Source: Chitinophagales bacterium (GTDB lineage Bacteria; Bacteroidota; Bacteroidia; Chitinophagales; JAUHXS01). Taken from it: 64,000 nt of DNA. Location of the stretch: contig CBDBZN010000018.1 in the NCBI GenBank assembly GCA_965213575.1, positions 16,598-80,597 on the forward strand, read 5' to 3'. Below the pieces are notes generated by a model that did not search any database, had not been told where the DNA came from, and saw only the letters and a program-made list of their open reading frames with translations. A program made the position numbers and the translations under genes. Position 1 is the first letter of the stretch. Each line of letters opens with the position of its first letter. This document shows, piece by piece, positions 1 to 64,000 of the stretch.

Positions 1-8
1 GACAAGAG

Positions 9-407
9 ATGTACGCAAGGATTGGAAAATTTAATCTTTGGTATTTACTCAAAAATTGGTTTATAACGATTCTCGGAAAGTACTACTTTAAGTATTTTAA
101 AAGTGGTAAAGAATATGTACAGAAAGTGAGTCAGCAATCTAATACATTGATGATGGATGGAATGATTAACACCATTATAGCCGGAACCCAAGAAAAAATC
201 GACAGATTAACTAACTTTTTAAATGAACTTGAAGTTCAAAACAAAATTATTTATGGAATTCATGTTACCCATGGCTCCATTATGTCTTGTTATGTAGAGG
301 ATAGGAAAACCGAGCATATTCATTTTGTGGATGGTACCAATGGTGGTTATACAGAAGCTGCAAAGATGTTTAAACCTAAAGTAAAAATCGCTAATTTGCA
401 AAAGTAA
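9..407 (+). CDS. hypothetical protein (may continue beyond the left window edge)
   Basis: 132-aa ORF from the track. The frame stays open to position 3. No motif I can name. Confidence 0.35.
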   Translation: MYARIGKFNLWYLLKNWFITILGKYYFKYFKSGKEYVQKVSQQSNTLMMDGMINTIIAGTQEKIDRLTNFLNELEVQNKIIYGIHVTHGSIMSCYVEDRKTEHIHFVDGTNGGYTEAAKMFKPKVKIANLQK

Positions 408-417
408 TAAGCAGATA

Positions 418-1233
418 TTGAGTATTAGCAAACAGATTTTCTTCCACGTTGGAACCGGCAAAACAGGGACCACTTTCCTACAATATCGTGTCTTCCCTAA
501 GTTAAAAGGTATCAATTACATTCAAAGAACCCGGTATAAGCAAGCGAAAAAGATCATAAACAACACTACTTATAATAAATACTTAATCTCTAGGGAGTTT
601 GATCAGCAACTGGAACATGAGGTGAAACTTTTCGCACAAGATTTTCCTAATACTGTTCCTATAATTGTTTTTAGACGGCACGACAGTTATATAGCTTCTC
701 AATACCGGCGCTTTGTAAAAAATGGGTTTAAGGGTACTTTTAAAGATTTTTTTGATTTAGATAATGATGCAGGATTTTTTAAAAAATCTGACCTAAATTA
801 TATGCAGCACATTAATATCCTTAAAAAATATTTTACCTCCTCTCCTATTGTATTATTTTATCAAGATTTAATGAGTGATCCGCATGGCTTTATTCATCAA
901 ATAGAACGGTTATTAGATGTAACAATTGACCATAACAGCTTAAATCTCCAAAAAAAGCATACTTCCTATAGTGAACAGCAATTGAAAACTATCCAAAAAG
1001 CAGGAAAATATATCAATTTAGAAAAGAGAAAGATTTTCCACAATTTCGTAGGCCATCTTCTATGGCGTATTTATTTAAATTCTATCCGATACAGTATGCT
1101 GTACCTCGGCAAAGCCTTACCTGCTAGTTTTTTTGACAATAAACCGCTCATTTCGGCACAAGAGTTGCAAGCTGTTAAGGAATACTATGAAATTGATTGG
1201 AAAAATTGCCTTTCATATTCACAAAAGAAATGA
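418..1233 (+). CDS. sulfotransferase-family protein (putative)
   Basis: TTG start. N-terminal P-loop-like HVGTGKTGTTFLQ resembles the 5'-PSB loop, and RRHDSYIASQYRR resembles the 3'-PB motif of PAPS sulfotransferases. Confidence 0.5.
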   Translation: MSISKQIFFHVGTGKTGTTFLQYRVFPKLKGINYIQRTRYKQAKKIINNTTYNKYLISREFDQQLEHEVKLFAQDFPNTVPIIVFRRHDSYIASQYRRFVKNGFKGTFKDFFDLDNDAGFFKKSDLNYMQHINILKKYFTSSPIVLFYQDLMSDPHGFIHQIERLLDVTIDHNSLNLQKKHTSYSEQQLKTIQKAGKYINLEKRKIFHNFVGHLLWRIYLNSIRYSMLYLGKALPASFFDNKPLISAQELQAVKEYYEIDWKNCLSYSQKK

Positions 1234-1281
1234 ATCTATTAATTAAATAGGTTGAATTATTAATTATAAATTATAAATTTT

Positions 1282-1857
1282 ATGTCAATCCCGGTAATAT
1301 ATGGATCAGTTAGAGAAAAAAGACAAGGTATTAAAGCAGCAAAATACATAACTAAGCAGCTTAAAAAAAGAGGGATGAATCCTATTTTGATAGATCCTAT
1401 AGAATATGACTTGCCACTTTTAAAGAAAAAATACTCAGAATATGAAGAAGGGGAAGCTCCTGAAATCATAGAAAAACTCGGTAAAATAATGAAAGAAGCA
1501 GAGGGCTTCGTTATAGTAACCGGCGAATATAATCATAGCATTCCCCCGGCTTTAAAAAATATCTTAGATCACTATCTTGAAGAATATTTTTTTAAGCCCG
1601 TTGGCATAGTCTGTTATTCCGCAGGTGCATTTGGCGGCGTAAGGGCTGCTGTTCATCTGAGAGTAATCGTAAGTGAGTTAGGCATGGTATCGATTTCTAC
1701 TAAATTACCTATTCCAAAAGTACAAGATGCATTTGATGAAGAAGGCAATGCTAAAGACAATTCTCACGATAAAAAAACTAAAAAATTCCTTGATGAATTT
1801 GAATGGTATCTGGAAGCGCTTAATAACCAAAAGAATAATAAAGGTAAACCATTTTAA
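1282..1857 (+). CDS. NAD(P)H-dependent FMN reductase family protein
   Basis: 191 aa. Flavodoxin-like pattern SIPVIYGSVREKRQG ... VTGEYNHSIPPALKNILDH is typical of the FMN_red family. Confidence 0.7.
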   Translation: MSIPVIYGSVREKRQGIKAAKYITKQLKKRGMNPILIDPIEYDLPLLKKKYSEYEEGEAPEIIEKLGKIMKEAEGFVIVTGEYNHSIPPALKNILDHYLEEYFFKPVGIVCYSAGAFGGVRAAVHLRVIVSELGMVSISTKLPIPKVQDAFDEEGNAKDNSHDKKTKKFLDEFEWYLEALNNQKNNKGKPF

Positions 1858-2846
1858 AAAGCAGGGTGCTCCGGTTTATTATCTAATATTCCTTCAATTT
1901 TTTCCATAATATCCTCTGTAAGTTCTTCTAAAAGATCCATGCTCTTTAAGTTCTCCTTCAACTGGCTGGTTTTAGATGCCCCTAGTATAACTGTGCTGAC
2001 ATCATCATTTTTTAAGCACCACGCCAATGCTAATATTGGCATTTCAGTACCCATTTCTTTAGCCAATTTTGTAAGTTTCTTAACTTTCCCAATTTTCTCT
2101 TCTACTAATGCTTCATCTTTCAACCAAGACAGCTTTTCATCGCCCAACCGTGTTCCTTTGGGGATGCCGTCATTGTATTTTCCTGTTAATAAGCCTGATG
2201 CTAAAGGAGACCACACCGTAGTACCCAATCCTACTGTTTTATATATTTGGGCAAATTCTACTTCTACTTTTTCTCTATGAAACATATTGTATTGAGGCTG
2301 CTCCACTATAGGCCCTATCAAATTATATTGCCTGGCAACCATATGCGCTTCCATAATCTCTTGGGCACTCCATTCTGATGTACCCCAGTATAAAATTTTA
2401 CCTTGTACAATCAAATTATGCATAGACCATACCACTTCTTCGATAGGTACATTTTTATCTGCACGATGACAATAAAACAAATCTAAATAGTCAAGTTTAA
2501 ATCTCTTCAAAGCACCTTCGCATGCTTCTACTAAGTGCTTTCTATGCAACCCTTTTTGAGTAGGCTTTGAGTCTTCCAAGCCTTTCAACCCCCAAAAAGT
2601 CTTACTCGACACGATATAAGAATCCCTGCTCCAGCCTTTCTTTTTCAAAACATCTCCCATTACCTCTTCAGATTCACCGCCCGCATATGCCTCCGCATTA
2701 TCAAAAAAGTTGATGCCGTTATCATAGGCGATAGTCATTAACTTCTCTGCAACATCATTTTCGATTTGTCTGCCAAAAGTCAGCCATGACCCTAGCGACA
2801 ATCGACTTACCTGCAAACCTGCTTTTCCTAATCTTTTATATTCCAT
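1854..2846 (-). CDS. aldo/keto reductase (Kv-beta-like subfamily)
   Basis: 330 aa. MEYKRLGKAGLQVSRLSLGSWLTFG, DNAEAYAGGESE, LDYLDLFYCHRAD and WSPLASGLLTGKY are classic AKR signatures. Converges with the FMN reductase gene with a 4-nt overlap. Confidence 0.9.
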   Translation of the reverse strand: MEYKRLGKAGLQVSRLSLGSWLTFGRQIENDVAEKLMTIAYDNGINFFDNAEAYAGGESEEVMGDVLKKKGWSRDSYIVSSKTFWGLKGLEDSKPTQKGLHRKHLVEACEGALKRFKLDYLDLFYCHRADKNVPIEEVVWSMHNLIVQGKILYWGTSEWSAQEIMEAHMVARQYNLIGPIVEQPQYNMFHREKVEVEFAQIYKTVGLGTTVWSPLASGLLTGKYNDGIPKGTRLGDEKLSWLKDEALVEEKIGKVKKLTKLAKEMGTEMPILALAWCLKNDDVSTVILGASKTSQLKENLKSMDLLEELTEDIMEKIEGILDNKPEHPAF

Positions 2847-3117
2847 AGTATTGTTATGATAAGAATCTTTTAAAAGCCTTTATTATGTTCACAAAATAAC
2901 GATTACTTGTTAAAAGCATAAGAGATAAGGTCATTTTTAGCTGTATATTCTGTTAATATTTATAAACTAAATGTAAACTATATATTGTATAAGTCTAGAA
3001 AATTAAATATATACAATTCTTTGTAAGAGATTTTTTATTTTGATGTTTTTTTCGTTTTTTTGTTGCCAAATACTCCGACTAATTGTATCTCTAATACTAT
3101 CATAAGTATTCATAATA

Positions 3118-4239
3118 ATGAAAAACGCAGCAAATGTATTAGAAAAAAATAAAGCAGCAATCTTAGATGATTGGAGTAACAGAGTAAAAAAAAGTATCGA
3201 AGCTTCTACCGGAGTTAGTGACGTAACCTTACGGGATCACCTACCTAACATGCTCAATGACATTATTGGTATATTCTCTAGACATGATGGCAAAGAGCAT
3301 AAAATAGAAAAATACGAGGAGATCATTGAAAATAGTAATGATCACGGTAGAATGAGAGCAACAACTTCCAATTATACGGTAGATCAAATCATCCATGAGT
3401 ACATTATTTTTCATAGAGTGGTTACCGAAACATTGGAAAAAGAAAATGCTTATACTTATGAAGTAGCTACTTTATTGAAATATATTGTTGAAACTGCCAT
3501 GCTACGATCTACCCGTACATTCACAGCGTCTATGGAAAACACACAAGAGAAACTCATGGGCACCTTAGCACATGATATACGCAACCCTCTTTCGGTAGCA
3601 TTATCTTCTATAGAACACATAAATAAAGATCAAGATACCGAAGCTTTTAAAAAAACTAAGTCTTTAGCTATGAGGAGCATTCAAAAGGCAATAAACCTTA
3701 CTGAAGGGCTGTTAGATACGATTACCCTAAAAGCCGGAGAAGGCATTATGCTTACTTTTTCAGAAGGAGATTATTTAGAAGAAATTAATTGGGTCTTTAA
3801 AGAAGCTTGTGAAGTTTATACCCAGCGGCTCAAATTAATATGTCCGGATGAAAAGATTGAAGGAGTGTTCGATGGGATGGCTCTTCGGCGGCTGCTTGAA
3901 AATTTAGTAACCAATGCCATTAAATATGGAAACCCTACAAAAGAAATCACTATCACTGTTAAGGATTTAGATGAAAATGTATGTTTACAGGTTCATAATT
4001 ATGGAAATGCCATACCTATTGAAAAACAAAAATCTATTTTTGAATTTTTAGATCATGGCCATGACAATTCTACAAGCTTACAAAGCTGGGGAATGGGCCT
4101 TACATTAGTAAAAATTATAGCAGAAGCTCATAATGGAAAGGTAGAATTAGAAAGCTCAGAAAACAAAGGCACTACTTTTACAATTATTTTAAAAAAACAT
4201 GCTAATAAGACCGGAAAGGTTCGAACCCGGATTTATTGA
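3118..4239 (+). CDS. cytoplasmic sensor histidine kinase
   Basis: H-box LAHDIRNPLS, N-box ENLVTNAIKYG, G-boxes HNYGNAIP and WGMGLTLVK. No transmembrane segment visible. Confidence 0.85.
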   Translation: MKNAANVLEKNKAAILDDWSNRVKKSIEASTGVSDVTLRDHLPNMLNDIIGIFSRHDGKEHKIEKYEEIIENSNDHGRMRATTSNYTVDQIIHEYIIFHRVVTETLEKENAYTYEVATLLKYIVETAMLRSTRTFTASMENTQEKLMGTLAHDIRNPLSVALSSIEHINKDQDTEAFKKTKSLAMRSIQKAINLTEGLLDTITLKAGEGIMLTFSEGDYLEEINWVFKEACEVYTQRLKLICPDEKIEGVFDGMALRRLLENLVTNAIKYGNPTKEITITVKDLDENVCLQVHNYGNAIPIEKQKSIFEFLDHGHDNSTSLQSWGMGLTLVKIIAEAHNGKVELESSENKGTTFTIILKKHANKTGKVRTRIY

Positions 4240-4411
4240 TTTACCAAAGGCCCTTTTACAGAGCTCTTTGAAGTGTTGACTTTCTACTTAATACACGCAT
4301 CATCTCTTAATAACACTTTGTTAAGTCAGCCTTAACAATTAGTTAACATTACATTCCTTTCTTTGCATCAGGATTTGACTAATTTTAAACTATATATAAA
4401 TAACTAAAAAA

Positions 4412-5704
4412 ATGAAAAAGAGAAATATATTATTCGTTTTTGCAATTGCAGCAACGACAATGTTTTACTCCTGTTCTAAAGAAAAAGGATGCACAGATGC
4501 TACTGCTACGAATTTTGATAATGATGCAGAAGAAGATGACGGATCTTGTGTATATCCTGACAACAATTCCGGCAACCAAAAAGTTGAAAATAACATTACT
4601 TCAAACACTACTTGGAGTTCAGATGTTGTATACCAACTAAGTGGAAGAATTGTAGTAGAAAGTGGTGCTACTTTAACTATCGAACCGGGTACTATTATCA
4701 AAGCAGAAGGTGGCAAGGAGGCTAGTGCTTCTGTATTAATTATTGCCAGAGGCGGAAAAATCATGGCTGAAGGAACAGCTGCCAGCCCTATTATTTTCAC
4801 ATCTATATTAGACGAAATTGAACCGGGTGAAATATCCAGCCCTAATTTAGATGAATCTTTTAATGGATTATGGGGTGGCCTTATCGTTCTTGGTAATGCA
4901 ACTATTTCAGCTGATGCTTCTGAAGTGCAAATTGAAGGAATTCCCGTAACGGATGCAAATGGATTATACGGTGGATCTAATGACGCTGATAACTCAGGGA
5001 TTATTTCTTATGTGTCTATCAGACATGGAGGAACATTATTAGGCGAAGGCAATGAAATAAATGGACTTACCCTAGGTGGTGTTGGTTCAGGTACTACCAT
5101 TAATCATGTGGAAGTTGTTGGTAATTTAGATGATGGTATTGAGTTTTTTGGTGGAACAGTGAATGCTTCTAACTTATTAGTATGGTCACAAGGTGATGAT
5201 GCTATCGACATTGATCAAGGCTATAGCGGCACTATTAATAACGTTATCACAATAGGTAGTTCAAATTCTGATCATGCATTAGAAATTGATGGCCCGGAAG
5301 GTTCTTCTACTGGTAGCTTCACACTTACAAACGGTACTTTTATTGGATATAATGAAGACGGAGAATGTGGAGATGGCGGTGAATATGCTGACTTTAGAGA
5401 CGGTGCTAGAGGTAGTTTATCTAATTTATATTTTAAAAACTTCTGCGAAGATGCAGATTTTGAATTAGATGATGATGTTACTCATAACAATGCTGTAGCA
5501 GGAGATTTATCTTTTGCTGACATACAGGTTAATGTAAGCCACTTAACAGCAGGTAATATGACTATTGATGCTATATTCCAAGATAAATCAGCAATAGGTG
5601 GGTTTACAAACTTTAATGCTACTATTGTTACGACAGCAACAGTAGGGGCAAATGATTCTGAGTTTTCTTCATGGACATGGGCTTCTAAAAAAGGTGCATT
5701 TTAG
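4412..5704 (+). CDS. surface lipoprotein, probable partner of the downstream TonB-dependent receptor
   Basis: Lipoprotein leader MKKRNILFVFAIAATTMFYSC. Gly/Asp-rich repetitive body. Lies 97 nt upstream of the receptor gene on the same strand. Confidence 0.55.
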   Translation: MKKRNILFVFAIAATTMFYSCSKEKGCTDATATNFDNDAEEDDGSCVYPDNNSGNQKVENNITSNTTWSSDVVYQLSGRIVVESGATLTIEPGTIIKAEGGKEASASVLIIARGGKIMAEGTAASPIIFTSILDEIEPGEISSPNLDESFNGLWGGLIVLGNATISADASEVQIEGIPVTDANGLYGGSNDADNSGIISYVSIRHGGTLLGEGNEINGLTLGGVGSGTTINHVEVVGNLDDGIEFFGGTVNASNLLVWSQGDDAIDIDQGYSGTINNVITIGSSNSDHALEIDGPEGSSTGSFTLTNGTFIGYNEDGECGDGGEYADFRDGARGSLSNLYFKNFCEDADFELDDDVTHNNAVAGDLSFADIQVNVSHLTAGNMTIDAIFQDKSAIGGFTNFNATIVTTATVGANDSEFSSWTWASKKGAF

Positions 5705-5801
5705 TTTGAGCATAAAACAAAATATATAATACTACATGTCGCAGCTAGAAATAGCTGTGACATGTTTTTTGGGTTATTAAATAAAGAGTTTAAAAAAAAT
5801 A

Positions 5802-8684
5802 TTGATCATGTTTAGCAAAAAGTTATTAATTGTTACATTTTTTATAACAATTTCAATTTCATTGTTTGCCGATACAGGTAAAGTGCGCGGTAAATTGATT
5901 GATGATGGAACAGGTGAACCAATACCTTTTGCTAATGTTTCTTTATTACAAAACGGCACGCCAAAAGGCGGAGTTGCTAGTGATTTTGATGGTAATTATA
6001 CAATTGAAGCTGAGCCGGGTACTTATGACTTGCTAGTCAGTTATGTTTCTTATGCTAATAAAAAAGTTACTGGCATATCTGTCAAGCCAAATGATATTAC
6101 TTTGGTTGATATCCGTATGGAAGGTACAGATATGCAGTTGGATGAAGTAGTGGTATCAGTGAATCAAGCGAGAAATACAGAAAATGCATTACTCACTATT
6201 CAAAAAAAATCTGTCAATATTCTAGATGGCGTTTCAGCCCAATCATTTAAAAAAGTAGGTGACGGAAGTGCTGCCCAGGCTATCAAAAGAGTGCCCGGCG
6301 TATCTATACAAGGTGGCAAATATGTTTTTGTAAGGGGATTAGGTGATCGATATACCAAAACACAATTAAACGGCCTAGACGTGCCCGGCTTAGATCCGGA
6401 TCGGAATGCCCTTCAAATGGATATTTTCCCTACTAATATCATCGATAATATTATTGTACTAAAAAGTTTTACCGCAGAACTACCTGCTGATTTTACAGGT
6501 GGTATCGTAAATATTGAAACAAAAGAATTTCCTGAAGAACCTACACTAGATGTTTCTGTTGGCATCGGATATACACCTGGAATGAATTTAAACAGTAATT
6601 ACTTAACTCAAAATAAAAGTAATACAGATTTTCTGGGAATGGATAATGGCTATAGAGATGAGCCATTAAATATGAGTGAAAGCAATCCTAACCCAACCGG
6701 CAAAGTACCGGCACCGCTTGAAAGTCAAAATTCTACAGCAAAGACACAAGCTTTTAATGACGAATTAGCCGCTCAACAAGGTCAAAGCCCACTAAATTAC
6801 AGCCTCAGTGTTGCCGGTGGCAACCAAGTAAATAAAGGAGAAAAAACTTTGGGCTATACAGGTGCTGTATCATATAAAAACAATACTGATTTTTATCAAA
6901 ACAGAGAACAAAATTTTTATCGTAAACAAGCTTCTGACCCTGCTGTTTATGAATTAAGAGATGAAGTATTGCAGCAAGGAGACTTAGGCGTTAACAATGT
7001 TTTCTTAAGCGGATTATTTGGTGGAGCGATGAAAGGAAAGTATTCTAAACATTCTATCACATTAATGCATTTACAAAATGGTGAGCGCCGATCAGGGATA
7101 TATAATGAACAAAATCTAATCAGCAGTAACAACGAATCTAAGAGAGATAATCTGGAATATACAGAGCGATCTATCAGCAACGTATTGGTTTCAGGTAAAT
7201 ATCGAAACGTTGATGATAATTGGAAATATGAATGGAAAATTTCGCCAACTATTTCAAAGATTCAAGATAAAGATATCAGAAGTACTGCTTACTTAATAAA
7301 TCAAGATGACAGTTCTTTTTCTATTGATCCTAGTGAAGTAGCTTTTCCAAGCAGAATATGGAGAAATTTGAATGAGATCAACTTAGCCGGCAAATTTGAT
7401 GTTAGCAATAAGCATCAGTTGAATGGCCATAATGCTGTTGCGAAATTTGGAATAGCTTATACTTATAAGGCCAGAAACTATGAAATTCTAAATTATGAAC
7501 TTCAAACAAAAGGTAATTTAGATTATACTGGCAATCCTGATGAGCTCTTGTCTGATGATTTTATATGGACAGACGAAAAAGGAGAAGGCACCTTCATATT
7601 CGGAAATTACCAAAGAAGCAATACTTATGAAGGAACTCAAACAACTCTAGCTGCTTATGCTTCCGAGGAATTTAAAATTACCAAAAAATTAAAAGGTGTA
7701 GCGGGGCTAAGGCTTGAAAAATATGATCAATATTATACCGGCCAAAACCAGATAGCTAATACCAACCCTAATAATGAGAATGCCAGAATTTTTAACAACG
7801 ACAAAATTTTAGACCTATTAAACCTCTTCCCTACTATAAGTTTCATCTATGAAACGGATGAAAATTCTAATTTAAGATTGGGTTACTTTAGGACTACTGC
7901 AAGGCCTTCTTTTAAAGAAAAGTCTACCGCAGAAATCGTTGACCCTCTTTCCGGGCTTACTTTCATAGGTAATATTGATTTGGTACAAACAAATATTAAT
8001 AACTATGATGTACGGTATGAGTATTATTTTAGAAAAAGTCAGACAATAGCATTAAGCGGTTTTTATAAAACTTTTGAAAACCCTATTGAATTAACCTCTT
8101 TTCAGCAGGCTCCCAACAGTTTCCAACCTAGAAATGTAGGAGATGCACGCGTAATGGGAATAGAGTTTGAAAGTAAAGTGAATCTTGATATCTTATCAAA
8201 CAGATTAACCAACTTTAATTTTAAAAGTAATATATCATTCATCAACTCCAGGGTAAGATTTGATACTTCAGCAAATGGAACATTACAAGGAAAAAAGAAT
8301 GGGTTACGTGCCGGAGAAGAATTGGGAGAATTTAGAGACATGCAAGGGCAAGCTCCTTATATTGTAAATGTAGGATTAGCATATTCAAATAAAGAAAAAG
8401 AACTTGAAGTAGGCTTATACTATAATGTGCAAGGCCCTAAATTAGTTATTGTTGGTATTAACTTGTCACCGGATATATATTCTGTTCCTTTTCATAGTTT
8501 AAACTTTAATTTCTTAAAGAAATTTGGTGCAGATAATTCTTATCAGCTAAGTTTTGGAGTCAGCAATATTCTTAATGACTTAGCAGAAGAAGTTACCAGA
8601 TCTTATAATGCTACAGATAAAATATTCTCAAGATATAATCCCGGCAGAACATTTAGCATAGGGCTAAGTAAGGCATTTAAATAG
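5802..8684 (+). CDS. TonB-dependent receptor with N-terminal carboxypeptidase-regulatory-like domain
   Basis: 960 aa. Signal peptide, CarboxypepD_reg pattern GKVRGKLIDDGTGEPIPFANVSLL ... DGNYTIE, plug region (VPGVSIQGGKYVFVRGLGDRYT), and beta-barrel ending in an aromatic-rich tail ...SIGLSKAFK. Confidence 0.85.
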   Translation: MIMFSKKLLIVTFFITISISLFADTGKVRGKLIDDGTGEPIPFANVSLLQNGTPKGGVASDFDGNYTIEAEPGTYDLLVSYVSYANKKVTGISVKPNDITLVDIRMEGTDMQLDEVVVSVNQARNTENALLTIQKKSVNILDGVSAQSFKKVGDGSAAQAIKRVPGVSIQGGKYVFVRGLGDRYTKTQLNGLDVPGLDPDRNALQMDIFPTNIIDNIIVLKSFTAELPADFTGGIVNIETKEFPEEPTLDVSVGIGYTPGMNLNSNYLTQNKSNTDFLGMDNGYRDEPLNMSESNPNPTGKVPAPLESQNSTAKTQAFNDELAAQQGQSPLNYSLSVAGGNQVNKGEKTLGYTGAVSYKNNTDFYQNREQNFYRKQASDPAVYELRDEVLQQGDLGVNNVFLSGLFGGAMKGKYSKHSITLMHLQNGERRSGIYNEQNLISSNNESKRDNLEYTERSISNVLVSGKYRNVDDNWKYEWKISPTISKIQDKDIRSTAYLINQDDSSFSIDPSEVAFPSRIWRNLNEINLAGKFDVSNKHQLNGHNAVAKFGIAYTYKARNYEILNYELQTKGNLDYTGNPDELLSDDFIWTDEKGEGTFIFGNYQRSNTYEGTQTTLAAYASEEFKITKKLKGVAGLRLEKYDQYYTGQNQIANTNPNNENARIFNNDKILDLLNLFPTISFIYETDENSNLRLGYFRTTARPSFKEKSTAEIVDPLSGLTFIGNIDLVQTNINNYDVRYEYYFRKSQTIALSGFYKTFENPIELTSFQQAPNSFQPRNVGDARVMGIEFESKVNLDILSNRLTNFNFKSNISFINSRVRFDTSANGTLQGKKNGLRAGEELGEFRDMQGQAPYIVNVGLAYSNKEKELEVGLYYNVQGPKLVIVGINLSPDIYSVPFHSLNFNFLKKFGADNSYQLSFGVSNILNDLAEEVTRSYNATDKIFSRYNPGRTFSIGLSKAFK

Positions 8685-8704
8685 TTTCTGTTAGTTTTAG
8701 TTAT

Positions 8705-8739
8705 GGGTTTATTCGCTAAAAGCGAGTAAACCCTTTTTT
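8705..8739 (+). terminator. rho-independent terminator after the TonB receptor gene
   Basis: GGGTTTATTCGCT-AAA-AGCGAGTAAACCC hairpin followed by TTTTTT. Confidence 0.6.
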
Positions 8740-8836
8740 AATACATACAGTGAGCGAGTAACTTTTTGATTAACACGAAACCTAAGTCATTTGCGTAAAA
8801 CAGAGCAGTTAGCAGTCACCCGCTCACTTAAACAAC

Positions 8837-9781
8837 TCAAAACCAACGCTTTCTTTGAAAAAACCATGATAATCCTGCTGCCAGAGATAAAGAAATAATT
8901 AACATTAATAAAAAAGCGTGGTCATTTTTTTGAAAAGGTAAGTCGACATTCATTCCATAAAAACTAGCAAGGAGCGTAGGTACCATTAAAACAATAGTCA
9001 CTGAAGTCAATCGTTTCATCACTGAGTTCATGTTATTAGAAATAATAGATGAAAAAGCATCCATTGTATTAGCAGCAAATTTGGTATAAATATTTGCCAT
9101 CTCTAGCGCCTGACTGGTATCAACGATCATGTCATCCAAGATATCTGTTTGCTCTTCGGTAAGGTCTAAGAATCTTTTAGTTCGTTGCATCTTTATCATC
9201 ATTAATTCATTAGATCTAAGTGCCGTGACAAAGTAAACTAAACTCTTCTCAAAATTTAACAACTGGTTGAGTTCCTGATTACGCATAGAGGTATACAGCT
9301 CCTTTTCATAAGCATTTTGCCTACTGCTGATTTCTTTTAAATACTGTAAAAAATAATGTACGTTCCGATCAAAGATTTTAAGGACAAACCTATTTTTATC
9401 TGAAGTATCAAATTCACGCAAGCTGACTTTATGAAAGTGTTTGAGAATTTGATTTTTATAGGCACTAACGGTAATGAAAACATCTCGCGTCATGATGATA
9501 CCAATCGGGACCGTCAAAAATGGAATGATATTCTTGCCCTCTTCTTTATTTGGTACAGGTGTTTTAATTACGATCAAACGCACACCATCCTCCTCTTCGA
9601 ACCGTGAACGCTCATCTATATCGATAGAATCGGTCAAATAATCATAGGGAATATCAACAGATTCAGAGAGTTCTTTTAGCCTGCTATAATCAAAAGGAGG
9701 ATAAATATTAATCCAACAGCCTTTTTCTAAGCTATCCAGCTCTTTTAATTTATCTTCTTCTGTTTTATAATATTTAATCAT
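8837..9781 (-). CDS. corA: CorA-family magnesium/cobalt transporter
   Basis: 314 aa. Two C-terminal TM helices flank the signature YGMNV (FYGMNVDLPF). Confidence 0.85.
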   Translation of the reverse strand: MIKYYKTEEDKLKELDSLEKGCWINIYPPFDYSRLKELSESVDIPYDYLTDSIDIDERSRFEEEDGVRLIVIKTPVPNKEEGKNIIPFLTVPIGIIMTRDVFITVSAYKNQILKHFHKVSLREFDTSDKNRFVLKIFDRNVHYFLQYLKEISSRQNAYEKELYTSMRNQELNQLLNFEKSLVYFVTALRSNELMMIKMQRTKRFLDLTEEQTDILDDMIVDTSQALEMANIYTKFAANTMDAFSSIISNNMNSVMKRLTSVTIVLMVPTLLASFYGMNVDLPFQKNDHAFLLMLIISLSLAAGLSWFFQRKRWF

Positions 9782-9983
9782 AGCTTTCGCTATAAAGGTA
9801 TGATTAAAAATTTTGAATGCTGAATTTTAAATTACAGAGATAAATTACGATTTTAGAATTACAATATACGATTGGGGATTGTAATGGATTTTGAATGATA
9901 GATTTTGCTACAAGCTACCAGCTAAATGTATAAACTATTAAGTCTTAATACTCAAATCAAAAATCGTAACTCTTAAATCTAAA

Positions 9984-10676
9984 CTAGTTACTCATCGCCT
10001 CGTACATAGCAATATACTTATCGGCTTCTTTTGCTTCTGTAGAATTTGGGTATTCTTTTTTAATTTTTCTGTATGTCTCGGCAGCGTCTTTATAATTTTT
10101 TTTCAATTCCAGAGTCAATGCTAACTTTTTCATAATCATCGGCGATAATAAATTATTATCAATATGATCAACAGCCTTTTCATAATATTTTTGTGCTTTA
10201 TCTATGTCATCCATTTCCATATATGCATCGCCTATTCCTGATAAAGCCAAGGTACTGATCACAATATCATCCGAATCAAATTCTTTTAAATACTCAATAG
10301 CAGATTCATAGTTACCTAAGTTCAGGTAGGATATTCCCGCATAATAATTGGCCAGGTTACCTGCCTTGACCGCTCCATATTCGTCAGCAATATCTATAAA
10401 GCCTAGATAACTTCCATCGCCATTTAACGCTAAATTAAATGAATCTTGTTCAAAGTATTGCTGAGCTCTAAAGATTTGAGCTTGGCCTTCTTCTTCCATT
10501 GGCGCTAGATACAGATTATAATATGCCCAAATACCTCCAACAATGATGATGACACCAAACAATAACCCATTGATGATTGAACCATTTTCTTTATAGAAAA
10601 TCTCTATTTTCTGTAAAGTTTCATTTTGTGCATGTAATTGCTCTTCTTTTCTAATTGGATTATTTTCTTGTGTCAT
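9984..10676 (-). CDS. membrane-anchored tetratricopeptide-repeat protein
   Basis: One N-terminal TM helix, then TPR-like repeats (AGISYLNLGNYESAIEYLK, GDAYMEMDDIDKAQKYYEKA, KNYKDAAETYRKIKKEYP). Confidence 0.65.
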   Translation of the reverse strand: MTQENNPIRKEEQLHAQNETLQKIEIFYKENGSIINGLLFGVIIIVGGIWAYYNLYLAPMEEEGQAQIFRAQQYFEQDSFNLALNGDGSYLGFIDIADEYGAVKAGNLANYYAGISYLNLGNYESAIEYLKEFDSDDIVISTLALSGIGDAYMEMDDIDKAQKYYEKAVDHIDNNLLSPMIMKKLALTLELKKNYKDAAETYRKIKKEYPNSTEAKEADKYIAMYEAMSN

Positions 10677-10684
10677 TATATTTT

Positions 10685-11719
10685 CTAATCAGTGATGTAT
10701 GGATAACCTTCTTCTGCGTAAGTATCGTTGTAAAGCTCTTCTTCGCCCGGATATTCCGACTCTTCTGCAAACTTTACACACTCTTCTATTTCTTGTTTAA
10801 TATCCTCTTGGATTTCTTTAATTTCCTCCTCTGTTGCATATTTATTTTTCTTTATCACATCTAATACATGTGCAATCGGGTCTTTACCTTTAAAATCTTC
10901 TAACTCATCTTTACTCCTGTATTTAGCAGGGTCAGACATAGAGTGTCCTTTATATCGGTAAGTTTTCATCTCTAAATAATAAGGCCCGTTTCCTGCTCTC
11001 ACGTGAGCAACCGCTTCGTTCATAGCCTCTAACACTTTTTCAGGACTCATCCCATCCACTTCTTTAGAAGGCATGTCGTAGGCACAACCTAACTTATACA
11101 AATCAGTTACATTTGAAGTTCTTTCTACCGACGTACCCATGGCATATTGATTATTTTCACAAATAAATATGACCGGTAACTTCCAAGTCATTGCCATGTT
11201 AAAAGTTTCATGCAAAGAACCTTGACGTGCAGCACCATCACCAAAGAAAGTTACGGTCAATCTACCTGTTTCATTATATTTTTCAGCGAAAGCTAAACCC
11301 GCGCCCAGTGGAATTTGTCCGCCTACAATACCGTGGCCGCCGTAAAAGTATTTTTCTTTTGAGAAAAAGTGCATAGAACCGCCCTTTCCTTTAGATGAAC
11401 CGGTAACTTTTCCAAATAACTCTGCCATACATTCCTTACAAGTCATTCCTTTTGCTAAAGCTAAACCATGATCTCTGTATGCTGTAATTAAAATATCTTC
11501 TTGCTCCGTGGCAGATACAACGCCTGCAGATACTGCTTCTTGGCCTATATTTAAATGACAAAAACCTCTGATCTTTTGTTGGCCGTATAATTGACCAGCT
11601 TTTTCCTCAAATCTTCTTTGGCGGAGCATTATCTCGTACCAATACATGTAAGTTTCTTTTGTTAACTTTGTAGTAGGCTTACTTTTGGTATTTGACTTTG
11701 CTTTTGTTTTTGTAGGCAT
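10685..11719 (-). CDS. pdhA: pyruvate dehydrogenase (acetyl-transferring) E1 component, alpha subunit
   Basis: 344 aa. ThDP-binding GDGA-x-QG-x(21)-NN region (FFGDGAARQGSLHETFNMAMTWKLPVIFICENNQYAMGT) and YRYKGHSMSDP are typical of E1-alpha. Confidence 0.9.
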   Translation of the reverse strand: MPTKTKAKSNTKSKPTTKLTKETYMYWYEIMLRQRRFEEKAGQLYGQQKIRGFCHLNIGQEAVSAGVVSATEQEDILITAYRDHGLALAKGMTCKECMAELFGKVTGSSKGKGGSMHFFSKEKYFYGGHGIVGGQIPLGAGLAFAEKYNETGRLTVTFFGDGAARQGSLHETFNMAMTWKLPVIFICENNQYAMGTSVERTSNVTDLYKLGCAYDMPSKEVDGMSPEKVLEAMNEAVAHVRAGNGPYYLEMKTYRYKGHSMSDPAKYRSKDELEDFKGKDPIAHVLDVIKKNKYATEEEIKEIQEDIKQEIEECVKFAEESEYPGEEELYNDTYAEEGYPYITD

Positions 11720-11809
11720 CGTAAAACTAAATTTTGTGCTAATTTATTAATAATACTTAATATTTTAAGGAATACAACGCAAAAAAGCAACTTCTATCGC
11801 TCACGGAAT

Positions 11810-12919
11810 ATGTATTTAAAAACACTTGAAGCTCATCAGTTTAAAAACTACAAGCATCTACAGCTAAGCTTAAGTAGTGATATCAATCATTTTTCAGGAG
11901 AAAATGGTGCAGGCAAGACAAATATTCTCGATGCCATTTACTACCTCACTACCGGCAAAAGTTATTTTAATAACATTGATCAACAAAACATTTTACACGA
12001 AGAAAATTTTTTAAACCTAAAAGGCATTTTTTCTATTCAAGATTATGATGAAACTATCACCTGTGATTATGCTATAGGGAAAAGAAAAACTATTAAAAAA
12101 AATGCTATCAAATACGATAAGTTATCTCAGCATATCGGTTTTATACCGGTAGTTATGCTTTGTCCTGCAGATGCTCTCATCATTGAAGGACACAGCGATA
12201 CCCGAAGAAGTTTTATCGATCAAACAATTTCTCAAACAGAACCCGCTTACTTAGAAACCTTAATAGCTTATTCAAAAGTGCTGACTCAACGGAATAGCCT
12301 TTTAAAACGCTTTAAAGAAAGAGGTTATGTTAATACTGACGAGTTAGCAAGCTGGGACAAACCATTAACGGACTTAGGCAAAATTATTTTTCAAGAAAGA
12401 AGTAAATATATTACTGCCCTCTCTCCTCTTTTTGAAAAACATTATCGGATTATTTCAGGTAATAAAGAAGCTGTTTCTCTGGCTTATAATTCTCAGTTGA
12501 GTGAACAAACGTATCAAGAAGGCCTAAAAGCAAATCTAGAGAAAGACAAAATTTTACAGCGAACCTCTTTTGGTGTGCATAAAGATGATCTCACTTTTTT
12601 AATAGATGAATTCCCGATTAAAAAATTCGGATCACAAGGCCAGCAAAAGTCGTTCTTAATGGCATTAAAATTTGCACAATTTGAGACCATCCATCAACAA
12701 ACCGGTAAAAAGCCGCTCTTATTATTAGATGATATTTTTGATAAACTCGATGCTAAACGGGTAACGCATATATTTAAACTAATTAGCGATTCTACGTTAT
12801 TCGGACAAACATTCATCACCGATACTGATCCATCCAGAACTGACAAACTATTTGCGCAGCTGTACGATAAAGCAAAACGATATGGTGTTAAGGACGGTTG
12901 TGTGAGGGAAATGGCATAA
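11810..12919 (+). CDS. recF: DNA replication/repair protein RecF
   Basis: 369 aa. Walker A GENGAGKTNILDAI, SMC-like signature SQGQQKS, Walker B LLLLDD. Confidence 0.9.
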   Translation: MYLKTLEAHQFKNYKHLQLSLSSDINHFSGENGAGKTNILDAIYYLTTGKSYFNNIDQQNILHEENFLNLKGIFSIQDYDETITCDYAIGKRKTIKKNAIKYDKLSQHIGFIPVVMLCPADALIIEGHSDTRRSFIDQTISQTEPAYLETLIAYSKVLTQRNSLLKRFKERGYVNTDELASWDKPLTDLGKIIFQERSKYITALSPLFEKHYRIISGNKEAVSLAYNSQLSEQTYQEGLKANLEKDKILQRTSFGVHKDDLTFLIDEFPIKKFGSQGQQKSFLMALKFAQFETIHQQTGKKPLLLLDDIFDKLDAKRVTHIFKLISDSTLFGQTFITDTDPSRTDKLFAQLYDKAKRYGVKDGCVREMA

Positions 12920-12945
12920 CAATTGCTCTAAACAAGTAGACAATA

Positions 12946-13293
12946 TTGTCTTTTAACTATGAATTTAAAATCATGAATGATAATAAATATTTAATAGAAA
13001 AACTGAGTAATTGTATTGCAGCCTGTCAAAGATGCTCAGATGCATGTTTAGATGAAGATAATGTATCAGAAATGGCCGGTTGTATCAGATCGGACAGAGA
13101 TTGTGCTGAAATATGTCAAGTAGCACTTAATTTTCTCTCAAGAAATTCTGACAATACTGATCAAATTTTAAGTTTGTGCAAAGAAATGTGTGAAGCATGT
13201 GCAGATGATTGTGAACAACACGAAGCGGAACATTGTAAAAAATGTGCTGAAGCATGCAGAGAATGTGCTGAAGCATGTGAAAAAGTAGGCTAA
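12946..13293 (+). CDS. Cys-rich four-helix-bundle copper-binding protein (DUF326-like)
   Basis: 115 aa with about 18 Cys in repeated CxxxC/CxxC spacing (CIAACQRCSDAC, CAEICQ, CKEMCEACADDC, CKKCAEACRECAEAC). The track start is TTG; an internal ATG at 12973 is a likelier start. Confidence 0.7.
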   Translation: MSFNYEFKIMNDNKYLIEKLSNCIAACQRCSDACLDEDNVSEMAGCIRSDRDCAEICQVALNFLSRNSDNTDQILSLCKEMCEACADDCEQHEAEHCKKCAEACRECAEACEKVG

Positions 13294-13306
13294 ATTATTT
13301 AAACTA

Positions 13307-13337
13307 GGATGGTAAATGTTGTTTTACCATCCTTTTT
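13307..13337 (+). terminator. rho-independent terminator
   Basis: Perfect 10-bp stem GGATGGTAAA / TTTACCATCC, 6-nt loop, then TTTTT. Confidence 0.6.
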
Positions 13338-13348
13338 AAGACTTAGTT

Positions 13349-14569
13349 TTGAATAGTTTCCTAGACAACTGGAGCAAGGCCGCCTATACTACAGCAGGTT
13401 TCTTTTGGATGGCACTTTGGGCTTTTGCCTTTGGATATGTCATAAGTAGTCTTATCCAAATATTTGTCACCGAACAGCGGATGCAAAAAACTATGGGAAA
13501 AGATGAATCAAAAGGAGTGCTACTTGGCACCTTTTTCGGCTTCATTAGCAGTTCATGCAGCTTTGCTGCACTTGCAACGACAAAATCTTTATTTCAAAAA
13601 GGAGCCAGTTTTATAGCTTCAATTGCTTTCTTGTTAGCCTCCACTAATTTAGTTATTGAACTCGGAATTATCATCTCTATATTTATGAGCTGGCAATTTG
13701 TAGTCGGCGAATATATAGGAGGTATTTTATTGATTTTATCAAGTTGGATACTAATAAAAATTATTAATCCTAAAAACTTAATAAAGCAAGCTAAGAAAAA
13801 CTTAGAGGATCAGAATGAAACTACCTCTGAAGATACTTCTTGGGAAGAAAAACTCCAATCCACAAAAAATTGGGTTAAAGTAGGCAAGCAATATGGGATG
13901 GAGTGGAAAATGGTGTGGAAAGATGTAACCGTAGGCTTTACCATTGCAGGTATAGTTTCTGCTTTTGTACCTGACTCATTTTTTCAAACTTTATTTATAA
14001 ATAGCGGCGAGCAACATAGCTCATTTAGCTTTTTTACTTTATTAGAGCATGTATTAGTGGGGCCAATAGCTGCTTTTCTGACTTTTATCGGCTCTATGGG
14101 TAATATACCTTTAGCTGCTTTATTATTTGGCAAAGGAGTTAGTTTTGCCGGTATAATGGCATTTATATTTAGCGACTTAGTTGTGTTTCCGGTTTTACGG
14201 ATCAATGCTAAATACTACGGGTGGAAAATGTCGCTGTTTATATTATTTTTACTCTTTACATCTTTAATTGGCACTTCACTTCTCCTTCATTATGGACTAA
14301 AGGTATTTGATTTACTGCCAAGTGATTCCGGAAAAAACATCGTAGAACAAGATCATTTTAAAATTAATTATTCCTTTTTTCTAAACATGGCTTTTATAGC
14401 AATTTCCGGGCTACTGATTTATTTAGGATTCTTCAAAAAGACAGATGTAGAATATCACAAAGAAATGGCTCCTAAGAGCAAAGTGCTGGAAAGTGTACTA
14501 AAATGGGCTGCTTTTGCTTGCTATATTTGGTTATCAGGAGGACTTATTATTAAATTTTTAATAAAATGA
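13349..14569 (+). CDS. polytopic permease (UPF0718 / putative Cu-Zn efflux permease family)
   Basis: 406 aa, at least 8 hydrophobic helices, with a conserved-looking SSSCSFAALA segment. TTG start only 12 nt after a terminator, so the true start is uncertain. Confidence 0.6.
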   Translation: MNSFLDNWSKAAYTTAGFFWMALWAFAFGYVISSLIQIFVTEQRMQKTMGKDESKGVLLGTFFGFISSSCSFAALATTKSLFQKGASFIASIAFLLASTNLVIELGIIISIFMSWQFVVGEYIGGILLILSSWILIKIINPKNLIKQAKKNLEDQNETTSEDTSWEEKLQSTKNWVKVGKQYGMEWKMVWKDVTVGFTIAGIVSAFVPDSFFQTLFINSGEQHSSFSFFTLLEHVLVGPIAAFLTFIGSMGNIPLAALLFGKGVSFAGIMAFIFSDLVVFPVLRINAKYYGWKMSLFILFLLFTSLIGTSLLLHYGLKVFDLLPSDSGKNIVEQDHFKINYSFFLNMAFIAISGLLIYLGFFKKTDVEYHKEMAPKSKVLESVLKWAAFACYIWLSGGLIIKFLIK

Positions 14570-15303
14570 TGAAGCATCAATATAAAATTTCAGGCATGAC
14601 CTGTCAATCATGTGTATCAAAAGTTACCAAAGCTTTAGAAGAAGTGGAGGGTATTAAAGAAGCATCTGTTACCCTTGATCCACCCATAGCTCAAGTGACA
14701 ATGGATAGTCACGTTCCCACTGCTAAATTAAACGAGCAACTTAAAAAGGCAGGCAATTATACTATACAAGAAGCTGATCAAGCTACTCACTCTGATTCGC
14801 AATCAGCAAATGTTGAGGAAGAAACTGATACGAGTTATAAGCCGCTTGTAATTGTAATAGCTTATTTACTTTTAGCTGTTGCTATACAGCAAATAAATCA
14901 AGGTTATTTTGAATGGCGATCTGCCATGAATCTTTTTATGGGAGGCTTCTTTATTGCTTTTTCCTTTTTTAAAATGCTAGACATTCAGGCATTTGCTCAT
15001 TCATTTGCTTCATATGATATTATCACTAAAAAATGGATAGGATATGGTTATGCATATCCCTTTATCGAGTTACTTTTGGGAATAGCTTACCTCACTCATT
15101 TTGCTCCTACTTTCACCTACAGTGCTACAATTATAATTCTGGGAATTAGCAGCATAGGAGTGTTTCAGAGTGTGGCAAATAAAAGAAAAATTCAATGTGC
15201 GTGCTTAGGCACAGTCTTTAATTTGCCAATGAGTACTGTAACAATAATTGAGGATATAGCTATGTTGATTATGGCTTTAATAATGCTATTCGTTACGTTT
15301 TAG
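14566..15303 (+). CDS. heavy-metal-associated (HMA) domain fused to a MauE/DoxX-like membrane domain
   Basis: N-terminal GMTCQSCVSKV metal-binding motif, then 4-5 TM helices including a CACLG motif. 4-nt overlap with the permease gene. Confidence 0.7.
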   Translation: MMKHQYKISGMTCQSCVSKVTKALEEVEGIKEASVTLDPPIAQVTMDSHVPTAKLNEQLKKAGNYTIQEADQATHSDSQSANVEEETDTSYKPLVIVIAYLLLAVAIQQINQGYFEWRSAMNLFMGGFFIAFSFFKMLDIQAFAHSFASYDIITKKWIGYGYAYPFIELLLGIAYLTHFAPTFTYSATIIILGISSIGVFQSVANKRKIQCACLGTVFNLPMSTVTIIEDIAMLIMALIMLFVTF

Positions 15304-15503
15304 CGAATTACTTGCACATTCCCAGAGTTGGCAATTTCTTCATTATCCGGCAATACATACTGAATATAATAGGTATATACTTCATTGGAAACTGCTTTAC
15401 CATTATAAGTACCATCCCAAAATACCATTTTATCATTGGTTTCAAAAAGTAATTTGCCAAAATAGGCTGTCTGAGGAAGACAGTAAGAGATATAAAAAGT
15501 TGG
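15300..15503 (-). pseudogene. orphan 3' fragment of a T9SS type B (gliding-motility-associated) C-terminal sorting domain
   Basis: My own translation of a frame not in the track gives ...AYFGKLLFETNDKMVFWDGTYNGKAVSNEVYTYYIQYVLPDNEEIANSGNVQVIR-stop. This matches the WdG..G....gvY.Y.i...G.v.lir end of type B CTDs. The frame is closed by TAG 68 codons upstream, and there is no gene body. Confidence 0.45.
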
Positions 15504-15538
15504 CTACTTAATAAGCAATATTTTTTCAAAGAAAAAAA

Positions 15539-15970
15539 TTAAAAAGAGTCTATTATAGTGATATATTCCGCAGGCGTTACTTTTTTATAGCCTAATTCTC
15601 CTAGTTTTTTGCCGTTGTCATCAAAGACTATTACTAAAGGAATAATACCATTGGGGTTATATTTATCTGCTAGCTTAGTGTTTTTTTCCTGTTGCTCAGC
15701 ACTTAATTTATTTTTGGTTTTTTTAGGAAAGTCAACTTGCAGTAAAACAAAGTTTTCTTTAGCATAGTCTTCAAATTCTTTTTTTTGCCATACTTCTGCA
15801 TCTAAATTCATACATGGAGCACACCAGTCTGATCCTTGAAATACCATCAAGAGCTTTTTGTTTTCTTCTTTAGCTAGCTTAGACGCTTCCTGAAAATCAG
15901 TTTGCCATTCTTGGGCGTGTGTTAAGAAGCTAACAGCAATAAATAGAATTATAGATGATAACTTTTTCAT
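15539..15970 (-). CDS. secreted thioredoxin-fold protein
   Basis: Signal peptide plus WCAPC active site (GSDWCAPCMNLD). Confidence 0.8.
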   Translation of the reverse strand: MKKLSSIILFIAVSFLTHAQEWQTDFQEASKLAKEENKKLLMVFQGSDWCAPCMNLDAEVWQKKEFEDYAKENFVLLQVDFPKKTKNKLSAEQQEKNTKLADKYNPNGIIPLVIVFDDNGKKLGELGYKKVTPAEYITIIDSF

Positions 15971-16164
15971 TGATGATTAATATTGATTTAAAAAGTTTTG
16001 TGATAATTTTTATATATAGAAACGTTTAGGAAGTGCGTTTAGTTTAGTATTATTAAAAGTAACTTAAAACTTTGATTAAAATTATAAACAGAGATCGTGA
16101 TAAGATGATGAAATAGCATTAATTATTGCGAGAGAAATATGATATAATTATCTATATTTAGACA

Positions 16165-16455
16165 ATGAGCCAGCACAATGCCACCACCTTAAAACAGGCA
16201 ATAAATAAACTGATTGATACCTACAAGCTTCGGGGAAAGTTGAATGAAGCTAAACTCAATACTAATTGGGAGAAATTATTTGGTAAAACGATTGCTAAGT
16301 ACACTCAAAGCATATATTTAAAAGATAAAAAGCTGTATGTAAAAATTACTTCATCTCCTTTAAAACAAGAATTGCTTTATAATAAGCCTAAGATGATCAA
16401 TTTATTAAATGAAGATCTAGGTGAAAATGTAGTTACAGATATAGTAATTTTGTGA
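16165..16455 (+). CDS. DUF721-like small protein
   Basis: 96 aa. LKQAINKLIDTYKL ... NWEKLFGKTIAKYT ... LYVKITSSPLKQELLY pattern is typical of DUF721. Confidence 0.55.
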   Translation: MSQHNATTLKQAINKLIDTYKLRGKLNEAKLNTNWEKLFGKTIAKYTQSIYLKDKKLYVKITSSPLKQELLYNKPKMINLLNEDLGENVVTDIVIL

Positions 16456-17145
16456 TTATCTGACAAACTTATATCCTACTCCTCTGACTGATAAAAAGTG
16501 TTTTGGTTGCTTTGGATTTAATTCGAAATATTTTCTCAAGTTTACTACAAAGTTATCAATAGTCCTGGTAGAAGGATATACATCATAACCCCAGGCTACT
16601 TCCATTATTTGCTGCCGGGAAATGACTTCGTTGGGCTTGCCGGTAAATAATTTCAGCAGTTTCACTTCTTTATCAGTTAATTTGATAGCTTTACCTTTAA
16701 AATTTACTCCCATATATGTTTCAAAATCAATTTCATTTTGTCCAAAAGTAACAGTTTCAGAATATGGTACATCCCGTTTAGCATTTCGCTTTAGCAACTT
16801 ACCGACTCTTAATAACAATTCTTCTAAGTTAAATGGCTTCACTAAATAATCATCGCCGCCTATTTTGAGCCCTTTCACTCTATCTACGCTACTATCTTTA
16901 GCGGTAAGGAAAAGAATAGGAACTTTATCATCTATTATCCTAATGCGCTCACAAACTTCAAAACCATCCATCTCAGGCAGCATAATATCTAAAACAATTA
17001 AATCAAAACGCTGGTTTTCAAATAATTTCAATGCTTCACGGCCATTATCTGCTATAACCACCTCAAGCTGTTCTAAATTTAAATTAAGCTTGATCAATTT
17101 CTGCAAACTTTCTTCATCTTCAACTAATAAAACCCGCATGATCAA
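16456..17145 (-). CDS. OmpR-family response regulator
   Basis: Receiver domain (VEDE, DLIVLDIMLPEMDG, KD) plus winged-helix output (LTDKEVKLLKLF ... VRGVGYKF). Confidence 0.9.
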   Translation of the reverse strand: MIMRVLLVEDEESLQKLIKLNLNLEQLEVVIADNGREALKLFENQRFDLIVLDIMLPEMDGFEVCERIRIIDDKVPILFLTAKDSSVDRVKGLKIGGDDYLVKPFNLEELLLRVGKLLKRNAKRDVPYSETVTFGQNEIDFETYMGVNFKGKAIKLTDKEVKLLKLFTGKPNEVISRQQIMEVAWGYDVYPSTRTIDNFVVNLRKYFELNPKQPKHFLSVRGVGYKFVR

Positions 17146-18077
17146 TTATTTAAGAAAGTTAATTTAAAAGTAGTTCCTTGAGGAGTATTATCTAAAACTT
17201 CAATCTTTCCGTGATGAGCTTCCATTAATTCTCGCACAATATATAACCCAAGGCCCGTGCCTTTTTGTTTCCTGACCTCCTCATTTCCTATTCTATAGAA
17301 TTTTTCAAAAACTTGCTTTTTTTCTGCATCCTCTATACCAATCCCTAAGTCAGAAATTTGCAAAATAATGTTTCTATTTTTTTTAAACACGCTGATGGTA
17401 ATCAGGCTATCTGCTTTTGAATATTTAATTGCATTGTCTAGCAAGTTGCCAATAATAGAGTCTAATGAAGTTCTATCAAATAGTACCGAGGTAACATTTG
17501 AGGTATTAAAGATAATTTTCCTGTTAGTGAGTTGTTCGAAATAGCTGATTTTATTTTCAATCGTTTTAGCTATATCAATAGGTTGTTTATCGAAGGTATA
17601 ATTGTGGTTTTCCAATTTAGCGCTCAATAAAATATTATCAACTAATTTATTTAATCGTTCTACATCGTTAGCTGCGTTTGCATGCAATTCTTTTATCTGG
17701 CCGCTGGATAAACTTCTACCTACAATAGTTTGCAAAGCTAATTTTAAGGCTGCTATAGGCGTTTTCAGTTCATGCGTGACAGAAAGCAAAAAGTTTTTTT
17801 GTTGCGACTTTAACTTCATTTCTTTTACGATAGTCCGGTACACTACGACCATCCCAATAATTATAAACAAAAGAAAAACAGTTCCTTCTCCTAAGATCAT
17901 CCATACTTGCCTGTTATAATGATTAATAGCCTCTGTTGATGTTCCGGTTCTTACTTGCAGTTCATATAACTGACTGTTTTTTTCCAGCAATAAATAACCC
18001 CACCAGATAAATGACGTAATGATGTATATAGTCAACACAAAAAATAATATCAGTGTCGATTTATTTTTGGCCTTCAT
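17142..18077 (-). CDS. sensor histidine kinase (two TM helices)
   Basis: H-box SVTHELKTPIAA, N-box GNLLDNAIKYS, G-boxes DLGIGI and GTGLGLYIV. 4-nt overlap with the response regulator gene. Confidence 0.9.
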   Translation of the reverse strand: MKAKNKSTLILFFVLTIYIITSFIWWGYLLLEKNSQLYELQVRTGTSTEAINHYNRQVWMILGEGTVFLLFIIIGMVVVYRTIVKEMKLKSQQKNFLLSVTHELKTPIAALKLALQTIVGRSLSSGQIKELHANAANDVERLNKLVDNILLSAKLENHNYTFDKQPIDIAKTIENKISYFEQLTNRKIIFNTSNVTSVLFDRTSLDSIIGNLLDNAIKYSKADSLITISVFKKNRNIILQISDLGIGIEDAEKKQVFEKFYRIGNEEVRKQKGTGLGLYIVRELMEAHHGKIEVLDNTPQGTTFKLTFLNN

Positions 18078-21000
18078 CTCTATGTATTATCGGAAAAGCA
18101 ACAAAAAAGGTTGTTCCACTTCCCGGGGTGGTAACAAACCATACCTTCCCTTGAGCTTGCTCTACAATATTTCTTGCAATAGCTAAGCCAATACCCGTTC
18201 CTGAACTCTTAGTGGTAAAATTGGGGACAAAAACTTTTTCTTGCTCCGGCAAGTCAATACCAACGCCATTATCTTTCACACTGATTATCACCATTTCAGC
18301 TTCTTGATAAATCTTTAGTTTAATTTTACCATGCCTGGTGCTTGGAATTGCTTGAATGGCATTTTTAACAATATTAGTAAAAACTCTAAGTAATAAATCT
18401 TTATCAGCAAATATATAAAAAGGCTGTGCCGGAGCATCATATTTAAAATCGGCCTCTTCCGAATCTTTAAATAAAGCATAAATATGTTCTATGATATCAT
18501 TAATTAAAACTTCTTGGTTTTTAGCTACGGGCATTTTAGCAAAAGAGGAAAATTCAGAAGCAATTTTTGATAAAGCATCAATTTGTTCTACTAATGTATC
18601 AGCCACTCGGCTAGTCATTTCAGCGAGATTTTCAGCACCTTCTTTTCCCGCCCTTTTCAAATGTTGAATATTCAACTTCATGGGAGTAAGCGGATTTTTT
18701 ATCTCATGGGCAACTTGCTTTGCTATATCTCTCCACGCTCCTTCTCGTTCAGATGTTTTTAGTAATAAGGCACTTTTTTCTAATTCTAATAACATTTTAT
18801 TGTATTCCTTTACCAAAATACCTATTTCATCTTCTGCAGCCCAAATTAAAGGCTCATTTTTACCACCTAATTTAGTTTCTTTCAGTTTACTCCCTATCAC
18901 CGTTAAAGTTTTAGTTAAATAATTACTGAGTAACAAAATCAATACACTTCCTATAAGTATGAAAAGAGTATAAATATTAATGAATCCTTCTAAAAAAGAG
19001 GCAATTTCTTTTTGCAGGTCTTTTTCTTTAGCGAAATATGGCAAGTTTACATACGCAATAATATCGCCTTCTTCATTAGTAATGGCCGAAAAAGCAGAGA
19101 TGTAATTTAAGCTGCCTAATTTTTCATCTAATACATACAAAAAGTTGGTACGTCGGTTTTGCTTTAATACATTAAATGCTAATGGATTCATATTTTCAGA
19201 AAGAATGTGTTTGTCGAAAATATCATATTGAGATGAGGCCCATAATTTGCCTGACGATTTATATAGATTTACGTCTATGGTATGAATATCCGCTAATTTT
19301 TTGATCTCGTTTTCTAAAACCTTATTCTCTTTTCCCTGAAATGATAACCCCTCGTTAGAAAGCAAATAATAAATTGACGTAATGACAGATTGTGCTTTTC
19401 TCTTTAACCGAGCCTGATGATATTCATTATACTCCCCAACAATATTTTTATAAGTAAAAATGATTATGCCAATTAATGATAAGATGATGAATAAGATCAT
19501 GGTAATATTAATCTTATCTCGCAAAGATATTTTATTTAGTGCCTGGGGTAGAGCATTTTGTAAGTTAAAAGTTAAAAGAAGGCCTGCTAGAAATATTATT
19601 AAAATACTGATTAACATAAAACAAAAAATATACGAGGCCCATGCCATATTTTCCATCCATGAATTTTTGTTTCGATAAAACAAAATAGTTTTATCTCCTA
19701 CTTTTATAGCTATAGCTTTTTCTATATGATGAGCTGATAACTCATCTAAGTTATCCAGTGATAGGAAATCTTTACTTCGATGAAATTTACCCTTATCATA
19801 TATTACATAACTATATTCTGATAATTGATTTTTTTCAAAAAAAGAAGACTCTAACAGCAGTTCCGGATATAAATTTGTATTGGTGTAGCTTACCGTTTTA
19901 AATAATATATAGAGTAAATTTTTATCAGCATAATTAAAAGCTAACAAATAATTATGCTTATTCAGGCCGGTATTGACAGCATATATGTTCTGAGTTTGAT
20001 TAGTTAGATTTTCTTCCTGCAGATAAGCTGAATAATCTATATTTGTGTCACCTGAAGCTTTATTAGAAACTTCGCAAATGGTACTAAATCTTATATCGAA
20101 AAAATCAAAGTAACTACCAACGTATTTACTTAAAATTTCCTCTTTAACAGCTTCCAGGCTACTGCTATCCATACAATTACCTATTTTATTAGCATTCAAA
20201 TTTTCAGCGATCTCTGCATACATATTACTAAGTAGATATTCTGTTATAGGATTATTCTTTAAAGCAAGTTTGTGAGCTATAACTGATAATGTATTTTTTT
20301 CTTTTTTATCGCTGTGATAAACTATTAAGGAAGAATAAAATAAAGAAAAATAGGCAATGAACATTAAAGCATTTATTAAAGTAAATTGAGATTTTCGCCC
20401 GGTTAACCACAACAGCCCATAAATAAATATCGCGGTCCATATGGCAACAGCACATTTAATACCTAAAAAATCATTTATCCATATATATAATAACATATTA
20501 GTTAATACTACATACAGAAACCTGCCGCTCCTTAATCTTACCCAAGTTAGAGCAGCAATGATATGCCATGCAATAAAACCGAATGCCAATGTGGCTAAGC
20601 TCAAGCAAAATAATGCTGCTATACTATATTTCTCAAATACGAATAATTTATTTAATACAAGTAAATTATTTGCATCTATTATCAAACTTTGTGTAAGTAC
20701 TACAAGAAAGTGAGCTAAAGTAAAAATACCTCCAACTGCCACTACTATCCATAATATTCTATATGACTGATTTAGAACAGGAGGCCTAAGTGGTATAAGA
20801 AAAAATATATATGCATTATATAATATTAAAGCTAAAATGATGAAAAGATGGCCTAAAGAAGGGCTAAAAGATGATGCATAATTAAATGCTTGCCATAACT
20901 CAAAATGAGTAAATTCTGTTAATAAACTATTTAATAGGCTGACTTTTATTATAATGATTGAAATAACAATAGATATTAATAATCGAAAACCGGGTAGTAA

Positions 21001-21663
21001 GCTTTTGCTCCATAAATTGAATCCTATTAATAAACATAAAAGGCCAATAAAAAAACAGGATAAAAATAAAGCATTGCTAAATTTAGCAGGATCATACGTA
21101 TAATAGCCTAATGTTTCATTATAAGTGCCAATGATGGGGACAGACATTTTTTGATTGGTTTTTCTCTCAATGTTTAACCCATTAGAAATTTTAAATTGAT
21201 TGTTATAATAAGTTCCTAAATATTTATTCTTTACTGCATAATTAATTACAATTGGAATATATGCGTATATATCAACACGAACATTGTTTAATATGAATTG
21301 GTTATGGATACTATCATATACATTTAGCGAAATTTGATCATTGGTTTTATTAAACGAGAGGGAGTTATTCCAAAACTTTAAGGTGTCATCATGATATATT
21401 AATATAGATAGCTCATTATTATTTAAAATTTTAGTTCGCCCGTTTAAATTTCCTGATGTAACATCTTTTATAAAAACAGTATCATGTATAACATTAAAAG
21501 CTTCCTTTCTAAGGCTTTGGTGTATTTCATTATTCTGCTCTACTGTTTGATAAAATTGATATTTTTTCCATTGCTCAGACTTGAAGATGGCTGATGCTAA
21601 AAGAAATAAAATAGCTCCTAAACAAAAAAAAATGTACAGGCGAAAATTTTTATTATAAAGCAT
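18061..21663 (-). CDS. large polytopic sensor histidine kinase (1200 aa)
   Basis: Long N-terminal region with more than 10 hydrophobic helices, HAMP-like linker, H-box VAHEIKNPLTPM, N-box TNIVKNAIQA, G-boxes DNGVGI and GTGIGLAI. 17-nt overlap with the next kinase gene. Confidence 0.85.
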   Translation of the reverse strand: MLYNKNFRLYIFFCLGAILFLLASAIFKSEQWKKYQFYQTVEQNNEIHQSLRKEAFNVIHDTVFIKDVTSGNLNGRTKILNNNELSILIYHDDTLKFWNNSLSFNKTNDQISLNVYDSIHNQFILNNVRVDIYAYIPIVINYAVKNKYLGTYYNNQFKISNGLNIERKTNQKMSVPIIGTYNETLGYYTYDPAKFSNALFLSCFFIGLLCLLIGFNLWSKSLLPGFRLLISIVISIIIIKVSLLNSLLTEFTHFELWQAFNYASSFSPSLGHLFIILALILYNAYIFFLIPLRPPVLNQSYRILWIVVAVGGIFTLAHFLVVLTQSLIIDANNLLVLNKLFVFEKYSIAALFCLSLATLAFGFIAWHIIAALTWVRLRSGRFLYVVLTNMLLYIWINDFLGIKCAVAIWTAIFIYGLLWLTGRKSQFTLINALMFIAYFSLFYSSLIVYHSDKKEKNTLSVIAHKLALKNNPITEYLLSNMYAEIAENLNANKIGNCMDSSSLEAVKEEILSKYVGSYFDFFDIRFSTICEVSNKASGDTNIDYSAYLQEENLTNQTQNIYAVNTGLNKHNYLLAFNYADKNLLYILFKTVSYTNTNLYPELLLESSFFEKNQLSEYSYVIYDKGKFHRSKDFLSLDNLDELSAHHIEKAIAIKVGDKTILFYRNKNSWMENMAWASYIFCFMLISILIIFLAGLLLTFNLQNALPQALNKISLRDKINITMILFIILSLIGIIIFTYKNIVGEYNEYHQARLKRKAQSVITSIYYLLSNEGLSFQGKENKVLENEIKKLADIHTIDVNLYKSSGKLWASSQYDIFDKHILSENMNPLAFNVLKQNRRTNFLYVLDEKLGSLNYISAFSAITNEEGDIIAYVNLPYFAKEKDLQKEIASFLEGFINIYTLFILIGSVLILLLSNYLTKTLTVIGSKLKETKLGGKNEPLIWAAEDEIGILVKEYNKMLLELEKSALLLKTSEREGAWRDIAKQVAHEIKNPLTPMKLNIQHLKRAGKEGAENLAEMTSRVADTLVEQIDALSKIASEFSSFAKMPVAKNQEVLINDIIEHIYALFKDSEEADFKYDAPAQPFYIFADKDLLLRVFTNIVKNAIQAIPSTRHGKIKLKIYQEAEMVIISVKDNGVGIDLPEQEKVFVPNFTTKSSGTGIGLAIARNIVEQAQGKVWFVTTPGSGTTFFVAFPIIHRDEGQK

Positions 21664-21812
21664 GACTTTGTATATTGATTAGCCGGCTGTAAAGCAACTT
21701 TTGCATATATTTGTAAATATAAACCGATTCGCTTCTAAAAATAAATTATTAAGAAGACATTTATGCTTTATCACTACTCCCGGTTAAATGAGATTTAATA
21801 TAACGCTATACA

Positions 21813-24800
21813 ATGAATGAAAAGCTACTAAGAGCCTTAATGGAATTATTTGCTATCGCGGCAAATATTGAGGTTCTTACGAAAGAAGGAAGAGACATTG
21901 TAAAAGCATTTTTACGAGAGCAAGTAACCTTAGATGCCGTTGATGAGTATTTAGAACTTTTTGATCATTACGTAGATAAACACGGGTCTTTCAGCAAAAG
22001 CACTGAAAAAGCTAGGGAAAAGGCTAAAGGTAGGCTTGGGCTACCGGTACGCGATTCTACCAAAGCACTAGTTATTAGTGAACAAATAAATACAGAGCTC
22101 ACTCAAAAACAAAAAGTCATTGTACTCATTAGAGTATTGGAGTTTATGATTACTGACGGCAGCATCTCTCCTATTCAAGACGATTTTATAACGACTGTTG
22201 CTTTGGCTTTTAATATTGATGAAGCTGAATTCAGTATTCTTAAAACATATATTAAAAGTGATAAAGTTGATCGGTTAACAGAATCTAATGCCCTGATCAT
22301 AAATAGTAAAAAAGATATAGAAGGAGAAGCTAAACATATTACAGCAGAACATCTGGAAGGGGAACTATATTTCTTAAGAATTCCTAGCGTAGATACTTAT
22401 TTAGTAAAATATTATGGTACTGAAGAGCTTTATTTGAATGGAATACTCATCAGGCCCGGGTTGGTTTATTTATTCGCACATGGCAGCTCTATCAGAAGTG
22501 CCAGAATTCATCCTATTTACTATAGTGATGTAGTAAGCCAATTTTTACTCGAACTGACAGAATCCTCTATCAGCTTTGTCGCAAAAGATGTTAAATTTCG
22601 CTTTCCTAATGGTAAAATCGGACTGCGAAATATAAATATAGCTGAAGAGTCGGGGAAGCTGCTAGGCTTTATGGGAGCCAGTGGAGCAGGCAAAACTACG
22701 TTAATGAATGTTTTGAGCGGACTCGAAACACCGGTTGAAGGGGTGGTCACTATTAATGGTATTAATATTCATCAAAATAAACAACACATTAAAGGAGTGA
22801 TAGGGTATGTGGCTCAAGATGACCTATTAATTGAAGAATTAACTGTTTATCAAAACCTTTACTATAATGCTAAGCTATGTTTTGGAAATGCCAGTGAAGA
22901 AGAGATAGATAAGTTGGTAATGAAAACACTGGCCAATCTCGGCTTAGCGGAAACAAGAGATATTATTGTGGGTTCTCCTTTGAATAAAAAGATCAGTGGA
23001 GGACAAAGAAAGCGATTAAATATTGGATTAGAATTAATCAGAGAACCTTCGGTAATGTTTGTAGATGAGCCCACTTCGGGATTATCTTCCAGAGATTCAG
23101 AAAACATTATGGATTTATTGAAAGAGCTTTCTTTAAAAGGAAAACTTATTTTTGTAGTGATCCATCAGCCTTCATCAGATATCTTTAAAATGTTTGATAA
23201 GCTATATATTCTTGACACAGGCGGTTATCCTGCATATTATGGTAATCCTTCAGAAGCAGTTATTTATTTTAAACAAGTGATCAATCATGTCAATGCTGAT
23301 AAAGCAGAGTGCCATGAATGTGGAAATATTAATCCGGAACAGATCTTCAATATCTTAGAATCAAAAGTTATTAATGAGTATGGTAATTTTACAGAAAAAA
23401 GGAAGATCTCTCCTACTCAATGGTATCAGTTTTACAATGAAAATGTAGTCATTCCTAAAATTACAGAAACTACTGATAAACCTAAGAAAACCCTAGTATT
23501 ACCAAATAAATTTAAACAGCTCAGAGTTTTTGTTACTCGCGATGTATTGTCTAAGCTAAGCAATACCCAATATATGGTAATAAATTTTTTAGAGGCACCT
23601 CTACTGGCCTTTATACTAGCTTATTTGGTAAGATATTTTGCTATTGATGAAAGCATTGATTTATACAGTTATGTTTTTAGCAAGAATGAAAACATAACAG
23701 TATATATATTTATGAGTGTAATTGTTGCTCTTTTTATGGGACTGACTGTTAGTGCAGAAGAAATTATCAAAGATCAGAAAATAAGAAAGAGAGAAAGTTT
23801 TCTTAACCTCAGCAAACAAAGTTACCTACTTTCTAAAGTAATCATTTTATTAACAGTTTCGGCGGTTCAAATGTTTACCTATGTTTTAATAGGTAATCAT
23901 ATATTGGAGATTCAAGATATGAATTTTTATTATTGGGCCGCATTATTTTCTACTGCGTTCTTCGCTAATATGTTAGGCCTTAATATTTCAGCTTCCTTCA
24001 ATTCCGCAGTGACTATTTATATATTGATCCCTATTTTATTGATCCCCCAATTATTATTAAGTGGTGCTGTTGTAAAATTTGATAAATTAAACCCTTTTCT
24101 TTCTTCAGAAAAGCATGTTCCTCTTACAGGAGACTTAATGGCATCTAAGTGGGTATTTGAAGCTTTAATCGTAAATCAATTTAAAAATAATAAATACGAA
24201 AAGCCGCTTTATAAATATGAAGAAATAATGAGTATCGCAGAATATAAAAAGAATTATTTAATACCTAAACTTATAGCTAAAAATGATTTTACAGATAGTT
24301 ATTATAATAGTGAAAATGACTCTATACAGTCTCTTGTAAAAAAAGATTTAAGAATTTTAACTAAGTATATTCAATATGAATTAGCTGCACAAAATATTTT
24401 CGATTTTGGCCATATTGATGAATTAACTATAGATAAGTACAATAATGAGATAGCAAGTAAAACGAAAGATTTCTTGAAATCTATGAAAAAGTACTACATT
24501 AAAACTTATAATTTTACGAGTGAAAAAAAAGATGAATATATATCTAATTTACAAAAGACATCCGAAACAAAGGAGCAATTTCTTGAGCTAAAAAATCAAT
24601 ATAACAATGATAATTTAGCAACGCTCGTTAAAAATAACAATGCAGAAAATAGAATTATCGAAAAAGATGAGATGCTAATCCAAAAAATTGACCCTATCTT
24701 TTTAGATCCATATGAATATAAAGGCCCACTAGATTTTAGGGCGCATATGTTTGCCCCCCGTAAACATTTTGCAGGAAAATTATTTGATACTTTTTGGTTT

Positions 24801-24932
24801 AATATTACTGTGTTATGGACAATGTCTCTCCTACTATATATTATTCTTTCTTTTGATGGATTAAGAAGATTTTTAGGCTTGTTCGGTATCTTATTTGGAA
24901 GAGTAAAAGAAGTTTTAAAAAAGAAAAGATAG
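21813..24932 (+). CDS. ABC-G type transporter, fused ATPase-permease with an extra N-terminal domain of about 270 aa
   Basis: Walker A GASGAGKTTL, signature ISGGQRKR, Walker B MFVDEPTSGL, followed by ABC-2 type TM helices. Confidence 0.85.
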   Translation: MNEKLLRALMELFAIAANIEVLTKEGRDIVKAFLREQVTLDAVDEYLELFDHYVDKHGSFSKSTEKAREKAKGRLGLPVRDSTKALVISEQINTELTQKQKVIVLIRVLEFMITDGSISPIQDDFITTVALAFNIDEAEFSILKTYIKSDKVDRLTESNALIINSKKDIEGEAKHITAEHLEGELYFLRIPSVDTYLVKYYGTEELYLNGILIRPGLVYLFAHGSSIRSARIHPIYYSDVVSQFLLELTESSISFVAKDVKFRFPNGKIGLRNINIAEESGKLLGFMGASGAGKTTLMNVLSGLETPVEGVVTINGINIHQNKQHIKGVIGYVAQDDLLIEELTVYQNLYYNAKLCFGNASEEEIDKLVMKTLANLGLAETRDIIVGSPLNKKISGGQRKRLNIGLELIREPSVMFVDEPTSGLSSRDSENIMDLLKELSLKGKLIFVVIHQPSSDIFKMFDKLYILDTGGYPAYYGNPSEAVIYFKQVINHVNADKAECHECGNINPEQIFNILESKVINEYGNFTEKRKISPTQWYQFYNENVVIPKITETTDKPKKTLVLPNKFKQLRVFVTRDVLSKLSNTQYMVINFLEAPLLAFILAYLVRYFAIDESIDLYSYVFSKNENITVYIFMSVIVALFMGLTVSAEEIIKDQKIRKRESFLNLSKQSYLLSKVIILLTVSAVQMFTYVLIGNHILEIQDMNFYYWAALFSTAFFANMLGLNISASFNSAVTIYILIPILLIPQLLLSGAVVKFDKLNPFLSSEKHVPLTGDLMASKWVFEALIVNQFKNNKYEKPLYKYEEIMSIAEYKKNYLIPKLIAKNDFTDSYYNSENDSIQSLVKKDLRILTKYIQYELAAQNIFDFGHIDELTIDKYNNEIASKTKDFLKSMKKYYIKTYNFTSEKKDEYISNLQKTSETKEQFLELKNQYNNDNLATLVKNNNAENRIIEKDEMLIQKIDPIFLDPYEYKGPLDFRAHMFAPRKHFAGKLFDTFWFNITVLWTMSLLLYIILSFDGLRRFLGLFGILFGRVKEVLKKKR

Positions 24933-25050
24933 TTTGGATTAAGAATATCTATAAATTCTCTTACTTTAAAAGACCTATTCTGTACTAGTTCATCGAGGTT
25001 TTGCAAAACTCAAATGGCAACATTTCTAAAACTTATTGTAACTTTGATAT

Positions 25051-25764
25051 ATGTCAGAAAACACATGTGTTATATCTCTTAAAAATGCTACTATATATCA
25101 AAAACATACGCTAGTATTGAAAGATGTAAATATTCAAATTCATCAAGGTGAGTTTGTGTATTTAATAGGTAAAACCGGGAGTGGGAAAAGTAGTTTGCTG
25201 AAAATATTGTATGGCGACTTACCTCTCAACGAAGGTGAAGGACAGATTGTTGACTTTGATATATCTCAACTAAAAGTAAAAACCGTTCCTAAGCTCCGAA
25301 GAAATTTAGGTATTGTTTTTCAAGATTTTCAACTACTTACTGATCGTTCTGTTAAAAACAATCTTTTATTTGTTTTAAAAGCTACAGGATGGAAAAACCT
25401 CACAGAAATGGAAGAAAGAATTGATGAGGTATTACATAAAGTCGGCTTACAGACCAAAGGCTTTAAAATGCCTCATGAACTTTCGGGAGGAGAACAACAA
25501 CGCATCGTGATTGCAAGAGCCTTACTTAATCATCCTAAAGTGATCTTAGCTGATGAACCTACCGGAAATCTAGATCCGGAAACATCTGATGAGATATTAA
25601 AACTATTAAGGCAAATATGCTTAGAATCTAGAACAGCTATTTTAATGGCCACACATAATTATACTATTCTGGAAAAATATCCTAACCGAATATTAAAATG
25701 TGAAAACGGCAAGGTCTTAGATATTCCTTCTAATGAGCTAATAGCTGAGCGATTAATGTTTTAG
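25051..25764 (+). CDS. ftsE: FtsE-like ABC ATP-binding protein
   Basis: 237 aa. GKTGSGKSSLLK, LRRNLGIVFQDFQLL, LSGGEQQRIVIARAL, ILADEPTGNLDPETS. The size and motif set fit FtsE. Confidence 0.65.
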   Translation: MSENTCVISLKNATIYQKHTLVLKDVNIQIHQGEFVYLIGKTGSGKSSLLKILYGDLPLNEGEGQIVDFDISQLKVKTVPKLRRNLGIVFQDFQLLTDRSVKNNLLFVLKATGWKNLTEMEERIDEVLHKVGLQTKGFKMPHELSGGEQQRIVIARALLNHPKVILADEPTGNLDPETSDEILKLLRQICLESRTAILMATHNYTILEKYPNRILKCENGKVLDIPSNELIAERLMF

Positions 25765-26856
25765 CATTCTTAGTATTTGAAAAATTATCAAGTAATATTT
25801 TTTTTCTAGCGTTAATAATATTTTCATCTAACGGTTTATCCCAAAGTTCATAAATTGTATCTATAAAATTTTGAGGAGTTTCTTTAATATGACTGCATGA
25901 TTCTAATCCTGTATTTGCAATCATATGTTTGTTTACAAGACAATGCCTACCATTAAATAATACGTTGAGCAATTTCAACTTAATACCGGTAGCTGCGCCG
26001 GGTACAGTAAGTAAATTTATGTGCGCAGCTTTAATTAATGTTTGAAGCTCCTCGTGAGATAAATTTTCTTTTAAAATTATGTGTTCATATTTCGAGCACA
26101 ACAGCCTTAAGCGGTCAGAAGGATTTAATCCCGCTATGATACAAGGCAGCTTGATTTTAGCAAATACTTCTTTAACCAAACAAAAAGCAGCCGATTCATT
26201 CTCTTTTACACTTAAATTTCCATGGTATAATACATATTTACCTATTCCTATAGGAGATATAACTTTATCACTTTCATGAAAAGCCGGTATATAAACTGCT
26301 TTATTAAAATTTTCTCGAGGTATTCATAATCCGCCGGCGAAATGGCCAAAACACCTGAGACATATTTCAATATATGCTCATACCTTTTTAATTTATATGA
26401 TTCTAAATAGAAATAGATTTTTTTGAAAGGATTGACACTAATATTAGCTAAGTTTTTATAGTATTTCCATTCAATATTATGCATCCTAACTAGTTTTACC
26501 CTGTCTGTTAGTTTATAATGAGGTAATAGAAAAGTAGCATGCAGGCCTTCCATTAAAATCGGAGCATCATCAACTAATAAGTTATCTAAAAGCCTTTCCT
26601 CAGATCTAGAATTAACGATGTAAGGCAAACCGCTCAATTGTTTTAAAAAGTTAGTATCTCTTTTATAATAATATACTTTATCACACAACCCTTCTAGCTC
26701 TTCAGCTTTGCTTCGCCCGTTTTGAAAACAATGCAATGTTATCCCTACCCCTAATTCAGATAGTATTTTGATCTTATAAAATACATCAATCACTCCTCCA
26801 TAATTTGCTGGAAGAGGCACATCGAAGGAAATAATATGTATTTTGATATTAGTCAA
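25730..26856 (-). pseudogene. glycosyltransferase split by a 1-nt frameshift (ORFs 26248..26856 and 25730..26179)
   Basis: N-terminal half MTNIKIHIISFDVPLPANYGGV...; the C-terminal half continues in another frame. Adding one A to the minus-strand A4 run (plus T run 26310-26313) restores ...YLEKNFNKAVYIPAFHESDKVISPIGIGKYVLYHGNLSVKENESAAFCLVKEVF... Confidence 0.6.
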
Positions 26857-26857
26857 A

Positions 26858-27977
26858 TTATAACATTGATAAAGCTAATTGTTTATATAAGTTAACTAAT
26901 TTATCTGACTCTTTTGACCAATTGAGCTCATTTTTTACCAGCTTAGTGTTGGTTTTAAATAAACTGTATTGATAACTATCAGTTAATAATTTATTAATAT
27001 TTCTTATGAGTTCTTTAATATTTTTGGGATCATTGATTAGGACTGCTACCGGATACTGCTGATTTACTGCTACAAATTCAGGAAAGGCCGGTGATAAAGA
27101 AGGAAGTTCAGCCTGCATATAATCAAAAAATTTATTATTTAAAGAATTGTAATAACTCTTACCTAAGTTTTCCAAAAGATTAATTCCCAACCATGCATTA
27201 GATGCATATTGATGTAATTCATCATCATTCACCCATCCTAAAAATTCAATTTTATCAGCTAAACCTTTAGTTTTTACTAGTGCTCTTAATTCTAAAGACA
27301 AGTCTCCTTCTCCTGCAATTTTAAGCTTTAAAGGCAATTGTTTCATCGCTTCAATGATATATTCTAATCCCCTACCCTTATTTAATGCTCCCTGATAAAA
27401 CAAATACTTTTCATCTGTGGCAATAGGGATAATTTCTTTAAATTCAGGAAGATTTTTAATTACTTCAAAGTGTTTTCTATATTTCTGATTAAAAATGTTT
27501 GCTAAGCCCTCGCTTACAGTATAAGCTGCATCTACTTTTAGGAATTAAATATTGTTCCAATTTTTCCCAAAATTTTTGAACTGCCGGCCTTGAAATAACT
27601 TCCGGAACTTGAGAAAAATATTCATGAGCATCGTAGACAAGGATTTTATGTCTAAGTTTTGCAGCAAAATAAGCAGCTCCCAATGTATCCATATCTATTG
27701 CACAGATGATGTCAATGTCTTTCAAAAACAGTAAATGAAAGAAAAGCCTAATGTTGTATTCTATATAAAATAACTTTCCTTTATCATAAAAACATCTTAG
27801 TCTTTTTTGCTTATAGGAAGTTACGGTAATTGGCAACGACTTTTTTCGAATTCGCCCGGCCAATTCAACCTTAAATCCGGATCCCGCAAGCGTTTTACAT
27901 ATTCTATGCATCCGCCTATCATGCACCAAATCATTGGTAACTGTAAATATGATAGTTTTCTTTTTGAGTTTTGACAT
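26858..27977 (-). pseudogene. GT4-like glycosyltransferase split by a 1-nt frameshift (ORFs 27489..27977 and 26858..27403)
   Basis: N-terminal half TVTNDLVHDRRMHRICKTL...; C-terminal half ...GALNKGRGLEYIIEAM...AGEGDL... Removing one A from the minus-strand A4 run (plus T run 27536-27539) gives a continuous ...YLIPKVDAAYTVSEGLANIFNQKYRKHFEVIKNLPEF... Confidence 0.65.
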
Positions 27978-28086
27978 TACGAAGCCTATGCAAAATAAAA
28001 AAACAAAAGTTGCTCTTTCTCAATGGCTTTTAAATTCATTATAAGATAGCTTTTAAGAGATCGAAACCTAAGGTAGATCATTCATT

Positions 28087-28620
28087 TTAACTTAATTTTA
28101 AAATTTTCATAAAAGCTTCTCGAATCTGACTTCTCTCCTCTTTCTGATCTTCTTCTGATATACATTCATTAAAATATGTTAAGCCTTCGTTCCGATTTTT
28201 ATGTGTCATATGCAATAAAAAATCATCTAATGCATTATGATCATCATTGAAAAATTCCTTAGCAAATAAGAACCGGTCATTAATACCGAGGTTAAATGAT
28301 GGCAATACTTTCCTTTCCGGTTTTACTACTACACTTTCAGTTGCTTCTTTTTCAATGATTATATTATTTGTGACAGGTAACTCTTCTGCAGATAGCTTTT
28401 TCATACTCTTCTTACTGATAGTACTTTCAATAGGTGCTGTATCATTTTCCACAACACGATCAGTGGGAACTTCTATAGAAATAGCATATACTTTTTTGTA
28501 TAGCTTTTTTATATCGTCTAGTAATAAGTCTTTTTCTAATTGCGAAAGATCTTTATTTCTCAATCTTTCCTGTATAGCATTTAATAAAGCATTAATTTTG
28601 TGATTCATATGTATAAACAT
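28087..28620 (-). CDS. hypothetical protein
   Basis: 177-aa ORF, charged/helical. The start is more likely at the second Met (MNHK...). No recognisable motif. Confidence 0.4.
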   Translation of the reverse strand: MFIHMNHKINALLNAIQERLRNKDLSQLEKDLLLDDIKKLYKKVYAISIEVPTDRVVENDTAPIESTISKKSMKKLSAEELPVTNNIIIEKEATESVVVKPERKVLPSFNLGINDRFLFAKEFFNDDHNALDDFLLHMTHKNRNEGLTYFNECISEEDQKEERSQIREAFMKILKLS

Positions 28621-28748
28621 TTATTATTCCTCATCCACAAAGACAGAAATGTGTAATAATATTTTTAATTCTTTAATATTATAAATTATATAGAAATGAT
28701 TACCTTTACATCACTAAAATATAAAACTATTTAACTAATAATCATATT

Positions 28749-30749
28749 ATGAGAAAAATTTACACTTTATTTTTAGCTTGTACTACTGCATTTTCTTTTG
28801 CGCAAAGTACAGTTAATATAATTCCAACTCAATCTGACAAAATTGATGCAGGTAGCGAGTTAAAATTAAATATTAATGAGACTCCTCATATTAATACAGC
28901 AGCAAAGTCTATTTCTTCATACAAAACATCTGCTACTGATGAAACCTATTGGGTTAACTTAGTAACAGGAATAGGAAATGTATATGGCCCTACTAATCTT
29001 CGAATTCATAGGCTTTGGCCTGATTCACTAGGAAAATATCGATATGCAAATGCGGATGACGATACTATAATTACTCCTGCTGGACGAGCTGAATACCAAA
29101 CAGCTCCTAATCCTGGTTGGGCATATTACTTTTTTAATGGATTTTACGGAATGGGACAAGTGTTTGATCCAAGTTCTGATATTTATAATTCTGCTTTAGA
29201 TCCCGTTATTGATCCTGAAGAAACTGTTGGGTTTAGTAATCAGAATGAGTTCACTATTGATTCCGTTAGTACTGCTTACTTTTACAATCGATCAGTAGAT
29301 AGCACTCAAGGAGCATTTGCAACTGGAACTATTATGATTGCTAATAATAATTCGATATCTGGAGATACTATCTCTATTAATGATGTTGACTTTATAGAAG
29401 GAGTTAATTTTAATTCAGGCCCTACTGCTCTTGCTACAGCTGATTCTTTAAATATGGCGATTAATGATACATCTGCACTGGCAGCTATAGTAACTTCTTC
29501 TGTTTCTGATTCTACAGTAACAATTACAGCCAACACAATGGGTAGCTCAGGAAATGGGATTACATTAAGCTATGGAGATGCTGGTAGCGCGCCTGCAGCT
29601 GTTACATTATCCGGCTCTACGCTTTCAGGAGGTCAAAATTCAGAATTGATTGTAGATACACTTAGAGTATATATACTTTCTCCAAATGTAGTTGGGTCTG
29701 CATCGAATGGCATTGAGGAAATTAATGCTCCTTTCATTGATTATAATAATAATACGGGTGTTGTTGCGCCAAGTGGAATATATCATACAGAGGATATTCT
29801 TTTGACTTATACAGATACCACTAAAAGCACATATAATGAAGGGACTGCATTTAGTGATGTGAAAGAATTCGCAATTGGGTTTCCTGCCATAACATTAACA
29901 TCAAACGCTGTATCAGCAGTAGGAGTTTTCTTTGAATTTTTGCCGGGCAATTCCTATGAAAATGGAGATATAATATATGATTTAGGAAAAACTCCTCCAT
30001 CTACAGAAAATGGCAACTCTTTTCATCTAGTAGCTTTTAATGAAATTGCTGGAGGAAGAGTCTTGGGAGATCATGATGATTATATTACTCTTAATTCCAG
30101 TATATTTACATCTCTCCCTAACGTATCTGCTACTAATAATCAAGACTATATGACGGCAGGAACTTTTTTTCCAACTAGTCAAAATCCTATTCATCAACTT
30201 TTAACTGCCTGGAGAGTATGTCCAGTTGGAGCTTTATATTCTTATGAAGTAGAGCCTGTAGGTGCAGTAAACTGTAGAACAGTTGAGTTTGAAAATATCA
30301 GCAACTTTGATGCCACCAGTTTCCAATGGAATTTTGGTGATGGAAGTGCTACTTCTTCTGAAGAAAACCCTACTCATACTTATGAGACTGCCGGTGAATA
30401 TGAAGTTACACTTACTGCAACAGGAAGCGGTAGAACTTTGAGCTTTACTACAGAAGTTGAAGTTGACTTTTGTACAGGCATCGAGGAAAATGACCTTCAC
30501 GCTAACATATCTCTGTACCCTAACCCGGCACAAGATGTATTAAAAATTGAATACAATATTGAAAACACTCAAGATCTAGAAATATCTATTGTAGACCTTC
30601 AAGGAAAAGTTGTTTATAATAATTTAGTACAAAGAGTGAACACTTTTAATAATACTATTGATATTTCCGCTTTATCTAATGGAACTTATATGATTAAGTT
30701 TCAAAATGGTAACGGCGTTATCACTGAGCCAATTACAATTGCTAGATAA
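28749..30749 (+). CDS. secreted PKD-domain protein with T9SS type A C-terminal sorting domain
   Basis: Signal peptide. PKD pattern FQWNFGDGSATSSEENPTHTYETAGEYEVTLTATG. C-terminal Por_Secre_tail pattern ISLYPNPAQDVLKIEY...GTYMIKFQNGNGVITEPITIAR. Confidence 0.8.
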   Translation: MRKIYTLFLACTTAFSFAQSTVNIIPTQSDKIDAGSELKLNINETPHINTAAKSISSYKTSATDETYWVNLVTGIGNVYGPTNLRIHRLWPDSLGKYRYANADDDTIITPAGRAEYQTAPNPGWAYYFFNGFYGMGQVFDPSSDIYNSALDPVIDPEETVGFSNQNEFTIDSVSTAYFYNRSVDSTQGAFATGTIMIANNNSISGDTISINDVDFIEGVNFNSGPTALATADSLNMAINDTSALAAIVTSSVSDSTVTITANTMGSSGNGITLSYGDAGSAPAAVTLSGSTLSGGQNSELIVDTLRVYILSPNVVGSASNGIEEINAPFIDYNNNTGVVAPSGIYHTEDILLTYTDTTKSTYNEGTAFSDVKEFAIGFPAITLTSNAVSAVGVFFEFLPGNSYENGDIIYDLGKTPPSTENGNSFHLVAFNEIAGGRVLGDHDDYITLNSSIFTSLPNVSATNNQDYMTAGTFFPTSQNPIHQLLTAWRVCPVGALYSYEVEPVGAVNCRTVEFENISNFDATSFQWNFGDGSATSSEENPTHTYETAGEYEVTLTATGSGRTLSFTTEVEVDFCTGIEENDLHANISLYPNPAQDVLKIEYNIENTQDLEISIVDLQGKVVYNNLVQRVNTFNNTIDISALSNGTYMIKFQNGNGVITEPITIAR

Positions 30750-30774
30750 TCTTTTAGTTATTTAAATAGTTTTA

Positions 30775-30812
30775 ATCCCTGTTTGATAAATATCAAACAG
30801 GGATTTTTTTTT
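30775..30812 (+). terminator. rho-independent terminator
   Basis: 14-bp palindrome ATCCCTGTTTGATA / TATCAAACAGGGAT followed by T9. Confidence 0.7.
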
Positions 30813-31007
30813 ATATTATCCCATTAAATTTTTATTAGGATATATACATTATTAATTTAAGCCTTATCACGGTTTAAGCTCACTTTAATTTTAACACTAT
30901 CACTATTGAATTTAACTAAGTTTAATTAAATTCTAGGTATGGCTAAACTGAAGATGTAATATAAAACAAAACGTAACTCATGCCTTCTTTTCACCCGAGA
31001 TTGTGTT

Positions 31008-32546
31008 CTACTTCTTAACAGATACATTAATATTTGTAATATTTACGTGAGGAGTTTCAATCAAGAAGTACTCCCTTTTATTATGCCTATATTTTAAGTG
31101 ATCTTCCCATATAAATTCAATAATATCAACTTTTTCACCCTCTGAAACTAAGTTAACTATAAAACTATGTCTGTTATTCAACTCTTTTTCAGAAACTAGC
31201 ATCAAAATATTTTGGTCTCTGTAATACTTGGCACTAAGTGTATCATTTATTGTGAAACTATCAGTGGCTTTACTGGATAGCAACTTACGTACATTAACTG
31301 AATAGAATTTGTCTTTTTCTTTATAAAAAGCAACTGATGCATCCCAGTTTCGATTATCAGGTTGGAGGTTGATCTTATACTGATTTAGAACACGGTCTCC
31401 ATAATTACTATGTTGATTATATGGTTTGAATTGTTCAAAATAGTTATAGGCTAGTAAGGAGATGCCTAATATATTTATTCCTAAAATAAGTTGAGGTTTG
31501 AATCTAAATATTTTAATAAATAACATATCGAGAATTTCCATCAAGGCTATAATTGTTAGTGGATAATATGGAAGTAATAGTCGATAAGTTGGGAAAGGCT
31601 TGCCTGAGATTTTAGCTACAATATATATGAGCAAAAATGAGATTAAAAATATTCGAGTTATTTTAAGGTGTTTAAATTGCTTGTAAAGTAACCATCCTAT
31701 AGTCACTAATCCCCCCATCGCTAATAGAAATAAAGAGCTATGACTTGGCATCTTTAGAAATGAAGAAAAACTGTTTATATAAGAACCAAAAACCGATTGT
31801 AAAAAGGTAATGTTATATGCTCTATATAAAGGTTTCCCTTCACTAGACACTTGACTTAAAAAGAATAAACAGTATAGAAAAAAGACAACCCATATTACTA
31901 GGTGTATTTTATTTTTCTTGATAAACCCAGCAATGTTTAATTTTAAGTCGACAAACACAAACTCTATGCCTATGGCAATCACAACAGGAATCAACCCCAT
32001 ATATGAATAAGTTGCTAATAATATAGAGTATATAGTGAACACAATATGTTTTGGGATATGGTCTCTTCTCTTAATAATATAAAGAGTTATCAAAACAATA
32101 CCAGCTCCAATACCATATCCTCTAGCTTGACTAAAAAAATCAGGTATTAAAAACCAGTAGAATACAAGAAGTCCAAATGCTATATATCTATTTTTAAACT
32201 CTCTTGTAATAGCTATGCTTACCATGAGGTAAATTACTAAGAATACGATATTAGGAAAACGAATAGCAAATTCTTGATAAGGGAAAAAATAAGCCGAATA
32301 GAATATTAAAATTGAATTTAAAGGATGGTTATTAGCAAGGTTCATTTTTAAGAACCTTCCAAACTCTTTTGCATATGCTCTATATGAGAATGCCTCATCA
32401 TAAGACATATCAGAAAACAATGCCCATGATATAGTAATACCTAGTGGTAGGAGTGCTACTATAAACAGAGCAACATCACTCTTTCTTTTGAAAGGATATA
32501 AATTTGAAGATTTAATTTTTGAAATAAGTAAATTCAATATCTTCAA
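31008..32546 (-). CDS. polytopic membrane protein, GT-C (ArnT/PMT-like) glycosyltransferase candidate
   Basis: 512 aa, about 12 hydrophobic helices, acidic DE motif in the first loop (SDMSYDEAFSY), soluble C-terminal domain. Confidence 0.5.
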   Translation of the reverse strand: MKILNLLISKIKSSNLYPFKRKSDVALFIVALLPLGITISWALFSDMSYDEAFSYRAYAKEFGRFLKMNLANNHPLNSILIFYSAYFFPYQEFAIRFPNIVFLVIYLMVSIAITREFKNRYIAFGLLVFYWFLIPDFFSQARGYGIGAGIVLITLYIIKRRDHIPKHIVFTIYSILLATYSYMGLIPVVIAIGIEFVFVDLKLNIAGFIKKNKIHLVIWVVFFLYCLFFLSQVSSEGKPLYRAYNITFLQSVFGSYINSFSSFLKMPSHSSLFLLAMGGLVTIGWLLYKQFKHLKITRIFLISFLLIYIVAKISGKPFPTYRLLLPYYPLTIIALMEILDMLFIKIFRFKPQLILGINILGISLLAYNYFEQFKPYNQHSNYGDRVLNQYKINLQPDNRNWDASVAFYKEKDKFYSVNVRKLLSSKATDSFTINDTLSAKYYRDQNILMLVSEKELNNRHSFIVNLVSEGEKVDIIEFIWEDHLKYRHNKREYFLIETPHVNITNINVSVKK

Positions 32547-32573
32547 ATATACATTTTATTATAAAAAGGGATG

Positions 32574-33248
32574 TTACAGCTTAATGATATATGCTAATGT
32601 GTAATATGGAGGTCTGTTTTCATGTGACTGACTGCTACCTCGATCGTTAATAGTTAGGCTGTGTGAATGGCTTCCTGTAAAATTTGTAGTTTGTGTTTGT
32701 ACTCCACTATTTCTTTGATTAGCTCCACTCTGGACAATATAGCCACCAGGGTTTCCAGTAGTAAAATCTCCCTCATCATTTACTGTGTGCGAATGATTTC
32801 CAGCAGAGTTTGTGTTTCCAGTATGATTGTGAGAAGGCATTTCATTTATAGATAAAGTATGTCGCTTTTCTCCACCATTATCTCCAATTGAGTTATAATC
32901 TGGATCGTTAGGGTTATACCCTACAATAAACCTTCCTCTTAAATCTGGTGTGCCTGATGAACCATTACATAAAGCCCATCCAACAGGAATGGAGCTCACA
33001 CTACCTGACCACATGATAATAGCACCAGTTGGAATACCTAAGCCTAGCCATTCAGAATTATTTCTTCCCTGAAGCTCACCTCCTGTCCATCTGATAGTTC
33101 CAGGCAGATTATTACTAGTATTGCCTACTCTTACAGCACCTGTGACATCTAATTTCTCTTGAGGGTTCTGATTTCCTATCCCTACATTACCATTTTGGCT
33201 ATAGGCATTGAGTGTGATGATCGTTAGTAGTATCGTGAGGTGTTTCAT
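32574..33248 (-). CDS. secreted phage tail-collar domain protein (MdpB-like)
   Basis: Leader MKHLTILLTIITLNAYSQ. Collar pattern GAIIMWSGSVSSIPVGWALCNGSSGTPDLRGRFIVG ... GGEKRHTLSINEMPSHNHTG ... GSHSHS ... ENRPPYYTLAYIIKL. Confidence 0.8.
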   Translation of the reverse strand: MKHLTILLTIITLNAYSQNGNVGIGNQNPQEKLDVTGAVRVGNTSNNLPGTIRWTGGELQGRNNSEWLGLGIPTGAIIMWSGSVSSIPVGWALCNGSSGTPDLRGRFIVGYNPNDPDYNSIGDNGGEKRHTLSINEMPSHNHTGNTNSAGNHSHTVNDEGDFTTGNPGGYIVQSGANQRNSGVQTQTTNFTGSHSHSLTINDRGSSQSHENRPPYYTLAYIIKL

Positions 33249-33305
33249 GGTTTTGCTTTTAGTTTTTAATTATTTCGTTCTTCTTTGTTAGTTGCTGCAA
33301 GCTAG

Positions 33306-33359
33306 GAATAGCTCGGACCTCCCATCTCCCTTCAATGCGACTCATCAGAGATTGTGTTC
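33306..33359 (-). repeat. 54-nt conserved element, copy A (immediately 5' of the tail-collar gene)
   Basis: 51/54 identical to 37654..37707. Minus-strand reading: GAACACAATCTCTGATGAGTCGCATTGAAGGGAGATGGGAGGTCCGAGCTATTC. Confidence 0.8.
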
Positions 33360-34892
33360 GACATCAGCTATCCAAGAAATGTTTAAGTTCCACTGATTAA
33401 CCTCTACACATTTAACAGAGTCACTAAATTGAGTTAAATTAACATTCCTATTAATAAACGCTTCTCCAGAATCGTTTTCATCATATTCCGTGATAATGAC
33501 TTTAGGGGAGAATGTTTCAATAACATCAGCATCGTTAAAATACTCTCTCCATATAGTAATAGCATAGGCTTTATTTTCCCAATTAAATGTTGATGCCCAA
33601 GCTCCCATCATTGGTTGAGAATGAAAACTGTATTCATTAAAATATTGATTAATATGTCTAACATAATATGTTCTATTATTTAAATATGAATGATATTGCT
33701 TTGCATTAAAACAGATAATACATATCATTAAACCACCTAGTAGACTTCCATATATAACTCTTTTACCTTGTTTGAGTTGATAAAATCTATTTACAAAAAT
33801 TTCAAGAAAATATAACATCAAATTAGCTATAATCAACATAGATGGAAAGAGAAGCCCTACTACGTATCTAGCAGGTAGCCACCATATAGCTATTTTATGT
33901 ATTTCAAATAAAAACCAAATAAAGATAAGTTCAAAAGCTCTTTTGAAGTTCCTATTATCAGTAGAAAAGTAAATAATAAAACTCAGTCCTATTGATAGAT
34001 AAATAGTATAAGTATAAAACTGTGTATATGCAGCTGCAAAGATATTATTGTAGTTTTCTACTATAATATTCCACATATCTGAGGTATGGGGAAATCTATT
34101 TGAAGTTTGATCAAGAATGACATAATTAAAAACACTCGTATAATTTCTATACCATAATAGGTAATACAATAAGCTCAACAGTCCAATGCCGAGCATATAA
34201 ATAATAGCTGCCGATAGTGCTTGCTTAATTTCATCAAACTTTTTATCAGTATGAATAATTAGTATTTTGATAATTCTAAAAGCCATATAAAACAATGGCA
34301 ATGGTACAATATATATGTATTGAATTTTAGTAAAATAGGATAGTGAAAATGTAAATGCAGTTAATAATAAATATTTGTTTTGTCTTTTGGAATCATACAT
34401 GTATAAAGAAAAAATTCCTAATACGATACAGCATATAGGAATCATTTCAGGCATAGCTGTATGTATAAATTGAAAAATATGAGCTTGAAAACCACCAATA
34501 AATAGAAATAGAATTATCATCCCTTTCCAGTAGTTATTAAATAACAATATAATACACGTTAAGAAAAAAAATAGCAACACAGATATTCTACTGATTTCCA
34601 TGCTAGTGCCAAATAATTTGTAGAATGGATAAAGAATTGCAGCAAAAGCAGGTGTCTTGATGAGATTATCGCTATCTGTCATTTTACAATGACCATGATT
34701 GATGTAGTTTCGTACTTGGCCAGTATTTAACCCTTCATCTGTATAGATTCCTCTGCTTAATGACAAATTATCTATGGGGTCAGCAGATAAGAAACTGATG
34801 TGAATAGTGCAATAAAGTATGACCAACAATAATCCAATTAGAAACAAATAATTCTGATTGATATTGATTAGCTGTTCTTTATTAGACTTCAT
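33345..34892 (-). CDS. polytopic membrane protein, GT-C (ArnT/PMT-like) glycosyltransferase candidate
   Basis: 515 aa, about 12 helices, first-loop acidic motif GIYTDEGLNTGQ, soluble C-terminal domain. The last four codons (EHNL) are supplied by the 12-nt motif. Confidence 0.5.
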   Translation of the reverse strand: MKSNKEQLININQNYLFLIGLLLVILYCTIHISFLSADPIDNLSLSRGIYTDEGLNTGQVRNYINHGHCKMTDSDNLIKTPAFAAILYPFYKLFGTSMEISRISVLLFFFLTCIILLFNNYWKGMIILFLFIGGFQAHIFQFIHTAMPEMIPICCIVLGIFSLYMYDSKRQNKYLLLTAFTFSLSYFTKIQYIYIVPLPLFYMAFRIIKILIIHTDKKFDEIKQALSAAIIYMLGIGLLSLLYYLLWYRNYTSVFNYVILDQTSNRFPHTSDMWNIIVENYNNIFAAAYTQFYTYTIYLSIGLSFIIYFSTDNRNFKRAFELIFIWFLFEIHKIAIWWLPARYVVGLLFPSMLIIANLMLYFLEIFVNRFYQLKQGKRVIYGSLLGGLMICIICFNAKQYHSYLNNRTYYVRHINQYFNEYSFHSQPMMGAWASTFNWENKAYAITIWREYFNDADVIETFSPKVIITEYDENDSGEAFINRNVNLTQFSDSVKCVEVNQWNLNISWIADVEHNL

Positions 34893-35028
34893 TCAAGGTA
34901 TATTAAAGACTCGATAATGACCATTACTGCTCTAAATTCTCAATTCTTAATGATTGTGGAAGAGTTGTATTAAGTTCTTTTATATCATTTACAATATATA
35001 ATAGAGCTGATTCATTATAGCTTAAGAC

Positions 35029-35542
35029 TCCGCTGGCGCCAGTTTGCAGCTGGTGCATTTCAGAAGTTTTGCTACAACGTGTGATCTATTCATTAAGATT
35101 TTCAATTTAAATTATTCCTTTACCTCCCGATTAATCTATAGCACTACTAAATTGCCACTTTTCCGGTTCACTTACAAATCCGGCTTCTACAGGATTAAAA
35201 TATATAATATATTCAAGCTTTTGGTCAATAACCTTATTACTCCATCATTCAAATTGGCTTATTATGATTTTGCCAAAGCTGATAAGATGTAACATTACTC
35301 TTTTTTTTTGCTGCTTTTTCATCATTCAAAGCATCCACTCTTTTTTATTTTCTTGAATATTTTCTTCTATATCCACTTTTATAGCTCTTGAAGTATAAGT
35401 TTTGAAACTCTTTAACAAATTAGCTTGTTGTTGATTTTTATCTCTAAATCATATAAATATGGCTGGGCATAATACACCAAGCAAATAATTTTCATGCCTT
35501 TTAAATCATTTAAAGCACCAGCTGCAAGCTGGCGCCAGCGGA
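35029..35542 (-). mobile_element. decayed REP-associated tyrosine transposase (RAYT, IS200/IS605-like Y1) flanked by 28-bp GC-rich inverted repeats
   Basis: IR-L 35029..35056 TCCGCTGGCGCCAGTTTGCAGCTGGTGC vs IR-R 35515..35542 (27/28 as reverse complement). Each contains the GCTGGCGCCAG(C/T) palindrome. Minus-strand frames give LFAWCIMPSHIYMI-stop (HUH-type MPxHxH motif) and KLEYIIYFNPVEAGFVSEPEKWQFSSAID-stop (YI..NPV.AGLV...W.[FW]SS end of RAYTs), broken by stops and frameshifts. Confidence 0.7.
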
Positions 35543-35566
35543 TATAACTCCAATATATTCCTTTAA

Positions 35567-36394
35567 TTAGAGATTGCGTTCTAATTTTTTAATTATCCAA
35601 ATATCCTGAGCCAGTGAAGGTTGTCTATCCTTTAAAGTAATATGTTCTAATATCTGTACGTTTTTAAAAAGTTGCTTCATGAATTTAGAAGGATGAAAAG
35701 CCGAAAACGTTCTATGGCCTTCTTTTACATTTCCTCTTACAATCAATTTCCCATTGTTAAAATCATCTAATTCCTTATCAGTAAACTTGATTTTAAAATT
35801 GTTTCCTTGTGTGGTTAAAAACATAATACCATTGGGCTTAAGAATCCGATTAAGTTCGTTGTACCAATCATAATGTAGCTGCTCAGATAAATGTGTAAAT
35901 ATTGAGATGCCGTATATTAAATCAATGCTATTGTCAGCATAAGGTAATTTGGCTTCTAATGAATTTTGATTAAACTTAACATTCTCAATGTTCTCTGAAC
36001 ACCATTTAATAGATTTTTGGTTATAATCTGTACCATAAAATTTACAGCCGTTATTAACTAAATTAGGCAAATGCCTAATTATTCTGCCTGGCCCACATCC
36101 CCAGTCTAAAATATTTTTATTTTTTAAATTTATATGTTTTTCTAGATGATTTATCAACCACTTTGCAGTATCTCTCCCTCCTTCATAGTACTTTTTATAA
36201 TTGAGTTGAAATGACTCATAAATCAAATAGTCTGGAGGAAGTATTACATTAAGATTTTTTGTTCTAAATTCTCTATTAACTTTTCTGTTTTGTACCTTCT
36301 GAATATGATATCTTACTAAATCAGTACCTTGAGTTAAACCCAATTTTCGTAGCATATTAGAAATTGCTCCTTTCTTCATAGAATATTTATTCAC
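35567..36394 (-). CDS. class I SAM-dependent methyltransferase
   Basis: Motif I ILDWGCGPGRI, post-I GTDYN, motif II-III IDLIYGISIFTHL ... LKPNGIMFLT. Confidence 0.8.
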   Translation of the reverse strand: MNKYSMKKGAISNMLRKLGLTQGTDLVRYHIQKVQNRKVNREFRTKNLNVILPPDYLIYESFQLNYKKYYEGGRDTAKWLINHLEKHINLKNKNILDWGCGPGRIIRHLPNLVNNGCKFYGTDYNQKSIKWCSENIENVKFNQNSLEAKLPYADNSIDLIYGISIFTHLSEQLHYDWYNELNRILKPNGIMFLTTQGNNFKIKFTDKELDDFNNGKLIVRGNVKEGHRTFSAFHPSKFMKQLFKNVQILEHITLKDRQPSLAQDIWIIKKLERNL

Positions 36395-36411
36395 CGGCTA
36401 ATTTATGCTTA

Positions 36412-37608
36412 TTATTTGGAGGTTTCTAACTCAATTATTCTAGTTTCTAAATTTTTGATATAAGATTGTTGTTCTTTTATAGAGTTGATTAATATCGGTA
36501 TTAACATATTATAATCTATGCCTTTTATATCTTCCATAGTGCGTACTACCTCAGGGATAATTATTTCTACTTCTTGAGCAATCAACCCAATATTTACTTC
36601 CGAAGTATTTCCAACTTCAGGTTTCCAATTATACGTAACTGGATTTAATAATAATATTTGAGATAATCCATATTCACATTTCTTAATATTCATCTTTAAA
36701 TTTCTATCTGAACCTTGTACTAAAATACCCGCTAACCATGCATTTCCCGTACCTTGTATATTAAATAATTCAGTTGTATTATCACTTCTCCTTACCGCGA
36801 AAGATTTTGAACTAGCATTAATAATACCTCCCACAACTAAAAGCCCTCCTGAGTTTAATGCTGAAGTATTAGTATTCCTAATTCTAGCCGCATATTCAGT
36901 AAAGTTTGCCTCTACTTCAAATGGATAAAATGGATTTGATCTTCCGATTGCAACTCTATCTGTTGAAGCATCTACAAAAAACAGATTAGGGGAATTATCT
37001 CCTTCTATTCTAAAGTCGAAATTACCTCCTGCATCATTAAATGTTGCATTACCTCTTACATCAAGAGAAGCAAGAGGATTATTCGTCCCAATACCAACTC
37101 TATCATTATCATTTACAAAGAGTCCTGCATTAGAACTCGTGGTATTCATGCTAATTTGAAAATAATCTGTTCCTGCATCTACTGTTTTTAATGAAGTCCA
37201 TATTTCATTACTACTACCAGTAAAGTTTCTTATTAGCACACCATATGTTCCATGATTTGGTCTAAGGTCAATGTATTGCCCAATTGTTTCAAAGCGAAAA
37301 TTATTGGTGCTTGGAGTTAGTTTTAAGTAGTGACTTCCATCAACGCTCATTCTAAAATTCTTTCCAGACGCTAAATCTAATCCCTCGGTTGGACTCTCCG
37401 TTCCCAAACCAACTCTACCATCATCTCTCACAAATAGCATTGAACCTCCACTACTATTAGTTACATTCAATGCGGAGGTTGAAGAGCTGGCACCTTCTCC
37501 TGTTATCTCTAGCTTTGAATCAGGATCGGTATTACCTATCCCTACATTGCCACTTTGGCTATAGGCATTGATGGTGATCATCGTTAGTAGTATCGTGAGG
37601 TGTTTCAT
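36412..37608 (-). CDS. secreted tail-fibre-like protein with C-terminal peptidase S74 (intramolecular chaperone) domain
   Basis: Leader MKHLTILLTMITINAYSQ. Repeated GNVGIGT..P...L.V-type units. C-terminal SDRNLKMNIKKCEYGLSQILLLNPVTYNWK...IGLIAQEVEIIIPEVV...DYNMLIPILINSIKEQQSYIKNLETRIIELE. Confidence 0.8.
   Translation of the reverse strand: MKHLTILLTMITINAYSQSGNVGIGNTDPDSKLEITGEGASSSTSALNVTNSSGGSMLFVRDDGRVGLGTESPTEGLDLASGKNFRMSVDGSHYLKLTPSTNNFRFETIGQYIDLRPNHGTYGVLIRNFTGSSNEIWTSLKTVDAGTDYFQISMNTTSSNAGLFVNDNDRVGIGTNNPLASLDVRGNATFNDAGGNFDFRIEGDNSPNLFFVDASTDRVAIGRSNPFYPFEVEANFTEYAARIRNTNTSALNSGGLLVVGGIINASSKSFAVRRSDNTTELFNIQGTGNAWLAGILVQGSDRNLKMNIKKCEYGLSQILLLNPVTYNWKPEVGNTSEVNIGLIAQEVEIIIPEVVRTMEDIKGIDYNMLIPILINSIKEQQSYIKNLETRIIELETSK
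37420..37608 (-). repeat. shared 5' coding block (about 63 codons) of the tail-fibre paralogs, copy 1
   Basis: Highly similar to 39599..39787 (MKHLTILL...GNVGIGNTDPDSKLEITGEG.SSSTS.LNVTNS..GSMLFVRDDG). The first 26 or so codons are also shared with 33171..33248. Confidence 0.75.
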
Positions 37609-37653
37609 GGATTTTTGGTTTGACTATTAGTTTGATTCGTGGTTATAAAATAT

Positions 37654-37707
37654 GAATAGCTCGGACCTCCCATCTTCCTTCACTGCCACTCATCAGAGAT
37701 TGTGTTC
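37654..37707 (-). repeat. 54-nt conserved element, copy B (immediately 5' of the 398-aa tail-fibre gene)
   Basis: 51/54 identical to 33306..33359. Intergenic here. Confidence 0.8.
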
Positions 37708-37730
37708 TGTCTTTTATTGGATTTAAATAG

Positions 37731-38573
37731 CTAAAGGTTGAACCTCATTCTGATTTCACCATTATTAGCAATATAAAATTTATCACCAGCAGCTATAGTA
37801 CCATCTGAATTGATTCTTATATCAATGGGGTTTTCATAAGTTGGGGAGGGGAGTAAAAAAGAAATAGTGTCTCCTGACTTTATATCATAAGTTTGTAAAT
37901 CATTGGGTGCATAAAACTCAATCTCTAAAGAAAGGTCAACATTGCCAGTATTAATAAACAGCGGATTATCCAAAGGAACTCCCTGATAATGGTTGCCTTG
38001 TCCTTCTGATTCTTGTGAATAGTAAATACCATCTTCAAAGAGGTCTATATCAATATCATTATTCATCAATTTGATATCTGCCAATTTTACAAATGTTTCT
38101 AAATGAATGTCTACTGCTGTAATAATTTCCTTTCCATCACTATCTGTTGTTTTACCAGATATATTTATAATTCCTGTATTTTCTGCCATTGGCATTACTT
38201 CAGCTTCACCAGTTCCATTAAGTTGTCTACCATGTATTAATCCTATTTCCATAACTGATCCGACTGTTAAGCTATTTAGTTGAGGTATTGACTGAGGGAA
38301 ACATTTGAAATCTTCTCGATTTGAAGTGATTTCTATATCTGTAATAGGAGTTTCTCCAACGTTTGAAAGAGTAAAGTAAAACTCTTTACTAGCTTTTAAA
38401 TCGCCAAGATCAAAGTCAATTTGATCTAAGGTGTTACTAATTTTATTACTTGAGCCTGTATATTGTATTTCAAAAGCTCCAGACTTAGCAGATTGCATAT
38501 TATCAACTTCATCCTTCTTATTACAAGCTATTAAGCTACATAAGGTAATTGCAAATATTATTAGCTTCTTCAT
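37731..38573 (-). CDS. lipoprotein, unknown function
   Basis: Leader MKKLIIFAITLCSLIAC. 280 aa, beta-rich composition. 2-nt gap to the upstream tail-fibre gene. Confidence 0.5.
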   Translation of the reverse strand: MKKLIIFAITLCSLIACNKKDEVDNMQSAKSGAFEIQYTGSSNKISNTLDQIDFDLGDLKASKEFYFTLSNVGETPITDIEITSNREDFKCFPQSIPQLNSLTVGSVMEIGLIHGRQLNGTGEAEVMPMAENTGIINISGKTTDSDGKEIITAVDIHLETFVKLADIKLMNNDIDIDLFEDGIYYSQESEGQGNHYQGVPLDNPLFINTGNVDLSLEIEFYAPNDLQTYDIKSGDTISFLLPSPTYENPIDIRINSDGTIAAGDKFYIANNGEIRMRFNL

Positions 38574-38575
38574 AA

Positions 38576-39787
38576 TTATTTTGATTTAAGTTCTAAAATT
38601 TCATCTTCTAATTCTTTAACCTTACCATTCAACTCTTGTACAGCGTTGATTAGAGCATAGAAAAGACCATCTTGATTATAAGTTAAGACTTCTGCTTTAT
38701 AGATAGGTTTAACTTCAAACCCACTTTCTTGTATGGTATATACAGAAGCAGAATCTGAGCTACTTTCAATGGTATCTAAAGTAATAATAGTATCATATAC
38801 AGTTTGAATATTTCCACTAAAGCTACTAAGGTCTTTTTCTTCAATATGTACAAATTTCTTCTCAACACAATATGGAGCAACTGTTTCTATATCTTGAGCT
38901 ATCAAACCAATATACGTTTCATCTGTTGGCATACCACATAATCCATTATATTGATAATATTTAGGATTGATTTGGTTGATTATGTCCAGTCCATCTGTAA
39001 AATCTACTACATTAGCTTTTAATCTAGCATCACTGGCAGAATTTACCCATGAACCTCCTCCAGGTTTCGCTGCATTTCCTAAACCCAATTCTAGAGAATA
39101 ATTATCAGTCACACTGCTTACTCTAAATGCGATTCGTCCATTTTCATTAATTACTAAATTTTTATTACCCGTAAAGCTATTAACAACTTCAAAAATAGCT
39201 TTAGGATTCCCGATACTGACTGGATTGCTGTATGTTACCTTAATGGTTGGTTCAGTAGTAGCTTGAGAAGATGCTTTTATTTCAAGCTTTGCTGTAGGGT
39301 CTAGTGTACCTATCCCAACATTTCCACTAGACCTAACAATCATTTTATCCTGATTATCAATCCTAAAATACAAATGTCTATTTAATGCAGCATTTAAAAA
39401 AGTAGAGCCTGTGGATTGCTGTAATAATGCATAGCTGCTAGGAGTACCTTTTAGGGAGTTATGTGTAAAAACCGAATATAAAGAACTTTGATTCCAATTG
39501 CCTAAATAAACATTTCCAATATGTGCACCCAGTCCTTGAGCTGAACCTAATACGTGAAGTTTTTCATCTGGTGAGGTTGTCCCAACTCCCACATTCCCAT
39601 CGTCCCTCACAAATAGCATGGAACCTCTATTACTATTAGTAACATTCAATGAAGAAGTTGAAGAGCTGGTACCTTCTCCTGTTATCTCTAGCTTTGAATC
39701 AGGATCGGTATTACCTATCCCTACATTGCCACTTTGGCTATAGGCATTTAATGTGATGATCGATAGTAGTATCGTGAGGTGTTTCAT
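38576..39787 (-). CDS. secreted tail-fibre-like protein with C-terminal peptidase S74 (intramolecular chaperone) domain
   Basis: Leader MKHLTILLSIITLNAYSQ. C-terminal SDARLKANVVDFTDGLDIINQINPKYYQYNG...YIGLIAQDIETVAPYCV ... LINAVQELNGKVKELEDEILELKSK. Confidence 0.8.
   Translation of the reverse strand: MKHLTILLSIITLNAYSQSGNVGIGNTDPDSKLEITGEGTSSSTSSLNVTNSNRGSMLFVRDDGNVGVGTTSPDEKLHVLGSAQGLGAHIGNVYLGNWNQSSLYSVFTHNSLKGTPSSYALLQQSTGSTFLNAALNRHLYFRIDNQDKMIVRSSGNVGIGTLDPTAKLEIKASSQATTEPTIKVTYSNPVSIGNPKAIFEVVNSFTGNKNLVINENGRIAFRVSSVTDNYSLELGLGNAAKPGGGSWVNSASDARLKANVVDFTDGLDIINQINPKYYQYNGLCGMPTDETYIGLIAQDIETVAPYCVEKKFVHIEEKDLSSFSGNIQTVYDTIITLDTIESSSDSASVYTIQESGFEVKPIYKAEVLTYNQDGLFYALINAVQELNGKVKELEDEILELKSK
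39599..39787 (-). repeat. shared 5' coding block of the tail-fibre paralogs, copy 2
   Basis: See 37420..37608. Confidence 0.75.
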
Positions 39788-39850
39788 GGGTGGGGTTTAA
39801 TTGTTTTATTGTTTTCAGTTTGTTTCGTTTGCTCACAAGCACCGCTATCG

Positions 39851-49200: not shown

Positions 49201-52200
49201 TGCTATACATTAACGTAGAGGGATCTAAAGACATGTTAATTCTACATTTAAAGCTATTATTTTGATTATTTACAATATCAATAATTACATTATTTCCACT
49301 CAGAGATGCAACCTTCCACCGATAAAGAATAGTATTGGCCGGATTGGAGGTGGGCTGAGGAATACTTTCATATAAGTCTGTACTAAATTCTTCTAATTCG
49401 TTCACAATGAAATTCCTTATCATACCACGCTTTTCCTTGATCACTGCCTTCATAAAATATTCGAATTGAATGGCAATAGGGCATTTACCGCATTCTACAA
49501 ATAACTGCTTTTGCACTTCTTTGCCCATACATTGTACTACATCTGCATCATTATCATACACGTCTACAGATCCGGGAAGGCCGTCATTAGCAGAAGGAAA
49601 GCGTTTGGCTTTATCTTTATAGAGGCTGTATTGATCTACATTACAAAATTGGCTTTCATTGTAAAATTCGCAAGAAGGGCAATCTTCTCCCATAAAATTG
49701 TATTTACAAGGATTAAACTCTTGGGAAGCTGTGCCGATACAGGCGTTATAACAACCGTTTACGATAGCATATTGCTGCTCTTCTTCTTCCATATATTTCC
49801 CTTTCAATTTGGCATAAAATCCATTGAAAATAGCCCACGCTTCATCATTCATAGTTGCTATGGTGATTGGATTGCTCGGCAAGCAATTAAGCATTTCATC
49901 AACCTTCTCTTTAAATTTATTGCACTTAGCAGACAAATAAGCCATCTCATAGATACTGAAATACCCTGACGTTCCATTGTTATTGTCGTAAAAATAATAG
50001 TCACGCATATCAGTAATCATCTCGCTTTTACGATCAGCTCCTTCTCCTCCGGGAGCAAAAAATGGGTCTACATTAGAAATGTTATCCGGGAGGTCGTTAG
50101 GAAAATCGCCTCCGGCATTTAAGTCTAATGGATTCCATAAATGTGCGTCACCGCTTCCTGATGGGTTCTCATCTTGGTTGAGTAGTGTCCAGTCATAATC
50201 ATTGCTAGTTGTATTTAAATTACACCAAGTATAATAACAGTACTCCGGGTGGTATGTCACTAAAGATTTTGCCCAAGAGGTGTCGAATTTTTCTATGAAT
50301 TCAGCTAAAGTGAGTTGATCCGGAGATACTAAATTACCTTCTGCGTTTAAAACCATGGCCAACTCACCATTTTTGTCCACGTATGGCGTACCGGGGTGTT
50401 GAAAATCATAATCCGGATTGGGAAATGAATTATTGATATTTAATAAGTTGATTTGCGAATCAGGTAAGACATAACTCTGTGTAGCTTGATCAAAATTAAA
50501 AGGTGCATACTGGCCACCCGGGCTCACATCTTTTAATAATGCTTTGTAGGCGGCCTCACAAGGATGGACTTGTTCATCACACAGCTTATCGCAATTTTTT
50601 TGTAACTCATTGTAGCCTTCCAAAGTAAGATATAGATAATTAGGATCGTAAGCAGAATGGCCGGGAGTCGCTTTGTTGATATTGTTGTGATCTGTATAGT
50701 TTCCCAGTTTTGTATTACAAGTGTTACAATCTTCTTCACAAGCTGTCAAGTCTACATATGATAATCTATCTTGATAAAAATCATAGAAACTTTTCGTACA
50801 ATTCGATGTATCTTCTAAATAAGTATTGGCATAGAAATCGGCTGCATCTTCTTTTATATGCAGTATTTTTGTGATGCTGTAATTGCCGGTAGCTAATGAA
50901 AGTGTAAAAGGTATATTAGTAGACGGTAAAGGGGCATTACAGGTTAAATCAAAAGGATTAATGCTCCCAATCATTCTTGTTTGGTTGGTAGGATCTACTA
51001 ATTCAGTACCGCATTCATCTTTAATACTCAGCGTCAAGCCATATACACATTCGGCGCAAACACTAGCGGGTAAACATTCCAACGTAAACTCTTGAGGGGT
51101 AACCTCGTATTCAAAATTATAATTACCTGCAGTAACAGCTAAAAACTCTCTAGACAATACAATATCATTGCCGTTTACTATATTTTCATTACCCGGATCG
51201 GTGGTATTTACACCATTTATTAAGTTGATATTTTTAGTAAGTGTTTGAATGGAAGGTAAATCATCCAAATCTTCTCTGGCTTCATCAGCCATAGCTGTGA
51301 TAATAACTTTTCCTTGTTGATCAAGATAACTCACGCTTTTTTGTCCATTAGCATCCACTACTAAATTTTTCTTGTAATGAGCTACCCAGGCTGCATCACT
51401 ACCTAATAAAGGATCCAACTCTTCTTGAGCCGGCTTGCCGTAATAATATTTTGTCTCGTGCTCACTATTTAATTGATAAGTTGCCCCTACTCCACCTTGC
51501 CGCCTGATCCTTCCGGTATTATCCGGTGTAAATTCGATATGTGTAAATGGATAACCTTCGGCATTTGGTAAGAGTGCTTGGTAATCATCCTGGTCCGGGT
51601 TGTTAGGAGAGTAATATAAAGCTGCTCCTGAGGTGTTATTCATCGGGCCTATTGCCGCTTCACAATCAGTTGAGCCTTCTACATCGAAGTTGTCTTTACT
51701 ATAAGGCACGTTGCCGGAAGGTGATAAGTTGAAATTTTCATAATACTTAATATCATTTTCATTAGTCACATTCGGAACGGACAATGCTTGAACAGCCGCT
51801 CTACCTTGATGGTCATAAAAAGTTTCACCTATTATGGTTTGATCTTCAGTGTTTAGTTTGCTCACTACTTGTCGGTTACGCAAGCTACCGTCAAAATAAC
51901 TGATGCTTTCTTTTCTCTTGCCTTCTTCAGCAAAATTGGCATTGTACTGCCAATTAAACTTTTGCTCATGGCCGGCAAAATCGACTTCGCCCATTGTTTC
52001 ATCAAAGAAACTATACACGCCATTAGTTAAATCACTTACCTGCCCTTTGTCTACCGCTGACCATGCTCCATATATTAATTTGCCTGGATTATTAATATCT
52101 TTTCCTACTCCTCGTACTCTGTATAAAATGTATCCCCTTTCAAAGACTAAAGGAATAGTATATGATTGTTCTCCGGTGCTGATCCGGGTGCTGTTATATT

Positions 52201-52921
52201 TAAAGTCAAAAGGAATTGCATTAGCCGGCTTTGAAGTAAGTATTTGTCCTGTCAGTAAATCAACATTCCCTACATTATCTACCCAAAGCCATTCCAGGTC
52301 AAAATATTCAGCGCCATCTAAATAACTCCAAGCAAATTCTAGCTCTCCAATGCCGTTTTCACTGTAATCAATAGAAGTGGTAGGCGAAGCGGTAATAGTT
52401 GTTACTATTCCATTAGGATCGAAAGCATATATTCTTTCAATATGCATCTCTGACGCTAAGTAGGCATTAGGAAGCGGATTAATTACATTTATTACCTCAA
52501 TAAATACGCTATGGCCTCCGGTAAAAATAAATATATCCATAGCATCTGATATACTATCCGCTGAGGGATTGTATAGTAATTCTAATGTTTGGGAAAGTGT
52601 AGTAGTACTAAAATTTTCGTCTTCGTAAGTTATTTCAAGTTCAATAATCATCGTATCGGCAGCTACTAGTTGATTGTAATTAGCGTCAATGCCTAACATG
52701 ACTTTATTAATAACTGATAAATTATTGAACTCTGCCCTCCACTGAGGATCGTTTTGCTGCATATAAAAATATTGGTGATCAACTAATTCAAAGACGAGGT
52801 CATTATCAATTTCATTCGCATATATTTGAGTGCGCAGTGCTTCGGTACCTGCATAAGACTGCCCGATAAACATCAATAGTAAACCAATAAATTTATATGC
52901 TTTGAAATATTTTTCTATCAT
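42539..52921 (-). CDS. giant RHS/YD-repeat polymorphic toxin (3460-aa ORF as read)
   Basis: Sec-type leader MIEKYFKAYKFIGLLLMFIGQSYAG. DUF6443-like segment (...KRKESISYFDGSLRNRQVVSK...FYDHQGRAAVQ). Cys-rich middle. Many YD repeats (YSYDQAGNLIQ, YQYNSLNQLIEQNTPDGGTTVFYYDELGRLI, YSYDIHGNV, YRYDQLNRI, LQYDANGNI, YDYDAVGNL, FEYDGNGNRI). LamG insert. YYPFGM, core end SPYAYVFNTPIQATDPDGN, then a variable tip. Confidence 0.9.
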   Translation of the reverse strand: MIEKYFKAYKFIGLLLMFIGQSYAGTEALRTQIYANEIDNDLVFELVDHQYFYMQQNDPQWRAEFNNLSVINKVMLGIDANYNQLVAADTMIIELEITYEDENFSTTTLSQTLELLYNPSADSISDAMDIFIFTGGHSVFIEVINVINPLPNAYLASEMHIERIYAFDPNGIVTTITASPTTSIDYSENGIGELEFAWSYLDGAEYFDLEWLWVDNVGNVDLLTGQILTSKPANAIPFDFKYNSTRISTGEQSYTIPLVFERGYILYRVRGVGKDINNPGKLIYGAWSAVDKGQVSDLTNGVYSFFDETMGEVDFAGHEQKFNWQYNANFAEEGKRKESISYFDGSLRNRQVVSKLNTEDQTIIGETFYDHQGRAAVQALSVPNVTNENDIKYYENFNLSPSGNVPYSKDNFDVEGSTDCEAAIGPMNNTSGAALYYSPNNPDQDDYQALLPNAEGYPFTHIEFTPDNTGRIRRQGGVGATYQLNSEHETKYYYGKPAQEELDPLLGSDAAWVAHYKKNLVVDANGQKSVSYLDQQGKVIITAMADEAREDLDDLPSIQTLTKNINLINGVNTTDPGNENIVNGNDIVLSREFLAVTAGNYNFEYEVTPQEFTLECLPASVCAECVYGLTLSIKDECGTELVDPTNQTRMIGSINPFDLTCNAPLPSTNIPFTLSLATGNYSITKILHIKEDAADFYANTYLEDTSNCTKSFYDFYQDRLSYVDLTACEEDCNTCNTKLGNYTDHNNINKATPGHSAYDPNYLYLTLEGYNELQKNCDKLCDEQVHPCEAAYKALLKDVSPGGQYAPFNFDQATQSYVLPDSQINLLNINNSFPNPDYDFQHPGTPYVDKNGELAMVLNAEGNLVSPDQLTLAEFIEKFDTSWAKSLVTYHPEYCYYTWCNLNTTSNDYDWTLLNQDENPSGSGDAHLWNPLDLNAGGDFPNDLPDNISNVDPFFAPGGEGADRKSEMITDMRDYYFYDNNNGTSGYFSIYEMAYLSAKCNKFKEKVDEMLNCLPSNPITIATMNDEAWAIFNGFYAKLKGKYMEEEEQQYAIVNGCYNACIGTASQEFNPCKYNFMGEDCPSCEFYNESQFCNVDQYSLYKDKAKRFPSANDGLPGSVDVYDNDADVVQCMGKEVQKQLFVECGKCPIAIQFEYFMKAVIKEKRGMIRNFIVNELEEFSTDLYESIPQPTSNPANTILYRWKVASLSGNNVIIDIVNNQNNSFKCRINMSLDPSTLMYSNGTTASWTQLIEIVSIKHKVSGSNFDFILRGKFSKLINGQRDTIEGVASGTSTCFEVGGCPNVEVCEKAAVANDFQNLLNLLLKDRNSLNVTQGLAVEPYNKIMTNNLRFAGAGNYSYSGTTSLNVLDAEIQYSGQTSCEIDMTIITPNYNFNNITDFFDIQPSSMQQATTNAFTIKAHASDGAIIELQGSAGCYNFGFDCAEYVAVEGCNVEKQLFAGTQTVYEENFNNIPDENNPPFNTFTSTLVDDCDYLCTNGFQHSFINNTNTCTFDGQTVFLGSDPSTFFHVTHASIVPPFNNTTNTSQNDFAVFEKTIVVENGCEYDFNIRSMLTYYANTCVQPFINIYFNNQSFLNIYLPSNDIGSWQNYSKIWIADNNNLTIRIELEYGLCFNGDSLENSSNTCNINYASGFALDDIKLVKTASSVVECIKNPLCDTPRTTPALNINAALACKETLLEQARYDAEQAYQYYADSVLADFQALYRKNCSNTEEIYTVNYSEKEFHYTLYSYDQAGNLIQTVPPAGVNRITDVNTLNQINNYRLDPVNNNPVDPGHTFKTNYQYNSLNQLIEQNTPDGGTTVFYYDELGRLIISQNAKQALHEPDPQYSYTQYDNLGRIIEVGEIETSTDPASLITGGSQIPYQDEFIANFLPSGTQTEVTKTTYSQPSTLFISQNNLRNRVSSVSIDNDGDDNPEYLTHYSYDIHGNVKTLVQQNPTLTAINEEFKKIDYEYDLVSGNVNFIYYQGGMPDAFHHQYCYDADNRITQVLTSKDGICWERDAKYFYYQHGPLARVEIGEDKVQAYDYAYTLQGWVKNVNSNALNPPYDPGQDGYADSTNNLNSYIAKDAYGFSLGYHNNDYTAISGNQQFLTSITALPNIGTAAPNLYNGNISHMVTSLATPILTGGAGSGSGGDEKTTQLHAYRYDQLNRIKQMKAYADFDFENNVWGATEDDRYKTNLQYDANGNILRLKRNATATNLDMDQMGYHYITGTNKLDYVEDTIINSNWMMDIENQDPGNYDYDAVGNLTADFSEDIESIDWTVYGKVKEVKRIMGSSKPDLTFEYDGNGNRIRKIVKSDPTDPLTWITTNYVRDASGNILATYRGDAPAGTYEVNEHMIYGSSRVGVKKQRAASSKLTRGDKSYELTNHLGNVLAVVTDKKLAIISQTEICSSLSFDGNDDYVRVPYAPNQNLGTGNFTIEAWIKADSATTTPYGIINNIDGGNLGYKIFVNPISSTIGVQISESTVITGATYIKDNSWHHIALVRSGIDVTLYIDGSIDGSTISSTDLTSTEDIIIGSFNTNGFVPFLGGIDEVRIWNIERSQTEIQNSMSTKLTGAEIGLLAYWNFEEGSGQVVQDLSPNGFDGTLGLSSAVENNDPTWTTDGQACILNLSYAPDIVSTQNYYPFGMLMPTCETPIESYLATMEDDREEIERAQFYESYDSINITAMSQMNHTDSLDKLKVLALDKDGSAAQGLRKTVPVLKGDSIVMQAYAKFLPNLSKDKSKEMSLPIMAILAPLTYLTPIGEYGMQVAKLIPPILNLPLPLLGGDSYEGTPTAYLNYRLYNKDSVLIDSAQIAVSEEAMDGAKPSGKAKRDTLDDTHDHLMLTKGIKEDGYIEVYLSNTSDQEYRVYFDDYQITRMENALCEADELRYPFGFNGKENLNEVYSTTGGVVDLGERWLDTRLGRTPTSDDMARMYPDQSPYAYVFNTPIQATDPDGNVVIFINGFNGGSGGNPSYWGGFDKQVQQVIGDYSARYYDGSSGGIGSTTFNALEGLIEGGIAGSFFGNPILGAVGGTLFELSANSNVNSIKRIQAGKAMGQAQAAEIFDNLSEGETIKIVTHSMGTAYSRGFVQALSEYAESQGIEKFQLEYQIDLAAFQGSSLPKPTEVKQLDFKSGDIDNVANGILGRLIGGTGSSNIPGGRKLKVAKGTGHGIGEFTTGDIPTLNRGNSRALKTFLNTRETTIDFQENNPGLVLIIVCFSMLFSSCRRNERQKQKLQEMRESIPDVMGEAEKRRDSMLLAFTFNQFINKDYYELHYLHQYRKKGYQVNIYVDDIFYSPDSLKLFAFIIVEMPTAAEWNQNSLEDSTKQWYYASYDWIGFRENTNEIWKLYPFHKNRSNGYATYETVQFNLRDYYFDEIKDAIHFKTNCSLVDTCFWTEEKIWKKAEFVEGYYDFQIAPGYYDYQIKGKEEWFKKQWNTRPLSEFLLPIPDVEYPEELLKKY
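43298..44053 (-). other. C-terminal toxin tip: alpha/beta-hydrolase (lipase/esterase-like) domain
   Basis: Begins right after DPDGN. VVIFINGFNGG (oxyanion-region-like) and the nucleophile elbow VTHSMG (encoded at 43679..43693) fit a GxSxG serine hydrolase. Confidence 0.55.
44264..45008 (-). repeat. 745-bp direct repeat, main-gene copy
   Basis: See 41398..42142. Confidence 0.9.
45121..45697 (-). other. LamG / concanavalin-A-like lectin domain inserted near the end of the RHS shell
   Basis: LSFDGNDDYVRVPY...GNFTIEAWIK...NSWHHIALVRSG.DVTLYIDG...IIIG....F.G.IDEVRIWN..RSQTEIQ is the Laminin_G_3 pattern. Confidence 0.65.
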
Positions 52922-52924
52922 ACT

Positions 52925-53629
52925 TTAATATCTGGTATTTATAAAATTTCGGAGTTCGTAATTTTTAAACCTCTCCGTAACAACCCAATTTTCATCCGGC
53001 TGCTTAATAACATAGTTGCTCATATTAAATAAGGCAGGATTTTGAACAGTATATACAATATTGCTGAAAATCATCTGCAAATGTGGCTTGCCGGATAATT
53101 GTGAGTCTTTTGTCAACTGCTGTGGAGTGCCGTAATATAAATCCAGCTTATTGATCAGGTGAGTTTTTGAATCATAATATATAGTCAGGCTATCATAAAA
53201 TCCGTTTACAAATTTTACTGCTATAAATCCTTCATTATTTGATACTTGTTTGATATTGATCAAAATATTTTCTTTATATAATTCTACTATATCTAGAGAT
53301 AATACATCCGTTGCTTGAATATCTGTCAATTCTCTTTTTGATAAAATGATATTTTTAGCAGATTGGTCAATGACACATATTTCATTAGCTGATTTTATGG
53401 TAATTATTTCCGCTTGTTGTTGAAAAAGCTTTATGCCATCTTTTATAATTTTACCTTTTGCCACATCTATCGTTTGATCCGTAGCAGGATTTGGATAAAC
53501 TTTATATAGTACATCCATGGTGAGAACAGGATGCTCTATATAAGCACGGTTAATTTCTACTAATACTGGATGGTTAGCGTAGACTCCGGCTGTTAATAAG
53601 AGTACGATTAATAAACACTTAACTTTCAT
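52925..53629 (-). CDS. small secreted protein, unknown function
   Basis: Signal peptide MKVKCLLIVLLLTAGVYA. 234 aa. Stop lies 3 nt before the RHS start, which suggests translational coupling. Confidence 0.5.
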   Translation of the reverse strand: MKVKCLLIVLLLTAGVYANHPVLVEINRAYIEHPVLTMDVLYKVYPNPATDQTIDVAKGKIIKDGIKLFQQQAEIITIKSANEICVIDQSAKNIILSKRELTDIQATDVLSLDIVELYKENILINIKQVSNNEGFIAVKFVNGFYDSLTIYYDSKTHLINKLDLYYGTPQQLTKDSQLSGKPHLQMIFSNIVYTVQNPALFNMSNYVIKQPDENWVVTERFKNYELRNFINTRY

Positions 53630-53739
53630 TTTATTTTTAGTTTGAGTTTTTAGCTAGTAGCACATAGTCGATAGCCCATGGTTTTTGATTTTCTGATACT
53701 ACTTCTGTCATCTTACTTCTATTTCTCATTAAAAATTCA

Positions 53740-56379
53740 TCACTCAACATTTAAAATTTTCCTAATCCATTTCCCGGCCTTACTATTAGATTTTTGTTTA
53801 AGTTTATTATTCAATTCGTCTTGTTTATTTTTTGCATTGTTGAGCTTTTCTTCTGCCTGTTGTTTTTTGGAGTTAATTTTGTGGGTATGCTTATCGGCTT
53901 CCTCTTTTATTTTACTTTTCCCTTCTCCAATGGCATCTTGTATGCCATCTTCAGAAAATTCAGGCAAATCGCTTTCGTTAATATCTTCTTCTTTGAGATC
54001 CTGTTCTTCTAATTTTTGTTTTTGCTGTTTTAAGGAACTAGATGGCGGTGAGGTAGATATGGAGTCCTCTTGATTTATATTAGCATTGGTTTTTTCCGTA
54101 GGTGATGATTTCGCCTTTGTTGGAGTTGTTTTTAAAGTAGTTTTAGGTGTATTCACATTTGTTTGAGAGGTTGACTCAGGTGATTGTAATCTTTGTAAAG
54201 TGCTTTCATCACCCATGTACGTATGATTTCTGCTTTCCTGAATAGTCATAATGCCTCTTTCCGTTTCTTTTTTTACACGGACTAATGCCCCTTCTAAGTC
54301 ATATTCGTAAAACGTAGCATAGTTATTTTCATCTAGTTCAGCCATTAGCCTATTCGTCAGGGGATCATACACAAAAGATTTCATGTTCGCATCAACAGGA
54401 TGCATACGGATATCATCAAAATAAACGTCAATACCACTACTGACGCCACTCAAATTTTTTAGCTTTACTTCTATATCTGTTGTGTTTAAAGGCACTGTAA
54501 ACTCCCCTTCTATCCGCTGCCAAAACTCAATAATATCCCCCGATGGACTAAATGTGGCGCTTCCATTTGCTGCACCATCATTAGTATAGATTAACTCTAC
54601 CTGAGGAGAAGTATAATGGGTTAAGTATTGGCTAGGATTAATCTCTCTCGCCCACGCCGATAGCAAATAGGGTTTTCCTACTTCCGGAGCGAAGTTTTCA
54701 CCACAGTCGTCGCATTGAGTGGTATACCCACCACAAACTTCTTTGAAAACTATATCGTCAATACCAAAATCACATCCTATTCCTACCGAGTTATTTATGT
54801 AAAGACTTATTGGTACTGTTCCTTCAGTACTTTCTGAATTCCAAATACCTCTACGCTGCACCCAACCAGAAATATCATATTTTGAAATGATGGCATCAAT
54901 ATCTTCATTATTTATTCTTAGCTCACATGGACATGGAGGTTCATTGCCAAAACGATGGCCTCGAGTCCATAGTGAAAATTCATAAGTTGTATTCTGTTTT
55001 ATATTAATATCCTGTACCCAAACATCACCCGAATCATTTGTGTATCCATCCATCATTAAAAAATTACCTACACCGGGATTTGTTCTTTCTTCAATAGAAT
55101 CAAAATTGTTACAATGTTCATGAGAATTTTTTACAACACAATAAGATTGTGACTGACAAGAACACACATTAGGAATAGTACCCGTTCCGAAACCAACATT
55201 TCCTAATTCGAAATCTGCATTGATTACACTATTTTTACAAGGACATTCATCCTCAATATTTATATCTTCTTCAAAATATCTTGAGTTACATCCTGTTGAT
55301 CCGGAATAACTAATTGTTAAAGAAACAGTATATGTCCCACCCGTATTGTAAACATGTGTAGGAAGTGCTTCAGTAGAGGTGTTACCGTCTCCAAAATCCC
55401 ATAAATATGTTTCATCGATATAGGTTCCTACTGCAGCATTATAAAATGGTAATATAATATTTGAACAAGGCTCATTTAAAACTTCGATTGCATCTTGGAA
55501 ACAACTCCCATCAATGTAGGCATAACCTGCATGAGCCCCAAGGCCGCAATCAAAAGTAGAAAATTCTATTGTAACAGTTTGTCCTATATAATTAGATAAA
55601 TCTACAACGTTTGGAGACCAAGGCTTATAAACATATCTTGAAAAGTTTATGTCTATTGTTGTAAAGCCTTCTATTCCTTGTCCCGCTGATACATCAAATT
55701 CAGAGCATGGTATAATTTGATTATTTTGATCTAACATTTCTACTCTAAATCTCGGTTGTTGTGATTGGATATGTCCAGGGTCTTCCAATACAACAGCATA
55801 ATAGTAAGTATAAGTACTATTTTCTTCGGTTACTAGAAAAGTTTGCATTATAGACTCAGCTTCTGCACCTGCAATTATATTTCCTAATCTTAAAGAATAT
55901 GTACCTCCTGGAAGTACTCTGGGAAAATTTCCTATTGGATCTAAACCATCAGACATTATTACATGCCTTGTATTACCAAATCCACTTATAGTACAGCCAA
56001 TAGGCACAGTGCATGGTGAATCACAACAATTTGTTCTACAAGAACTATGTGAGGTATTGCATCCTATAGTTCCTTCCCATCCAGTAAAATCACCTGTTTC
56101 AAAATCAACATTCGTACAAGGTTGAGTTCCTCCTGAATTTTCTAAAGTTGGATTTATTTGATATACTTTATTCCAAGTGCCTAATTTAGTTCCTATATAT
56201 TTACTTTTCTCATATCTAATGATTCCTTCTATCTCATTAGCGTGTGTACCATTATTGTTTAAAATAGCTCTTAGAGAGTCTTCATTAAAACTATTTGCTA
56301 TCTGGTTGTTATCTATAACTTGGCCAGTAACACAAAAGGATATAATTATATTTAAAATAAAAACATTAAATATTTTCAT
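53740..56379 (-). CDS. secreted Cys-rich PKD-domain protein with YD-like C-terminal block and low-complexity K/E/Q tail
   Basis: Leader MKIFNVFILNIIISFCVTGQ. PKD pattern YLWDFGDGNTSTEALPTHVYNTGGTYTVSLTISY. ...VYFDDIRMHPVDANMKSFVYDPLTNRLMAELDENNYATFYEYDLEGALVRVKKETERG. The last 160 or so aa are S/T/P-rich and then K/E/Q-rich. Confidence 0.7.
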   Translation of the reverse strand: MKIFNVFILNIIISFCVTGQVIDNNQIANSFNEDSLRAILNNNGTHANEIEGIIRYEKSKYIGTKLGTWNKVYQINPTLENSGGTQPCTNVDFETGDFTGWEGTIGCNTSHSSCRTNCCDSPCTVPIGCTISGFGNTRHVIMSDGLDPIGNFPRVLPGGTYSLRLGNIIAGAEAESIMQTFLVTEENSTYTYYYAVVLEDPGHIQSQQPRFRVEMLDQNNQIIPCSEFDVSAGQGIEGFTTIDINFSRYVYKPWSPNVVDLSNYIGQTVTIEFSTFDCGLGAHAGYAYIDGSCFQDAIEVLNEPCSNIILPFYNAAVGTYIDETYLWDFGDGNTSTEALPTHVYNTGGTYTVSLTISYSGSTGCNSRYFEEDINIEDECPCKNSVINADFELGNVGFGTGTIPNVCSCQSQSYCVVKNSHEHCNNFDSIEERTNPGVGNFLMMDGYTNDSGDVWVQDINIKQNTTYEFSLWTRGHRFGNEPPCPCELRINNEDIDAIISKYDISGWVQRRGIWNSESTEGTVPISLYINNSVGIGCDFGIDDIVFKEVCGGYTTQCDDCGENFAPEVGKPYLLSAWAREINPSQYLTHYTSPQVELIYTNDGAANGSATFSPSGDIIEFWQRIEGEFTVPLNTTDIEVKLKNLSGVSSGIDVYFDDIRMHPVDANMKSFVYDPLTNRLMAELDENNYATFYEYDLEGALVRVKKETERGIMTIQESRNHTYMGDESTLQRLQSPESTSQTNVNTPKTTLKTTPTKAKSSPTEKTNANINQEDSISTSPPSSSLKQQKQKLEEQDLKEEDINESDLPEFSEDGIQDAIGEGKSKIKEEADKHTHKINSKKQQAEEKLNNAKNKQDELNNKLKQKSNSKAGKWIRKILNVE

Positions 56380-56424
56380 ATTTGAATTGGAGTTTTGTGA
56401 AGTATAATATAGTTTTCCAATATT

Positions 56425-59400
56425 TTAATTTTCTCTAGGTAAAGGTTCCTCAGCACACTCCAACTTCTTCGTCACGCTATAGGCTTCTCCACCTTGGAGT
56501 TTAACACTGTTTCTGCCGGAATGTGTGATGTTATTTTCAAGGGTAGGAGTTGATTGCTCGAAAGAAAAATGCCTTTTATAACAAATAGGAGAATAGCCGT
56601 TATAACTTTGATATTGGTAATAATCCTCAAAATTATCAAAAGCAATGTCCGTTTTTTTAGCGTTAGACGATACTGCTGTGGGTAAGTTGTAATTATAGCC
56701 GTATAACGCACTCGAGTATCTGCCTAAAGCATCTTTGTTTTCTGTCTCCGCTCCGTAGCTGGAAAATTTTGTAACCTCGGAGGTAGATTGCCATCCGGCG
56801 TAGGTAGGTGTCCAAGGGGCTTCTGTATTTGCAGGGAGTGTCCAAAATGGACTAAAGGTAGTCATCAAACCATCATAGCGTGTTTCTATGGAAGCAGTCA
56901 TTTGTTCCCGGTTCGTTAGATACAACCACGACTTTTTTGCCCGCCAATTACCTAATATACCTTGGGTATAAGGATTTACAACATCTCCTACCTGAAAGCC
57001 ACAGTCGCAAACAGTATTCCATTCGTCATCAAACTCTACCGCACTGGCATTTAATATGCTGTCATTGTCAATATTTATCATACCGTTTTCATAAGGGCGA
57101 CCTAAGGAGGTAATGCTTCCTATAGGCGTTGTTTGTTGATTACGCCTGCCTGAACGCACTATTTTAATAGAGGCATCGGTATAATTTACATAACTGCCAA
57201 ATTCATCAATGATTTCCATCTCATTGCCAGTAATACTGTATACCCAAGCTTTAATGGCGCTCGAGTTGCCCGTAATTAATAACTCATCACCCGGCATGAA
57301 ATATGGAGAAGGATTAGCACCGAAATTCCATATGCCTTCATCAATAGTTATATTGTTAAAACGGATGCCGCTATTTTTAGCTGCAGGCCCCATGCCATCA
57401 TATGCCCAATGAGCGGGATAAGTGAGATTGTAAACCGGATCTTCAAAGTCATTTTGAGTTTGTGTTAACAATACCTCCCCTGTTTCTGCATCATACAATT
57501 TATTTTGAGTGGTTACCTTAGAGCCTAAATCAGTAGCTACTACTTTCCAATAACCCAAACCTATTGATGATTTTAGTAAAAGTCATCGACCTAAAACGCA
57601 TGGTTTCAGAATAAGTAGTCGGGAAAATTGCCGGAATGGCTGCCGGAATGATTCCTAAAACAAATAAATCTCCATTAACACTAATTGTAGAGGAAAAAGC
57701 AACGGTAATCTGCTCACGAGCATCTGTAAAAGCTTCATAATCGATTCCTACATTTGTGTTAACGATCGTACCATCATCCATGATTACTTCAGCATTATTA
57801 TCCAGCCGTTTATCATTATTGGCCATCATTTTATAATTGTATTTGACAGACGAGATGGGAGATTCAGGCTTATCTTCTTGGTATACTTGTTGGCTCTTAG
57901 GTTTACCATGCATATCATTCAGCTCTACCGAAAATCCTTGTGTAACAGTTTGATGATCTACAGAGGTAGTTTTAAATAATGCAAATAAGGGACGAGACTT
58001 AAATGGAGCGGGAGGAGCATCCGTATATCTAGTGACTACCGGAAAATCACGTGCTGTATAAAATTCGTGCTCAACATAACCCGTAGCAGACCGCTTAACA
58101 TTTGCATATTGCAAATTCCTAACAGTAACTTTACTATAACCTACAACCGGAGCCGGAAAATATGACTCACTTACTGGTTCTTCTATATATGCTGCATCAT
58201 CTTCAGCTAAGCGTTTTTCTACATTATAATTAATTGGCTGCCTAAGTGGGTTTTCATCTCCTCCAATAATAGGTTCATAAGCAGCTACTCCACTACTGAT
58301 ATCACCATAAACCGGATCATTAATTTTGTAATCGTATTCTTGGCCATAACTAGATGTAATGCCGTTATTATTCGTTTGTGCAGCCCAGTTATCAAATATC
58401 TCTACTTTCTTAACTCTTACGCCACCTCCAAGTTTTTTCATATTCGGATGGTTTAACCGGATCCAACTTCTACCTGCTACAAAATTTCTGGAAAAATTTT
58501 TATTGAATAGTTTTGTATTGAAACCGGTTACTAACTCTGTAACAGCTGTCAGCGATCCTACTAATGCTTTGATTAATTGTCCTGCACCTGTTTGGGTGAG
58601 TTCAGACTGATTATATGCCAGGCGAGGCAAATATTGCTTTGTAAATTGCCAACTTGCTTTTGAAATTGGATTGGCAGGAGTGTTGTTAGATGCTTGTACT
58701 TTTACCGATTTAATTTTAACACAACCATACGCCGTATTATCTGAGGCATTGATAGCATCTCCATCCAATTCCACATAGCCCGGCACATATTCGTAAAAGT
58801 CTTTATTACCTTTAGAACCCAGCTTCATAAGAAATTTAAAATATAAATTTTTAATTCCTCTAGTATAGATAGCCGGATCATCAGTTGAATTTGATTTTTT
58901 AAAGAAAAGGTAGTCAAAAACTTTATCCTGATCGGATAAAGCTTTATTAAATAATTGGGAGGAGCGATTACTATAAGCATTGGTATTACCGGCTCCTAAA
59001 ATCTTAAACATTTGTGCAGCTCGTTTATCTTGCACAAAAGCATAATCATCAGCTTCATAATTGACTGCTATTCGGCCACCTGACGGTAAATCAATGGAAG
59101 ACATGGCCCATGCTGATGCAAAATCATCCTGATATTGCCTGTTTTGTTCAGTATAGGGAAAATCTTGATTATTGGGAGGAAGTGATTCATTTTTAATAGT
59201 ACAATTGCCATTTAAACAAATGTTGCTACAAAAGTCATCCTCACTATGTGTTGTTTCGTAATAAATATCATAATCAGCTGTTCCGGGGTTAGGTTTAAAG
59301 TATCCCCACCTATCGTACCCTTTAAGATTATACTTAGGATTTATATTATCATAATTAAATCTATAAGAATTAAGTTTTCCTTTATTAGATTTTCCGTAAG

Positions 59401-64000: not shown

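Follow-up and report, generated by a model that had tools for sequence, protein, structure and literature searches.

Three predicted exported proteins on a Bacteroidota chromosome combine phage tail-fibre tips with a common front end

Within a window of 64,000 nt (the whole stretch of DNA analysed), on a marine-type Bacteroidota chromosome, we found a gene cluster that would encode three exported proteins derived from phage tail-fibre tips, present as cassette copies with a common front end. We think it probable, though with confidence only somewhat better than even, that the genes belong to the host and encode three short trimeric fibres, exported by Sec, in which the distal binding ends of phage fibres have been joined to a Bacteroidota signal peptide. 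The seven open reading frames that a first-pass annotation placed in this cluster, three tail-fibre-like genes among them, are all present at the positions that it gave, and all lie on the minus strand.

As that annotation had claimed, two of the three fibre genes end in a peptidase S74 domain. S74a (36412..37608, minus strand) encodes a 398-aa precursor with a signal peptide, three VGxG...P motifs, and an S74 domain carrying SDRNLK at residue 300; it matches Peptidase_S74 in Pfam (E 6.1e-15), PHROG tail fibre (E 6e-27), and, in the PDB, a long tail fiber distal subunit (6f45) and MyRF (7dc3). S74b (38576..39787, minus strand) encodes a 403-aa precursor with a signal peptide at residues 1-18 and three VGxG...P motifs, followed by an S74 intramolecular chaperone/autoprotease with SDARLK at residue 252 (Peptidase_S74 E 1.3e-12 in Pfam; PHROG tail fibre families E 6e-23). 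By motif position, the SDxxxK is intact in both. The tail-collar domain proposed for the third gene (32574..33248, minus strand, 224 aa) is borne out by Pfam matches to Collar (26.2 bits; cut-off 24 bits) and Gp10_C (E 1.7e-10) and by a match to phrog_1800 (E 6e-35); its product has a signal peptide and a single VGIG...P motif ahead of a receptor-binding knob of the collar/C24/gp12-like type, in which there are three HxH motifs. Residues 78-222 of this protein correspond to residues 135-274 of the C24 fibre tip (PDB 6ov6; E 5e-20). All three fibres match PHROG tail families, with E-values down to 6e-35, and in every case the aligned part is the C-terminal end of a far longer phage profile. These profile matches identify all three proteins as homologous to the tips of phage tail fibres.

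The leader described earlier is indeed common to all three: the first 24 nt of the genes are identical (0 expected by chance), as are 31 of the first 37 protein positions, and the signal peptide is near-identical. These signal peptides, assigned by eye together with a crude hydrophobicity rule, are of the Bacteroidota SPase I type and end in AYS|Q. Signal peptidase I would cleave after AYS and expose Gln19, which would then be cyclised to pyroglutamate under the Bacteroidetes Q-rule (PMC5837995). For S74a and S74b, the chaperone domain at the C-terminus would nucleate trimer folding and then release itself by cleavage at Ser300 in S74a and at Ser252 in S74b, with a Ser-Lys dyad as catalyst. 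The collar protein would form a gp12/C24-like knob stabilised by metal ions in its HxH motifs; motifs of this type hold metal ions in T4 fibre tips. The mature fibres may thus be ligand-binding or adhesive proteins of the cell envelope. None of the three carries a T9SS C-terminal domain or a lipobox, and they therefore have no known outer-membrane route; they could stay in the periplasm. The mature N-terminal segment that they have in common spans only about 20-45 aa, and it is speculative whether so short a piece could act as an anchor.

Since the fibres are clearly homologous to the tips of phage tail fibres, they could also be leftovers of a prophage, a tailocin, or an extracellular contractile injection system (eCIS), or act as fibres for a particle of this kind whose genes lie elsewhere in the genome, and a decayed transposase in the cluster shows that mobile elements were active here in the past. 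We regard this as improbable. Fibres that are assembled in the cytoplasm, as in phages, tailocins, and eCIS, need no signal peptide, and a protein that bears a Sec signal peptide, as all three do, could not be assembled onto a cytoplasmic particle. More than 580 relatives of the collar protein were found in viral contigs, every one of them C-terminal in a longer ORF; the long phage ORFs with fibre relatives lack signal peptides, and their N-terminal attachment parts are missing from the three fibres. In agreement with the first-pass annotation, Pfam and PHROGs detected no gene for a capsid, terminase, sheath, tube, baseplate, or integrase in any scanned ORF of the 64 kb, and the flanks of the cluster, 31 kb to one side and 24 kb to the other, hold no structural, packaging, or integration genes. 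Its reading of the proteins as host-encoded, Sec-exported trimeric fibres is supported by the tip homology, the AYS|Q signal peptide, and the phage-free chromosomal setting, while trimerisation and export are what we infer from these features.

Host-encoded fibres, the reading that we favour, are also suggested by relatives in other genomes, which make the three proteins members of a very large Bacteroidota family. The layout of signal peptide, Q, and NVGIGT..P..KL recurs in many of these relatives. Those named "tail fiber domain-containing protein" by NCBI (PF13884 plus signal peptide) combine, as here, a signal peptide, Gln, NVGIGT..P..KL, repeats, and S74, and they too occupy chromosomal, non-prophage contexts. 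Indeed, family members elsewhere are single genes in ordinary housekeeping settings that lack phage genes, with neighbours such as LpxC/LpxD, PGK, and Omp85. Even the best relative shares only about 30-34% identity with the fibres here. Clusters of two also occur (locus L172), but there the paralogues are alike in the C-terminal S74 part and not at the 5' end, the reverse of what we see. In some relatives, unlike in our three proteins, the S74 domain is followed by a T9SS sorting domain, and part of the family is therefore exported to the cell surface.

The closest studied analogue is the mosaic adhesive trimer (MAT) fibre family of Bdellovibrio bacteriovorus, which is likewise host-encoded and not phage-encoded (PMC10769870). 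Both groups have a signal peptide, a constant N-terminal part, variable C-terminal binding tips, beta-helix capping loops with a V-G-x-x-x-x-P-x-x-x-L-type motif, and several paralogues per genome (PMC10769870). Many MAT fibres end in a self-cleaving S74 domain with SDxxxK, and cleavage was shown experimentally (PMC10769870); the two fibres here that carry SDxxxK would be expected to cleave themselves as well. In contrast, MAT fibres are about 1000 aa long, of which a conserved beta-rich domain at the N-terminus takes up about 130 aa (PMC10769870), whereas the fibres here are 224-403 aa and have only about 20-45 mature residues in common. They also come from a different phylum, from an organism with no known predatory lifestyle, and their paralogues are clustered, with 5' ends that are alike at the DNA level. 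The surface location of MAT fibres has been shown (PMC10769870), whereas the fibres here may be at the surface or stay in the periplasm.

The knob of the collar protein is homologous to the collar-type tips of C24 and of T4 gp12/gp10, as seen in its Collar, Gp10_C, and 6ov6 matches. C24 is the receptor-binding tip of the long tail fibre of a temperate phage of Bizionia argentinensis (Pellizza et al. 2020, cited in PMC11821841). C24 and gp12 are virion fibre parts made in the cytoplasm; in the collar protein, the knob instead directly follows a signal peptide and a single capping motif, and both shaft and attachment domain are missing.

Over their first 63 codons, the two S74 genes agree at 174 of 189 nt (92%), and past codon ~63-65 the nucleotide identity drops sharply to about 40-50%. 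The extent of the common block had been correctly reported; at 92%, its description as near-identical is slightly generous. This mosaic profile shows a recent exchange or duplication of the 5' block. The 5' repeats are direct, and a crossover between them would therefore delete genes, not switch heads reversibly.

The first-pass annotation missed an 11-nt boundary motif, a 72-nt upstream repeat, and a degraded REP-associated tyrosine transposase (RAYT) at 35029-35542. In a motif search, all six copies of the motif, AACNCAATCTC, in the window fell within the cluster, five of them at cassette boundaries against 0.14 expected. One copy (AACTCAATCTC; 39864..39874, minus strand) lies in the end of an immunity-like lipoprotein gene, 77 nt before the S74b ATG, and is followed by a strong hairpin (z = -5.3). 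The 5' module upstream of S74a (37609..37707, minus strand) starts at the same motif as the module upstream of the collar gene (33249..33359, minus strand), where the motif reads GAACACAATCTCTGA and overlaps the last codons of the membrane-protein gene MP2. Over 72 nt, the collar module is 85% identical to 37636-37707, and this is the 72-nt repeat. Further copies overlap the final codons of the methyltransferase gene (AACGCAATCTC; 35570..35580, minus strand) and stand directly past the stop of the membrane-protein gene MP1 (AACACAATCTC; 30997..31007, minus strand), at the end of the array. The RAYT pseudogene (minus strand; stitched frames match NF047646, E 1.1e-10) sits between two cassettes and is flanked by 31-nt inverted repeats (inverted repeat I1, 94% complementary).

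Each fibre gene is closely followed by another gene, with gaps of 2, 17, and 27 nt. Starting 2 nt past the S74b stop is the gene for a predicted lipoprotein (37731..38573, minus strand; 280 aa) that begins MKKLIIFAITLCSLIAC, with a lipobox, LIAC, read by eye; it has no match in Pfam, NCBIfam, or PHROG and no relative in viral contigs. The gene 17 nt past the S74a stop (35567..36394, minus strand) encodes a SAM-dependent methyltransferase, as previously annotated, of class I: Pfam Methyltransf_11/25/31 match with E about 6e-16 to 1e-15 (about 6e-16 for Methyltransf_11/25), and NCBIfam matches are sub-threshold only. The tight spacing could reflect functional pairing of fibres with the lipoprotein and the methyltransferase. 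In the mechanism that we propose, a cassette would consist of a fibre gene and one tightly coupled downstream gene. Its front module would run from the boundary motif through the 5' untranslated region and the signal peptide to the first VGIG capping motif, its near-identity kept or produced by recent duplication or gene conversion, with three very different binding parts placed behind it. The two GT-C glycosyltransferase genes would already have been present as a pair when the cassettes were inserted beside and between them.

Alternatively, the 11-nt motif might be the site of a dedicated recombinase and the array an integron-like system that actively exchanges fibre cassettes. The restriction of the motif to the cluster, mostly to cassette boundaries, would fit, two cassettes are homologous precisely from the motif onwards, and the motif encodes the E(H/R)NL ending of two unrelated proteins. 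We nevertheless judge this very unlikely: the window contains no integrase or recombinase, there is no conserved attC-like hairpin, the motif-bearing repeat has no copies in 171 retrieved loci, viral contigs, or JGI metagenomes, and simple tandem duplication of the 5' module accounts for the observations.

The array starts 63 nt past the immunity-like gene of an orphan Rhs cassette, on the same strand, and the first boundary motif falls in the end of that gene. The fibres might therefore assist the neighbouring Rhs polymorphic-toxin locus, for instance in recognising target cells, and might be co-transcribed with it. This seems unlikely to us, since none of five other fibre-family members examined has an Rhs neighbour, the strong hairpin stands between the immunity-like gene and S74b, and there is no known way for a Sec-exported fibre to assist an Rhs toxin in Bacteroidota.

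MP1 (31008..32546, minus strand) and MP2 (33345..34892, minus strand) had been described as GT-C-like membrane proteins with first-loop DE motifs. By predicted structure, both are of GT-C fold: AF2 models the 512-aa MP1, with a C-terminal beta-sandwich, at pLDDT 83.5 and pTM 0.85, and the 515-aa MP2 at pLDDT 86.8 and pTM 0.90. The top 21 Foldseek PDB matches of MP2 are all GT-C enzymes (STT3, PglB, ArnT, ALG9, AftA, Pmt4, Emb), and the top matches of MP1 are EmbC, ArnT, STT3, AglB, and AftB (TM 0.35-0.42). The first-loop D-E pair is invariant or near-invariant in each family, with D50 and E51 invariant in that of MP1, and hhalign relates the two families with 71% probability. Fold and D-E pair thus uphold the description; the HMM check does not, as neither protein has a direct GT-C match in Pfam or NCBIfam, and the family profiles gave no PDB sequence matches. 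MP2 relatives are rare, and 4 of the 14 found match Pfam PMT weakly.

The first-pass annotation also proposed that these enzymes and the methyltransferase form one module with the fibres, which they would glycosylate or methylate in the periplasm. The genes share a strand with short gaps and, on that strand, no terminator-like site between them, and the two GT-C folds would work on the periplasmic side. The lack of co-conservation argues against such a module, to which we give little credence: among 80 MP1-relative loci, a collar gene occurs in none and an S74 gene in one, MP2 relatives occur in three independent contexts, all without fibres, and on another contig (locus L001) MP1 and MP2 relatives are directly adjacent with fibres absent. 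Neither family was found in viral contigs, and the Bacteroidota O-glycosylation sequon, D-(S/T)-(A/I/L/V/M/T), is absent from the mature parts of the three fibres. Other MP1 relatives adjoin a GT2 gene or a Wzx/Wzy polysaccharide cluster. The GT-C genes look like bystanders of the fibres, not partners, and on gene context the enzymes most likely act on envelope polysaccharide. The pairing of an MP1 relative with a GT2 gene resembles GtrB/ArnC-type donor synthesis. In predicted fold, and in the acidic D-E pair of the first periplasmic loop, both proteins resemble ArnT, PglB/STT3, PMT, and Emb/Aft, while the C-terminal beta-sandwich of MP1 is distinct from known GT-C enzymes.

All seven ORFs of the fibre cluster are present on the minus strand, as the first-pass annotation had reported: the collar fibre gene (32574-33248), the two S74 fibre genes (36412-37608 and 38576-39787), the genes for two GT-C-like membrane proteins (31008-32546, 512 aa, and 33345-34892, 515 aa), a gene that Pfam assigns to the class I SAM methyltransferases (35567-36394), and a lipoprotein gene (37731-38573). 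The cluster had also been described as free of phage structural, packaging and integration genes, and this holds for the entire 64-kb window; among all ORFs of at least 120 aa, searches of Pfam and PHROGs found no capsid, terminase, sheath, tube, baseplate or integrase gene. The window contains no tRNAs, and its GC content (~30-39%, mostly 31-36%) shows no step at the cluster. The remainder is ordinary chromosome, with recF, pyruvate dehydrogenase E1, CorA, a TonB-dependent receptor, two-component systems and ABC transporters; it also encodes a T9SS cargo protein, an Rhs protein of 3460 aa and an orphan Rhs C-terminal cassette bearing a Peptidase_M91 toxin. Neither the 280-aa lipoprotein-like protein nor the immunity-like protein encoded upstream of the first S74 gene has a match in Pfam, NCBIfam or PHROGs or a viral relative.

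The domain assignments of all three fibres pass curated thresholds. Peptidase_S74 (PF13884) matches the 398-aa product of 36412-37608 at residues 300-356 (E = 6.1e-15, 55.7 bits) and the 403-aa product of 38576-39787 at residues 252-308 (E = 1.3e-12, 48.2 bits), both well above the cut-off of 22. These domains also match the solved structures of a long tail fiber distal subunit (6f45) and MyRF (7dc3). Each contains a predicted catalytic Ser-Lys dyad in an S-D-x-x-x-K motif (as defined in PMC10769870), SDRNLK at 300 in the first and SDARLK at 252 in the second, and each protein has three VGxG...P...L motifs resembling the beta-helix capping loops of S74 fibres (PMC10769870).

The third fibre, the 224-aa product of 32574-33248, matches Collar at 26.2 bits (cut-off 24) and, more strongly, Gp10_C at 42.4 bits (cut-off 27, E = 1.7e-10). 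Its knob begins at about residue 72 and carries three putative HxH metal-binding motifs (HNH at 140, HSH at 152 and HSH at 194). The knob matches the PDB entry 6ov6 with E = 5e-20; this is C24, the receptor-binding tip of a temperate phage that infects the flavobacterium Bizionia argentinensis (PMC11821841). It is also 39% identical to a sequence from Tenacibaculum phage pT24, and more than 580 sequences in IMG/VR contigs are related to it, at 37-51% identity. All of these viral relatives form the C-terminus of a longer ORF (190-2067 aa) that has no signal peptide, and some are preceded by a DRVGVGTTAP..K motif.

What the three fibres share is their N-terminus. The near-identical start noted previously, MKHLTILL.(I/M)IT(L/I)NAYSQ.GNVGIGN..P..KL..TG, was confirmed, and the common leader is ATGAAACACCTCACGATACTACTA; the three genes are identical in their first 24 nt, with a chance expectation of 0. 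The signal peptide, as judged from sequence, ends in AYS|Q, in keeping with the Bacteroidetes Q-rule for substrates of SPase I (PMC5837995). We found no lipobox in any of the three proteins, nor a T9SS C-terminal sorting domain (PF18962/TIGR04183) in searches of Pfam and NCBIfam. Beyond the signal peptide, ~20 aa of the mature N-terminus are common to all three fibres and ~45 aa to the S74 pair. The S74 genes are identical at 174 of 189 nt across 63 codons, with only 7 synonymous differences; within ~15 further codons identity falls to 40-50% (nt) and 20-40% (aa), and the proteins are 38% identical overall. Likewise, the collar gene matches either S74 gene at 72 of 78 nt over 26 codons and diverges thereafter. 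Protein-level constraint alone would not account for the high identity at synonymous sites and the abrupt break points, which indicate that the 5' module was recently duplicated or underwent gene conversion. The first ~65 residues of both S74 proteins correspond to one unit of a repeat that is present four times in one relative of 36412-37608 (P0013). The shared leader itself had no match in the metagenome scan.

The fibres align only with the C-terminal ends of far longer phage fibre families in PHROGs, for example positions 358-545 of 545 in phrog_1800 and 1292-1563 of 1567 in phrog_5668. A search with 36412-37608 returned 1819 proteins at E <1e-5 among the candidates scored, the best being ~30-34% identical; many come from Bacteroidota and are named 'tail fiber domain-containing protein'. 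Among the 108 top matches that begin with Met, the N-terminus crudely resembles a signal peptide in 61, 25 of these 61 have an AxA-Q-type site, and in 10 of the 25 VGxG follows directly. Five family members on long contigs adjoin housekeeping genes (LpxC/LpxD, PGK, Omp85 and AlaRS-type contexts), with no phage neighbours beside them. One Chitinophagaceae MAG encodes two S74 genes 5 kb apart, which share the C-terminal part and not the 5' end. In a subset of Bacteroidota relatives (P0010, P0061, P0077 and P0114), a T9SS sorting domain follows the S74 domain, arguing for surface export of at least some family members. The arrangement is odd; after cleavage, the sorting signal would remain on the chaperone fragment and not on the fibre. 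In two other loci, a small GerE/LuxR-type HTH gene of 74-78 aa precedes the S74 family member (L088, 1698-1922; L089, 2031-2267) and is possibly a dedicated regulator.

On the best-supported reading, these proteins would be Sec-exported, self-processing, trimeric fibres in which a common export and N-terminal module carries three different binding parts of phage origin. The nearest system that has been studied, the mosaic adhesive trimer (MAT) fibres of Bdellovibrio bacteriovorus, combines variable tips with a constant N-terminal domain behind a signal peptide (PMC10769870). In the MAT family, 13 of 21 members have an S74 domain with SDxxxK, and both self-cleavage and surface location have been demonstrated experimentally (PMC10769870). 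Like MAT proteins, the window proteins combine an apparent signal peptide, a predicted trimeric fibre and a variable tip with or without S74. Unlike them, they do not have the ~130-aa conserved beta-rich domain that directly follows the signal peptide and that, by the description of MAT fibres, is one of their defining features. Given that this domain is missing, the window fibres may work by analogy with MAT fibres but are not members of the MAT family.

The cluster fibres thus belong to a kind that is already known but functionally unstudied; it is the cassette layout that is locally unusual. To our knowledge, 'tail fiber domain-containing' proteins with a signal peptide number in the thousands in Bacteroidota genomes, none of them with a tested role. 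The locus is a compact example, with three different phage-derived binding tips behind one export module. This makes it well suited to asking how bacteria put phage receptor-binding domains to new use, what the ligands of such fibres are, and where the fibres end up when they carry neither a T9SS nor a lipoprotein signal.

The two membrane proteins had been called GT-C-like, and this was borne out by structural models, PDB structure matches and a conserved D-E pair. Neither has a direct match in Pfam or NCBIfam. For 33345-34892, which has only 14 detectable relatives, weak Pfam PMT matches appear in 4 of the 14 and weak PMT_2 matches in 2; 31008-32546 has more than 1000 relatives, with weak PMT_2 matches in 2 of 40. 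The AlphaFold model of 33345-34892 (pLDDT 86.8, pTM 0.90) gave 21 top PDB matches that are all GT-C, with TM scores of 0.5-0.57, including STT3, PglB, ArnT, ALG9, AftA, Pmt4 and Emb. The model of 31008-32546 (pLDDT 83.5, pTM 0.85), which has a C-terminal beta-sandwich, also has GT-C proteins as its top matches (EmbC, ArnT, STT3, AglB and AftB), at lower TM scores of 0.35-0.42. The 31008-32546 family has an invariant D50 and E51 in its first extracytoplasmic loop, and in the same loop of the 33345-34892 family D52 and E53 reach at least 90% conservation; hhalign aligns the two D-E motifs with a probability of 71%. Profiles of both families yielded no match among PDB sequences. The modelled folds and the D-E pair in each family indicate that both proteins are probably GT-C-fold enzymes. 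HMM searches had been proposed as the check on this assignment; although they gave no curated match for either protein, the fold models support it, and reading the missing match as evidence against GT-C would have been a mistake. These models provide a fold-level assignment for two GT-C families that current HMM libraries miss.

The same annotation had gone further, suggesting that the fibres are possibly glycosylated or methylated by the adjacent GT-C and methyltransferase enzymes, and had named a lack of co-conservation of fibres and membrane proteins as a refutation. Its observations of fibres and GT-C folds stand, but this link is unsupported. A scan of one genome per species identified 161 relatives of 31008-32546; the best relatives in the scan come from two MAGs, one of Bacteroidota and one of Crocinitomicaceae, and are 32-39% identical. 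When we searched the best 80 of the 161 loci, with 10-kb flanks, for window proteins by tblastn, we found no collar gene and an S74 gene in one. Likewise, the three independent contexts of 33345-34892 relatives contain no fibre genes. One of the fetched loci, an ENA metagenome contig (L001), carries a relative of 33345-34892 (1464-2930) followed by a relative of 31008-32546 (2927-4681), overlapping by 4 nt and with no fibre genes. This adjacency suggests that the pairing of the two GT-C genes is probably older and that the collar gene was inserted between them. 33345-34892 ends in 6-7 residues (ADVEHNL) that its closest relative lacks; the beginning of the 72-nt repeat upstream of the collar gene encodes them.

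Elsewhere, relatives of 31008-32546 lie beside polysaccharide genes: a GT2 gene 4 nt upstream in one locus (L170), and a cluster with a flippase, Wzy, GT1 and UDP-glucose dehydrogenase in another (L171). The family has no relative in viral contigs, and the mature parts of the fibres contain no D-(S/T)-(A/I/L/V/M/T) sequon. Most economically, the GT-C enzymes modify envelope glycans and the fibres are their neighbours by insertion. The analysis thereby removes a tempting but unsupported story of GT-C neighbours glycosylating the fibres.

The layout of the cluster is marked by an 11-nt motif, AACNCAATCTC. Six copies occur in the window, all within 30997-39874, where 0.14 are expected; six were reached in 0 of 100 shuffles. 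Five copies are on the minus (coding) strand, at cassette boundaries. Three of them fall within the final codons of a gene: that for the immunity-like protein, 77 nt ahead of the start codon of 38576-39787; that for the methyltransferase, which ends in ERNL*; and 33345-34892, which ends in EHNL*, 100 nt ahead of the collar start codon. Another lies 25 nt past the lipoprotein stop and 88 nt ahead of the start codon of 36412-37608, and one directly follows the stop of 31008-32546. Two unrelated proteins end in E(H/R)NL, encoded by the motif. Between the copies lie four units, each 2.1-2.35 kb long: 38576-39787 plus the lipoprotein gene, 36412-37608 plus the methyltransferase gene, a remnant of a REP-associated tyrosine transposase (RAYT) plus 33345-34892, and the collar gene plus 31008-32546. 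We rejected the idea that the ~2.2-kb spacing reflects a fixed repeat unit; the cassette contents are unrelated and the spacing is probably coincidental. Gaps between a fibre gene and the gene downstream are 2, 17 or 27 nt.

Upstream homology between the collar gene and 36412-37608 starts exactly at AACNCAATCTC and runs for 72 nt at 85% identity before entering the leader. The simplest account of these observations is tandem spread of the 5' module. Rfam searches and RNA folding revealed no conserved RNA in the 72-nt repeat, exact searches with its 21-nt core found 0 matches in viral or metagenome contigs, and AACNCAATCTC followed by TGA is absent from the 171 fetched loci. The motif is possibly a regulator site or a recombination site. 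For Bacteroidota, a sigma-70 promoter scan is not informative. In the interval 39788-39863, which separates the immunity-like gene from the first S74 gene, the boundary motif is immediately followed by a strong hairpin (CTCGCAAGCAC...GTGCTTGTGAG; -21.5 kcal/mol, z = -5.3), with no T-run after it.

The 674-nt gap after the methyltransferase gene is occupied by a frameshifted RAYT transposase pseudogene on the minus strand (35029-35542; NF047646, E = 1.1e-10), between the methyltransferase gene and 33345-34892 and flanked by 31-nt inverted repeats that are 94% complementary. A stretch related to this remnant, AGCTTGCAGC, recurs upstream of the collar gene. We considered an invertible segment and rejected it, because a 33-nt, 76% inverted pair that includes AACNCAATCTC is no better than background pairs and only the RAYT arms are convincing. 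An integron-like cassette array was likewise set aside; there is no recombinase or integrase in the window and no conserved attC-like fold at the boundaries. Inversion shufflons have been described for tail-fibre genes (PMC9881135). The repeats here are direct, so recombination between them would delete the intervening genes rather than reversibly switch heads, and such shufflons are therefore no model for this locus. It is also highly improbable, in our estimation, that the array is a diversifying system for one envelope fibre, in which AACNCAATCTC-delimited cassettes come, go or are swapped behind a constant module for export and anchoring and the tips act with the Rhs toxin locus to recognise target cells.

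Several features of the flanking sequence deserve mention. At 26858-27977, a GT4-type glycosyltransferase is apparently split, with Glyco_transf_4 at 27489-27977 and Glycos_transf_1 at 26858-27403, and may be a frameshifted pseudogene. On the other side of the cluster, the orphan Rhs cassette with its Peptidase_M91-like toxin (40507-42264) repeats ~290 aa nearly verbatim from the main Rhs protein (42539-52921). The main Rhs ORF reads on, without a change of frame, into a lipoprotein-like signal peptide (LVLIIVCFSMLFSSC), a sign that an immunity gene may be fused to it or start internally. Five large minus-strand ORFs (879, 377, 720, 727 and 206 aa) occupy 53740-62507, upstream of the Rhs gene; apart from a PKD domain in the first, they have no match in Pfam or PHROGs. 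An OmpH-like gene lies upstream of this run, which may represent an uncharacterised operon that exports or assembles the Rhs protein.
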